From Schmidtea polychroa (lineage: Eukaryota): a stretch of DNA of 64,000 nt. The DNA lies in assembly GCA_044892525.1 (NCBI GenBank), contig CM097886.1, positions 134,664,001 to 134,728,000 on the forward strand, read 5' to 3'. A program made the position numbers and the translations under genes. Below are positions 1 to 64,000 of the stretch, one piece after another. The first letter of the stretch is position 1. The number at the start of each line of letters is the position of its first letter. The notes under the pieces were generated by a model that ran no database searches, was not told the DNA's origin, and saw only the letters and a program-made list of their open reading frames with translations.

Positions 1-770
1 CCTTCCTATGATAATCTTTAATGATGAGTCTGGTGACCCAACTTCTATCACTCAAGATTATTGGATACCTTGCTTTAATTGTTAGAAATTCAGCGTTCAC
101 TATACGACTATCACATTGCATAATTCCATCGTTATCTAAAATCGGATTCAGTTTGGTTAATTTACTCCTTTCTTGAACAGAACTATCTTTTTTCAATTGT
201 TTGACTTCTTCTTCAAAATGTTTTCCTTGATCTGCCTTGATTATTCTGATTTCAATATCTTCGATTTCTTCGGATTTCAGTTGATCCTTTTTTCTTGTTT
301 CAATTTGACACCTGCAATTGTTAACATATCTGATTACCCATGCGTATACGCATTTTAACTTAATCCAGTCTGAATAAGATTCTTGTTTGAAACAGCTCAC
401 CGACGATTTAAAGTTCCGATTCTTTAGTTCTGGCTTGTTCATGTGCATAACTACTTTCTTAATTTCCTTACATGTTTTCGATCTGTCAATGAATTCAGTT
501 TTAGGCCATTCGTCTTTTCCCAATTGGAGAAAAGTTGGTCATTTTAACCATTCAGTTTTATCTTGCAGATCACTAGCAGACATTCCTCGGGAAATAAGAT
601 CTACTGGATTTTTCTTCGTAGGCACATGCTTCCACTGGTTGGCTGATGTTTCAAACTTTATAGTTCCAACAACATTACTCACAAATTGTTTGAATGTTCT
701 AGCATGCTGTCGTATCCAATATAGAACATCCATACTATCAATCCAGAATGTAACATCCTTGATATCATAA
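1..770 (-). mobile_element. BEL/Pao LTR retrotransposon pol fragment (RNase H to pre-integrase region)
   Basis: ORF 539-733 reads VLYWI...FVSN..W.HV..KNPVDLISRG; further 3' on the minus strand the frame reads PILDNDGIMQCDSRIV...RYPIILSDRSWVTRLIIKDYH. Both are BEL/Pao hallmark motifs. Confidence 0.85.
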
Positions 771-787
771 TTTATTGCTCTCGATTT

Positions 788-791
<4 letters not shown>

Positions 792-827
<36 letters not shown>
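792..827. repeat. (TG)n microsatellite
   Basis: Uninterrupted TG run of about 18 units. Confidence 0.98.
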
Positions 828-828
<1 letters not shown>

Positions 829-1238
829 TTATTTATAGGTTCGTATTTTTTGCTAACTTTGAATAATGACCTATTTCTGGTTAAAAGTTGGAATGTATTT
901 TTGGGATTATAATCAATGAGTTATTTTTTTGTTTGAAGTTGTAGATTTATTTGTAAAATTATAGCTTTTTGGAATTTCCTGATTTTTTTATCCAATTTTG
1001 AATTTTAGTTGATTATGTAAAATAAAAAAACAAATGTCAAGACAAGTGATTTAGATCAAGAAATTAATGTTGAATCTTTATTCAGATCTTAAGGTTCTAT
1101 GAGAACCCAAGCCACAAATTTTGGGATAACCGTCAAAGCAATTAGTGAAAAAATTATTATGAAAGATATTCTTTTATCCGAAAAAGATGAAACTACCTTA
1201 TTTCTAGTTCACAGAAAGCGAATTAATAAATGCAATCA

Positions 1239-1545
1239 TCACTATATATAATTATCTATGAATGTCTGTTTGTCTGCTTGTTCGGCACTAACGCTTTGCA
1301 ACTGCATCTGTAAAAATTTTCTAAGGTTTTTAATCGTCAAGGATAAAGATTCTAATTGACGGGTTATACATATCAAAATTCATTTATGCCGTACTCTCTT
1401 TAGCCTATAGAAACAATAAAACATCAAACCTATATTTACAATTATAATTCAATAATTGTTTGGCAATCATAAAAGCAACAATAATCGCCGTCAGCTTTCT
1501 CCAATTGAATTGATTAAATCAAAGAATTAGCTAAGTCCCGGAATA
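1239..1545 (+). mobile_element. possible non-autonomous Helitron-like element
   Basis: A|TCACTATATATAATTATCTATGAATGTCTGTTTGTCTG resembles the 5' end of non-autonomous Helitrons; the 3' hairpin/CTAG is degenerate, so the end coordinate is approximate. Confidence 0.3.
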
Positions 1546-1708
1546 TCTATTATACTGTATCCCAAGCAAATATGTAAATTATACTCATAACAATAAAAAT
1601 AATTGCAATGACTTCCAAATGCTTCTCGGATTTGGATTTGCAGTCCATTTCATTCTCCACTCATCACAGCTGTTGTAGAAAAAACTGGGTAATGCATCGT
1701 TTCAAATC

Positions 1709-2671
1709 TGTTGGGTTATTGAGTTGGTGATAAATTTAAATGTTACTCTGACTCCAAGCGTGTCTTTATACGATCCACAAATAACACTTGACAACAGAAA
1801 TCTTTATTGATAATCACAAATAAACTTTCACTTTACACTGACAATCAATTCAACACTCTGCTTGGTGACTATACAATGCTTATTGCAACACTCAGTGAGG
1901 AATAGTACGTACGTATAACACCGGATTAAAAGATCACAAATTACTGATTGGTTTATCAACTGGGACTTTGAGCTGGTTGTTTTCTTTGACCTTCTTCACA
2001 AATTTATTCAAATACTCAACTTCTTTTCGTTTTATTGTTCAACTAATTCTTTTCTTCAACTCTTCTCCAATAAGTTTTCTCCACAATCGTTTTCTTTACA
2101 ATTATTTTTCACAAATCGTTTCTTCAACAACGTTTCGTCCAACGTTGTCTAATTTTCCCCAATAATTTTATCTTGCAAATTGCCTCCCAAACTGTCTCAA
2201 TTTCGCGTCACATTTTGTCTCTGATAGTTTCTCTTTATATAGTTTGCTTATATTGTGGCCCTCAAGATAATCAAGTGTTTTCCACTTTCTTTCTCCTGCC
2301 TTCCCCGAATGTTCCATTTTTATCTCTGGCGGCTGTCAAGATAGTTTCCCTTTTTCCTTTTTTGTTCAACCGTCTTCTCCCGGCAATTACGTTATCACTG
2401 GCAAGCTGTCGATAAGAATATTGTTGTTTTCCTTTTTTCCCGATTTCGAAATTCCTCTTCCTTTTTGTACTAATTAATTAGTACTGACCTTGATTTTTAT
2501 TTTCTTGTTTAATTTCTTTTGTTTCATTCCTCTTTTCTCATTTTTCATTTCTTTTTATTTCCGTTTTCTATTCTGAGTTCCCATAGATCGACCCGTTTGT
2601 CATGACGATCTTCCTCCAGGTAATTTTATTTATTTATTTATTTATAAATTGTTATTTAGGTATCCTCAACA
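1709..2671. mobile_element. solo LTR (Gypsy-type)
   Basis: Starts TGTTGGG, ends CCTCAACA, perfect 4-bp TSD AATC on both sides; CTGACTCC motif near the left end is shared with the copies at 4349 and 61357. Confidence 0.85.
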
Positions 2672-3755
2672 AATCCAATGGGCATGCTTATAATCTCTGC
2701 AGCAATCCTTATTCTAAACTTACCGCATTCAGGCAGCAAAAGCAATACAATGAACCGTTCTTTAACATTCCCATCAATACCATTTGTGATGCAACCACTC
2801 AGTTCTTTATACCAACTAACATCACAGGATCCATTACAAAGTATTGAAGGATGAAAATGAAACAGAATGTTAAAGAGAAATTCACTAAATGTTTGTTGTC
2901 GCTTCATATTTAAAAGTGAATATTACATACACTCGTTTTTTGTTTAATTAGTTTTTGTTTTTCGTTTTGTTTTAATTAATTGATTAGTTTTCATGACTAT
3001 TTAAATGCTAAGTATTTTTATTCAAGAATTTATGTAAAATATGTCGGTAGAATAAACGGATGCTATGAATTATTTTAAATTTAATTAATTAATAAATTAT
3101 TTATTTACAGTAAATTATTTTAAATCCTTGTAAAATATAACATTGTCATGTAAAGAAAATAAAGTATTAGTATTTATAAAGAAACTAAATGTTATTATTT
3201 AAAAAGTTATTTAAATATAATTACTCAAAATGTTAAATTCCTCTCGAATTCATATCAGAACTAAGATTACCGTTCATCACATAATGACAACTAATTGTTG
3301 AAGATCATCAGAGTCTTTGAATCTGAATTTGAAGATGTGATCCCAAAGCAGCCGAAAGCTAAGAAGCGTTTCGTAGTTTAGAATTGTGAAAAAAATATGG
3401 CAACGATGCTAAATAAGCTTCAAAAGATGAGAAATGTTGGAGTTATGTATATATAAAAAAATGAAGAAGGTTAAAAAGTTTATTATACGGGTAATAAGTT
3501 TAAGTTTAGGAGTAAGCAATATGACACTGCAAAGTCGCGATTAAAGAGTTAATTAAGCTTAAAACTAATTTAAAATGCACACTGAAAATATTTATTGGAC
3601 GTGGTATTACTTCGTCACCAAGTGACGTTCAACTAAGAAATCAGTTGGTAAAGATTAAAACAGAAGTCTGAGAACCACCAATTTAACTAGGAAATTCTTT
3701 AAAGTAGAAAGCGGTTGCTACAGCTGGCTTCAACATCAACCATATTGAATGCAGA

Positions 3756-4011
3756 CAGTGGCGGAACTTCAAAATTTGGGCCCCACGCGCAATGTAAAAT
3801 ATTTCCACTTAAATTTTTCGGTTAAAGTTTAATACATAGTTATTCACAGCAGCCGCTATTCAATGATAGTTTTATGTTTGTAGGCAAATATAACTGCGGG
3901 AAAAAAGTTTCAAAAAATGATTGTAAATATTTTTTTAGTAATAATTTTGGGCCCCATATAGCAGGTGGGCCCCCGCAACGCAGGGTCCTGCGTCCACTAG
4001 TTACGCCACTG
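3756..4011. mobile_element. hAT-family MITE
   Basis: TIRs CAGTGGCGGAACT / AGTTACGCCACTG (12/13), 8-bp TSD AATGCAGA / AATTCAGA, subterminal GGGCCCC motifs. Confidence 0.88.
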
Positions 4012-4348
4012 AATTCAGATGCAATTTATAAATCTAAATGGTAAGGCTATCCTGTTTTATTTGTACGAACAACATATTTGGAAGGGAATTTTCATCTTTT
4101 CAGTTTATTGTGTTTTTACTGTTGAAATTATTGACGACTTCAATTATAATTTTCAAATATAAATATTGATTTTGAAAAATATTAAAGAATAATTGGCAAC
4201 TAAAACATTCCAATTAATTTTCATTTTTGTTATATTTCTAATTGAAAGTGCATTAATTTATTATTATTTTATTCACTACCCACTCATACTTTTCCATCAG
4301 AAAAGATTGAATTTTGATTTTAAATAGTGTTTTAATTAGTTTTACTAT

Positions 4349-5096
4349 TGTTTGGTTTTAAATTGAAAGTCGGGTATCTCTCTGACTCCTCTTGTTCTTA
4401 TTCAGCGAAATAACTCAAACCCAACACAGAATAATTTTTATTAAATCTTGATCACAATTACAATTTGTCACTATTTGCACCTTTATCTTTCTGATAATTT
4501 CCACTCGATAAGATAGAAAACCCAAGGGGTGATTACCTTTTCTGGTTCGAGTCTTACTATATTTCTTCTTCTTCTTCTTTGTTTTCCTTTTTTTCTTCAA
4601 CCAAATGGCGGCTTGGTCACTTCTGAGGTCTCTTTTTATACTTTTCATAAGAGGCCAATTATCTAGAAACTTGCACTAAATTATCTTAAATCAATATTTT
4701 TGGGTTTCTAATTTGTTAACTCTTGATTAGACCTCAAAATATTCCTCTTTTTATCTCGCTTCTCGGGTCTCGCTGCGAATCAGGTTTCCTATGGCGTTCG
4801 GGTTTCCCATGGGCTCGGGCTTCCAATTGGCTTGGGTTTTCCATTACCAATTAATTAATTTTAATTAATTTGTTTTTTCGCATTCACTTTCCGTGTGAAC
4901 ACCTTATTAAATTTTTATTATAATTTCTGAATTCGCCTATCAATTTGGCGTTCAACCATACCCGATACCCCCGTTCAATATTGATTTTTGATTTTTATTA
5001 AATTTTAATTAATTTTGCACTTTTATTGATTTTATCCATTTTTTGTTAAGCTTTACTTTTATATATGAACTTTTGGTTTTTGTGCTAACCCCAACA
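4349..5096. mobile_element. solo LTR (same family as 1709 and 61357)
   Basis: TGTTTGG...CCCCAACA termini, perfect TSD CTAT; the left end and the internal GGGTTTCCC repeat block align with 61357-62418. Confidence 0.88.
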
Positions 5097-7497
5097 CTAT
5101 TGTAAGGATGATTAATATAAAATTATTTATCACTGAATTATTTGCAATATGTAAAATTAACTTTTAAACAATTAAATGATAATTTAAGTCTTTTGTTGCA
5201 AATAATGTATTTAATACAAATAAAAAAACTATTCGATAGATCTTGTCAATTTCCTGTATATGAGTTTCTTCGATTTTCAAAATGCTTTCTGATCTTCTTT
5301 TCTATTTCCTTGTTCCTACTTCTCATTGCTTGTTTATCATTTTTGTTTAATGACAAATCCCAACGACGTAAAACTTTATTTATTTTAACAATTGATTTCA
5401 ACGAATTCAAAGATAGCAATTTTCAACACACCTCAAAAGTTTCAAATGATTATTAAAACTCTTCTGGAGAAATTGCACAACAATGATAATACTCTGAGAA
5501 CACAATTCAATACGACAGTTTTCTTGTAGTTTCTCTTCCAACTGTTTTCCTGATTCTCAACCATTTACTTAAAATCTCCAAGTAAATTTAAATCCCCTAG
5601 AAAATTTTTCTCGTCTCGCGCTTGTATTTGCTAATTATTTAATTTTTTATTTTTCTTTCATTTGACTTTTTTTATTTAATTCTGTTTTTATTGATTTTCT
5701 TTTGTTCCCTTCTCATTTTCAATCTCTTTTCCACTCTTATTTCACCGAGTTCCAGAACAACACTCCATTCATTTATCATAATTTCCCCCAAGAATTTAAT
5801 ATTTATTTTTGTTCTATCATTTAGGCATGCTCAATATTACTAACTTAGATATTGTTCAGAACTTAAGATGATTCTATAAAAAATGTTAATTCTTAATCAA
5901 CTACATATTTTGTATTTTGAAAGAAATAATTATTAATTGAAATGAATGAAATTTTATTTTAAAACTTTGTTGAAAGCTTTCATGAAAAATAAAATATAAT
6001 GTTTTACTTATCATGATAATGCATATATTTAAATTTTATTACAATATAAACGCCATCGAGTTTACTAAAAGCTTTGTTTTTTTATTTTACAAGTATTATT
6101 TTAATATTAATATAAATTTTAATACTATGTTAGTTCATAGGAAAATTATAATTCCAGAATTAATTGAATTCAAAACAAATGTGCAAGTATTAGATAATTT
6201 GTTGTCATTATATATTGAATTCATTATTATTAACTCCATTGTTCGAGTAAGAATTATTTCAATTTCTAAGTCAATATTGTTTTTTATTTGATAGTTTTTC
6301 TATTTGTCCAAAGTTTAAAATTTGAATAGAATTATTTTTAGTTGGATTTAAATATAGAAAGTGATTTACTTATTTGAATTTTAAGATTTGGCATTGTTGT
6401 AGTTAATAATTAAAAATGTTAATAAAGTCATTGACTAAAAAAATACATAAAAATTAGTTTACAGGTAATTTTTATAAAAAAAAAACTACGGTAAATAACA
6501 ACATATTCATAGTAAATATTTATTTGAAATCGGTTAATTATTTTTCCTTTTTAATCATTATTTGGTTTTTCTTTTTTATTTGTAAATATTTTACGTTCAA
6601 CTTAGATTATATAATTATAACCATTTAAAAATAATCTAAACGAAAATATTATTTATTATTTTCCACATTAGTCATTTGACATTAAATAGACATTTGAAAT
6701 GAGCTTGTTAAACTCCAATTTTCAAAAATTTTACGTGTTGCCGATAATAAATATCTAGTTCAAAATTGATGTTGTGGGTTTAATTGTTAAATGTTAAGGA
6801 GAAATTTGTTGAACATACCAGAGTCACATTAAAAATCTGTATTGGAACTGCTGGTGTGTATGTGAGTAAATATTCTGTACGGGTGAATGCAAAAATATGT
6901 TTATAACTTACAATAATAATACAACAAAATAATTAAGTGGAACATAAAATTTATTTAACAAATATATAAACCTTTGAATTGGAATCCAACTTTCATTAAT
7001 TCATATAATCATAATTCAGGTTCTAACAAAACTTATGCAATGGTTATAGTTTTCATATTGAGTTTGATCTATATTTCCAAAATTTTGAATTTCTTATTTT
7101 ATTTCCAAGGATATATTTTATTCTAGATTTTTTATTGATTCTTTCCTTAGTTAAAATTATTCTCAAATATTCGAATTATAATTTATAATTTACCATAATA
7201 ATACAACAATAAAAGCATAAAGTAAATAAAAATTTACATCACAAAAGCGTTCACCACAGTTGGGTTCAATAACTTGTATTCTCTTGAAAGATTCATATTT
7301 TCGCAGATTTGATAAGTCGAATTGATCAAAACGCATTACCGAGTAATGTCAATTAGTAAAAATTTTGCTATTTCAAAATATTTTAAATACAATAAAATTT
7401 TTGACAAATATTCAGATTAATAGTAATAATATTTTATGCATTTAAACACATGTCCCTTCAATTTAATTATATATATATATATATATACATATTATAT

Positions 7498-7849
7498 GGT
7501 GACCCGATAAAACCGCGCCGACAAAATCGCGAAGTATGTTTTCCGACAAAATCGCGTTGACAAAATGGCGCCGACAAAATCGCGCTGCGATTTACATTTA
7601 CAATTAGAAATTAATCAATTAATCTGTTCTGCGTGCTATCTCACATAATATTGAGCTCTAAATAAATGTTAGTCCTATAATTAAATTTGTTATCTATATA
7701 AAAAACACATATATAAAAAACACAACACAAGATTTTAATTAATTGATATTGTATTTTTTATCGCGATTTTGTCGGCGCCATTTTGTCAACGCGATTTTGT
7801 CGGAAAACATACTTCGCGATTTTGTCGGCGCGGTTTTGTCGGTGAACCC
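7498..7849. mobile_element. Mutator/foldback-like MITE
   Basis: About 95-bp TIRs built from tandem GACAAAATCGCG subrepeats, perfect 9-bp TSD ATATTATAT, inserted beside a (TA)n run. Confidence 0.88.
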
Positions 7850-8451
7850 ATATTATATATATACATATATAAAAAAATATTTCAGAATATAAAAAAATAT
7901 TTTTTTCATTATTTTATTGAACCTCCAATTTGAGCTGGAATTCTGAGATTTGATCGACATTAACAATTTCTTTCAATTCCAAATCAAATATACAATAAAG
8001 ATAGTATATGCAATTTTGTATTTGTGTGAATGTTATGTATGCGTTTTGTGTTGCGTGCAGGTTTTTAGACGGTTCTGTAGTGTCAGTCTTATTTTATAAC
8101 CTAATAAGATTTACCTTTTTAGATTTTTAAGAAAAACGGTTTAAGTTTTGGGCGACTAAGACTAATTTTTTGTCGCTATTTATATTATTTTTTGTGCTTG
8201 CTCTTAACATTAAATTTAAATTAATATATTTCTTAGTCGTGTTCGAGTACTGTTAATTATTAAAAAAATACGTTAATTACTGTTAAACATGTCTTTTGAA
8301 ATTATTTAGAAAAATGTGTTTTAAAGAAAAATTTCTTATTATTTTTTACACGTGTTTTTATCATTACTTTTTAAGTATTGAAAGATTTACATATTATTTT
8401 TCAAGTACTTTTGAAAAAATTTGTTCTGTCGTTTTACAATATTGCAAAGCT

Positions 8452-8955
8452 GGCAACGCTCTAGTATAGGGGGGCAATATAAATATAAATAAAAATTAAT
8501 TAATTGATTATAAAATATAAAATAATATATGTAATTTAATAAAATATAATACATTCTAACATATTATATTATACTTATATTAACATATTATATTATATTT
8601 TCAAAGGAAGTTTGCTCTTTGAAAAAAAACTACCTTCACGTATCGACTTTCTGGAACATCGCATAGGACATCGCCAAATAAAATTGTCGGAAATTTCACT
8701 CTTTTTATTTAATTTCATTATTTTTCCGCAAGCACAAGTATATTGACTCGCAAGCACATTGTTCGTTTGCAAATAGGAAATAATACTCACTGGGTCATGG
8801 ATCATGTCAAATAAGTCGAATATATTAGTTATCTTCATGGGCGTTTTAAAATTAGTTGTTACTTGTCTAAATTTATCCTAATCAATTATTTTATAATCAA
8901 TTAATTAATTTTTATTTATATTTATATTGCCCCCCCCCTATACTAGAGCTTCGCC
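8452..8955 (-). mobile_element. internally deleted Merlin (IS1595/ISXO2-like) DNA transposon
   Basis: About 65-bp TIRs beginning GGCAACGCTCTAGTATAGGGGGG, 8-bp TSD GCAAAGCT / GCAAAGTT; ORF 8593-8838 is a Merlin N-terminal Zn-ribbon (CACGKIM...WRC..C..KSIREGSFFSKSKL). Confidence 0.88.
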
Positions 8956-9604
8956 GCAAAGTTTTTAATTATTGTTTCTCAAGCACTATAATTATTGTTA
9001 TTTTGCTCAACTCGTTATTACTGTATTTCTTGATTTTTACTCAAACACATGCTAATTGATTAATAACTCTATAATAATTAATAAATTCCCACATATTTTT
9101 TACTTTACATTGTATATACATAAAATAAAGATGTACATATAAAATAAATAAGCCACAAGAATTAAATGATCAAAATTTTTAACGATAATCCCATCAATAG
9201 TCAAATTTAATACACATAAAATAAAATAAATACGCTATAAGAATTAAAATAGTCAAATCAAAATGTGAACATCAATAATTAAATTAAATCACAACGATTC
9301 GACAATTAGATATAGTTCATGCAACGACGATTTATTGACACTGCTCTCCGGGCTGGATTGGGTTGGCTTGTTCTGAGGGCTCTATATAAACATTTACCCT
9401 GTATTTATTTGGACCCACTCTATAATATTTAGTGAGCTCGAATTCCTTTATTGCTCGGCCCCTGTCATCCAATATTCCTCACTGGACCGTCAAGGTAATG
9501 TCCTCATTACCTTTATCACTGAGGACTAACTCTATTTCACATTCGTTTATGTACATTTTGTCCTCTGGAATCCATTCCTCAATGCTAGATTCATAATATC
9601 CCCA

Positions 9605-10054
9605 TTATTGACGCGTCTCCCAAAATGTCTGCATATTTCTTTCTCTGTGATAATTGATTTTCCTTTGTCGATGATGAAGTTCGGCTCTTCTAATGCAAAA
9701 TTTGGTTCTGGTCCAAGTCCAATTATATCTACACATTTCTGATCCTTCCTCGTTTTCTGGTTTCTCGATATCTTGCATTTCTTCATCTATTGAAAAATAT
9801 TCTTCATCTGAATCCAAATCGCATTGTGGTTCTTCTCCGTTGTTGCTGCTGCATGCTCTGTGCTCTTTCTTGATTGATGTTATTTGTGGTTTGTCTTCTT
9901 TTATAAAGATGAGATCATCGTCGCTGTCGCTTCCCATTAATTCATCCTCGAAAGTTCGTCTACTTCCGTCTTTATTGAATTTCAATTCTCTTTGTGAGGG
10001 TTCGATATATATATCTTCCTCAATTTCTCCTGGCTCATCACTGTTTTCTTCCAT
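9605..10054 (-). CDS. acidic low-complexity accessory ORF, unknown function
   Basis: 149-aa D/E/S-rich ORF with ATG start overlapping the stop of the exonuclease-like ORF; more frameshifted coding-like sequence continues to about 9300. Confidence 0.4.
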   Translation of the reverse strand: MEENSDEPGEIEEDIYIEPSQRELKFNKDGSRRTFEDELMGSDSDDDLIFIKEDKPQITSIKKEHRACSSNNGEEPQCDLDSDEEYFSIDEEMQDIEKPENEEGSEMCRYNWTWTRTKFCIRRAELHHRQRKINYHRERNMQTFWETRQ

Positions 10055-11366
10055 TGACTGAGTTGATGGCCGATCACACTGTTACCTTTCTGAAATGCTG
10101 TCATATCCCATCTTATATCTTCCTCCCACTGTTTTTCTACAATATTGTATATTACTTTAGTAATCAATGTTGTGTCTTCAGACGAAAATGGCTCGGATTT
10201 TTTGAGGATGTTGTTGACTGCTCTATCTTTTTTCCATTTAGGGTGTGCTGCAATTACTTTATACGCAAGATTTGAGAGCTTGATTTTATGTGGTGCTACA
10301 TTTTTTACAAATGAGCACATAAATATATCCTCTGTCAGTTCCCTGGCTCCCATAACATTGTATAGATCCAACGTCAATGTTTTGAGTTTTTTTATTATTT
10401 TGTATCCTACAATTATCTTTCCCACTAATAAGTTCTGCACATCCACCAATGCCTGATATTCGTCCTCGTTTCCTCTAATTCAGGGGTTCTTAACCTTTTC
10501 AAACTTATGGACCCCATAAATATATAATTGGTACTGACGGACCCCTGAAATGTTAAAAAATTAATAAATTGATAGTAAAACACATACATTTTTTAATAAT
10601 TATTTATAAATTTGTTTATTCAGCTTCAAACAAAAATAGTAGTTTTTTGTAAATAGTGCCGCGGACCACTTGGAACCCGTTCGCGGAACCCCTGGGGGTC
10701 CATGGACCCCAGGTTAAGAACCACTGATCTAATTGAATCTCTGTCTGCCTTCGTCCTTTCTGAGTAAAAGTGTTGAATTTTCGTACGTGGGGTCACTTTT
10801 TTATTATATACAATTTCTCCCCTGAAGTTCCTGATACAAATCTCCACGGGTCTGAGATTGTTATTGATGTCTCCTACTTCTTTGACATCCACAAACCTGA
10901 TTGCTCGTTGTCTTTCCGGAATGGGTAGTTGTTGGTGTGTAAATGACATTTTCTTAGATATGAAATCCTGGTGCATTGTGATTTTTGATGGAATGATTTC
11001 AAGCTCTTTGAAAGGGTTTGGTATAGTTGGGACGTACAGGATTTCAATTGCTATTATGCAAGGTAAATTATTCATTTGTATTAGGAGATTATTAAACTCG
11101 TTTGACATGCTTCTGTTGTTTTTGAGGGTTTTGATCACCACTATACAATTGCTTGTTGTAATTATGGGGATTCTTTGCTGACATATTGAAACTTCCGTTT
11201 TTGTAATATGAAACAATATTCTGTGCGGAACTTTTCTCCCTTCGCTTGCTGCTATGTCCGCATTTTCGAGCGTTTCATAGGCACCAATTAGATATCGTAA
11301 TTTTATTCTCCGAGCCTCATTGAGTTTTATTTTGTGCATTTCTCTTTCTTCGTTCTCGCACTTCAT
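9982..11366 (-). pseudogene. REX4/ISG20-like DEDDh 3'-5' exonuclease-fold ORF interrupted by a hAT MITE
   Basis: Removing 10481-10726 plus one TSD joins ORFs 10626-11366 and 9982-10449 in frame (...RDSIR|GNEDEYQALVDVQNLLVGKIIVGY...), giving 376 aa. Pattern FVDVKEVG..VEICIRNFRGEIVYNKKVTP..LLVGKIIVGY..FSSEDT..IYNIVEKQWE parallels REX4 as recalled (VAMDCEMVG..RVSIVNQYGKCVYDKYVKP..MLKGRILVGH..HCSIQDA..LYVMVKKEWE). Confidence 0.78.
10481..10726. mobile_element. hAT (Charlie/Buster-like) MITE
   Basis: TIRs CAGGGGTTCTTAACCT / AGGTTAAGAACCACTG (15/16), 8-bp TSD CTCTAATT / ATCTAATT. Confidence 0.92.
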
Positions 11367-11473
11367 TTCGTTGGGGATACATACTTGATTGGGGAAGCTT
11401 CTGATGGTAATTGGTGTTCCATCTGAGGTGATCTTGTTTTGAAGATTTTTATAGAAGCTATGATATAGTGGAC

Positions 11474-12010
11474 TTAGTTTTGTTTGGGATTGAGTTGAAT
11501 TGGTTGTTGTTTGGGATTGGATCTGGATTGTACGGTATTTCTTGATTGCATTGTATTGTTTTCTCTAAAGAAATAAAATAAATATACATATTGATAGCGC
11601 ATTTGAGGTTTTACATTATGCGCTTTGATATAAATAATATTGATATATGTGAGTTTAAATAATATTATTGACCAATTAAAATCTTTTGAATTATTAATAG
11701 ACCAATGAGGACATTGTGTATTGTCCTGGTATATATTTATCCAAATGAAAATACCCTGGTACATTTCTGACCAGTCGGTGCCGATGCCGCTGCCTTTTCC
11801 ATTTGTATTTTTGTAAACTTGAACGCTAGTAACTATTGCTAAAATTGCAAATGATAACACACTCGTAGCTATTACGTAAAAAGGCCATTGTGGCTTACTT
11901 GCTTTATTTTGAAAAGCTTGTAATTCATTCCAGTTATTTATAATTATTGGTTTCCCTGTAGGTAATTTTATCAGATTTCGCTCGAATTTATTGTTTAGGT
12001 TTGTGTGTAT
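11474..12010 (-). CDS. ORF with one hydrophobic (TM-like) segment, continuing from the protease C-terminus
   Basis: The frame of ORF 11474-11860 is open upstream to about 12010 (..LNNKFERNLIKLPTGKPIIINNW..PFYVIATSVLSFAILAIVTSVQVY..); it is one frameshift away from the protease frame. Confidence 0.4.
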   Translation of the reverse strand: MHTNLNNKFERNLIKLPTGKPIIINNWNELQAFQNKASKPQWPFYVIATSVLSFAILAIVTSVQVYKNTNGKGSGIGTDWSEMYQGIFIWINIYQDNTQCPHWSINNSKDFNWSIILFKLTYINIIYIKAHNVKPQMRYQYVYLFYFFRENNTMQSRNTVQSRSNPKQQPIQLNPKQN

Positions 12011-12420
12011 TGGCTAAATGTTTTTATGCTGGAGCCGTTTGTGGCTGTTAGTGGTTTTTTTTTGTTTTTTGGATTTTTGTACATGTATTGTGGCAGTAGT
12101 GATATTAAAGATCCTGTGTCCATTAGAAAGTCAGTGCTATTTGTGTGCACCAAAAATGTATTGTTTTTTTCACTGAATATGGGTGCTATCAACAGTGACG
12201 GTTTTTGTTTTCCTGCTATATCTTGTAATATTCACAGGGTTTTGTGCATTTCTATGCTTTGTCACCGAATTTGTTGTGGAAATAGCAATAGTTTTTGTTT
12301 ACAAAATCATTTCTTAATTCTTTTTCTGGGCTATTGTTTTGGTAGTTGTTGTATCGTTTTGGGGAGTTTGACCGGTTCCACATTTTGCTTTCAACTTGCT
12401 TTAAATTCTAATTAATCCGT
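11995..12420 (-). mobile_element. Gypsy (Mag-like) gag C-terminus and aspartic protease fragment
   Basis: CYFHNKFGDKA*KCTKPC gag Zn motif at about 12235-12290, then FLMDTGSLISLLP...LTATNGSSIKTF protease (ORF 11995-12192). Confidence 0.82.
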
Positions 12421-12719
12421 TAACCGGGCGCTCTCGACTTCGATTGCGCAACACACAACGGACCCGAGTATTTACTTAAAGATGTGTATACACGTCCCTC
12501 CCGATACAATATATTTGTAATATCTTTTTGTTTGATTTCAGGTAAATAATATATATTGAAATGTGTATATATAAATAATCACTCATGCTCGAATGTAGCA
12601 ATTTAGAACAATTTTTAATAAAATAATTAAGACTACCAATACTAGAATATAAATATTTTTAAAGTAAATAGAAATAAGGGGAAAATATTTTATTAAAATG
12701 AAAAAATATGGAATATTAA

Positions 12720-13900
12720 AAAAATGCTTTAAAAATCAACTTCAGTGTGGTATATTTTAAAGCAATTGTTTACGTATAATACCACTTTAGAATCTGGACA
12801 CCAATACGCAGATTCTTTTCGAACTCCTTTCTTTCACAATTTTATCTACGCATTCCATCAGGAAATGCAATCTGTCCAAGTTACCATTATCGTTTTTATA
12901 AATTATAAATGCATTTAGACAGCACATCGATTAATCGAAGAAAAATCATTTTATAAAATTTTTTCAATCTATTGCGTGCTAGTGTATATGACGTCATTAA
13001 TCCATCTCTTAAATCAACATCGCCCATATTTTTATTATAATCATCGACAACTTTTGGCTTTTCTACAGAACTCCCTCTTTTTATAGTCATAATTTTTTCA
13101 TCGTTATGAATGGAACTAAGAAACAATACGTCTTTTCGATCCTTCCATTTCACGAGCATTATTTTACCTTTATATCTAACTATATGCTCGTTTTTTTAAT
13201 TCATTGGATTTCCAATTCTATTTTTTCTCATCGTTCCAACAATATCTGTTTTATTATCACATAACATTTCAACTAACTTGATTGACGTGTACCAATTATT
13301 TAAATAAATTTTGTAACTTATTTAGGATATGATGGGTTAATTCTATAACAATTCGTTTTGATTTTTTTTCTCATGATAATTTAAATCTTAATTTGTATCT
13401 TTTCCTGTGTGTAAAATAATATTTTGAATATATCCAGATTTACTTTCACTCAAAACATAATTTTATTCCAAATCGAGCCCTATTTTTGAAATATATTGCT
13501 CCCATGATAAATTGCATTTCCATAATAGAAGTGACTCGCACATGCTTATATTTCGCTCACTAAAATATAAAGTTTTAAATTTTTCTTTAAAATTATTGAT
13601 AATTGGGTCTATTTTATAGGTGTTTATTAGAATTATTGGAATTGAAAGTTGTATTATCTACAAAATGTAAAAATTTTACGATAATCCCTTGTAAAATAAA
13701 CAGGCCTAAAAATTTTCATTTCAGCTTCATTAGTGTCATACCATTTTCGTATTCTTGAACGTGGTTTCAGTTCAGGATTGCTATCAAAAAATTGTTTTGC
13801 ATACAAATTTGTTTGTTCCTTGATTAGTTGAATTAATTTTTCATTTAAAAATTTTTCAAGATATATAGCAGTGGAACTTTTCTAGGAAATGAACGAAATG
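12720..13900 (-). mobile_element. piggyBac (PGBD4-like) transposase relic
   Basis: KWKDRKDVLFLSSIH..KPKVVDDYNKNMGDVDLRD motif; Cys-rich tail remnants (YWCPDSK) near 12790; boundaries approximate, no TIR found. Confidence 0.8.
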
Positions 13901-14715
13901 TTTTTCCAGGCTGTGGTTATCGCGTACTGCGTAAAAGATGAAAATTTAAAAAAAAATTATAGCGATAATTTACTATAGTAACCCATCCGAAGATCATATA
14001 ATTGGAAATCAAAATAAATATAAAGAAGAAAGATTATAATTAAGTGTGAGTCAAAACAAATCCATCCGAAGGTTAATTAATTGAAATCTCAAACACAAAA
14101 TCCTCCATTTCTACTAGTAAAGCAAAACGCTATAAGTAATTCTAAAATCCTTTCAATAATAAACAAACCCACTGTTTGTGTCGATTATTCTATGTAAATT
14201 GTTCTCCAAAATATCATTATTCTTCTATTACAAATAATGGTCCAAATCTCCATCTCCTGACAATTTTACAAAGTATTAATTTTTCCGTGTTAATAAAATT
14301 TGTAATTTTGTTTTATAGTTATTTCTATCATTTTTATTATTTTACAAACAAGCACCTCCAACTGTCCCGAGACAGTATTTTTTTACAGGTGAATCGGTTG
14401 GGTTCAAAAATTTTCTAAACCTATAAGCATAATCACAATTTACAATAAATAAGATAATATATAACAGGTATGTTGCTAAATATTAAAATAATAAAAATAA
14501 CAAATTATAATCATTTAAAAATACGCCAATTTTGACTCGTGGAAGTGTGCTCCATTAGTAATCGTTTAAACTCCCCCCCGACATGCCTCTTCAAGGTCAT
14601 ATGCCTCATCATTTATTTTTTGGACTCATTTATTTTTGAACAAAGAAAATGACTCACCCGATGACTCATAAAAACAGGTCATAATTTTCATAATTTTCTT
14701 CATAAAAACATAGTA

Positions 14716-14930
14716 CAGTAATACCCCGCACTTACGTACACTTTGGGACCGGAGCGTGTACGTAAAACAAAAATGTACGTAAAATGAATCTACTGCTGTT
14801 ATTGATGAATAATATGTTTGAAATAAACTAAAACAATAAACATATAAATAAAAAGAAAAAGAAAAAGAGGGATATTATGCATGTAGTTTTACACTTTTAT
14901 TTTAGTGTACGTAAAAACGGGGTATTACTG
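14716..14930. mobile_element. Tc1/pogo-type MITE
   Basis: 27-bp TIRs CAGTAATACCCCG...TTACGTACACT with 3 mismatches, TA TSD on both sides. Confidence 0.92.
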
Positions 14931-15091
14931 TATTTCATATTTCATTAAAATTTGGTTTCATAACAAAATTTGTTTCATAATTCCTAAAAAAATTAAAGAC
15001 AAAATAATTTAAAAAGCACAATAATTTAAAGCAAAATAATTTAAAGCATAATAATTTAAAGCATAATGATGAAAAACATAATAATTTAAAA

Positions 15092-16317
15092 CAGTCATGT
15101 TCAACCTTTTCAACGCCGTGGGCCGCATTAGCAAATTAATAATTGAATGTGGGCGACAGGACAATTACAAAGACTAAAACTCTAGAACCAGTTATTATTA
15201 ACACTACCAGAATGCTTTGATAAATCCAAATTATGTTTATGCATGCTAGATAGTAATGCCTCTAATAAATCCGATCTTTTTGTTTCACCTTTCATTGGAT
15301 AAAGTTCGACAAGCTCTTCAAAAATTTCATGATCTGATGTTATACAACGGGCATATATACATAATTGAGCAACTGAAGTAACATCGGTAGATTCATCAAC
15401 AGCTAACGAAAATTTGATACTAATTTTGAATATTGTTGAAAATTTAGTCACAATATCAGCTGAAATATCAGTAATACGCCGTTGTATTGTCATTCGGTTT
15501 AAACTTAGTGCTTCGAATTTCGAGGTGTATTTTGTACAAGCATTTTTTTACAAAATCACCATCAGTATACGGTCGTGACGATTTAGCTATTAAATGAGCA
15601 ATATCAAAACTTACTTCAACTGCCTGCTCTGCGGACTCATTGCACCTTTTAAAAATATTTTGTTGTGCTTGTAGTGATTGGACCATTGAAGTAATTTGCT
15701 GTTTTCTTAAAATACCAGAATACTTTTCATCAAAATCAAAATGTTTAGTTTGAAAATGTATTTTTAAGTTATAATCTTTCGCCACAGCAATTGTTGCTTT
15801 ACAAATTAAACATATAATGTTACCTTTATACTCGGCAAAACAAAACTTTTCTGTCCATTGCTCTTGGAATACTCGTCTTTCATCTTCTAACTTCCGTTTC
15901 TTAAGTTGTTTTGATACCGACATATTATTTTTTATGACCAAATTAAACAAAAAACTGAATAAAACGATGCAAAGTACAAACTCAAACAGAACAGTAAAAA
16001 TAATTTCTTCCGTTAAGTTAAAATTTTTATCACACCATTTAAAAAATGTTGGGTTTGCATGTCATACTGAGATTCATTTTTTAAGTAATAACATAAAATA
16101 TATCAAGCAATTAGAATTCATTTTTTATATACGCGGTCATAAAAAAATCTCAACGAGTAATTGAGAGTACTTTTTTAGTTTCGTTTCATTTCATATCGGA
16201 TTATTTTCTTATGCATTTCAATGTAATTGCATAATTTCACAATTAGTATACAACAACTTTTTTTTATTTAAATATACAAATTATAAATAAATTAGGGCCG
16301 CGGGTTGTGCATGGCTG
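15092..16317 (-). mobile_element. internally deleted hAT (SPIN/GTF2IRD2-like, Buster group) transposon
   Basis: TIRs CAGTCATGTTCAACC / GGTTGTGCATGGCTG, perfect TSD ATTTAAAA; ORFs contain KRKLEDERRVFQEQW..CLIC..KDYNLKIHF and FSLAVDESTDVTSVAQLCIY. Confidence 0.9.
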
Positions 16318-16849
16318 ATTTAAAACAATAATTAAATAATAATAATTAAAAATTACCTATCGAACCACGAGCGTTTTTTGAAATATTTTAGAAAAAGTGA
16401 AAAATGCATAGTATATGTAACATTTATCCAATCTATCCAATCAGAATAACGATAGGATAGAAAATATACGCACACATACTCTATGCTTTATTAACTAAAA
16501 TTGTTACTGAGTAACATAAAGACATCTTTGTGTCTTTGTTAAATTTACACGTGACATGTGCATGACTAGAACATATCTTTATAATGTGAATTATAATATT
16601 TATGTGAATAATAATAAAATTAATTAATAATAATAATAATATCCTACAATAATTGACAACATCCACTTACCTCAGATTCTCAACAAAGATCAAAACATCA
16701 AGAGAAATAAAAACATCAAAAAGTATGTATTGACAAATTCAATTAGAAGTATGTACGGAGAAACTCATCAGGAACAAAAGAATCAAGAAAACATTTTGAA
16801 AACGTATTTGAATAACCACCCAAAAGAATTGATTTAAGAGGTACAAAGA

Positions 16850-17660
16850 CAATCATTCATGGCAGCAGACGCACATTATTCCCTGCGATTTGACAAAATC
16901 AAATACTCCAACATACGGGTTCTACAGAAAACCACCTCGCAAAGAAATATTTATGCACCAAAGATCAGCGCTTCCATACTTACAGAAAGTACATGTCATA
17001 AGAAACGAGAAACAAAGAATAGCCAATCGATGTACTGAAGAAAACGAAAACTTTAAACAACAATCAAATTTCAATAAAATCTTATACAGAAATGGATACC
17101 AAGGTGAGGACATTGAAAGAATAAATTTTACCCCGAATAGATCTAGGGAATTAACACAAAAGATGAAGAAATATTTCTATCTGAATATCCCATTCATCAG
17201 TGACATATTCGACTTCAAGATCCTGAAAGAACTTAAACGTACCGGTCTTCCAATTCGGATAGCACATAAATCTTGGACATTGAGAAGGGCTCTGGCACGC
17301 AACACAAATAGAGAAAACAATTGCACAATGAAAAACTGTCAGACACCTAAAGATATGTGCTTTAGAAAATCATCGTCTATTGCATCACGAGCAATGTATG
17401 CAATGAAATCTATATTGGAAGTAAACTCAAAACCTTGCACCAAAGAGTTAAAGAACATCTAGATCCTGGTGGAATATCCTCGATAAACAGACATCAACAA
17501 TGTCAACCAACAGAGGAAAGAAAAAATATTTCAATATAAATCATAGCTAATGGAAACATCCAAAAGAAAAATGTCAGATTCAAAGAAGCAATTCTCATCA
17601 TAAACAGACAGCCAAAAATCAACACTAAAAAAGAAATCAATGAAATCATGAATTTGGTCT
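16850..17660 (+). mobile_element. Penelope-like element 3' part (RT thumb plus GIY-YIG endonuclease)
   Basis: FYRKP..MHQRSALP..RNGY..LNIPFI, Cys linker CTMKNCQT..MC; frameshifted IVYCITSNVCNEIYIGS..LHQRVKEH and R.KEAILI..QPKIN. Confidence 0.88.
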
Positions 17661-20600
17661 GTTGTCACTGACCTTGAGAATAAATATAGAAAATTTTAGG
17701 AAATATACTTTCAATAGATAGTATTTAAAAATCAAAATTGACACATTTACTGAAATATTTAAATAAATAGTTATATAAATAGTTATTGGAGGCTTTATTT
17801 TAAAATATTTTGAAATATTTTATTAGGCTTCTAGAGGCTAATTATAGAAACCTTAAAAAATTTAAAGGTTTTAGTTTTTGTCATTTTGAATTTTAAATAT
17901 TTATTTTATTTTAATTTTAAGTAAAATTTTTAAAAAAATCCAGAAAAAGAAAGTATATCATTATATTATATTTATAAATAATGAGAAATAATAAAAAGGA
18001 AATAAAAGAAAGATAGATTTTCGGGAAGGAGATTGCTAAATTCCAGGAGATTGACTAGGACTAAAACAAAAGGTAATTTAAAGGCAAATCAATACATTTA
18101 TTAAACAATAATATAATTTAAAATTAACAACGGTAATCTATATATTGATGTACTCATATTTGCTGCCATCTTGTTTGAAGTTGGTAACGTTGAATTGGTT
18201 TTCAAATTTTCTATCGATTCTTTTATTGTTCGAATTTCGAATATTATTAAATCAGTCCTTCTTAACAAATCATCATGTTTCCTATCAATAATTTTAAAAT
18301 TCTTTATTTTCAACAATTGATTTTTTGAAATCATAAATATGATCAAGTAATTTAAGTTTTATCGTTTGTATAAATCAAATGATAAATCAAAGCTGTTTTC
18401 TAAATTCTCCATTCTTTTGGATAATCTTTTTCCTGAAGGCTTTAACCAGTTTGGTCTATTAATAATAGTTAAAATTTCCATCAACTTTGGACAAACACAT
18501 CTTGATTTATTTAAAGACTCCACCGTTATTGTTGTATTGTGTGAGCACAGACTCATTATACTAATTACCAATAGAAATACAGTATTCATTTTGTATCAAA
18601 TCAAATCTAATATGTTTTACATTTATAGTCTATCAACCAATCAGAATCTTAAACATTAGTATAAATAAAACATTTTAAATTAATGTAAAAAATGTCACAA
18701 ACAAATTTCATCGGAAACTTGTCAAACGAGCTAGTCAACAGAAACATTGTGAAAAGCCTCAGTTTCCTAATCAATCGGACCGAACAAATTATTGAAGGCA
18801 ACCATAACGACTACCAGAACATGCTTGATATGGAATTTCTTGAAACAAAGAAGTTTTATTTTAACAGAATATTTCAATGTCTCGATAAAGAAATGAAGTG
18901 GACAAGAATAATTGTAGAGTTCACTTATATGAAAATTATTATTGAAAAAAGTCTATGGGACTCAGAACACTAATATCAGTGGTTTCAATAAAATTATTTT
19001 TAAAAATTTTATTAAAAATATTCATTTTTTAGATAATCAAATTCAAGTTTACTCCATGGATAGAAGCCAATGGCGGATGGGGTACACTCAATGAATTCGC
19101 CCGCAATACCAAAGAAACGGATAAAATCAAAGGAAAAATGAAAAACTATTAAACTTGCAACAGGTGTTGCCATATTGTACATTGTAAATTTTTAAATAAA
19201 AATTAATGTTGTTATATTGTTTCAAAATAAAATCAATAACTAAAATTTATTAATTAACACATTCACAATCATCATCACTACATTTCATAATATTATCAAC
19301 GAGGTAATCTACACATACATACGGTTAGTTATCATTCATAATATTTTCCGTAATATGTGGTTTAGGTTCATCTATAGGTTCATAGATTTCCTCATCCATT
19401 TCTTGGATGTCTTTTCCATCAATTTCTTGGGTGTTTCTCCATCCGTTTCTACATCAATTTCTTGAGTCACTTCACTTTCATCAAATTCTGAATATTGACT
19501 CTCAATTATCCAGCCTATATTTAATGCATTTGCAACAGATAATAATAAAATCCTCATTATTTACACTAGCTATTTCTGCTAATTTTTCCAACAAAAAGTT
19601 GATTACCATTTCTAAATAATAAATAATTCGGTAATTAATTAATCATGATAACCCTTTTCTGTAGTCATTTTTCTAGTCACTTTAAAACTATAATGTCAGT
19701 TTGTTAATAGATTGTCTTTGTTAAATTTGCATTTATGTTGCATTTTCCTTGTTGATAAATAAATAAAATTAAATACATTTATTAAAATCCATTAAATACA
19801 TTAAATTAGTTGTGAAAGACTAGCAGACACAATTTTCTAAATTGGAGAATACACATCATTATTATCAACTTTATATCTCTGGATTGCATTTGTTATTTAC
19901 CAATTTTCGTTTTCTTTGAAACTGATTTGATCAAAGGAATCATAAAATCTTGCATATCGGTTGTTGAACAATGCATGTTGATTGCATGATAAATTTAAAT
20001 TCAACCGTTTGAAAACATCATCATTAGTTTTAACATCTATCATTGAAAGCGTGCCGGATAAGAACTGAAATTTTGTTTGATTAAGCTTGACCGGTGCAAC
20101 CAATTTCATATTGAATTCTTTTAAAAAATGCATTTTCTAGTTATGGAACATTTGAACAGGTTGTACAAGTTCATCTTTTGGGTTTTCGGTGCTTGTTATT
20201 TTTTTGGTCATCGTGAATAAGGATTAAAATGAAATGGTACAGGGTTTAAATACCTTCAAAATGAATCGTACAACCAATCAGATTAAATGTCTTTGTTTAA
20301 ATTGCATTAATGTTGCACATGTGTGATTTTTCTAATTATTATTATCATAAATATAAAAAACAATACATAAAAAATTTATTAACTTAAATCAACAATCCTA
20401 GAATAGTGATATCTTCAAAGTGTTTTTACTAAATCCCATTCTACATATCGCTGATAATGACCAGCACAACAACTGCATCCTATGATGCATGGATATTCTG
20501 GTTCCATTTCTTTCTATTTTCCAAAAAGATTAAATTTGAAAAATAATAATAATAATAATACTTATAAAAATAATGATGTTGGGCCAGGAGAAATACGCCT

Positions 20601-21957
20601 GTAAAATTCACCAAGTATACAATTGCTAATTTCTTTAATTTCGTTCTTGCCTTGAGTATAAGACTTTCATATTTTCTTAAGTGGGAATCGTAACATTGAA
20701 AAGTCAATCGGATGATGGAAAATGAAAAATAATTAATCAGACAATGGAAAATAAAAATTAGTAATTTAAATAATAATTCAAAAGATATAAATGGAAAATT
20801 AATAATCAATAAAAACAAGAAAAGACACAAAAAATAGAGCATCCATCAGGATTAATACAAATGTTTTTAGAAAAAATAAATGAAAATAGATAAAACAGAA
20901 AATCATTAAAATTAAGAAAATAACAATAAAAAACTAAATAAAATAAAAAGAAAACAAAATACAATATCGCTTAATCTTGATTGGATGAAATCGCGACGAA
21001 AATAGTATAAATATCTACATCTGCGATTGACTGTTCAATGTTATTTCAAAACCAACAGGTAGATTTCATTTTTGTAAACTATTTTTTAACAAATGTTATT
21101 TCAAAACCAAAAGGATCACTAAGATATCTTAACCATTTGTATCGCCGAACCTCAGTAATTAAAAATTTAATCTTCAGCAACTAGACAATTTTTCTGACAG
21201 CTGGAACTCAACCATTTGGGAACTAATGTAATTTTTATTTGTTTGTTTATTATACTCATGTAACTTAGTAGTAGTTCGTTGTATTTATAACAATAATTAA
21301 ATTTTAATAACGAATATGGTTTTCTCTTCCTCTTTTTCATAATTATTTGACAATAATTTAATAACCGATAACAATAAAAATTTATTTAATCATGAACAAT
21401 ATATTTTCATTTATTTTGCATGACGTTTGGATGCCCTTCAGCTTGGGATACGTCTGTGAACTATTGGCCGAAGAGACTGATAGCCACAGACGGTTGACCA
21501 GTTCGGAACATCAATTTATGGATTTTGTACTGATAACTGGAAAAAAAATATAGAAATCAGATTATAGTCGGTAGTAAAATGTCGTTATCTGTTCGTTTCA
21601 TAGTAGAATAGAAAGAGGAGTCTTCCACGGTGATTGAGATTGTCCAATAAATGACCAGAGGAACAATGGGACTTATTACAGAATGATGAATCGATGGCCA
21701 TGAAAAAAAAGTTGATGAGTGTTCGAAAAGACAGATGACTAGGACGATAATTACGAATTCCAATAAGTGCTAATAGTACGAACTTGAAAATGGTTATCTA
21801 TATATTAGATCGTCTTCAATTTTCCTTCCACAAGGAACTAGTTCCTTCAGTAGGTACGGTCCCTTGCGATTGTAGGATTTTAGAATTCTTGTTAGGTTAG
21901 TAACTTTGATTGTAATTGGAGCGATGAAGTTTTTCAAATTTCGAAGATTAACACCAG

Positions 21958-22150
21958 AGTCCAATAATGTATGTCATTAAAAATTATGATAACAATGAAA
22001 TTATAGGTAAATTTTATGAACAAGAATTACAAGTTATTCCAAGTCCTACAACTTTTGGAATACAAGAAATTCTAAAGACCAGAGGAAAAGGGAAGTATAA
22101 ACAATATTATATCAAATGGCACGGTTATCAAAACCCTACAGTTGAAATGA
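21958..22150 (+). pseudogene. Polinton integrase C-terminus (chromodomain-like)
   Basis: YVIKNYDNNEIIGKFYEQELQ..IQEILKTRG..YYIKWHGY. Confidence 0.82.
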
Positions 22151-23103
22151 ATAAAACTAATTTTTACCTGATTTTACCCAGCAAATAACTCATCCAAATA
22201 ACAATGCTAGTAACTTTATTGTCGAACTTCAAAATCCAATCTATTTAAATGGTAGTTGGGAAGTGTCCTTGTTGGAATTTACATTTGTATACAATCTCTT
22301 TCCGTTTTACAATAAATCCAAGATTGAATATACCAAGATGTAATGAGTATCAGAAATTGTTAGAGTGAAGATAATTCAAGATAGCTATGAAATGATCAAT
22401 CAAGCAAATACAAATGCGATAATATATGTTAAAGATAGATATTTATACTTTCAATGTTTGAAGCGACCATTTCAATTTTTATTTGAAACCTTAACTGATG
22501 CAAAACGCCTAGGATTTACTCTATTGCGTAACACTTTTGATGAAACGGTGAAATATGATATTGATACTCTTCCAAAAACTTATACTATATTCAAATTTCA
22601 ACTCTTGTATAACAAAGCAGTTGAGCATAGCTATACATTTCAAGATTTGTATATTACAGATCTCGATCAATTACAAGTTTATTTAACAAAACATTTGCAA
22701 ATATTTTCGCTGTTGTTGAATTTTCACTGTTGGCCAAATGAAATTTGACTCTAATTTGGTAAAGACATTAGGATTATCAAAAGAAACGTACATACAAAAC
22801 TTAAAAGTTAACGAAGGAACATCGAAACCAAAAATAATTAAACTTCATCAACAAATGTTCATTTATAGTAATATTGTTGAATCTGTAATTGTTGGTGATG
22901 TTAGTGTTCCTCTATTGAAAGTAGTATGGGTTGAAAAACATGAACAAGATGAAGTGGTACAGATAACGATTGAAAATCCTATGTATTTATCTGTTGCACA
23001 TCATGTATAAACAATATAAAAATTAATATACGTGATTCAGGAAAATTAATAAACTTTTCAAAAGATTCAAAAACCCATTTGAATTTACATTTTCGAAAGA
23101 TGA
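22150..23103 (+). pseudogene. Polinton minor capsid (penton-like) protein
   Basis: LPS..PNNNASNFIVELQNPIYLNGSWEVSLLEF at the N-terminus; MFIYSNIVESVIVGDVSVPLLKVV..NPMYLSV..LNLHFRK at the C-terminus; disrupted. Confidence 0.72.
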
Positions 23104-23440
23104 ATGTCTAATCCTGATATTGTGTCGTTATATAGGGATAGCCAAACTGGTGGAGAATTACCATATTTTATGGGTAAGTAATATGTATCCGGATGGTTGC
23201 AAACAATTGGAAGGTTTGCAGTTCCAATACTTAAAAAGATTGGTTTATTTGGCATGAGAACAGCAAAGGATGTGATAATGAAAGATCAAAAGATTACCAA
23301 CATTGAAAAGACATGCAATGAATGAAATTAGGAAATTGATGCAAAAATTTCTAAACCAAATGAAACTAAACAACCTCCAACATCAACACCACAACAAATT
23401 CTTAGTAAGCGACGAAAATCTCGTATAAACAAAAGATGGA
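23104..23440 (+). pseudogene. Polinton small basic core-like protein
   Basis: MSNPDIVSLYRDSQTGGELPYFMGK*YVSGWLQTIGRFAVPILKK...SKRRKS, lying between the minor and major capsid genes. Confidence 0.55.
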
Positions 23441-23446
23441 AAGGTA

Positions 23447-24640
23447 GTGGGACAATATTCGAAAATGTTGATCTCCGGTAAAACTGAGTTGTGTATTTTT
23501 GAGCGTCCGTCTCCACAAGTAGTAATTGAAAATGGAGTATTTGATGATATATTTCCTATGAATTCAATTACTGATTCAAGAAATGATGTCGAATTTTTTG
23601 TTAACGGTTCACAGACTGAATATTTAGATTTGAATGACACTCTATTATCCATTCAACTGAAGGTTGTAGATTAAAAGAAGAAAGATCTGACATGTTTCAT
23701 ACTCTATTTAAAGATGTTTTTCTAGGTTTTAATAATATCAAAATCGAAAGTGGGAACAACACATATGTACACACACCTTTAATTGAAACAATTTTTAACG
23801 ATAATGGAGATACAAAAGTGTTTGTCTTGCGCCAATGGGTTATGGGAGTAAAGATTTTAGGAAAACATGGATTGCGAAATCAAGAATGTTTTCAATGTGT
23901 TCATTACAACTAGATTTTGTAGATCATCCTAAATATTTACTTCCAGGAGTTAATGTACATATTCGTATGAAGAGATGAGACTCAACATTTAGTTTGGCTA
24001 CATCTGTAGCTGTAGCATCACCAAAATATCAGTTGGTTGATGCAAAATTAATGGTTCGCCCTGTACGAGTTGAGTCATCAGTGTTGGTAGGCCATCACAT
24101 TTATCCTATCGAAACCAAAGAAATTGTTGCCTTTGCAATAAGTAAAGATTCATCTTCATTTTATCAAGAACAAATATTTTGTGATAAACGTTTGCCAAAT
24201 TTTATTCTTGTAACCTTTCAATCAGAAGCACAATATAATGGTTCGTATACAGAGGCCAACTCAAAATTCGCACATTTCAGTATAACTTCTTTAACTTTAT
24301 CGAAAAATTCCAATTATCTTGAAACATATACTCAGGATTTCGACAACGATAACTATGCTGCGACCTATATGCAATCTATAGTTCGAAATATGGGTTATTT
24401 AGATAAGAATTTGAATTATGGAATCGACATTGTAGATTTTAAGACTAAATATCCTTTCTTTACATTCATTTTGGCTTCAGACTTTAATTGCAATCTAAGT
24501 TGATTGCCACAAAATGGAAATCTGAGACTTGATATTAAATTCAACAAGGCTTTAACATCTCCTGTATATGTAATTATTTATGGAGTTTTTGAAAGCGAAA
24601 TACAGATTTCAGCAAATCGGACAATTCTAGTTTTAACAAA
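23447..24640 (+). pseudogene. Polinton major capsid protein (double jelly-roll)
   Basis: ELCIFERPSPQVVIE..VEFFVNGSQTEYLDLNDTLL; FHTLFKDVFL; KYLLPGVNVHIRMKR; GNLRLDIKFNKAL..R; split over ORFs 23447, 23692, 23994 and 24504. Confidence 0.82.
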
Positions 24641-24682
24641 GATGAAGTATGGAGTAAGTTTACTTTCTGATAAACGATTTAC

Positions 24683-25033
24683 TTGATTACTTCTGTTCAG
24701 CTTAATCGTCTTGCAACAAATCTGTTTGGAGACAGGTTTTTAGTAGTTTATCCGCTGGATAAAATCCCTTTTCTTGAAAGTAACAATGCTATAATAGTCA
24801 ATACCCAATCCTCAAGTCTTGATGGCGGACATTGGCTAGCAGTTTTTGTTAAGCCTGAAAAGATTAAGGTCTTTGATCCGATGGGTTACTATTATCCGCC
24901 TCTGTTAGTATCAAAGTTGTCGAAATTATCAAAACCTATCGTGTACAAGAGAATTCGTTATCAAGAACCACTAACAGTTACATGTGGACAACATTGTATT
25001 GTTTGGTTATGTTTTGAGTTTAATAAATATTAG
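24683..25033 (+). CDS. adenain-like cysteine protease (Polinton PRO)
   Basis: IIVNT..GGHWLAVF..VFDPMG..YQ..TCGQHC: catalytic H, D, Q and C all present. Confidence 0.9.
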   Translation: MITSVQLNRLATNLFGDRFLVVYPLDKIPFLESNNAIIVNTQSSSLDGGHWLAVFVKPEKIKVFDPMGYYYPPLLVSKLSKLSKPIVYKRIRYQEPLTVTCGQHCIVWLCFEFNKY

Positions 25034-25183
25034 TTGGTGTTAATTTCTTTTTTTTCAAAAATTAATAAAATAACACAGTTTTTGTACAATATTTTATTAA
25101 ATAACAATAACAACTCTTTATATACAAATAATAGAATGTCTGTTTGAGGAAATTTGGCAGTTGTTGATTGATTTCACATATAA

Positions 25184-28100
25184 TCATGCAAATATATCAT
25201 CATTATCAACAATATTTATACCATAGTGTCCATATGCAAAAATTTTGTTCCGACCCACCCATACCCTTTTATCATCGTTATTTGACAGAGCCAACTTTGT
25301 TGATTTAAATGTGTAAAGTTGATGATTTTTGGACCCAAACCTCGTTTGTATGACTTTAGGTATTTCCATTCCATTAAAACAGTCGATGATCTATCTCAGT
25401 TTCATTCAATCTAATACCTTTGGCGTTAATAGTTTTCTTTGAACCACCCAACAAACTATAAAGCTTCGGCCGAAGAAATATCCATTCATCATATATGACT
25501 CCCTTACTTTCATCCTTAAACTTTCCTTTATCAGAATCCAATCTTCTGTTATATAGAGGATGAGACGAATTATAATTAGATGTATCCAATAGATTATCTT
25601 GGATCATAGCTTCTAATAATGATTGCAATTTAAGGTTCTTAATTTCCAAGAAGAACGAATCCGTATCCCCTGCTGCTATATTAATCTTACAATTGAACTG
25701 TTCACGATACTTTTGTAGTTCTATATACTGCAGCTCATACATTCTTAGTTTGGAGAGATCTAAAACTGTTTGTCCAATATACGAAGGTCTATCCAAACAT
25801 ACAACATCAGGGTTCATAATTGCAGCTATTAAATCATCTGCAATCTTTATACTTCCCTTGAAGGTTGGTTTTGATGAATATGTTACTGCTGGGCCTTGGG
25901 TCGGGTCATAAGACATTTTCAACTACTAGGGGATGATAGCCCTTAATGCACATACGGCATGCCATCGTTCCAAGGGACCCTTAACGAAATGCCCACACGA
26001 TCATACTTCGAGCATGACACCCATGATTCGCATCTATGATTCTATGATTCCATGATTCTATGAGATATCATCGGGTGGCTATTATGATTCTATGTGAGAC
26101 TACCTTTCAGGTCAGGCGTGATTCGATCGGTTAGAATGCGTGTAACTGATTATCTAGTTCTAGTCGTGGCTCATGCGAATTCGACTATTGATCTGTGCAG
26201 TTTTATCTACAGGTAACTTTGTGCGTGGTTATTATTCGAAGCGAAGATTTATGGGCGTGAATTCCCAGCCGCATGTGCGAGTAGTGTTATGATCGGGTGG
26301 CCAATGGTAAAAAGGAATTATCAACATTCCTGATAAGATTGACTCTCATGGCATTCACATCGCCAAAAATATTTTTATTGCGCCTACTAGTGATATATCA
26401 CATAAAAGTGCAACTTCAATCTTTATAAACTCGAATTTTTTGGACGAGGGGTTCCTACTGTAATTTGGACTTTTTGTCAGCCCCCTCGACTCCGAGTTGT
26501 ACCTTGAAATACATGTTTAACTAAGGTAAAGTGATGTTAGATAGCGACTACCAGTTGGTTTTAACATGATTTGTTTGAAGCACGTTTTCCGGGGAAAACA
26601 CCATTTACCGTCCTTACAACTCCTTGATGATACTGAAATTCTAGCAATAACGTTCGAAAGCTCTGTGAAGGACGAAATCGGCATTACACGTGATTTTCCA
26701 GACGATTATAACGACGATAGGTGAAAGTCGAGAACTATAGATTTCTGGGGTAACACAAGACGAACGATATTTCGGTCACTTTAGTCATTGCGAAGGCTCT
26801 CGAACTACGTTTTAAAAATTCATACTGATTTAGTCCAAACATCTTTTACTTTATTGTTCTGAGTCTTATTTTCGTTCCTGTGGCGACAGATCAGTGAGGA
26901 AACCCCCACAATGACCCGATCCCAACCACTGCGCTGCTGAAGTAACATCCGACCTTCTGGCTAGAGGAACAACCAGTGTCCCTCGAGCTGTGGCCAGCTG
27001 AACCTCAGATTCGCGGAATGCATTAAAATTTCATAAAACATGATCATATTTAAATATCGAAAAATCATAAGCATTATCTATAACATAAAAATTTATCTAA
27101 TTTATAAAAACTTTAAATTAATCAAATGGCAAGCAAGGAAAACACTTTTTTCAAAATATTTAATTTAAGAAAACTTCCATTTAATATACCAATCATATTC
27201 AAAATATTTAACTTAAGAAAAGTCTCTATTTCATAGATCATTCATATAAATACAAACAAAATTTTACTTAGTTTCTCAACAATTGTTTTCCCTTTGCGAT
27301 GAAAAATAGATCTCCGAGTGATTTGTTTCCTTGAATTAGTCCTTGAATTCCTCGAAATGTTTTGTAAATTCTTAAAAAATGGTTGGGTTAACACTGAAAA
27401 TTTTATTTCAGTGTCTCCCTTATATACTTAAGTTTGTGTTTGTGTTTGTTTGCGGACCAATCAAAATTGAGCGCTGTTTAATTATTTATTTTAATTCGAT
27501 TTCTTTGTTTTTTGTTGGTTTTCTTAGTGTTTCTTTATTTTTTATTATTTTTCTTATTAATTATTTAATTTTTACATTATTTTACTATTTTTCTCGGTCT
27601 TTTTGTCTTGATTTTTCATTTTTATTTTTTGTTTTAATTTTCTCTAGTCAATTTATTATTATTTATTTCTAGTGTTTATTTGTCTGGGTTTTAATTTATT
27701 TTCTAATTTATTTATGATTTTTATATTATTCCTTAGTGTTTTCTCTTTTGATTTTTGATTATCCTAATTTCTTTTCAGCCCAACAATACCATTTTTCTTT
27801 GTGAATTGCACAACCTTAAATTCATCCTCTTCTTTAAATTTTCCACTGCTTTTCCATATAAACTGTTGTTTAATAGTTTATAATATCCCTTCTCCAGTTC
27901 AGATGTTGATTGAGCCCTCAATTTGGTGTTGGCTTCCACATATTTCTTGAAAATAGTTGATTGGTTAAACTTGATTGCCCGATGTATAAATGTTACTTCA
28001 ACTCCTATAAACATACATTTTCAATAGTCGCCAATGAATTACATAGTTTTTCTTCGGGTAATGTGTTCACAGAAGCTTTCCACTTTTGTTCCTTCTGGAC

Positions 28101-30250
28101 ACATCTTTTCTGGTGCAACAGGTAAATCGTCTAATAAATCATGAATTACATCTGGAATATTCATATCAACCTCCAACGTATATCCATATGGTAAGTTCTC
28201 TAGGTTTGTTAATTTACACTCTTCTAGAATGGATCCATTCAAACTTTCCATATGGCAAACTTTGACTTAGTGCCCATCCATACAAGTTATTTATATCGAT
28301 ATATAATAACTATGTATTTTCATCTCTGATGGCTTGATGTTTGTTAACGAAAGTCATACCTTCTCGAATGCCAGCTTCATAATAATTATACATTTCATTA
28401 TCTTGCAACAATTCAATAGGTCTATCCAATGACATTAATGCCGATGCCTATGTCATTCCCGAAAAAATTTAAAGGTTCCAATCCATTATGGGCTAATGAT
28501 TTAGTTCTGAATTGTTGAAAGTAATCTGCTAAAAGATATACATATAGTCATATAGTCTAAAAGTTTTCACATCCGGTTTCAGACCATATGTTCACTGCTT
28601 TATCACATGCGGTTTGTGTCACTCCTTCCCAAATTGGTGGCAATTCTCTGGTTTCTCGTAGAACTTCCAGGCTTGTGGCAAAATTGTATGGAAAAATACC
28701 TTTTGAATCCTGTATTGTTCCCGTAAATGCTGCATTTGGTAAACTGTTTAATGTTTTTACTGCATTATACAAAGATTCATTTACAAACTGATATGAATCA
28801 ATGAATTTGATCTTTATTTGCTTACAATGCCGAATAACCGTAAGAAATTTTTCGGATGTTGTCGGAATACAACTCAAACTCCAGTGAGAAAATTTATTTA
28901 TGCCATATTTTTAAATATGATGCATATCATAACCTCTCAGGTTATGAAATACTACTGGAAGCACTCGACGTACTCTTCTTGAAAGATTACATTTTCCACA
29001 AGCCGCACCTAAATATTTCCCGCTGAAATGATCATGATCTCGAACCAAATGATCATTGTGTTCCTTACATATGTAACAAAATGATTGCATATTAAAAGAG
29101 GATTGTTCCGCTGGACTGACAATTAAAGGTTGTTTACCATTTCTCTGGTAATAATGATTTACTTTATTTTCTGCTATTTCCTCTACTTTCTTTAAAAAAT
29201 CAAATATGCAATTTAACCCAATAAATTGAAAATATGAGGAAGCTCAGCTAAAATTGTTTATCAGCAAAAGTCCAGCTGAAATCGGTAAGTGTTTCTGATG
29301 GTATTGCTGATCTTCTGGTAAAATAGATTCGAAATCAGCATAGATTACGAAAGGTGGAGTCACTTTCTTCGACCAATCTTTGAATCTGAGCTCTTTTTCT
29401 GTTGGCATAACGTATAAAGTTGTCCCAAGCTGATTTTTCTTACATAAAGCCAGATGTCTTTCATATGTTAATTGTCTCCGAAATCCATTTAGACAATTTA
29501 CACACCATATACATTGAATTCGAACTGTACAATTATTGGATACATGACAGTTCATTAACCTGTTGATATTAGGTACTCCAACATAATGATAATTATTACT
29601 TTCACTTAGTAACATTGGTGTAACATCTTTTACCTTTGTCCTCCGAATTATGTCTATATTCGGATGTTTCATAATAACATCATCATCATTATTTAAATAT
29701 GTATCATCCGAATCGTATGAGAGAACATTGATCGCCAATCCTGGATTTTGATATTCAAATTTCTTTATGTCATTCAATGTTGTCGGAGGGTTTTCCGAAT
29801 CGTAATTTAATTCTTCATGTACCGATAATATTGTGACGGTCTGTTACGGTTTTCATGAATGTCTTCGTATTTCAATATAGACAAGACGCCGTAGATAAAA
29901 CACAGGTTGTCTTGATTTTGGATGTTTATGATTTTATTCTTTAATGATGCAGGGGTTCTTATATGTCGATGTCCAGACAATCGACTAATTTCGACAAACT
30001 TTGTTATTTTAAAATTAACCTCCAGTATCTTGTTAAGACGCCAACTACTACCCAACTCCGATCTAATAGCAATTTTCTCATTCAAACTTTCGATTCCTTC
30101 ATCTAAAAAGTAACCTGTTAATTTTGTGGCTCTGTTTGAAATTCTTGCAATCTTCAGCTCACCGTCTTTGACGAATTCTGCATTGATCCCGAACTGTATC
30201 TTAACGCTCTTCATTTCATTTATACAAGCGTTTAATTTTATCAACAACGT
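25184..30250 (-). pseudogene. protein-primed DNA polymerase B, interrupted by a solo LTR
   Basis: QDNLCFIYGVL; IYADFESIL; HDHFSGKYLGAACGKCN..FHNLRGYD; KLLNNSLYGK; GDTDSFF; GKFKDE; RPKLYS; DDKR. Removing the LTR restores LCNSQRKMV|TYSSKPTFK. Confidence 0.92.
25887..27785. mobile_element. large (1.9 kb) solo LTR-like insertion in pPolB
   Basis: TGCTGGG...CCCAACA termini, 4-bp TSD TTAC / ATAC, in-frame rejoin of pPolB on removal; contains an ATGATTCT microsatellite near 26020-26095 and a T-rich right third. Confidence 0.72.
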
Positions 30251-30642
30251 TGGTGGAATAACTATTTTTTGTATATTGTATCTGGATATGTCCAGTGTGA
30301 TAATTCTATGTGATCTGTATAAATCACATTCAATTTCCGGTTCATCTGATATTCCTGCTCCTGTTTAAAAGTCATCAACTAGTGAGAAGTGATCTGCAGT
30401 CAGTACTATCACTGTCAACATTGGATATATTTTCGTTTTGATCATTGAAATCTAGTTCTTCTATTATTTCAAACAATCCATTTATTATATCAATTTCTTC
30501 TTCAGATCTTCCAACTTCTTCGCGCCTTGAACTTCCAGCTTCTTCATGCCTCGAATCTTTTTCCTACGAATCCATGATTTCAATTATTTCTGAGTTCGAT
30601 ATTGCATTTTCTATTTTCTCCAATCTTGCTTTTTATTTTTAA

Positions 30643-30873
30643 TTAAATGAGAGGAAACCTTTTCTTGAAAAGCTTATCTTTACGCATCACAAATTGATTA
30701 AAATGTGTCTTATGCGTGTTATTAAAGGACATGTAGGGATCGGAACTTAAAGTTTCGCAATATGGACATAAAAAGTAATTTTGCTGATAATATGATTTGC
30801 CATAATATGTTTGCATAATTTTATGACAGGTTTTATTGTGACTAGTGTTTTGACAGTAATTTGGGTATAACAC
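30643..30873 (-). CDS. small Zn-finger-like ORF upstream of pPolB
   Basis: FLCPYC...HKTH, a C2H2-like spacing. Confidence 0.35.
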   Translation of the reverse strand: MLYPNYCQNTSHNKTCHKIMQTYYGKSYYQQNYFLCPYCETLSSDPYMSFNNTHKTHFNQFVMRKDKLFKKRFPLI

Positions 30874-31637
30874 ACCTTAAAATAAATAATGATTTAAATA
30901 TTTATTAAATTAATTTTATATTATTAAAATAATTCGGGTTTCCCTTTTGTGTTCCATATATTTTGAGAAAAAAGTTTTATAATCACAAACATTGTGTAGT
31001 TTATTTTATTCAAGTGTAAGACATCCGACAAAAAAATTGACACCATTACTTTATAAGTTAAAAATGCTTAAGGTAAACAGATGCATTTGTAAACAGTTTC
31101 TATGTATTGACTTATTTTTTAGTCAACAGAGGTGATTATGATTTTCATAAGATACGTTTACGTGTTTACAGATTTCTGTGACCAAGCTTTTATGCAAATG
31201 ATGTGATTTCCAGTGTACCATGAAAAGTATGCAATAAAGCTAGATCAGTAATATTGTATTCTTACTGGTACATGAAGAATTCTTTGCGTCTCCTATATAG
31301 TACTGATGATAGCAAAAACAATGACTTGTAATGTTTATATTATTTAAATAATAATAAAAATAAATTAAAATTATAAAATTTATTAAAAAATATTAATGTT
31401 GTTTAGTTTAATATTATAAATAAGACGATCCAATTGACATTTTTAATGTTTTTGTCACTTTTTACCATTTTGATTTTTTTAAAAAAAACATTATTTATGT
31501 TTAAATTATTATATTTTAAAAGACACCCAATGGAGAAAATCTCAGAGAAAATCTCAAATTCACAAAGATTTGTGCCCATTTTTTCAATTTTAATTTATTA
31601 AAAAATATATATAAAAAATAATCATCCTTAATTAAAA

Positions 31638-31800
31638 TCTAATATATAAAGATGAAAGTTTGTTTGTTTTCTATAGAATTCCCCACCGTCGGACCTAGGG
31701 TGCTGACATTTTACACGTGGCCCTCATTTGACTCGGGAAAGGTCATAGACTATGTTTCAACCCCATGTGACTACCCGTAAGTACCCTTAGTCGAATTTAT
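31638..31800 (+). mobile_element. non-autonomous Helitron-like 5' end
   Basis: A|TCTAATATATAAAGATGAAAGTTTGTTTGTT...GGAAAGGTCATAGACTAT matches the typical 5' segment; 3' end not resolved. Confidence 0.45.
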
Positions 31801-33068
31801 TTTGTCTGTGCGGTCAGCAATTTACCATATAAATAATAATTTATTGTATGCTTGCTACTTGAAGTTGAAAGTAATATAATTTAGTCAAAAGTTTTCAAAG
31901 CAGAATTCAAACTTGTAGAATTTGAATTTTATTTGATTAGTGAACCAGTTTGCAATTGGAAAAATATTACCGGTTATTTTCGATTTAAATTAAAGGGTGT
32001 TTTCGATTTTACAAATTGAAATTTATTTTGAAAGCTTTTCTTATTGTAAATTAAACATAGAATCGAAACTGTTATAAAATTAATACTGGAACGTAATAAC
32101 ATCATTAAAAAATTAATTTAAATGTATTATTATGATAAATGTAAATGAAACCGGGTAAAACAGATAGCTTATTATAAAATTTATTAAAATTTATTAAAAA
32201 ATAGTATTTGTTACAATTAATTATTTAATTAAAATTTAATTTATTAAAAAATATATATAACTAACATTTATCATTTAAATCTTCCATATCATTGGCATGA
32301 TCCATATCGCAACATATTTTCTAAAAGAAAAACTTAATATGTATATATTAAATAAATAACGTTTACCATTTGTTTATTAATATTTGGCATTTTTCTTTTA
32401 GTTTGGTTGAATAATATCTGAAAGAAAAGAAAATAAATATTTAACAAGAGCAAAATAAAATCTTGTTAGATAAAAATTTATTGATTAATTGAAATTGAAA
32501 TTTAAATGTAATATTAAAACAATAGTTAATTATCTAAGCAACTATTGTTAACAACCAAATAGAATCTTCTAGAAATTTTTTATATAACCAAGAATATTCT
32601 TTTTATTCATAGATTTTGTTTATAGATGAATATTAACTAATTATCGTATCTAAATAGTTATTGTTACCAATCAACTAGAATGTTTTAGAACATTCTAGGT
32701 TGATCTAGAATGTTATTATTAATATGTAACTAATAAATATGAATTTGATGCAAGTTAAATTAACTATCAAAGTTTATAAATTTTTATTAAATTGACAAAA
32801 AATATAATGAAACGTTTAAGCATAGTTCTTAACCAAAAATGTAACTCTAATTTTTTTATATATTTCCAGTCACCATTTTCTTTGATCCATGGGTAAATTT
32901 TTGTAATTTCTTACACTGATCATTTCATATATTTTGGATGTTCATATGGATATGAAATAAGAATCTTTCTGACGTACATTAAGCTGACGATGATTTTAGA
33001 TCAACATATACCATCCTCAAACAATAATTCAAAGCGCAGAATTCCTTTTAAATTTAATATGAAGCCTG

Positions 33069-33147
33069 CCCGTATATATACGGGATAATCCAAAACTCCA
33101 TATTCAGTTTGCCCGTATATATACGGGTTAAACCATGAAGAGGTTAA
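33069..33147. mobile_element. piggyBac-like terminus with paired palindromes
   Basis: Two perfect 16-bp palindromes CCCGTATATATACGGG (33069-33084, 33112-33127), then GAAGAGG|TTAA; the partner end was not found. Confidence 0.45.
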
Positions 33148-34794
33148 ACATAGTCAACAAGTTATGAAAACGAGTGAATCAATTGTGGTTGTAACTACTA
33201 TCTAAATTGAAATTAAACTAGACAGAAATTCCTCTCCACCCAATTTACCGGAGCGAACGACTGACAAAACTGGCCGAAACCCAATAATTCGTTAAACTTC
33301 AGTATTCACAGGGTGTCCATCAAGAAATGAACATATTTCATACCTAGGTCACTGTTGCAATTCTAACTCTTTGATTTTGGCAAGAAATATCTCCAACAGT
33401 AATTCATTGACTGTTTAGTGCGTCTTTCCTTGCGTTTTTCTGATGTTTGAATGTTCTAATCATCTACCTGTACATTCCTAATTCACGAAGAACTGTTAGT
33501 GATTCATTAATATTCCACAGACTACATGCTTGATGTTTACACCCCACAACAATCGCCTGTCATTATTCTGTGACCGTATCTTTTAGCTTATGCAACCGGT
33601 TATTGCTAGGGCGTTCCTGTAATCATTTTATATTTTACAGACAAAATAATAAATTTTGCATTAACGACAGATTCATTATCAACTCGTATAGAAAAGTAGA
33701 TATTCATCGTCCGGTATTTGATATTTGAATCTCTTGTTAGGGGGTTGTCGGTGGCTGGTTCCTGCATTGTTGGGGATAAATTTGTTGCAGTTCCTATGGT
33801 GAATACAAGTTCAAGTGTTATTTAATTACAAGAGACAAGTCTACATATAAACCCATTCTTATCGCGTTTCAAAATTCCTGCGCGTCATCATAAAACTTCC
33901 AAAAACAGACTCGCTATAGTGCCATCGGTCACGCCCATCACTAATCCCACATCTCACAGTCATTCCCATTTTTTACAATTGTCCTCAGAATAGTGAGGTT
34001 TCACTGAAGGGTTGTTAACGTTTGAATTAGTTGATGAAGCCTATTAAGAGATCAGTACGATCTTTTATTTCACCATTGATTTTTCTTCTATTTTCTTTAA
34101 CCTTGGATTAATAAATATGTAATGAATATTGATTGAAAAAGAGAAATGGAAAATAAAGGAAAAGATCGAATTTGTTGTAGATAAATTTTTACAATAATTG
34201 ATCTATGGCCAAATCAATAACGATATTTTGAATGTTCTGAACAAAACTCGGTCACTCTGGTCTAACAGCGCCATAACAAGCACGTTTTTATATTCAAATC
34301 TTAATAACTAATCTTTTCAAATGAAAATAATTTATTATTTAAATTTATTAAATATTTTCTTTATAACAACAGTGATTAAACTGTTAATAAAATTAAAACA
34401 TTGTAAAAATGATAAACCTAGAGTCGGACACAGGTTTGGGGCATCATTTTTGATGATGTGCCTCAGAATCCGAAGACAAAAATTAAATAAGAACTTTAGA
34501 TGTAAAATAAATAAGTTTTATGATAAAAACATTTATTGTTTAATCAAAAAATTTGTAATTTTGATTTTACGAGCTTTTAAAAGTTTTTTTCTGAATGCAT
34601 ATAATTCTTTTAAACAATCTGAACTAAATATTCTAATATTTTCCTCTAATTTTTCTAATTGTTTTAAAACATCTGAAGTTTCAACATCATTTATAATCTC
34701 TTCGCCATTGTAAAATTGAATGTTTTCAATCCCATCAAGATTTTCAAATGTTTCTTCTATATTTTTTCATTGATATTTTCTTCAACTTCATCCT

Positions 34795-35900
34795 TTATAA
34801 TGTCAGCAAGGTCTGATTTACGGTATTCATTTTATTCCAACAATTTTTGATAGTTTCAACCCTTAACATTTCCCAAGGCTCTGAAATTATAACAATAGCT
34901 TGGCTTATATTTAATTTTGAAAGAAAATTGGATGATTCGCAATCATTAAGAAAAAAATTCATGAGTGTATTTACATAATAAGTTTTGAAAGTTTTTATTA
35001 TGCCCATATCAAGAGGTTGAATAAGTGAAGTTGTGTTTTTAGGTAAAAATAATAACTTGACATTTGAACAGTCCAATGATTTATGACAACTGGCATTATC
35101 AAGAAGGAGAACTATTTTTATATTTTGCTTGATCATTTCAGTATTTAACATTGTCAGCAATGTTTGAAATATTTCTGTTGTCATCCACGCATTTTTTGAA
35201 GAAAAATATAAAACTGTGAAATCTTTAAGATTAAAGTTTTTCATACATCGGGGATTTTTATATTTTCCAATAATAAGTGGTTCTAACTTTTCGCTTCTAA
35301 ACTACAACACAAAAATAAAGTAATTTTTTCTTAGATTTTTTTAGTTCCATTTCAACTGTCACTTTTCTCAACAAAAGATTTAAATGGAGGATTTTGTATA
35401 AATAACGTAATAAAAATTTATTTTACCCATATTCATCATATGCAAAGTAAAATTCATCTAAACCCGATTTGTCTGCAGATTTGGTTTTACCACAGATGTT
35501 TTTGAACAGTAACTTATTTCTTAATTTAAATCTATCTAACCAACCGTTAGACGCACAAAAATCTTTAATAGACATTTTTGAAGCCACTTGTTTTCCAATC
35601 ATTTTAATTACTGTTCCATTTACGCAAATATGACCTTCTCTTAACTTTTAAAAAGTTTCGTATACCATTTTATTTAAATCACTAAAATTGTTTAATGAAT
35701 TATTATTTACCTTACATTCTTCATCAGGAATATTAATTTTTCTGTTTTCTAAAAGTGGAACAATATTTTCTCGAATTTTTGAAATAGTTCCTTTACTAGT
35801 TTGATACTTAATACAAAGCTTCCTTTCTAACATCTTTCCTTCTTTGAGAAATTTTGCAATTTGTAACCTTTCTTCATAAGTGAGTTTCTTCATGGTTATA
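34795..35900 (-). mobile_element. Tigger/pogo transposase relic (CENP-B HTH plus DDE_1)
   Basis: MKKLTYEERLQIAKFL..TISKI HTH; NAWMT..LLLDNASCH..FLPKNTTSLIQPLDMGIIKTFK. Confidence 0.9.
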
Positions 35901-37060
35901 AAAAAATTCAAAAAATACAGTATTTTAAATAAATAAAAATTCAAAAAAAAACTCCAAAAAATAATTTTTAATTTTTTAAAATAAATGCCCCAAAGTGAGG
36001 TTCTTTAAAATCATGATATAGAATAGAAAAATCAACTTTTTTAATGTTTGCCCCAAAAATCGAGCGTGCACCATGTTTATGAAATTTAGTTTTATCTTCG
36101 TAGAATTTTAAAGTTTATTAGAGAAATTCGAATTTAATTTGTTTCATGACGAAAAAACACCTTTTGAGCCGAAAGATCCACCAGAATTGGGATGTATTGA
36201 TGAATGTACAATGAATTTAAAAATAAATATTCCAATATTAAAGTCATTGGAAAGTATTATTAAATCACCAAGAAAAGATTAAAGAATGCAAATCCTAAAT
36301 ACAAACGCTTTTAACTTCAGTGGTTACATTTCACGAATTTTCATTGGAAAATGGTCAAAAGATAAAAAAGAAGATTTTTGAATGAATCATCGCACTTTAA
36401 TGCGAGGCTTTGAGATTTTTCGAGATACTCTTTTGAAAATAGTATACTGTCGAGAGAAAACTTAGATTTAGAAATAAAATATTTATTAACATATTAGAAC
36501 ATGGGTCAAGACGATCGATTCACTTGGACGTTCATATTGTAATAGATAATAAAACTACGATACTATACAGATGTTGGATACTGTATTTGTAGGTAGAAGA
36601 GAGAAGAGAGAATTATAATAATTTCACTATAATACCATTAAGAGAGAAATGGGTCGCAAGCGGAGTTTGATCCCTTTAGTCCTTCAAAACGCTTTGAAAA
36701 AATCGATTAAACTGACTAAAAATTGTTCAAATTTTGTGATATTTCAATTAGTAACAACGACGATTGCACACACCGTATGATTCAAAGATTCCTTCATTTT
36801 TAGCATAGAAAAAAATGAAAAAACAATAAATATTGCTAGCACGCTATGGATGTGTCGAGATGTTTAGCGAAAAAAATATTGCAATAAGGAGAACCAATCA
36901 GTAATTAGAATTACTTAATAAGTTGTCGGAATGCACAAACACTAGGCAGAGAAACTAGAGTCAGTATAAAAGGCGGCAAAAGTGATAATTACCAAAGACA
37001 ATTCTACAATCAATAGCATCGTTAAATAGAGGAAGTTCCTTAATATCGGAAACCCTAGAG

Positions 37061-39020
37061 CAGGGTTGTCATTCAAATTTTGCCAAAAAAATTGGGCCAC
37101 AGACACGAATATTTTTTGGCAATATTTATTACCATTATTTTCTAACTGCGATTACAACCGATAAAATGTGGATAATAAAAAACACCATAAGAATTAATAA
37201 TTGCAATATTTATTGTCAAAAAAAATACAAAATTTCGTTCTTAAATGAAATTCTTTATTAAATAAATATTAATTCATATTTAATGGAAACTTTGACAGAC
37301 TTTTTTTTAAATCAATAAATCAATGTCGGGTATGATGGGGTTTGTAGCAATTCTTAAGGAATTTCCGAGATGTTCATTGGATAGGCTTGTTCTTAATTTT
37401 CCCTCCTTAAATTTCATCCTCTAAAAAAGTTGTTCACAAATATAGGTACTTTCAAAAAGCGATGTCATGAATAAGGCGTGATTATGAAGCAGGGGATATT
37501 CAGTTTTCGGAAGATACATATTGTAAAAATCTAATAAAGAGATGATCGAATCTCTCTTTAATCTGCATGTCAGATTGCAATTCGATGCACTCCATTTGGA
37601 AATGTTCTAGTAACTGATCTATTTTGATGGAAAAAGGTGTCGCAAATATATAAAATAGTTATTTATATTTTCGGAAATCTTGAAATCTATTTTGAAATTC
37701 TTTGATTAATTCTGAAAGCAGTGTAGCCTATTTTTCGTTATTCTGTGGTTCGTACTTTGCGAAATTTTCAAAGTGTGCATAATTTTTTGCTGCAATTTGT
37801 GCTTGCCATAACTTCAATTTTGTTTCAAATGCTATTATATTTTGAAACATTGTATTAATTAATTGATTTTCGCCTTGTAGGAGGAAGTTCAAAACATTTA
37901 AATGTGAATTTATGCCCACTAAGAAAGCGAAATCTGCTAACCACAATTCATCATCAAATTAAGATATAAATTTTGTTTTTGAATTCATAAATAATTTGAT
38001 TTCGTCCAATAATTCATAAAATCTTTTTTACATTTTGCCCAGGCTTAGCCACCTTACTTCAGAAAAATAGATAACACACTGTCATCAGCTTCCATGTTTT
38101 TGAGAAATTCTTGAAACTGCCGGTGTTTTAATCCCTTAGCTTTAATGAAGTTTACAGTTTTCACTACAATTTGCATTATATTTTCCAATTTTGAAGACCT
38201 TGCACATAACTTTTCTTGATGTACAATACAATGGTATTTCATTAAATTTAAATTCTTAACAGCAATCGCATCATTTTCTATTAATTTCACAAGACCTTCC
38301 TTTTTCCAACTATCGCTGGGGCACCATCAGTACATATACTAGGCATGTTGGTCAAGTTTAAAGAACATCGTGTTAACGTTTTTGTTACTGCCTCGTAATG
38401 GTACTAAGAAAGCCAACTCTTCTGTGATATTATATTCATTGTCAATACCTATAATAAATATAGGAACCTGAGCAGTATCACTGAGATCAGTACTTTAACC
38501 TATTGCTAAAGAATAATATTTAAAAATAGCAGATCCAAACCCCGTTTCAATGGATTTTACAATATCTTTTATTCGTCTTGCTATAGTTTGGTGTGAAAAA
38601 ATGATTTTTGATATGTCCGATTTTTTATCTGGAAAAATTTACACTTTCCAAACATTCCTTATTAAATTCGCCATCTGTGAAGGATTTAAACTTCTTTGCA
38701 ATTATATTTGGGTTTCACGACAGAATCATTTTGAGTGTCAATTCTCTTGAAAAATGTTTGTTGAGAACACAGACTTTCCTTCAGTTCAGGTACTTTGTCT
38801 TTGCCATAACTTCTATTGTGAACATCATACGTTGAAGCATGTTTTTGAAAATAATGCCGTTTTAAATTATAATCTTTAAAAATAGCTACGCTATCTCTAC
38901 AAATTAAACAAAGCGTCTTATTTTTCGACTCGATAAAAAAATAAAGCTTGGTCCAGTTTTTATTGAATAATCTTTGCTCTTCAGCAAATTTTCGTTTTTT
39001 ACTTCCTGAGGATAACATGC
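37061..39020 (-). mobile_element. hAT (SPIN/GTF2IRD2-like) transposase relic with one TIR
   Basis: CCCTAGAG|CAGGGTTGTC terminus at 37061; KKRKFAEEQRLF..CLIC..KDYNLKRH; YHCIVHQEKLCA; WLADFAFLV..HLNVLNFLLQG. Confidence 0.85.
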
Positions 39021-39179
39021 TAAATTTTGAACAAAATAATTTATTAAATATCGCTAAGAAAAAAAATGTTTGTAGGAATTTTAGAAATACGTACTTTCTG
39101 TCTTCCAAATTATATGTTATCAATGAGAATAAAATAATTACTAATTTTACATGAAATGAATCTACACGTTCGTGCGTAT

Positions 39180-39400
39180 TAGCAAAGTATCTGGAGATGG
39201 AATTTTGGATATCATTCAATTTTTTGCCACTTGGAAAATGCTGTAGCGATCTGAATAAATGGAAATTCGATGCCACAATATCGGGCTAATATGGTGGATG
39301 AGGAAATACCTCCCATACCAAGTGATTAATTTTTCTAGGGTTCGTCTTCCGCAGTGCGGTTTTGAATTATCGTGTTTGCACTATAACGTCTTTTCTGTTG
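39180..39400 (-). mobile_element. mariner transposase C-terminal fragment
   Basis: HDNSKPH..WEVFPHPPY*PDIVASNFHLFRSLQH. Confidence 0.8.
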
Positions 39401-42400
39401 ATCACTCACCACTTAAATGTCATCAAGTGAGTCATCAGTTTTCAAACTTCCAAACTAAACATCTGCAATCAAATTATGGAGAAAAGATGCAATCTGATTC
39501 CTAGTGAGCAACCAATAGTTCTCTTTCAAATCAATCGTGATCTGGATGTGATCCTCAGTAATAGTTATGATCAATAGATAAAGACATCAATTTAATAGGA
39601 AACCGTTGGCTAAAACTTTCTAATTATGTCATTCTGAGAGTTCGCAAGGTGCTCTCGTCCATCGCTTCATGTTATAGAGGGATGGTGTAGGGTCTTCGAT
39701 ATTTTTTGTGATAGTTTTATACCACAAGTTAAATATTTTTTAAATAAACAGTAAACTATCAACTTTACAAATTTAAGTCATAAAATTATTGGAATCGATT
39801 TTGAGATATTGATAAACCACCTTTTTTTAAATATATTTTTTTCAAAAACTTCATGGAAATTTTATTTTCGATTGTTGATAAATATATTTTCATTACAGCA
39901 TCACTTTTTATTGATTTTGCTCAAAAATAGTTCAATTCTCAATTAGATACGAATATGGTAACTTAAACAATTATGTTGGATTTGTGAATTTGAATTCTAT
40001 TTCATTTATAAAAAATCATTGATGATTGTGAAACATCTGAATAGACTTGACATCACTTTCTTTAGTCAAACATTTTTGATTAATGTTTTATTTAATTCAT
40101 CAGTAATTTTATTCATTGGATGATTGATTTTAAGCTAAAAACTGATTGCATATTTAAATAATGATGATTAGTTGATTTGTCCTAGTATTTATACTTGAAA
40201 ATTTATGTGTGGAACGAATCAAATTCATACAAATAAATTGTAATTGACATGTGTTGAACATGAATTACGTGCATGACCTTGGCTTAAACTCTGTGTGTGT
40301 ATAAATTCTATGCACGTCACCTATATGAATCATGCTTTCCAACTGTATTTCATCTGTCGTACATATCATTTGTATATTTTTTTATATTAGTCAATAAAAC
40401 AAAATAATCAAATAATTGACAAAATATTTATTAATTATCTATAATGGATGAGAAATGAAGCTTTATTAATTTATTTGTAAGAACCCAAACAATATGGCTA
40501 TTCGCGTGATCTGTGCATCTTATACATTTTTATGAATGTGGACTGTAATTGTATACTATCGGCAGTAGCGACCTAGACTCTGAATTGGATTATTTTATTA
40601 AATTTTTCAGAACACCAGGATACAGTTTACTTTTATCAATTTAAATTTGACTTAGCTTTTCTGATCTTGTTAATTAATCTGTTCTAATTAACAATATGTT
40701 AAATAAAAAATAATTTAAAAATAAGAATTAGCAATCAAATTTTCATTATGCTATCTTTCAATTTTGTAATTATATTTTCAACCATTCTTCATCAAGAATA
40801 TTTTGATAATATTTCTTTTTTATGTTAATTAATACTTTGGTTTTTTATGCATTGTCAAGCAATTGGATATTTTGATATTTTATCTTCAATTTGAGTTTTA
40901 ACAATTGAAAGCCATTATTAACCCATTATTGATCATTACACGGTTTGATAAAAACTGACTTTTGAATGATATTTCTTGTATCGGTAAAGAATATAATTAA
41001 TGTCGATCTAAATAAACAGTTTATGGCAATGAGTTAAAATCAATAAATCTTAATGAACAGACTACAAGCTGATGTATGGCAAGAGACAACTTCAGCAGTT
41101 GCTTCTAGTATGTTAGTATATGTATTATCCTTACACAGACTACGCTTCATTTATAAAAAAATTGGAATTTTAAAATCTTATCAATATGCAATTTCGTTAA
41201 CTTAAAAACAATACAACATAAGAACTTATCATATGACTGATATATATGGTTATGTGAATTATTAAATTTTCAGTATCCATGACTCACGGAATCACCAATT
41301 TTATTTTGCTCACTGGGTTCTGACTTAATTCCCCTGATTGAGGACTTTATTTCAATGTTAAAAATTCAGTGCCAAATAGTAAATTGTTTACAAATTGGGC
41401 ATTTTAATAAATATTTTAAAAAAATGGCTGTGAGTAACTTTGAATCAACTATTTATCATTTGAGATCAATAAAATTTCACATTTGGTATTGTATTCTTAG
41501 TTCCTTTGATAATTTTAATTGCAGAATAATCTGCTTTGGATTTAAACATAAATTTTTAATATTATGCTCACATAAAAACCTACAATATTGTTAAATTACA
41601 AGTTTGTAATGATACCTTCACAAAGTTTAATTTGAAAAGATTTTTCTTTTGTCAATTTTATTGGAATATAGTTTACCATTTGAAATTGCATCGAATATCA
41701 CACCACACTTTATTTTTATTTATAGTTAATATTTATATTTTTCGTTAAAATTAGAATTCATCGTATAATGTCGTGGGGGAGCTACCCGCACAGCAAGCTA
41801 ATAATCGGAAAGATAGATGAATTATAAATGCAACATAGTATAAAATTTTATTCCATTTAACAGCTTCGATAATAAAATTTGCATAGTTATTTGCATGTCA
41901 ATTTTCACGAATATTATTTATTAAAAAATACCAATTTATAATCGACCATTTATTTTCTTGAGGTTATTAAATATCATATATTCAAAAGTTTATTCAATCG
42001 TTATATATAATACATTTATCATCATATAAGATAATAACATAAATGAAATAGTGTAGTAACGATTTTGGTGCCCCCCTTTGTACAGCCCTGCACAACCCTA
42101 TCGATTTTAATCCTGATTTTTCTGTATAGATGTAAGTATTAAAACTGCTGAAGCAACGTGATTGAGAATTATAATTAATGGTTGTAAGATAATGATATCA
42201 AAACTTGTGTAAGTTCTGAAAGAAATTCAAAACGAACCCATAATTTTTATGAATTATATTTCACTTGTAATAATTTTATTTAAAAATCATCTACTTAATA
42301 CTTATAAATACATTTATTTCATTCTTAACCCTTTATTACACATCGTATCTTGTATATTTAAGACATTGAACCGTTAAAATCTATATTACTATATTTCTAT

Positions 42401-43019
42401 GTAAACATTCAAAATTTCTCACTCAAACCAATTTGATGAAGCACAGCTAACTTCATTCTATTTTGAAATGTCATATATTGTAATCGTAGTTTTAGTATTC
42501 AAAGAAATTTATGTTTTCTGATTTTTAATAAAATAGTTTTTAAGGGTTAAATCCGCGGATATATGGATGCTCCTTTTATGTAAAACTTGTTGATAAATCT
42601 TGTCGACACATGTTTGATAGAAAGAATTCAATCAGTATTTAAATTTTGAAATATATTTGACAATTTTAAAGGAAGCGTAGGAAAATGGGGTTCGATTGTA
42701 AACCAAGATTAATAATTAAAGATTTACTAGCTAAAACTAAGAATTATAAATTGTATTTTTCTTCAATTTCTTAAATCAATCCTTTGACCGGAAAAATTTC
42801 TGGATTGTGCATGATGAAGGATGAATTTTCTGAAATTCTATTTAGAAAATTAAAAACTAAATAAATATTATCTATACTGTAATATTTTCGACTAAACATT
42901 TTGATTTCATTTTTTATACCAATTACTTTAATTTAAGCAAAAATTTTAAATTAATTAAACGTTGGTTGCATCTATTTCTAAATTGTGCGAAAAAATTAAA
43001 TAATCCAAATGTCCATTTT

Positions 43020-43517
43020 TCATGAATCTTGTGTTACTCCAACTTGTATAATTCCTTTTTTGAGTTTCAATATTTGGAAATAGGCTTCTCTAAAGTTACT
43101 GTTAAAAACACCATATATAATCGGATTAAATGCAGAAGCTGAAACACAAAGCCAATACATTCCTTTTTCAGGAAAATCTGTCATGAGCCCCGCATGCGTA
43201 AGATAGACATGCAGTGTATATGGACCCCAACATATAAAAAATACTATAAAAGACACAAACAAGGATAATATTGCTTTCGCTTCTCTTTTAAAACGAATTA
43301 AAACCGAATTTTCGAAAGTATTCGTTGATTTGGTTTTGCTTATATTTGATGCTTTTCTAGCCCTGATGAGAATCGTTATACATAATCCTATGTAGCAACT
43401 AAGTGCTATGATTGCTGGTACTCCGATGCTTAATGCTGTGAGTATGGCACTCATTGTTATATTAACATCTTCATCAGAATATATACACATGTACGCAGTT
43501 TCTTCATATTTGAATCC
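43020..43517 (-). CDS. terminal coding exon (ECL2, TM5-TM7, tail) of a class A GPCR, melatonin-receptor-like
   Basis: Phase-0 acceptor TTTAG|GGA at 43517; GFKYEETAYMC; TM5 P..Y; EAK..FFICWGP; NPIIYGVFNSNFREAY; no disabling mutations; upstream exons not identified. Confidence 0.88.
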   Translation of the reverse strand, partial: GFKYEETAYMCIYSDEDVNITMSAILTALSIGVPAIIALSCYIGLCITILIRARKASNISKTKSTNTFENSVLIRFKREAKAILSLFVSFIVFFICWGPYTLHVYLTHAGLMTDFPEKGMYWLCVSASAFNPIIYGVFNSNFREAYFQILKLKKGIIQVGVTQDS

Positions 43518-45714
43518 CTAAATTATATAAAATCAAATCTTTAAATTATATTTTAGTATAATTTTTTATTTAAAATTAATTTGTCACTAAAATCCTTTAT
43601 CCTTTTTAACATTGATATATTAGTAATACCAATTTCCATTATCTTCATTTTAGACCATTGATTAATATTTTTATTTAACACGAATTTTCGATACATCCTT
43701 TTTAGCACTTGAAAATATAGTTTTTAATTAAAATATAGTTTATAAATCTGTTTGTATCAATGCCAGCTTTTTCGGAAATAAAATTTCGTTGCCATACTGT
43801 TCACGCTTTTAAAATTCATCTGTTGCTCGTAAAAGTAAAACTTTTTGAATGAATTTTTTTTGTATGAATGAATTTTTTTTTGAATGTAGAATTTTGCTAG
43901 ATTCTAATTTCATCTTTACTAACATAAATTTTTATCGCCGAAAATTTATATAACTAATTATAACTGTTATGAATTGGTTATCCTCCCTGCCAAATTTTAT
44001 TAATTTTTAGTGATTTTAATATTTCTATTTTTTTATTCAAAATTAATTTGGTAAGTACTCTGACAACTTACTATAGAGAATTAAAATATAAAAAGTTGAT
44101 AAATTTAAATAAAATTCACAACAGATTAAAATTTTCTCGTGAATATTAAAAAATTAATTCAAAATTTACCGACCTAGCCAAGTGACAGAAGTTATTGGTA
44201 AAAAACATTTTAAGGCAGTAATAATTTCGGTGCCTTTATTTGGTATCTAACTATTGCACCCTGTTGTTAGTTTAGAGGATTACAATAAATTTTATTTCGT
44301 TTACAATATTATTCAAACAACCATTCAAAATTCACAGGAAATAGCTGTTGCGTTGGCATTTTGTACATATAATCAAAAACATTCTCTCAATCAAGAAACA
44401 AAGCTATAAATTCAATTAATTATTTATCATTTCGCTCTGAAAACTATATCCTTGATTAAATTTAAATACCTAAATTAAAAGAAGACAGAAAATACAAAGT
44501 GTGTTTTACTTTTTTTTTATATTAATAAAAGTTGTTAGTAATATTTATAATTGTAATTTTATTATTGTTTTTTAAACTATAATTTCCTAGTATCGCATAC
44601 CTAACTACATATACATCAATTATTCTCACATTAGTTATTAAGTGATCCTTTTGGGCCCTACAGCTTCTCCCACAACATATTGCAAAGCCAAGATAGTAAT
44701 TATTAATAATACACAACATCCTGAAACAATACCCATAAAAATAACTAATTCATGCAAGAAAAACTTACAATTTGAATTGACAATATCCACTTTAAAGAAA
44801 CAAAAATAAAATAATTCCGGAAGACTCAAATTAAATTTTGAGAATCTTGCGCACACATCACCCCAACCAGCCGAAACCTCAGCAACGCGCACAAAGACAC
44901 GCAACAACTAACAGAACCAAAAAATATGTGTTCATTAATTCGCACATGTTTTATTAACAGTTTGGGATTGGTTAGTTGATATGTAGGTTTAGAATGACAC
45001 AAAATTTAGACTATTTGTTTTAAGAGTTCAACAACTTATGAGCAATAAATGTGTTGATTTTCTTTTTATTGTTGATAAACTTAAAAAAAATTATTGACTT
45101 TAAAATTTGTTAATTTGAAATCGTAATTGGGTTCTAGAAAATGTAAAATCTCCATAGTGTCCTGATAGTATAACTACCGTGCATTGTATCTGAATCTTAT
45201 TTCCCGGGACTAATGATAACTAAATCTCTAACTTACCAGTTAGTACCACAGGGGAAAAATTATGATTTATTTAACTTTAATTAAGACTAGATTACTACTT
45301 CACAGACTAATTTAAATATTGTAAAATATTCATTTTAATTTTTAATGTTCTTGATTTGTTCTATTTAAATGACATGTTTCAAAAATACCTTTCGGGTGTT
45401 TTTTCATATTACAAAATGTTTGTCTTATTTATAAATTTTAATATTTAAAGAAACTTTTGAAATTATATTGTTGTATTACTCGTTGTAGTACTCAGATTTC
45501 CTCCAAGCATTGAAGTGACCGCTTCAGATAATAGTGGTTCTTACAAAATGTCTACACTTTTCAATTGGAATTAAATTTTTTTTATCTCAAATTTTTTATC
45601 ATTGCTCATCTTAAATGATATAAACATGTTTTATTTTAGCATTTCCCAAATAACATTTGATTAAGTAAAAAAAAATTTTAAATTTGCAAATTAATCAAAA
45701 CCTTTATACCTATT

Positions 45715-48700
45715 CTGCCCTCCTTATCAAATAGACCGTAACTGCAAAAATACACTTAGGAGATAAATAACAAAACGTGTTTTCAATTCTGCCAACCAGT
45801 TAACCTAAACCAATCATCCATTTATATTTGTTTGCATCTAGGCCTAGTGATGCAGTTTAAAATGCAGTTAGCAAATTCTGACTTAATTGGCTTAATTGGT
45901 TAATATTGCAGATACGGTCTATTAGCTAATAATGGTATAGCATACTGGCTATGGATTTACTTAGTAATAAAGCAGTAACTGACAATGAATCACACATTTA
46001 CACTAAAAATCATTTAATAACAAAACAGAAATACAGAATACACAGAAATACTGCTTGTATAGTTTCAAAACATTATCAAACAAAAGCATAAAAGCTTAAG
46101 AAACAGGTAAGAAAGTTCCTGCAAGGTCTGCAATAATTGGCGCTGATGACTATTTATAACTAAGTAATGATTGCACGGAATAATACTGTTAACGAAAAAA
46201 TACCCAAGTATTATTACCCAAGAATGACTGACTTCAAATCAAGAGTCCTGACGATTGCTACATAACTTTGCCTAAAGTACAATACTGACATACCGTTCTC
46301 ATAAAATATTACATGAAGTTAAAATGCAACAATGTACAGCACAAAACAAAACGAAAACGTGGTTCACAGTCTGCACAGCATTCTTGCCTAGCGATAACAG
46401 ACAACGTTCAAGTAATAAAAAGGCGATAACTGGCATCAACACCCAAATTGAATAGTTGACAATAAACAGCGTCAACTGACAATGTTGAAATGCTAAAAGT
46501 GATTTATAGCTAACGACAAGGGTAAAATAAACCAGCTGACAATAAACAATAACAGAACTGCATGCAGTTACCACAAAAATGAAATCCACTGACAAAAGCA
46601 AACTATAATAATATAACACAGAAAAATGCATGCAGGAAACAATGTCATTCAGCAACTACCAAGTCGGGAACATTTGCGACAGGTAAATCCTGCCAAAACT
46701 TCAGTCGAGTGTTGACCATCAAACCACCAAGTTTGTTGAGTATGTCATCCTTTTTAGCCTGAGGGACACCCCTGGCTTGCGATCTACATGGAGGCTTGGT
46801 AACACCACCTTTCAAGCATGCAGCTGTCAAGAAATTCAGCTGTTTATCCTCATCATTAAATGCCGTTTTATAGGCAAGACTCCTGCTGCCGCGAGTTGCA
46901 GTCACCATTACCATATCACTCAGGTAAGGTCTCGGAGTGGTACGGTTAATTTTATAAGTAGATGATGCATCTGGCCAGTCAAAGAAATTAGAAATTTGCA
47001 TTTCCTTCACAGAAGTTTTACTATTTGCGTCCTGAACGCAACAGACAAAGTCGTTAAAATCATACACTTTTCCAGCCTTTTTCATGCTCTGCTCAACCTG
47101 GTGATGAAAGTTATCGGCGCTCATAAACGTGTGGCCTGGTTCAAAAAATTTTAGCTCAATTCTGTGAGCAGAAATTTCCGCACTGTTAACAAGATAGACA
47201 AGGTAAGAGAATAAAGTCCAGTTTTTGTTCTGGCTGGCACAGTTGTCCAACCACAATGTAATTTCTTCAGCATCTCGCTGCGTCAAAAAGAATGCATGAA
47301 ACGCACTTACTAGATCTTCCTTTTTACGGCCTGCGACAGCCTCGTGACACAACACAGCAACTGACTTAGCAACTGGTTTGTCACCGAGTGGAACAAAACT
47401 TTCATTGAACGCAATTATACGCCGAGTGAAAAGTACAGTTTTAAATGATTCCATGCGTGGCAGCATAATGACCTTTTGTAAGTCAGCCGAAAAAAATACA
47501 TGTTTTGAGTCATCAGTCGTTGGTGTAGTACGGTCAGCTCTATATGCCTGCCTACTGTCATCAGCCCTCTTGATGTGAGTTTTCCACTTTGTACACATTT
47601 CACAACTTAAATCCAAATTATCTTTGGTGTGGTTATTAGAATGAATGTTGAAACTTTCACAAACTTCACACTCTTCATGGCCTAGTTTGGCAAACGAAAT
47701 ATCCATACTTTTAACTTCACTGCGATAAACCTCGTATGAACAATGTATGCCAGGATTTTTCTGCAGGAAATCCCGGTGCATACAACCAACAGTTATGTCA
47801 GAGGGCAAGTATCGTTTGTTAGGTGCATGCTCACGACGATAATGTGAAACACATGGACCAAAGGATTCAACATGGGCACGTATTGCAATGCGGTCAAATT
47901 TCTTATGAAGGTCAGAACCTCAGCCATCTCGCTTCGAGACAGCAGAGCCTGGACTGAGTGAATGCAATGCTTTCTGCACAACCGAGTCATTGTTCCTAGC
48001 AAAACCCAGAGTGGTAAGATAGAACAGTTTGCAAACTGAAACCTCTTCACCCTTATCGTTACGCATGAAGTAATGAAACGTATTAGAACGTTTTGATTCA
48101 CCTAGTGTCGTTTTGCGATCAACAGAATGGTGCTTGACGCCAGAACAAATAAATAAACGTCTTTCAAACCAGGTTAAGCTCCAAAAATCTGCATTCAGCT
48201 TTATGCGCTGAGCCTCATCAATTTTCGAGCAACATTTACGCTTGCAATTATTAGAGCATGGCACACGAATGGCGTGGGTTTCTACCATGTTCTCATGTTG
48301 TGCTTTCTTGCGCGATTTCGGAGACATCGTGTGACGTTTTCTCTTGCTCAGTCCGGTTTTTGGTAGAGGTTGAGCATGACCAGGAACACAAGATCCGGTT
48401 ATTGGAGACATTCTGGTAACAGTATCAGTATTGTCAAAAATGGGTGCTTCGGCAGATTCTGGATTAACTGCAGCATCACCAGCCTCGGGAGTTTCAACGT
48501 TCATCAAATCTGACACTGCTATGTCGCAGTAGAAATCATACGATGCAGTGTCATCTGTCAATCAATCAAAAAAATCAACAAATAAATTAGTTTGTCTTTA
48601 AGTAGGATATTAATTTATAATCACAGCAGTAAAATGCGCTAAAGATGATTATGCAGCGACTGTGATCTAACAGTACCAGTAAATTGTAAGCAATAAAACA

Positions 48701-49785
48701 CTACGATGAAGTATTTAATACCTGCTGATGCCGGCACTTCGCAGTGGACTGCTGAGTGGATATCGCAAGATGGAGTGTCAACTGTGTCAGGTAGTTGAGT
48801 TTGTGACGTTGACGGTGCTGCCAAATTACGAACGTCGAAGTCGTCCGGTGTTTCAGCGCCTTCATGATTTTCCTGACGTTCAATGGTTGCCATGACCCAT
48901 GTTGGAGTTTGTGACGTTGACGGTGCTGCCAAATTACGAACCATGGCAAATTTTCGTGATTCTTTGCTCATTGCACAAGAGTCAAAGTTCAACCATCGGC
49001 GTACCTTGCTAGTAGAAGTTTCATTTTCTATGTTAGCCAAAATGTCTCTTGTGTTTTTTCTTCGTTTAGCATTCGATGTGGTGTCTTGTGGTCCAGCATT
49101 CTCTTTCATTTTTTTCAAGGCTAATTCAAGAATTATTGCTCCTCGCTTCATTTTCACTCTACAATATAACAATTATAGTTATTACGAATCTTCCATGCTA
49201 CAACACAGGCGACCAGCATATTAATGTACAAGGTTTGGTACCAGATATTGCTGAATTAATATCTTAGAATAGGTCAATCCGACAGGAAATAACGCACAGG
49301 CCAAAGTTCCGGTACGGCTACGCCGTGTCCGTATTTCTTTTACGGTTTCTGTAACGTACGTCACTATATCGATAGGCCTAATGAAATGTTCATCAACAGT
49401 GCATATAGGCCTACTTCAAACCAGCAAGTGGGAAAAATGAGGATTACACAATAAAATGTTTACCTATGAATATTCGTAAAGTTTATTATATACACAAAAC
49501 CAAAGAGGAAATGCAATTCTGCGCATGCGCGTAAGCCACCGTATCTGCAGCCACAATTTCCAATACCAACCAATCGAACCGTAACTGCTGTACGGTTTTA
49601 TTGCTAAGCATACCACCGCCATTTGCAGATACGGTCGATGTAAGTAATCAAATTTCTAAGGCCTCGGACTAGATACGGTCTTATCGCTAAGCAGAATGAA
49701 GGTTAATTGCAACTGCATACAGTTGACGCCTCTAACTCGATTTTTGTAGTTTTGTCAGTTACGGTCTATTTGATAAGGAGGGCAG
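45715..49785 (-). mobile_element. Sola1 DNA transposon, full length
   Basis: Perfect 30-bp TIRs CTGCCCTCCTTATCAAATAGACCGTAACTG, perfect 4-bp TSD TATT, transposase inside. Confidence 0.88.
46645..49151 (-). pseudogene. Sola1 transposase, two exons, single premature stop
   Basis: Exon 1 49151-48722, GT-AG phase-1 intron 48721-48555, exon 2 48554-46645; one TGA at 47920-47922 (KRDG*GS); motifs SHYRR, ADLQKV..P, LDNCASQNKN, GHTFMSADNFHHQVE. Confidence 0.82.
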
Positions 49786-50204
49786 TATTAGCTTTAATAT
49801 AATGTCTACTAATATTTATTTTTCAACTTAAACAAATCCCTCGGAGTATATTGATGATGTTTATTATAGTAATAGTTATACAGGATAGGGCAAAAGGATT
49901 GACACGTTTGAAATTTAAATAAAATCCAATTTAAATAAATAAAAAAGTTTTTATTTATTAAATGTACTTATGATGCCATTTTATTTTATATTGTTTGAAT
50001 AATAATAAAAAGTGTAAATAAGCAAAAAATTTCCGCTATTATTTCCAAAGGAATCTTCATGAGTTTCACAAATGCCCTTGCACGGCCCATATGTAACTGT
50101 ATGGTGTGCGATAGCAGAATTGATATTTTGGGTCCATACTTTTATGAAGATAATATAATAGTGACCGTAAATTCTGGACGATATTGTGCTGTAGGATTCT
50201 TTTC

Positions 50205-51387
50205 GGTAATACTTAAGTTTTGGGGGGGGCTGAATTCAATTTGCCAATTACAATTAATTGATAAATATATCAAATCAGTAATATTGACAGGAATTGTATT
50301 TTTAATAGTATTAAATAGTACATAAAACATTTAAAAGTACATTTAAACATAAAACACAATCCGGAATAATTTTAACTAAAGTACGACTTTAACACATCAA
50401 CAAATAAGGTAAATTGATCAAGCAAATGAACACTTCTAACACTTCGATTGTACATAAACGTACCGAGATATTCAAAAAGATGCTCCCTTTTTACTGGGCT
50501 GGGCAGAAAGGTTTTCAGAGACCTCCACGCACGTTCAATTGTTTGAGTATGAATAGACCGATCAACTGGATCAACAAAATAATATTTGTGATTTACTGTG
50601 AAATGGACATATCCAAGTTCGTTCAAATGCCAGTACCCACGCCACATATCCGTTATAATCCGTGTACCCGGGCGAATATTGTTGCGTATTATATCTTCTA
50701 AATTTTCACGGTTTCGACAAACAGTTGATTTCAAGAATACCTCGCCGGTTTCTCTGCAAATACCGCCTACTATCCACACCGACTGCATTGCTAATACCCG
50801 GCCAACATTATATTTCCTTTTTATTAGATGAGTTTCATCAATTTCAACAGTATATCCTTCACCGCCGATCAAATTCAATCTTTTGTCCATAATTTTAAGC
50901 GTTGCCGCTCTTCTGAAAATTTTGAACCATGAAATTGCGGTTGGTTCACTTATACGACACTGAATCGACGCGAATCCAACACGAAAATTATGGGTGAAGA
51001 AATATGATAGTTGAAGCAATTAGGCGATTGAAATGTGAATACCATCAAAAATGGAATTCAGGAAGATGCTTCGTGACTGACGACACGTTCTCCATCGGAA
51101 GCGTCCATCTACTCCGGGGCGAGTTTTCCCCTTTTCAAAATTCATATTTGCGCCACAAATGTAACATGGTCTCTGAGCAATACTCAGCAATCCAAGCTCT
51201 ATGGCTAATCCGAAAGCTTTTTCTGGAGAGGAGGTTTTTTCACCCAATTCGAAGATATTCATGGGTTTTTTTTTCTTTTTTCATGCTTTATTTCTTTTGG
51301 TTGTTAATGATTCTAGTCAATATATTTATCAATTAATTGTAATTGGCAAATTGAATTCAGCCCCCCTCCCAAAACTTAAGTATTACC
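50205..51387 (-). mobile_element. Merlin DNA transposon, full length
   Basis: About 65-bp TIRs beginning GGTAATACTTAAGTTTTGGG, perfect 8-bp TSD TTCTTTTC. Confidence 0.93.
50372..51262 (-). pseudogene. Merlin (ISXO2/IS1595-like DDE) transposase with one in-frame stop
   Basis: ORFs 51020-51262 and 50372-51019 are in the same frame, separated by TAA; VEIDET, IITDMWRGY, VNHKYYFVDP, HTQTIERAW. Confidence 0.92.
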
Positions 51388-52899
51388 TTCTTTTCTGCAG
51401 CCAAAATTGGATGAACTTTACGTCAAAAATAATGTTTGGTTCCAACAACATGGTGCAAAAGCCCACACATCTAGACGTTCAATGGAAATTTTGAGGAAAA
51501 TGTTCTCCGGTCATTTAATTTCATTGCGAGGTGACCTAGGCTGGCTGGCCCGATCATCTGACTTACCTAAAATTAAAGGTATACATTTGTCGCCAGGATA
51601 TAAAGAACAATTGAAAGATGCAAATCCTCGAGTAATTACACATGAAATGATCCTCCGAGTTATGGACAACTTTCACGGATGTCTTCAAATGAGTGTGGAC
51701 AATAACGACGAACATTTGACTTATGTTATTTGTAAGCTTAAATGAAATAAAATGACATCACATGTACATTTTGGAAATAAAAATACTTTTTTTTATTATT
51801 CAAACAACATAAAATAAAATGGCATAGTTGATAAATAAAAATACTATTTTATTTATTTATTTTAATTTAGTTTTATTTAAATTTCAAATGTGTCAGATCT
51901 TTTTACCCCATCCTGTATAATAAAATACTCCATTTGAAGTAATCGTACTATTTTATTTCTTTTCTCAGAACTTTAAAAAAATTATATTAAATGTTAACTC
52001 AAATTCAAAATGGTACAATCTTCTGAAATAATATCAAAACTGCTTCCTTTTACCAAAAAAAATTCGCCTATCAAGTAACCAAACCATAGTTTAGAACTAT
52101 TTCAGTCATATATGAAAAGTCAACATTGAATTTTAAAATGTTTCACTAGTTATTTTGATGTATATATCGTTTTATACTGGGGTTCCGTTCCGAGAGACAC
52201 GAGCGTAAAAAAATCGGCGTTAAATGAACACAAATATAATGGACGATATAAGGTTATGTTCCTTGTCAAAATTCTAAGAACAATCTAACATGTTTATTTA
52301 ATATATATCCTATATATATTCAAAATAAATTATAAATATATTTAATAAATACACTCAATCGAATCCCATGCTTACTTAACCCAGGCAACGATGACCGTTA
52401 TATCAGGGTTCATAACATGTCTTTTTTGTTAGAGAAGCCGATCCTGAACTCATCCATTCAATCCATTTTTTACGTAGGTGGTCCTTGAATGATTTGTTAA
52501 TACAGACGTCGAAAGGCTATAAGACAACAGAAAGACCTGCTGGAATTACTGCTATATCCATACCCAGATCGATATATTTAAATTGAAAATGAAAAAAGAT
52601 TTTTAATGGGTATTAAATAAATGATCTCCTAAATAAATTAAATGATAATTGAAATTACTAAGTAGTACGTTAATTAATTGTAAATGATTACTATTTTGGT
52701 CCCCATAATTAATGAGTTTTTCTCAATAATAAATTAAGTTGTCTCCATAAAATGGTTATTGAAGTAAGTTCAAATAATTAAATTATCAAATTATTTAAGC
52801 TTAAAATAGAATAAAATAAAAAATAAATGCAAGTGCTTAATATGAACAAGTGGCGAATTACCAATCATTCGACGATAACATAGAAACAGTAACCAAAAC

Positions 52900-53760
52900 A
52901 AGACGAACTAAGAATTGGCTATTTGAAGTGATATTTGAAACAAATGAAATAACAATCGTATGTCTAACAGCAAATAAGATCTGATCCTATCTCAAAGATT
53001 TTAATATGGATTCGAGACGGAAAGAAGAGGAACACAGTGTTGTTTGTAAATTTATATGCAATATAATGGTGAAGATTTCTCCATAACAAGATTCGAAGCA
53101 TCTGATGCATACAATCATGATTGTAAAACTGTCTTAAGTTTGCATTAATAAAGCTACCAAAGAATCAATCCAAAATCAACTCAAACTTGGTGCTAAATAT
53201 CTTAAGACAAAATTTGAAAACCTTGCGGTTGAGATAGTAAACAATCAGGTTATAGTTATATCAATCGATGATTATAATGCACTGCAAGCTCTGTATGTAC
53301 TATACAAACCGATGGTACATATAATTGTTTTAATTCAGTATCACCTAATGAATCAACTAAAACTAAACAAGGTATGTGTCGGTTTCACATGCGTAAAGCT
53401 GTATAAAATATTTTTCAATATTAAATGACAGTAAATTACAAACCGAAATTCTTTCAGATATTGATGTTACACAACTCTCTGCAGCTGATTAATTTTTTGA
53501 TATTGCTGATAATTTATTTGATGAAAAATAGAAAGTGCATTAGGCTATTTTAATCAAGAATGGATCAATTAATGGATTAAAAAAGAGAATACATATCTTC
53601 CCAACTTTATAGTGATGACAACGAATCTAATTATTGGCGAGACTAACACAGCACCAATTGAACAGAAACAAAGTCGCGGTTGTCCAAAAAAAACAAGAAA
53701 GGCATTTTGTCATCAAACAGAGCCAATTAGAACTACAATAGAGATTGAGTCAATTCAGCA
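52900..53760 (+). mobile_element. MULE-like transposase relic
   Basis: C-terminal PIEQKQSRGCPKKTRKAFCHQ resembles the PxxxKRKRGRPxKAxxAL tail; the rest is heavily decayed. Confidence 0.4.
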
Positions 53761-54849
53761 AGCAAAACTTACAACAGCCAGATCACCAAAAATAAATGAA
53801 ATATTTTGGCCTTATTTTGTTATATATTCTTTATTCCTTTTGCTTTGAAAAAAAATTACATAACAATTTCAAGAACCCAAAAATTATTCCAAATTAATTT
53901 TAGAAACATTATTTATGGAGACTATTTAAATTAATTATTGTGATCATTTTTCATGAGATGGTTTAATAAAAATTATGGAGACTGTTTAAATAATATCCGA
54001 TTTTTAATTACTTTAATGCCATCATAAATTCTTAAAACAATATGTTTTTAAATAATTGGTTACAAAATTTGATGTATTTTAAATTCTAAATAAATTGCTT
54101 TTGGACAGGAAATAAAGATTAGTTAGCCATTTGCTACGAAAAAAAGTAGTTTATCAGTAGGAATTTTCAAGTATCAATTTAAGATTGTATTTATTAACAT
54201 TTAATACAATAGTTATGGATGACGTGCTATTACTATCTCAAGAAACTCACGTGAAACTGTTGTAACATGATTATTTATTTAGTTTTATCATATAATCGTG
54301 TTATGTTTGTATCAGGTCATCATATATTTAATGCGATTTTTCACTGTTTGAAAAATAAAAATTTTTTCAATAAATGATTCATTGATCATCTCGCTCATGT
54401 TGATAGTATTGCTAACAAGTTTTTAGTAATCATATAACAGAGATACATTTCATATTTAAATTGTAAGTACAAAAAATTAATTATGGAAGTGTTGAATAAG
54501 CTTTTAAGGCTTATTTTGGTTTGGAATACAATGCTACAACTTCGACAATTGAATACTATGTCAAATATAAAGTACAGGTGTAAGCCAGTGGCAGTGTTGA
54601 TTTTAGTGCTTTCGTTCTAAGAAGATGAACCAAGGTCAATTCGGGCTCAACAATTTTACAAAGAAAATGAACTTAATCCGAACTTGAAGAAATATCTCAA
54701 GAAATTCAAATAATTCATTTAGCAGTACATCGACATCTTCAATCTATTGTAAAAGTCTATAAACCTGGGTATGTAAATATGAATTTGCAATAATGAATGA
54801 AATTCTGTACTTATCTGTATAAAAGAGCTATTTTTAATCAATTTGTCAA

Positions 54850-55200
54850 ATGCAAAGAGAAGTGAATTTGAAAGCCAGGAAATCTATCCTAAAAATATGC
54901 TGTTTTGGTGGGATGTCGATGGAATCGTGGAGTATGAGCTACTTCCGGAAAACAAAACCATTACAGAGGAGGTGTATTGTGAACAGATCGCACGACTAAA
55001 ACGAATTATTGAGGAAAAATTACCTTATAATGACCAGTAGGAAGTGTGATACTCTAATACGATAATGTACGAATGTAAGCGGCAAGATAGAGGAACTTTG
55101 AATTGGAAATTCAGAATCATTCACTATATTCTTCAGACTTAGCACTATTAGATTACAATCTATTTTGAAGTCTCCAATATCATATTAAATGAAAAATGTT
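54850..55200 (+). mobile_element. mariner transposase fragment
   Basis: MLFWWDVDGIVEYELLPENKTIT..YCEQI; HSLYSSDLALLDYNLF. Confidence 0.82.
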
Positions 55201-57439
55201 AGATTAGACAAATCATGTCAAAAGTGAATTCGGTATTTCTTATGTTCAAAAGTAAAAGCTTTAATCGCCGGTGCTTTGAAAATTGAAATGGAAAAAAGCA
55301 GAGTATAGGATGGTGTCAAATATATTTTGGATTAATGACAATTAAGGATAAATTTGTTTCTGCATTAAAGTTTTAATAACACAGCAAATTTTATTTTCTC
55401 ATCAAATAAATAAAAATTAACTAATATCCAATTTGAACAATGCTAAAAAACACTTCAAAGACATTAAGAGCTAAATGATCAATTCGAAGTTTCTTATAAA
55501 AAGCAATGCACAAATATACAGAACTGTGAAAAAATGCGAAAGATGAGGTACACGCATATAACACACACACAAATACGATCTACCTCCATTCTTTTTTCAC
55601 ACATTACACCGGAGTCAAAGCGATTTCAATTTTTTAATATTATTTAATTATTGTTTTCTCTTTAGTTCAGAATTTATTTATCTATTTATCTGACTTACTC
55701 AAAATAGTGGGATGAGTGTCCATTAATTCACATCTACAGTCCTCCCCCGAATATGAAATTGAAATAATTTGTTGAATCTTTATAAAATGAATATCGATAC
55801 AATAATTTCAAGTAGAAAGAATTATGCAATCAACCAAAAACTTGACATTTTAAATGAAATTAAAACAGGAAAAAATTGCTGAGCAATATTTAAACTACGA
55901 GGAATTAACGAATCAGTATTGAGCAAAGTTTTAGAATGTATTAATGAAAAAGCTACTGGGACCAATTTGGAAATTTATTGTATCTACCATAAATCAGTGG
56001 GAAATTACAGTTTGCGCCTTAGACGAGGAACCATATGAAGTCTCAAGTTTTATTTATGAAACTGCTTCACCAGAATAAAATACGTACTTTGTTAAGCACA
56101 ATGAATATATTACGGTTTAAAATTATAAAAGTCATTTATAAATATTATTTTTACTCCAATTATTATTTATTTTACAGAATGAGAGGAAAGTTTTGAAATT
56201 TTTAATGTTAGTTTATTTTTATTTATATAGAACTAGTCGAGAGCCAGCTCGGGCCCCGATGCAATTCTTCAGTTTGCAATTACAATATTTGCAAGTGAAA
56301 TACAAGGGGAATTACAAGGCCCCTTTTGAAGCGGGTTCGCATCATTAAAAAGTGTAAAGATTATAAAGCCGTTAATTTTGTTTTATTGAAAACCGTTTTC
56401 AGAAACGGCAACTTGTAAATATCTGGCAAGATATTTTAGTAAAACTTAAAAGATGAAAATAAACATGAGTTTAAAAAAGTATTGTAAAAAAGTATTGTAA
56501 AAAAGTATTTATCTGAAATTGAAATTTTAAAGCCAAATATGATTATATCGCGGGCCCTGATGATTTGCATCGCCCTCTTATCGGGCCTGATAACTACTAG
56601 AAAGACTTATGCTAATATTCGAATAAGTTACGCATGTTATATTTGAGTGCATTTTATTTGAAAAAATATATAGTATTTCAAATTTTGAATATTTTCGATA
56701 AACTCGAATATAACACACGCGTATTATATTTGGGGGGGGGGGGTAGACTGTAGTAGTGGCTGAGTCCATTGTATGATTTTTGAAGAATTACACAACGATA
56801 TAAAACATTAGAATTCTAAGAAATAATTGTTATATTGTTATATATAAAATCCCGAATCATTAACCAATGAATAGTGGAGATAAACAATTACTGATTTCTA
56901 TGTCTAGCACTTATAGCCATATGTCCGAGAATACAAATTTAGTTAACATTTCAATTATTTATTCAAATATGAATTTTTCGGTTACACCATCAGTTAATAT
57001 TAAAATTTTGTAATATATCGATTCTAATTCTAAAAACATGAATTCAGGAAATCAGGAAATGAGATTTACCAATTCCATTAAATTGACTACACAGAAATAT
57101 AAAAAACTATTATTAGATTTTTTTTAATCTATTTAGTCAGTTGTGTCGGACTAGATTTATTTTTTCTAATTTATGATTGATAATTACTGAACTGAATTCC
57201 ATTTGAAATATGTCTCACTACCGGTGAATTTAGTTGTTCTTTAAGAAGATATTTATTGTTTTGATTGGTAGTTGAGACTGGATAATTAATTTCTTTATAC
57301 CGTTTATTATTTTGTCTAATAGCTTTTAAGCTAGTTCTTAATTATTTTCAAACTGGCAATAATTCTCGTTAATTGAATTTTTATTTATTTTGAATAATAA
57401 ATTATTTTTATTTTTTTTGTTTGATATTTGTAATTAATT

Positions 57440-57975
57440 TTCTATTTAATCATTGAGTATAAGCCATGGCATATCCTCCATGTCTCGTTCTCGTGGAATA
57501 AACGTAGGATTTACACTTATTTCCATTTTATATTTTATTTTAATAATAATTGTTTAATTCTCATAGAAATTTGAAATAAAGTTGATATGTGCATTTGAAC
57601 AGCAACACCCAGATACATTGTCGAACTACTTGATAAGGCTGTATTTCTATATAAATCTTTGCGTATATCATCAGTTAAGTCTTCCACCTAAATTAATTCC
57701 AGAAATAGCATGAGGTAACACATAACTTTCATAATATAGGATCAGTAGATTACAGAATGATACTCGCGAAACAACCGGAAGCGTACAAAAAAAGAACTTC
57801 TTGAATTGCAATATACATCATTGGAGCATTAAATGTCTCTAATATAATTTGAGTCATGGATTCTTTATCAGCTTTGGGAATAATGGTAAAAATTTCTCGA
57901 TCAGTTATTGAGATTGCATTGGCCGATACAAAAGATATTTAGAGCTAGTATCAATGTCAACACTAATGAATTCAT
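57440..57975 (-). pseudogene. actin pseudogene, intronless as far as visible, with large internal deletions
   Basis: [35 protein letters not shown] (actin [35 protein letters not shown]); YESYVLPHAI; DIRKDLYRNTALSSSSTMYLG ([21 protein letters not shown]); outer limits approximate. Confidence 0.8.
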
Positions 57976-58201
57976 ATCTATCCTTTCAGTTAAATCATTT
58001 CATGATGAAAACGAAAAAATCGAAACTTTATAAAATCTTAAATTTTAAAAATTCGCGAATACACCCCTTTTTTAAATAAAATTCCCTTAAATTTCCAAAA
58101 AATCAATTTAAAAAATCAAAATATCTTGCTTTGCGATTGTGTACGCAACCCAACAGGCTAATACAATCAATACTCAATGTTTACACAGACGCGATACATA
58201 A

Positions 58202-59798
58202 CACTGGTCTACAGCAAATTTGGTGTCTAAGTTTTTTCAGCTGATTTAGGACAATTTTTATGGGCTGAATCAAAAAATCACATTGATTTTGTTTAGTGAG
58301 GTCAATATTTTTATATTGCGCCACATGAACTTTTTACGTGTCTATGCTTGCCATTGATATAATATGCGTTTTTATCTCTAGATTCTAGTTGGTTCTTTTA
58401 TTTATTCAATTGTTGTTGCAGTGAAAAGATGGCTTCAGGTATAAGATCTTGTAAAAATAAACCTGATGTATTTTGTTACATTTGTGATGAATACACCCTT
58501 ATTGCCAACACGAACCCAGTCACCAGCTTTGTAAAACGTGTTTATTATTCATATTTCGTAATGAAGTTGGATGATCAAGATAAACTTTGAGCACCTCACA
58601 TGATGTGCAAGACCTGGATAGAACATCTTCGCAGTGGACCAAAGGAAGGAGTTCTTTGAAATTTGGAATCCCTATGGTTTGGAGGGAACCTTCGAACCAT
58701 GCAACTTACTGTTACTTCTGTGCCATTGATGTAACTGAAATAAACAAGAAAATTTGTTCATGACGATGATGCTCCACATTCGTCCTCTCAACATGAGTTT
58801 AATGACTTTGTTCGTGATCTTAGCTTATCAAAATCGAATACTAAGCCTCCTCTCTCAAAATGCTCGTATCACATTCTACAGGCATGAAGAGTATCTCCCG
58901 TTTTTTCCTAAAGATAATGATGCCTGGTGTACTGCACTGATATTGCACAGCTCCTGTATAAACTGGAAGTAACATAGTACAAAGCCGAAGAGTACAGACT
59001 ATTTATTGACAGCAGTAACTGTTCTATTGCATAGCGGCAACAAATTTACCTCTGTGTCCATAGCACACTCAACAACACGAGAGAAGTATGAGACGGTGAG
59101 GTTTATTCTGGAGAAAAATTATAGGCATGTGTAACTATTGAAAAGTTGAAAGCTGGGATTTTTTGACGGTCCTCAAATTAAACAGCTCATGAGTGATCCA
59201 GAGTTTGAGAGCTCAATGATATCAGTGGAGATTAAAGCGTTGAAGGCTTTATTGCAGGTTGTCAACAACAAGTCCAGGAATTATGAAGAACTTGTTACCA
59301 AGATTCTGGCTGCTTTTAGAAACATTGGATGCAATATGAGCATCAAAATGCCCTACCTGTTCTATTATTTGAGTTGGTTTCCTGAGAATCTTGGATCAAT
59401 GAGTGACGAACAGAGAGAGAGGTTTCATCATGACCTGAAAGAGATGGAAACAAGCTATAAGTGACTTTGGAGTGTAGTAATGATGACAGATTACTGCTGG
59501 AACTTGAAAAGAGATATCCCTGCTGCTAATTTTCAAAGAGTTCCAAGAAACTCAAGGTAAAGCCATGAATTTGTAACAATGATGCTGAAAAATATCAGTT
59601 TATGTAAATTTTTAATATAATATAAGTTCAGATGTCTGATTTCCGACTTTTTAATGATTTCTTTAAATTCGAGTTAGCTGAAAAACATGACCTAATACAG
59701 AAAAATGGATCATTCTTGGATTCAGCTTTGCCAAATTGCTATAAATCAATTGAAAAATCTTAGACACCAGAACAAAAAAAATTTTTTGTAGACCAGTG
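58202..59798 (+). mobile_element. Chapaev3 (CMC) DNA transposon, deleted and decayed
   Basis: TIRs CACTGGTCTACA, flanks TAA / TAG (TWA-type TSD, 2/3 match); CKNKPDVFCYIC..QDK..IPMVWREPSNH..CYFC; FDGPQIK; GCNMSIK..FPENLGSMSDEQRERFHHD..DYCW. Confidence 0.78.
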
Positions 59799-60179
59799 TA
59801 GTTAAACTCAGAATTAATGGTTATAAATAATTATATTATTTTATTTAATATTAATTATTTCAAATTGATGACAAAAATCAAAACTATAAAAAACTAAACA
59901 TTCAAAAAGTAATTAAAATATAATAAATATCAATTTTAACAATAGAAATTTGTTAATCATGACAAAGCTTTCAGATAAAAAAAATTTAAAAAATTATTTG
60001 CAAATTTTAATGACATTTTTTAAACGAGAACAGGCAGGAATCGGATATCATGTTCCTATATATAAATAATTTGATTTATTTATGTTTTCTCTAGACTATG
60101 GGATAATTTCAAGTGGTAAAATATCCAATTATTGTGATATAAAATTTGCTATTTATAAATATAAATGACAATTAATGAT

Positions 60180-63100
60180 AAAAACTGATAAAATTAAGTA
60201 TATATCTTTCTACCGATATTTTTCCGAATGATGCATATTTTGCAGCCTTTACACTACTCTTTTACGTCTTTTTCTATTGATGGCCAATAATATTTTAATT
60301 ATAATCTAGATAAGGTTTTCCTTGCAGATAAATGTCCTCCCAAGGCTCTGTCATAATATTGCATCAATAGTGCATCTTTATGTTTAGCCGGAATCATAAT
60401 TAATGCTTCATCATTTTTAAAGCATTTTTGTATTCCGCCGTGAGTTATATATTTAGTGTTTTCGTTTACTATTTGTTTCCAATTATTTTCCCTTTTAATC
60501 GTTGCTGCCTGCTCAAAAATTGCATTAATTGACTGTCACTTTTTTCATTCTGTAGTTCAACTATATCATTGGATGCATTAGATGCATTGAATATTGTACC
60601 TTCTAATGTCGCATTATTTTCCTATTTTCTTCAAGGGTATTCTTGTCATTGCATCGACTTTAGCGTTATGTTTTCCCACTCAATATTTTATTGCAAAATC
60701 GTATTCTTGGAGTGCAACTGACCATTGAATGAGTTTACTAGCCGAATCTCTGTGATTTATTAACCATTGAAGAGGATTGTGGTTCGTATACACAATAAAT
60801 TATCTACCCAACAAATATTGTCTAAATGTAATAATTCCATAAAATAGTGCCAAAGTTTCCTTTCATTTATTGAATATTTTTTTTGTGGTTTCAATGATCT
60901 CGCGTCTGATTTTACGTGATCTTTTTCACCTTATACTTTTTGGCTCAATACTGTCTCTAAGGCAACATTACAAGCATCAGTCATTAATATACAAGGTTTT
61001 GTAAAATCTGGACATCGCAATATAGGTGCTATTATTAATTTTTTCTTTAGTTCATCAAAAGAATCTTGCTGATTTTTGTTCAATGTAAACATTGTTTTCA
61101 ATAATGAATTTAACGTCTGAGCAATATGCGAAAAGTCCTTTATGAATTTTCTGTAGTAACTGGTCAAACCAAGAAATTATCTTACTTGGTCAACATTCTT
61201 TGGAATTGAAGATGCTTCAACTTTCTTAATATTTTACGGATTAGTTTGTAGGCCTCTTCGTGATAATATATGATCGACATACAGTAAATCTGATTTTTTC
61301 ATTCACACTTTGATCGCTTTATTTTTAATTTTGCACTCTTCAATCGCTTGAACACTTGTTGGGTTTTCAGTTAATTTAAGTCGGTAATTTCTGACTCCTC
61401 GTGTCCTTTAAATCAAAACAATAACTACCCAACGTATATTGGAATAACAAAATTTACAATCTTTTCTCAACACTTTACAATCAATAATCAAAGTTACGTT
61501 TGACCGATTCTCAGCACGGCGTTGATGCTTTGATAAAGATAATATTCACCTTTTATTTCTTTAGATTCTCTTGACCCACGTTTTCCTCTTTTTCTGTTTG
61601 ATTTGATTCTTTATCACCTTTCCGTATTCCTATTCTATATCTTCTTTTCCCTAATCTCCTTAATTCGTTTTTACCTCTCGACTATTCTCGATTCTTCTTA
61701 CCCTACCTGAGGCAAAATGCCGATTTGCTTTGATTTTCCCCTTCCTTATATACTCTTCGAAATCGGGATGACAAATGGTTATTGCCGAGCCATTCTTTCA
61801 CTTGACATTTGCTTCCACGTATCTGCTTCGGCTGTCACTCATAATGGTCCAACGAACAAAGATAGTTAATGGCCCGTCCGGCCTTTCTGCATGCACTATC
61901 TTCTCCTTGCTCTTTTCCAATTAATCATTGTGTCACGCTAATGGGCCAAAATCTTCCTTCTATTTACTTTTCTCTTTGTTTACCCAGTTCGGGTTTCCTT
62001 CATCTCTCGGGTTCTCCATTGGCTCGGGTTTCCCATTAGCTCGGGTTTTCTATTAGCCAATTAATTTATTAATTAACCTTTTCTTTTTTAACACATTTGA
62101 ATGCTTTTCTACCCTTTCTAACCATTTTCTAATAAATCCCTAATCATCACCTTGTTGACCATTAGCTAATCTATACCTGTCCCGTTTTCCCAATTCGATT
62201 TCGATGATTTTACAATTTATTGATTTTTCTCGGATTTCCCGATTCTTGCCTTTCATAACTGCTTTTGCCATTTCCTAATACTGCTTCCAACGTACTTTCC
62301 TTTACTATCGATTCTGTGCATGATCACGCTTTTATTTGTCTTTTTTCTTCACTTACTTTTTATTTAAATTATTAACCTAAATTTCATTTAAATTTATTTT
62401 AATTTACAGACCTCAACACACTGTTTCAACATCTTTAAGATGCTCCATAAAGTCGTTTGAAAATATAATTATGTTGACGATGTATAGTAACCTATGCTGA
62501 ATGTCTCTCAGTACAAAATTCATTTCTCTTTGAAATGTGGCTGGGGCTTCTGTTAAACCAAATGCTAAAATATTAAATACTTATAAATTTTAGCCATCTG
62601 AAAACGCTGTTTTCTTCTGTCTTCCTCTTTTATACCTTATTTAAATCAATAACAGTGAAATATTGAGCCTCCCCATCTGGTCAAACATTTCCTGTGGGTA
62701 TTGGGTACTTTCTATAATCAATTCAGAATCGTAATTCCCCGTCATTTTTCTTAACAATTACAATTAATGACGAAAATGATGATGAGCTATTTCGGATTAT
62801 CCCAAATTCTTTCATTGCATTCATTTGATCAATATCTGCTTAATCATTAAGCCTTAATGAATATGTATTATTCATTTTAATTGGAGTTTCATCCAACGTG
62901 ATTTCGTGCTTTAGAATGTTTAAATTATATTCATATTTCGCGAAAATATCTTGATATCTTCTCAATAGTTTGGTGAATTCATTTCGTTATATTTCTGTTA
63001 AAACTGTACTCACCACATTCGGTTCTTTGTAAATTTTAATATTTCTGGAAATTTTCTGGAAATTTTCTTTTCGGCTTCTACTGTCATTTGAGATAATTCT

Positions 63101-63240
63101 CCCAATCTTGATTTTGGTTCTAATCGAATTGGTTTATTACTGTGATTTGATATTCGCACTGGTAATAATTGATTTTCTACTTTGACTATTTCGTCACACA
63201 ATGGTATATCATAGTTTTCAAATAGTATTTGATTTGATTC
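60180..63240 (-). mobile_element. Gypsy pol relic (RT, RNase H, integrase Zn finger) split by a solo LTR
   Basis: FGLTEAPATFQR; FLGLTSYYRKFIKDFS; PDFTKPCILMTDAC; LQEYDFAIKY; GGHL..YYWP..C..C. Removing the LTR gives DVETV|FKRLKSAKLKIKRSKCE. Confidence 0.9.
61357..62418. mobile_element. solo LTR nested in Gypsy RT
   Basis: TGTTGGG...CCTCAACA, perfect TSD CACT, homologous to 4349-5096. Confidence 0.9.
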
Positions 63241-63326
63241 AAATATAAAATGATTATCTTCTTGACTAGTCGTATTTGCATAAAGTAGTAGGATGTGTCA
63301 CCTCCAGGACATGTCACATCCAGGAC

Positions 63327-63468
63327 AGGTCAAGGTCAAATTTTAAGGTCAAGGTCAAATTTTTTAAGGTCGAGGTCAAGTTTTTAAAAGTCAAGGTCAA
63401 TTTTTTAAGGTCATGGTCAAATTTTTTAAGGTCAAGGTCAAATTTTTTAAGGTCAAGGTCAATTTTTC
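63327..63468. repeat. 7 copies of an about 21-bp unit AAGGTCAAGGTCAAATTTTTT
   Basis: Counted directly; minor variants. Confidence 0.95.
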
Positions 63469-63667
63469 CCCCTCGAATACATCAATTCAAATTTAACAAG
63501 GTTAGTCACACAAATTGAATTCTGAAATCAAACAAATGCATTTAATAAAAGGGGCTGGTGCGGTAGTTTGTAAATTTGGTTTAGTTTGAATATTATTATT
63601 TGATACATAGTTTTATTATTTACAATATTCAAAGTATTAATAACAAAGGTAAAGAAATAAATGTTTA

Positions 63668-64000
63668 TTAAATGTATATAGTATGATACTCATTAATATA
63701 CATTGAACATGCTTTACATTTGCGAACATTTGAATCATGGCATTTAGAACATACAATTACATGTCCGCAAGGGAAAAACAAAACCGATACTTGATTTTCT
63801 TTACAAATGTAACAAGTTAAATACATTTTCCTACCATCATTGAGTTTTTTCCTTAGCTTATTTTCAATCAATTCGGATTTCGATATCCATTCATAAATCA
63901 ATCTACTACTATATCCTGGTTCCAGCCTTAAATCCATACAATTCCAAAAGCATTCATTCAATGAATCATTATCTACTATTGCTTTGTCTAAATGCATCAA
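63668..64000 (-). CDS. C-terminal IAP/Mdm2-type C3HC4 RING finger protein (5' part outside the window)
   Basis: CYIC..VLFFPCGHVIVCSKC..CKAC..IYI* with the RING at the extreme C-terminus; frame open to the window edge. Confidence 0.85.
   Translation of the reverse strand: MMHLDKAIVDNDSLNECFWNCMDLRLEPGYSSRLIYEWISKSELIENKLRKKLNDGRKMYLTCYICKENQVSVLFFPCGHVIVCSKCHDSNVRKCKACSMYINEYHTIYI

Follow-up and report, generated by a model that had tools for sequence, protein, structure and literature searches.

In the 64,000-nucleotide stretch of Schmidtea polychroa DNA analyzed here (the window; positions are counted from its first letter), the remnants of interest lie between about 8000 and 13915 and are read from the minus strand. 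A 394-bp gypsy fragment (11984–12377), recognized from its sequence, comprises the end of a gag with a Cys/His motif and the start of a protease with a DTG motif, and contains internal stops. The gag zinc motif and protease reported on one strand in an earlier note on this DNA were thus recovered; the fragment has neither an LTR nor a 5′ end. Next to it, at 11700–11989 (minus strand), tblastn against a natural family copy identified the C-terminal tail of a polyprotein, with a transmembrane (TM) helix at about 11822–11881 and a basic cytoplasmic tail. The tail matched the natural copy at 73% (over 60 aa) and 87%, and its frame is shifted in the window just after the helix. This ORF had been taken for a continuation of the protease, but it belongs to the polyprotein of another element. 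The remnant of ORF2 follows (9332–11551, minus strand), a single gene in unbroken copies that is disrupted here by frameshifts, a stop and a MITE. The MITE (10481–10726, unstranded) is a high-copy element bounded by 15-bp terminal inverted repeats. Its 8-bp target duplication has one mismatch, the site is empty in a sister copy, and read depth over it was ~1000-fold that of the flanks in one run (X1). A degraded 3′ LTR (8006–9476, minus strand), itself containing a MITE at 8469–8935, begins in alignment with the TG..CA LTRs of the family, which it matches at 74% over 191 bp and 72% over 99 bp; the family match runs to about 8006, and the far end of this LTR was not found. A purine-rich tract precedes it, and this tract and the 3′ LTR are the sole LTR-element signals left in the window copy. 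On the other side, within 26 bases of the gypsy fragment, lies a multi-copy piggyBac-like DNA transposon fragment (12403–13915, minus strand; PF13843, E 1e-16; nine non-self matches), which is outside both retroelements. No RT was detected between the gag/protease fragment and the accessory ORFs, as the earlier note had stated.

The two retroelement parts meet at 11984–11988 (unstranded) in ~5 bases of microhomology. When the source genome was searched with a 131-bp junction probe, the window alone spanned the junction among the best 40 of 189 candidates; the other scored matches covered one side each (1–69 or 65–131, overlapping by 5 bases), and the same one-sided pattern was obtained in further genome searches around the junction. 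A second genomic copy is unlikely, given searches that scored the best 40–150 of hundreds of candidates. Since contigs from three of four public runs, belonging to two studies, bridge 11984–11988, the junction is not an assembly artefact; the best of these runs may be the source sample. The gypsy fragment gave 39 non-self matches (81–88%) among the best 40 of 678 candidates, and none of the scored matches extended to the other side of the junction. Two loci of its family (L046 and L049) run on into an RT, which in a tree limited to the sequences gathered in this analysis forms a branch separate from the Burro-like RTs described below (support 100/99). The parent of the fragment is an ordinary RT-bearing gypsy family, unrelated to the Burro-like element; its gag motif gives it a putative Mag-type label, and what the RT tree shows is that it stands apart from the Burro-like RTs.

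The region from about 8000 to 11988 is the 3′ end of a multi-copy, env-carrying gag-env-pol LTR element that measures ~13 kb from LTR to LTR. Fuller copies have the arrangement LTR-gag-Bcl-2-class III glycoprotein-PR-RT-RH-IN-(signal, FN3-like, TM)-ORF2-LTR, in which the Ty3/gypsy order PR-RT-RH-IN is present. The accessory ORFs had been thought to stand in place of pol; in fuller copies they come after a full pol, with glycoprotein, PR and RT upstream in 8 of 20 extended family loci. Pfam searches of a natural copy returned zf-CCHC, Bcl-2, PF24664 (mononegavirus-type class III fusion glycoprotein; E 9e-54, upstream of RVP), RVP, RVT_1, RT_RNaseH and rve, the Bcl-2 match (PF00452; E 2.4e-5, 25.3 bits) lying under the 31.4 cut-off. 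LTR pairs were found in five of the first ten family loci, with 97–100% identity in four of them; the LTRs are TG..CA, one locus has a 4-bp TSD, and the fuller copies have an 18-nt PBS complementary to tRNA-Phe(GAA) plus CCA. Copies with full pol, LTRs, PBS and TSD, the existence of which the earlier note had raised, were thus found for the accessory-ORF family. That note was also right that the window has no LTR pair, the element having lost its 5′ part, but it had overlooked the single 3′ LTR starting at about 9476. After the integrase, fuller copies encode a signal-like segment, an FN3-like sandwich, a Thr-rich stalk and the TM tail, and the polyprotein would end in a type I membrane protein. 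The FN3 assignment is no more than a lead (Atlas 0.87; recognition 1875, below the recognition threshold; no Pfam match). Elements of sister families are 16–17 kb long and show gag-env-RT-RH-IN followed by ORF2 in four of five extended loci, three of which have LTR pairs at 99.4–99.8%; the Bcl-2-then-env order also occurs in a sister family. With a size well below 30 kb, the element is Burro-like and not Burro-1.

We are highly confident that the window joins a Burro-like 3′ end to an unrelated gypsy scrap at a one-off junction. It holds two broken retroelements, likely fused by accidental deletion: nested insertions would have been followed by a deletion via a few bases of microhomology, giving a single-copy junction. 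The window copy is inert. The pieces described in the earlier note are real, and its reading of them as a single element is wrong. A non-autonomous gypsy lineage, with RT-RH-IN replaced by TM, exonuclease and acidic cargo and amplified in trans, would suit the shared strand, the close packing of the pieces and the short frame that stays open over the junction; we nevertheless find it hardly credible, because the protease-to-TM junction, for which the earlier note had proposed a search for multiple copies, was seen in the window alone among the scored matches, the two sides come from families with different RTs, and a real pol-deleted Burro-like copy (L037/L038) is likewise single (one among the best 40 of 259 candidates). 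An amplified derivative of the LARD/TRIM kind was rejected, as the scored matches contained no multi-copy deletion junction for either the window or L037/L038. The earlier note's other suggestion, descent by deletion from a giant LTR element rich in accessory genes, holds for the accessory ORFs but not for the gag-protease, which is foreign to that element. The junction might instead be a one-off recombinant made by RT template switching between co-packaged RNAs, for which the short microhomology and shared orientation speak. This is improbable in our judgment, since the scrap lacks both an LTR and a 5′ end and sits so close to a DNA-transposon fragment, a pattern that suits nested-repeat deletions better than an integrated recombinant. 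In the form in which it was posed, the finding amounts to commonplace debris of nested repeats and gives no ground for adding a new cargo-swapping lineage.

What the analysis yielded on the side carries more weight: a protein family of two domains, nameless in the databases and without a Pfam match in this lineage. The new part is ORF2, predicted to combine a cupin-type barrel with an ISG20-like DEDDh domain, and it proves to be a regular accessory gene of enveloped retroelements that were active recently. ORF2 encodes ~630 aa, and many copies have it uninterrupted, with frames of 722–731 codons, in the order DSBH/cupin-like domain, ISG20-like DEDDh domain, acidic linker and a C-terminal domain that reaches into the 3′ LTR, where the last codons lie. 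In the window, the acidic stretch (38 D/E in 120 aa) reported earlier is confirmed, but as a part of ORF2 and not as a separate overlapping gene; similarly, the DEDDh fold of the reported 376-aa ORF is supported by the model and the ISG20 matches, whereas the 376-aa frame exists only if the MITE is ignored. A pyrimidine tract with an AG (11551–11580, minus strand), just upstream of the likely ORF2 AUG (11551), is a candidate splice acceptor, and of 14 inspected starts, 11 had a similar YAG no more than ~15 bases from the AUG; a YAG ahead of an AUG is frequent in AT-rich DNA. We infer that ORF2 would be expressed separately from the polyprotein, from a spliced subgenomic RNA.

Pfam searches found no family on four window ORFs of this region, nor on full ORF2, and the domains were assigned from models of natural copies. 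The N-terminal domain (11030–11474, minus strand; pLDDT 79.5) is predicted to be a DSBH of the cupin/2OG-Fe(II)-dioxygenase type: all 50 VIA rows were cupins or 2OG-dioxygenases (best Z 8.8, rmsd 3.8, 140 aligned), and the best Foldseek E value was 2.5e-3. We hold this assignment with middling confidence and as a fold class only, AlkB and small cupins being undivided by the scores; one His is near-invariant in the alignment of this domain, in which an HxD...H metal triad was not identified. The second domain (10116–10904, minus strand, split by the MITE; pLDDT 87) has a predicted ISG20/REX4-like DEDDh exonuclease fold, matching ISG20 with a Foldseek E value of 2.7e-8 and a VIA Z of 18.9 (rmsd 2.7, 162 aligned), and the ORF2 family profile matched ISG20L2 at E 4.8e-32. 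Within the window family, the ExoI Asp alone is kept in register, and the ExoI Glu, ExoII Asp and ExoIII His are replaced; judged from these residues, the domain is likely inactive.

An exhaustive HMMER search was needed for the relatives of ORF2, which number 63 in the databases; those from ENA/Logan lie on contigs of up to 32 kb. The D-x-E, D, H, D catalytic set is intact in 36 of 60 aligned relatives and in the sister 16–17 kb families. A word-index protein search with ORF2 returned a single match, a chimeric metaclust entry. Beyond G000, genomic context was informative at three loci (L084–L086) among the 63 relatives; on the metagenome contig L084, two copies lie in tandem behind the same TM tail, one with the residues intact and the other altered, and this relative also has ankyrins. 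In viral contigs, searched with one subgroup alignment, none of 113 pattern matches was confirmed as a relative. Loss of the catalytic residues falls in several separate branches (FastTree support only). Between subfamilies, dN of ORF2 is 0.06–0.27, with synonymous sites saturated, and dN/dS of the window against its closest copy was 0.42 and 0.33 in two parts and ~1 in a third (46 codons, probably a frameshifted alignment). By these substitution patterns, ORF2 is under purifying selection despite the lost catalytic residues. Its silent sites diverge far faster than those of pol in the same copy pairs (e.g. four-fold sites: RT 8/69, exonuclease 29/39), which fits a swapped module.

By analogy, we tentatively propose as its likeliest role, though at odds below even and as the less probable part of our account, that ORF2 acts on the element's own RNA and shields it from host RNA surveillance. 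Intact DEDDh forms would shorten 3′ ends that are aberrant or double-stranded, in the manner of the arenavirus nucleoprotein, and forms that have lost the catalytic residues, such as that of the window family, would bind and mask RNA ends or serve as a decoy. Taken together, the anatomy and this proposal are, we are fairly sure, the best explanation as a whole. On the same anatomy, ORF2 could serve replication, trimming the 3′ ends of RNA, or the ends of primer or cDNA, while the element is reverse-transcribed or packaged, with the dead forms as structural RNA chaperones. The closest folds (ISG20L2, SDN1 and PAN2) are RNA-processing enzymes, and PMC5408684 proposes, for the DEDDy ORF3s of LTR elements in rotifers, a part in processing the 3′ ends of the elements' RNA. 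We consider a replication role rather unlikely, since families with altered catalytic residues carry near-identical LTR pairs, and so transposed recently without the activity, and since loss of these residues appears in several separate branches of the FastTree tree. That ORF2 is captured REXO4/ISG20-like host debris with no present function would agree with the missing catalytic residues of this family and with a divergence above that of pol, but is scarcely tenable given that many copies keep it open over 700+ codons, the strong purifying selection, and the same position in sister families and another host. Our RNA-shielding proposal may extend further, although this is doubtful: flatworm, and probably other invertebrate, gag-env-pol metaviruses would share a conserved, undescribed 3′ counter-defence cassette of an FN3-type membrane protein and a cupin-barrel/ISG20-like exonuclease that erases or masks immunostimulatory RNA, is swapped between subfamilies, and occurs as active/decoy duplicates and repeated pseudo-enzymes. 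If true, the cassette would be the retroelement counterpart of the arenavirus exonuclease and would give a handle on how such elements persist in adult stem cells despite surveillance by PIWI and of dsRNA. Because intact and dead natural forms of ORF2 occur within one genome, its role is directly testable, and it bears on the question of what leads giant retroelements of invertebrates to retain accessory genes of a viral kind (anti-apoptosis, RNA evasion and surface proteins).

The element follows the Burro/GAG-ENV-POL errantivirus plan, which is already published (PMC6431247, PMC13524379). Smed_errantivirus_3 and the flatworm GAG-ENV-POL errantiviruses (Chary and Hayashi, eLife 2026, PMC13524379) share with the window's parent the gag-env-pol order and a class III (HSV/gB-type) glycoprotein, and the ENV ectodomain of Smed_errantivirus_3 is ~83% identical to that of a G000 copy by eye (~41 of 246 positions differ). 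None of the terms ‘exonuclease’, ‘DEDD’, ‘Bcl’, ‘fibronectin’ and ‘Burro’ occurs in the main text of that paper, and the tRNA type of Smed_errantivirus_3 is left out of its table. The PBS of the window family is that of tRNA-Phe; the TM tail, ORF2 and this PBS are not covered in the main-text account of flatworm errantiviruses. Burro/GYPSM1, in the review section devoted to it (Arkhipova and Yushenova 2019, PMC6431247), likewise has, between gag and protease, a Bcl-2-like domain and after it a mononegavirus-like env, and the same polyprotein design with accessory ORFs, but exceeds 30 kb with a polyprotein of ~4,900 aa, against 13 kb here and 16–17 kb in the sisters. Burro's MATH, BIR, ankyrin and dUTPase had no Pfam match in the natural copy of the window family, and the review section names neither an exonuclease nor a membrane tail. 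A targeted literature search, which left Grohme 2018 and Repbase outside its scope, found no paper on these elements that describes an exonuclease of the ISG20 type or one fused to a cupin. The bdelloid rotifer elements Juno and Vesta (Rodriguez et al. 2017, PMC5408684) are LTR retrotransposons that also have an exonuclease ORF 3′ of pol; this ORF3 is RNase D-like DEDDy with intact residues, in elements without env, in contrast to the ISG20/REX4-type DEDDh plus DSBH of ORF2, which occurs in an enveloped element in intact and dead forms. ISG20, ISG20L2 and REX4 have the fold predicted for the exonuclease domain of ORF2, which differs from them in its 16–19% identity, its additional N-terminal barrel and, in this family, the loss of three catalytic residues. 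The arenavirus nucleoprotein ExoN, a functional analogue, is a weaker Atlas neighbour of the ORF2 exonuclease (0.88).

Six-frame translation of the window showed, on the minus strand, a Cys/His gag motif and a DTG protease, interrupted by stops, at 11984–12377, together with a hydrophobic helix, a 312-codon frame terminating in a MITE, a 165-codon frame beyond it and an acidic frame. An earlier note on this DNA had described the gag and protease motifs, which were confirmed as a stop-broken remnant, and had seen no RT among these parts; none was present between the gag/protease, helix, exonuclease-region and acidic frames, and Pfam gave no match on four ORFs tested from this region. The MITE (10481–10726) has terminal inverted repeats and an 8-bp duplication, and a sister copy provides the empty site. 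The exonuclease fold assigned to a 376-aa ORF agrees with the prediction for a natural copy of the gene, ORF2, but the single frame holds only if the MITE that splits it is disregarded.

The source genome (781 Mb, AT-rich, four large contigs) was searched with sequences covering the boundary between the gag/protease piece and the neighboring remnant. Its elements are so closely related to published ones that it is probably that of a Schmidtea-type planarian. Query 10740–12450 returned 41 match rows (of 731 candidates), and none of the 40 non-self rows extended beyond query base 1247, while the 39 non-self matches listed for query 11900–12700 (678 candidates) were all confined to 11983–12378. 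Among the best 40 of 189 matches to a 131-bp junction probe, only the window spanned it, so that the protease-to-TM junction was not found in multiple copies; the others covered bases 1–69 or 65–131, and the two elements' sequences share a few overlapping bases at this point. Contigs from three of four sequencing runs (two studies) bridge the junction, thereby indicating that it is real DNA. The gag/protease piece belongs to a normal gypsy element, in which protease runs into RT (L046 and L049, among six loci with ORFs inspected). In a midpoint-rooted tree built from 19 RT segments, each 150 aa or longer and all obtained in this analysis, its RT formed a branch apart from that of the second family (support 100/99). 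A piggyBac-like fragment adjoins its far side. The locus is chimeric debris, which probably arose by deletion between nested insertions, and the lineage proposed to have exchanged pol for cargo genes almost certainly does not exist: the window alone spans the junction among the matches listed, and fuller parent copies carry pol.

The parent of window 8000–11988 belongs to an already published kind of element, related to Burro. Twenty family loci were extended to 20 kb; a glycoprotein-PR-RT region precedes the 3′ cassette (membrane tail and ORF2) in 8, the window copy's closest relative (92%) being one of the loci with pol, and the remaining loci are truncated or deleted at differing points. 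LTR pairs were found in 5 of the first 10 loci, at a spacing of approximately 12–13 kb except in one deleted copy, where it is 9 kb; four of the pairs are 97–100% identical. The LTRs are TG..CA, one copy has a 4-bp TSD, and the genome's own tRNA-Phe(GAA) genes end in a sequence that, with CCA added, complements the PBS. The earlier failure to find an LTR pair holds for the window, which retains the TM tail, a broken ORF2, a purine tract and only a degraded 3′ LTR, but not for the family. The Pfam order in one natural copy was zf-CCHC, Bcl-2 (E 2.4e-5, short of the cut-off), a Monjiviricetes fusion glycoprotein (E 9e-54), and then protease, RT, RNase H and integrase. Past integrase the same frame goes on to encode a signal-like segment, a sandwich that is possibly FN3 (a lead only), a stalk rich in Thr, and the TM helix found in the window, which is thus a post-integrase polyprotein tail rather than a continuation of the window's protease. 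ORF2 follows and terminates within the 3′ LTR. Across the genome there are 2,078 occurrences of the 15-base PBS pattern, and a tandem tRNA-Phe(GAA) array with a 255-bp period lies at L128 (G000:C1:34,234,000–34,257,000). One 9-kb copy (L037/L038, G000:C1:28.58–28.59 Mb) has both LTRs and a TSD and lacks env-PR-RT-RH through an in-frame deletion, a form that was single-copy among the matches listed.

In the portions of the literature available, Burro carries BCL2 followed by in-frame env between gag and pol, but no exonuclease is named (PMC6431247), and it is derepressed upon smedwi-2 RNAi (PMC8532177, PMC11410931). GAG-ENV-POL elements are described from flatworm genomes, and the Smed_errantivirus_3 ENV is ~83% identical by eye to the glycoprotein of our family (PMC13524379); rotifer LTR elements carry a DEDDy ORF3 (PMC5408684). 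The 3′ cassette is the part for which we found no published description, although Grohme 2018 or Repbase may already annotate such ORFs.

When the exonuclease region served as query in a protein search of the genome, 1,098 candidates came up; the best 150 were scored, many having open frames of 720–790 codons, and fell into subfamilies of ~98, 77 and 66% identity. HMMER detected 63 ORF2 relatives among 1.84 billion representatives; PF00929 RNase_T matched 33 at E ≤0.05 (25 above the curated cut-off), and none of 10 looked up had an informative name. ORF2 is predicted to combine a cupin-type barrel with an ISG20-like exonuclease. The AlphaFold model of a natural copy (53 sequences, pLDDT 87) matched human ISG20 in its C-terminal part (Foldseek E 2.7e-8; VIA Z 18.9, rmsd 2.7, 162 residues), a profile of 29 relatives matched ISG20L2 (E 4.8e-32), and the N-terminal 150 residues, modelled alone, had no matches other than barrels of the cupin and 2OG-dioxygenase kinds, with Z a middling 8.8 or less. 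In an alignment of 60 sequences, 10 from loci and 50 from database proteins no shorter than 280 aa, all five catalytic positions were kept in 36 and not in 24, three of these partly through incompleteness. The window's family retains only the first Asp in register, and altered forms are spread over several branches (FastTree only). In one relative, P0022, on a 16-kb contig, the exonuclease domain is altered and carries a RING finger as a C-terminal fusion.

The cassette appears to be general across element families. Searched with an intact-type ORF2, the same genome gave 1,126 candidates, of which 116 were scored as matches; 20 loci fetched had all three Exo motifs in 15 cases, two in 3 and altered motifs in 2. 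Extending five loci to 40 kb showed four to be gag-env-RT-RH-IN elements whose last parts are a beta-sandwich/TM tail and ORF2, with LTR pairs 99.4–99.8% identical and spanning 16–17 kb in three; in one more family, an altered ORF2 occupies the equivalent place. Of 272 pattern matches in JGI metagenomes, 4 were confirmed. The metagenome gypsy element L084:3–11517 (near-duplicate L085) encodes PR-RT-RH-IN, a second aspartic protease, ankyrins, signal, sandwich and TM, followed by altered and intact ORF2 in tandem and a ubiquitin-like ORF.

ORF2 is under constraint: between subfamilies dN was 0.06–0.27 with synonymous sites saturated, and dN/dS between the window and its closest copy was 0.42, 0.33 and, on 46 probably misframed codons, ~1. 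In the same copy pairs, four-fold site differences in RT versus ORF2 were 8/69 versus 29/39, 7/56 versus 28/37 and 13/64 versus 10/21; because ORF2 differs far more than pol, subfamilies seem to have swapped the 3′ module. A pyrimidine tract and AG precede the likely ORF2 AUG in 11 of 14 starts inspected, and ORF2 may be expressed from spliced RNA.

The role that we tentatively favor, at odds below even, is one in which ORF2 would shield element RNA from host surveillance; action in element replication seems only slightly less likely. Recently transposed families manage without catalysis, and the module is apparently swapped, is duplicated as active/dead pairs and travels with Bcl-2 and envelope, as is typical of genes that interact with the host. 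An analogy for the shielding role comes from arenaviruses (10.1101/2021.02.01.429129). The active and dead cupin/ISG20-like forms in the cassette make the role directly testable.

Other repeats were also observed. Several copies of the Burro-like family (L033, L035, L037 and L040) are neighbors of, or embedded in, clusters of Polinton-like ORFs, where frames resembling integrase, ATPase and polymerase were recognized by eye, and window 18534–19995, probably a Polinton-like fragment, shows a 76–83% match to DNA adjoining family copy L038. A further gypsy pol remnant (RT, RH, IN; 44–57% to Burro-like domains) lies at 60206–62827, minus strand. MITE-like elements bounded by long terminal inverted repeats occupy 7504–7842, 8469–8935 and 49892–51903, one pair being nested, and two overlapping minus-strand frames at 15182–16061 resemble a hAT/GTF2IRD2-type transposase remnant.

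Follow-up and report, generated by a model that had tools for sequence, protein, structure and literature searches.

The question raised by this locus is which protein was encoded by two minus-strand ORF pieces (10626-11564 and 9982-10479) in 64,000 nt of the Schmidtea polychroa genome (GCA_044892525.1, contig CM097886.1, positions 134,664,001-134,728,000 of the forward strand; this whole stretch is called the window in the following), and whether this protein belonged to the host or to a mobile element. The explanation favored here, with the balance standing about even, is that the pieces are the decayed remains of an accessory ORF for a pseudo-nuclease, which occupied the post-pol 'ORF3' position of a CsRn1-like Gypsy retrotransposon with internal deletion.

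The interrupted ORF and its homologues

The minus-strand ORF is split by a MITE of 246 bp (10481-10726), which has 16-nt TIRs matching at 15 of 16 positions and is flanked by an imperfect 8-bp TSD (7/8 matching; copies at 10473-10480 and 10727-10734). For alternative TSD lengths from 5 to 12, at most four positions match. With short TIRs and an 8-bp TSD the element shows hAT-type features, and in view of the TSD length and the CAG-starting TIRs it is presumably a hAT-type MITE. It had been proposed in the first-pass annotation that removal of the MITE together with one TSD copy rejoins the ORF exactly in frame. Both the element and the 8-bp duplication were found, the latter as an imperfect repeat. 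The rejoining is borne out by the phases of the two flanking halves, which are compatible with a single original frame, and by two homologous proteins, P0001 and P0002, whose alignment with the halves shows no gap where the MITE is inserted. As these proteins match both halves and run straight across the MITE site, the halves belong to one protein.

The homologues were identified by a phmmer search of the 3′ half against 1.84 billion representative sequences, which resulted in three matches at E ≤ 0.001, namely P0001 (64% identity, E 3e-47), P0002 (63%, E 9e-47) and P0003, a Drosophila tandem-repeat protein that was dropped as spurious (29% over 50 aa). A word-index search found no homologue of the 5′ half (0 of 165 candidates), and another one returned only P0001 and P0002 (2 of 7,998 candidates). 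In a further search of this kind, the result was dominated by the acetyl-CoA carboxylase tail of P0001, with 459 of 7,998 candidates passing and a biotin carboxylase domain in 118 of the 120 matches listed from these 459. A tblastn comparison of P0001 with phages yielded no more than two records (E 3). P0001 and P0002 are the sole homologues in the databases searched; both are unnamed records without genomic context. Past the shared ORF, P0001 continues into an acetyl-CoA carboxylase segment, which is present twice, and the sequence that follows in P0002 is unrelated, with weak propeller matches. In P0002, moreover, the loop that follows the third strand is shorter by about 17 residues.

On the 5′ side, the long open frame begins immediately after a T-rich tract ending in AG (11565-11586, minus strand), a candidate splice acceptor that a simple pyrimidine score places among the best 26 of the 5,599 AG sites in the window. 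The 5′ part of the ORF (10896-11564, minus strand) consists of a 65-codon open stretch rich in Q, T, S and N, followed by the first Met at 11366 and about 157 aa. Its last ~80 aa share 55-61% identity with P0001 and P0002. The N-terminal region of roughly 150 aa that had been noted before the fold thus corresponds to these ~157 aa, for which no family match was obtained in Pfam, NCBIfam, PHROGs or other profile searches. A reading of this region as SGNH- or TIR-like gained no support from the searches: for SGNH/GDSL there was no Pfam match, and an hhalign comparison to a narrow TesA profile (12 of 80 fetched loci used, all ≥89% alike) stayed at shuffle level with low power.

The DEDDh-like domain follows in two parts on the minus strand. 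The first (10727-10895) contains the ExoI-equivalent strand, in which D is kept and E is changed to K, and the next strands, and the second (10084-10470) contains ExoII (D to K), ExoIII (H to F and D to T) and a terminal helix with the pattern Y..VE..WEE. Downstream of it, the same ORF is continued in other frames. An acidic low-complexity linker was located at 9737-10060 (minus strand) by tblastn with the P0001 tail (50% over 108 aa, E 3e-29), and the P0001 linker itself comprises 37 D+E versus 9 K+R in 119 aa. A C-terminal domain without a Pfam match occupies two further frame segments at 9368-9714 (minus strand), with an in-frame stop near 9481; here, residues 421-457 of P0002 match window positions 9478-9368 (38%, E 6e-8).

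As P0001 and P0002 extend past ~10084, the original ORF comprised about 600-650 aa. The MITE is not the only lesion of this copy, as the stretch from there down to ~9368 also contains an in-frame stop and three or more frame changes. The end of the protein had been placed at 9982. This position was abandoned, since the homologues continue and are encoded in other frames down to ~9368, and the last ~33 codons before 9982, which match neither homologue, are out-of-frame filler. The statement that no other lesion is present holds for 11366-10084 only, and for the whole ORF the view that it was intact until the MITE insertion is unsupported because of the lesions downstream. Introns were ruled out as the source of the downstream frame changes, because the ~2.2 kb of coding sequence are colinear with P0001 and P0002 without spare length. 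In its present state, with MITE, frame changes and stop, the window copy of the ORF is non-functional.

Elsewhere in the window, a number of other elements were observed. A 56-nt match to the MITE interior (32177-32230, 80%) is AT-rich and may be due to chance or represent a degenerate relative. A non-coding element at 8458-8948 has inverted arms of 49 nt, which match perfectly and start in a G-run, and similar G-run ends with 47-nt arms flank an ISXO2/Merlin-like transposase at 50224-51366 (PF12762). Polinton-like debris at 23979-30364 includes an adenovirus-type protease match (PF00770, E 0.0012) and fragments that by eye, with no Pfam match, resemble a protein-primed DNA polymerase B. Long ORF remnants of 424 and 213 aa with a DUF7869 match (46645-48561, minus strand) are located in a block of higher G + C content that is enclosed by inverted arms of 39 nt (at 45712 and 49788), and they probably belong to a DNA transposon. 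Fragmented Gypsy RT/RNase H-like remnants were recognized by eye at 60100-62580 (minus strand), and a 17-nt repeat array at 62007-62057 recurs at 4763-4848, which suggests two copies of another element family. The only clear host gene piece recognized in the window is a rhodopsin-family GPCR exon (43020-43517, minus strand; PF00001). At 63341-64000, a 21-nt tandem array is followed by the end of an IAP-type RING-finger ORF (PF13920) running off the window.

Relationship to ISG20-type exonucleases and the catalytic positions

The origin of the domain from a REX4/ISG20-like exonuclease, which had been proposed by eye, was supported by profile searches against 177,635 PDB sequences. A profile built from P0001 1-264 and both ORF halves (A5) yielded ISG20L2 (E 1.2e-5) and ISG20 (E 3.2e-3) as the top two of four matches at E ≤ 10. 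With P0001 1-264 alone, the same two proteins were the top two of three matches (ISG20L2 E 8.4e-4, ISG20 E 1.4e-3), and the alignments to the ISG20 family are ungapped over 72-75 residues and span the MITE site. P0002 alone, in which part of the matched loop is missing, gave no ISG20 match, and the ISG20 matches were likewise lost with a profile dominated by the P0002 tail (A4). Each ORF half alone had no useful match in Pfam or PDB. The Pfam family RNase_T (PF00929), suggested earlier as a check, was not matched at E ≤ 10 by either half, P0001, P0002 or P0001 1-264, in scans whose HMMER filters let few matches above 0.1 through. The scans of NCBIfam and PHROGs returned no relevant match, and Rfam returned 0 matches for 7-14 kb of the window.

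A search of the ESM Atlas with the 3′ half alone led to 3′-5′ exonucleases (score 0.93), with 24 of 30 matches belonging to PF01612 and 147 shared features, a lead that applies at the superfamily level only. A DnaQ-like profile of 11 sequences (E. coli DnaQ and 10 phage DEDDh proteins) did not recognize the domain, as the hhalign probability was 0.14 with shuffles reaching up to 8.2, and the hmmsearch scores were equalled by 18-58 of 200 shuffles. In the leave-one-out controls this profile scored 99+; the controls thus worked, and the affinity that can be detected is to the ISG20 subgroup of eukaryotes. Two AlphaFold models calculated from 3-4 sequences reached mean pLDDT values of 36.0 and 37.5, and fold searches with them gave no significant match; in one search from a poor model, several DEDDh chains (7yw5, 5z9x and oligoribonucleases) appeared in weak rows (E 0.37-0.9), which were not counted. 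Due to the poor models, the DEDD fold is deduced from sequence only.

The absent Pfam match, the models at pLDDT 36-37 without a fold match and the negative DnaQ-like profile are what would be expected if the ISG20 similarity were spurious and the ORF encoded an unrelated protein. This is regarded as very unlikely, given that the best PDB matches are two DEDDh paralogues, the better one with E 1.2e-5, that the motif spacing fits at both ExoII and ExoIII and that the independent language-model lead points to 3′-5′ exonucleases with 24 of 30 matches from the 3′ half. The domain is very probably homologous to ISG20L2 and ISG20. It is hidden from standard annotation, as Pfam misses the pseudo-nuclease family.

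In ISG20L2, the residues D183, E185, D267, H322 and D327 are described as catalytic and each as essential, and the chain in 7YW5 comprises residues 160-353 of this protein with the exchange D327A (PMC10899777). The motifs corresponding to ExoI, ExoII and ExoIII in the window are FVDVKEVG (10895-10872), VGYKIIKKL (10410-10384) and FSSED (10188-10174). In all three sequences (window, P0001 and P0002) the positions D-E-D-H-D read D, K, K, F and T. The catalytic alteration is therefore greater than had been assumed in the first-pass annotation, with four of five residues replaced in common. For ExoI, the retained D and the change of E to K agree with the earlier reading, the register being placed by extending the HMMER alignment by 16-18 residues outside the aligned stretch. 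The adjacent E that had been pointed out is not shared, being L in both P0001 and P0002. The proposed D-to-K change in VGYKIIKKL was confirmed, where D267 faces the second K of KKL. At ExoIII, the His is lost as described, with H322 aligned to the F of FSSED. The D of FSSED was rejected as the ExoIII Asp; it is E or S in the homologues, and D327 aligns with the T after FSSED. The alignment at ExoIII forms a second stretch of low score (1.6 bits), for which the Y..VE..WEE helix serves as anchor.

The same four replacements in all three sequences indicate that catalysis was lost before the copies diverged and not by decay at this locus. Since 88 of the 172 columns of the domain alignment are invariant among the three sequences, the invariant replacements show shared descent, not selection on these residues. 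Provided that the homology holds, the domain is almost certainly catalytically dead. A nuclease that is still active via a rearranged site, in which the lost ligands are substituted by the glutamate adjacent to the ExoI lysine or by the aspartate in FSSED, would be compatible with the ExoI Asp kept in 3/3 sequences and with the presence of both acidic residues in the window. This is extremely unlikely, as P0001 and P0002 have L/L and E/S at these two positions and any single change among the five residues is reported to abolish ISG20L2 activity (PMC10899777).

The residues R226, W229 and H262, which contact the RNA 3′-end in ISG20L2, align with Y, R/K and Y/F, respectively, and the W229 position also varies among true family members. 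As the equivalents are replaced, the canonical 3′-end binding is not kept, which weakens a simple model of RNA binding as in ISG20. The charge of the domain is mildly basic or neutral (K+R versus D+E of 31/25, 29/24 and 23/25 in the three sequences). With 59-64% identity to P0001 and P0002, the domain is better conserved than linker and tail (50% to P0001 and 31% to P0002), as constraint on the fold would give. In summary of the comparison with ISG20L2, ISG20 and REXO4 (7YW5, 1WLJ), the likeness consists of the ungapped match from the second strand to ExoII and the spacing of ExoIII and the terminal helix, whereas of D-E-D-H-D only the initial Asp remains, the RNA-contact residues differ and the domain is embedded in an ORF of ~600-650 aa beside retrotransposon gag and protease.

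Probable retrotransposon context of the ORF

Gag and protease motifs are located on the same strand as the ORF, 0.6-0.9 kb upstream of its first Met. The C-terminal zinc knuckle of gag, CX2HX9CX3C (12234-12287, minus strand), contains an internal in-frame stop, and the rest of gag is largely missing. This pattern occurs once in the six frames of the window compared to a mean of 0.02 in 50 shuffles, and it is described as a signature of the CsRn1 clade (PMC2582038). Next to it lies a truncated retropepsin-like protease stub (11998-12231, minus strand) with an LMDTGS motif at 12126-12109; the DTG protease motif has one match in the window versus a shuffle mean of 0.1. The knuckle region has no Pfam match and the protease stub none in Pfam or PDB, so that the assignment of the stub rests on motif and position. 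Directly after the stub, an ORF fragment with one hydrophobic helix (11750-12013, minus strand; helix 11878-11822) was found, which has a best 19-residue Kyte-Doolittle mean of 2.16 and no significant match in Pfam, NCBIfam, PHROG or PDB. It might represent the terminal part of a membrane ORF, env-like or other. Between this fragment and the acceptor-like site, three CCAAT-like repeats were noticed by eye (11600-11790), which could be a possible internal promoter.

The first-pass annotation had regarded the ORF as retroelement-borne. Knuckle and DTG motif make this plausible, while no LTR, primer binding site or pol was found. RT, RNase H and integrase are absent between protease stub and ORF, an interval of only ~430 nt that is too short for pol to fit, and neither an LTR pair nor a tRNA-Trp primer site was found around the locus, where both flanks are cut by DNA-transposon remnants. 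The region from gag to the ORF is bounded by a piggyBac remnant and another TIR element. The former is a piggyBac-like transposase remnant (12896-13195, minus strand; PF13843) on the 5′ side of the gag fragment. The G + C content is 0.31-0.38 over 9200-12400 and 0.24-0.27 in the adjoining blocks. A Burro-type giant element at this locus was considered and rejected, as Burro gag is described with CCHC knuckles (PMC6431247).

Due to the missing LTRs, primer site and pol and a window dense with unrelated transposon debris, the adjacency of gag, protease and ORF could be chance. The same pseudo-nuclease might then exist outside Gypsy elements, as a lineage-specific multi-copy host gene or as cargo of another element, with gag and protease brought next to it by nested insertion and with the acceptor-like site being an ordinary exon boundary. 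P0001 and P0002, which have no visible link to gag or pol, would agree with this. It is nevertheless considered unlikely, because protease stub and ORF are on the same strand, share one composition block and have no recognizable terminal repeats between them, because the ~2.2 kb colinear with the homologues leave no room for introns and because the homologues run on into different unrelated proteins. Such tails are expected if gene models fused dispersed insertions to neighboring host genes, and P0001 and P0002 are accordingly probable chimeric gene models joining dispersed insertions to different host genes. The ORF is likely linked to gag and protease, although this was seen at one locus only and the homologues lack genomic context, and that it is part of a Gypsy element is fairly probable.

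Proposed function and comparison with known systems

As part of a Gypsy element, the ORF would comprise an N-domain, an ISG20/REXO4-type pseudo-exonuclease, an acidic linker and a C-domain, and it would probably be read from a spliced subgenomic RNA. The element would have captured a host ISG20L/REXO4-type gene and kept its fold as a non-catalytic module. With lysines at two acidic metal-ligand positions, the pocket would no longer hold Mg2+, and the domain may bind the nucleic-acid backbone without cutting. The ends of element RNA or cDNA could in this way be shielded from host 3′-5′ exonucleases and small-RNA trimming. This shielding of nucleic acids is put forward as the function only tentatively.

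The dead DEDDh fold of a Gypsy accessory ORF might also serve as a protein-interaction decoy or scaffold without RNA binding, for example by occupying the partner site of host REXO4/ISG20L or of a piRNA-pathway nuclease. The long acidic linker and the remodelling of both catalytic and RNA-contact residues with half of the columns invariant would suit such a role. It is considered quite unlikely, as the change from acid to lysine at two metal ligands would fit a direct phosphate contact and as Maelstrom and EXD1, two DEDD derivatives without catalytic activity, are reported to retain RNA binding (PMC5408684). Backbone binding via the lysines is thus favored over a pure protein decoy. In Maelstrom and EXD1, which act in the piRNA pathway, an inactive DEDD fold has likewise been kept in evolution, which offers a possible functional analogy. 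They are host silencing factors and not transposon cargo, and no sequence match to them was obtained.

The domain had been noted as not known to be a standard Gypsy domain, and this has to be qualified, since DEDD accessory ORFs in LTR retrotransposons have precedent (PMC5408684). In the rotifer elements Juno and Vesta as well as in Athena/Terminon, an accessory ORF for a DEDD-superfamily exonuclease is described downstream of pol (PMC5408684, PMC6431247). ORF3 of the bdelloid LTR retrotransposons Juno and Vesta is RNase D-like and of the DEDDy type with intact catalytic residues (DEED), and it belongs to clades with CCHC gag (PMC5408684). The window ORF differs from it in these features, being ISG20-like and of the DEDDh type with replaced catalytic residues and lying next to a CHCC gag, which suggests a capture independent of the rotifer ORFs. 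DnaQ-like exonucleases are also mentioned among known accessory domains in a commentary (PMC6338049), and other cargo is described for the giant Gypsy elements of planarians (PMC6431247); the accessible text of PMC8532177 is not relevant to the question of exonuclease cargo.

With the CsRn1-clade elements CsRn1, PwRn1, Boudicca and Saci-3, the locus shares the CX2HX9CX3C knuckle followed by a DT/SG protease. For Boudicca and Saci-3 a third, env-like ORF is described, and the window locus has the membrane-helix fragment. By contrast, the pol, LTRs and tRNA-Trp primer site of the clade were not found in the window copy, and an exonuclease-derived ORF is not mentioned for these elements in the accessible text (PMC2582038). 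Likewise, no report of a DEDDh, ISG20/REXO4-type or inactive exonuclease in LTR elements was found in the open-access literature searched. Such an ORF may already be annotated outside this literature, e.g., in Repbase or in a planarian genome paper.

To our knowledge, few accessory proteins of animal LTR retrotransposons have a plausible counter-silencing role. In its fullest form, the reading would be that a family of CsRn1-like Gypsy elements took over an exonuclease of the ISG20/REXO4 type from the host, that the enzyme was inactivated, and that selection has maintained it as an accessory protein made from a spliced RNA and serving counter-defence; this is rather doubtful. If it is true, the pseudo-nuclease would shield retroelement RNA from 3′-end trimming and small-RNA silencing or jam these processes, and it would mirror the host's own dead DEDD proteins. 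If the ORF is conserved in a Gypsy lineage, it would represent a second, independent DEDD capture by LTR elements after the DEDDy ORFs of rotifers, and the first inactive one found in print. It is a candidate for addressing whether pseudo-enzymes are employed by retroelements to counter the RNA surveillance of the host, and if it instead belongs to a host gene family, it would still represent an unannotated pseudo-nuclease family missed by Pfam.
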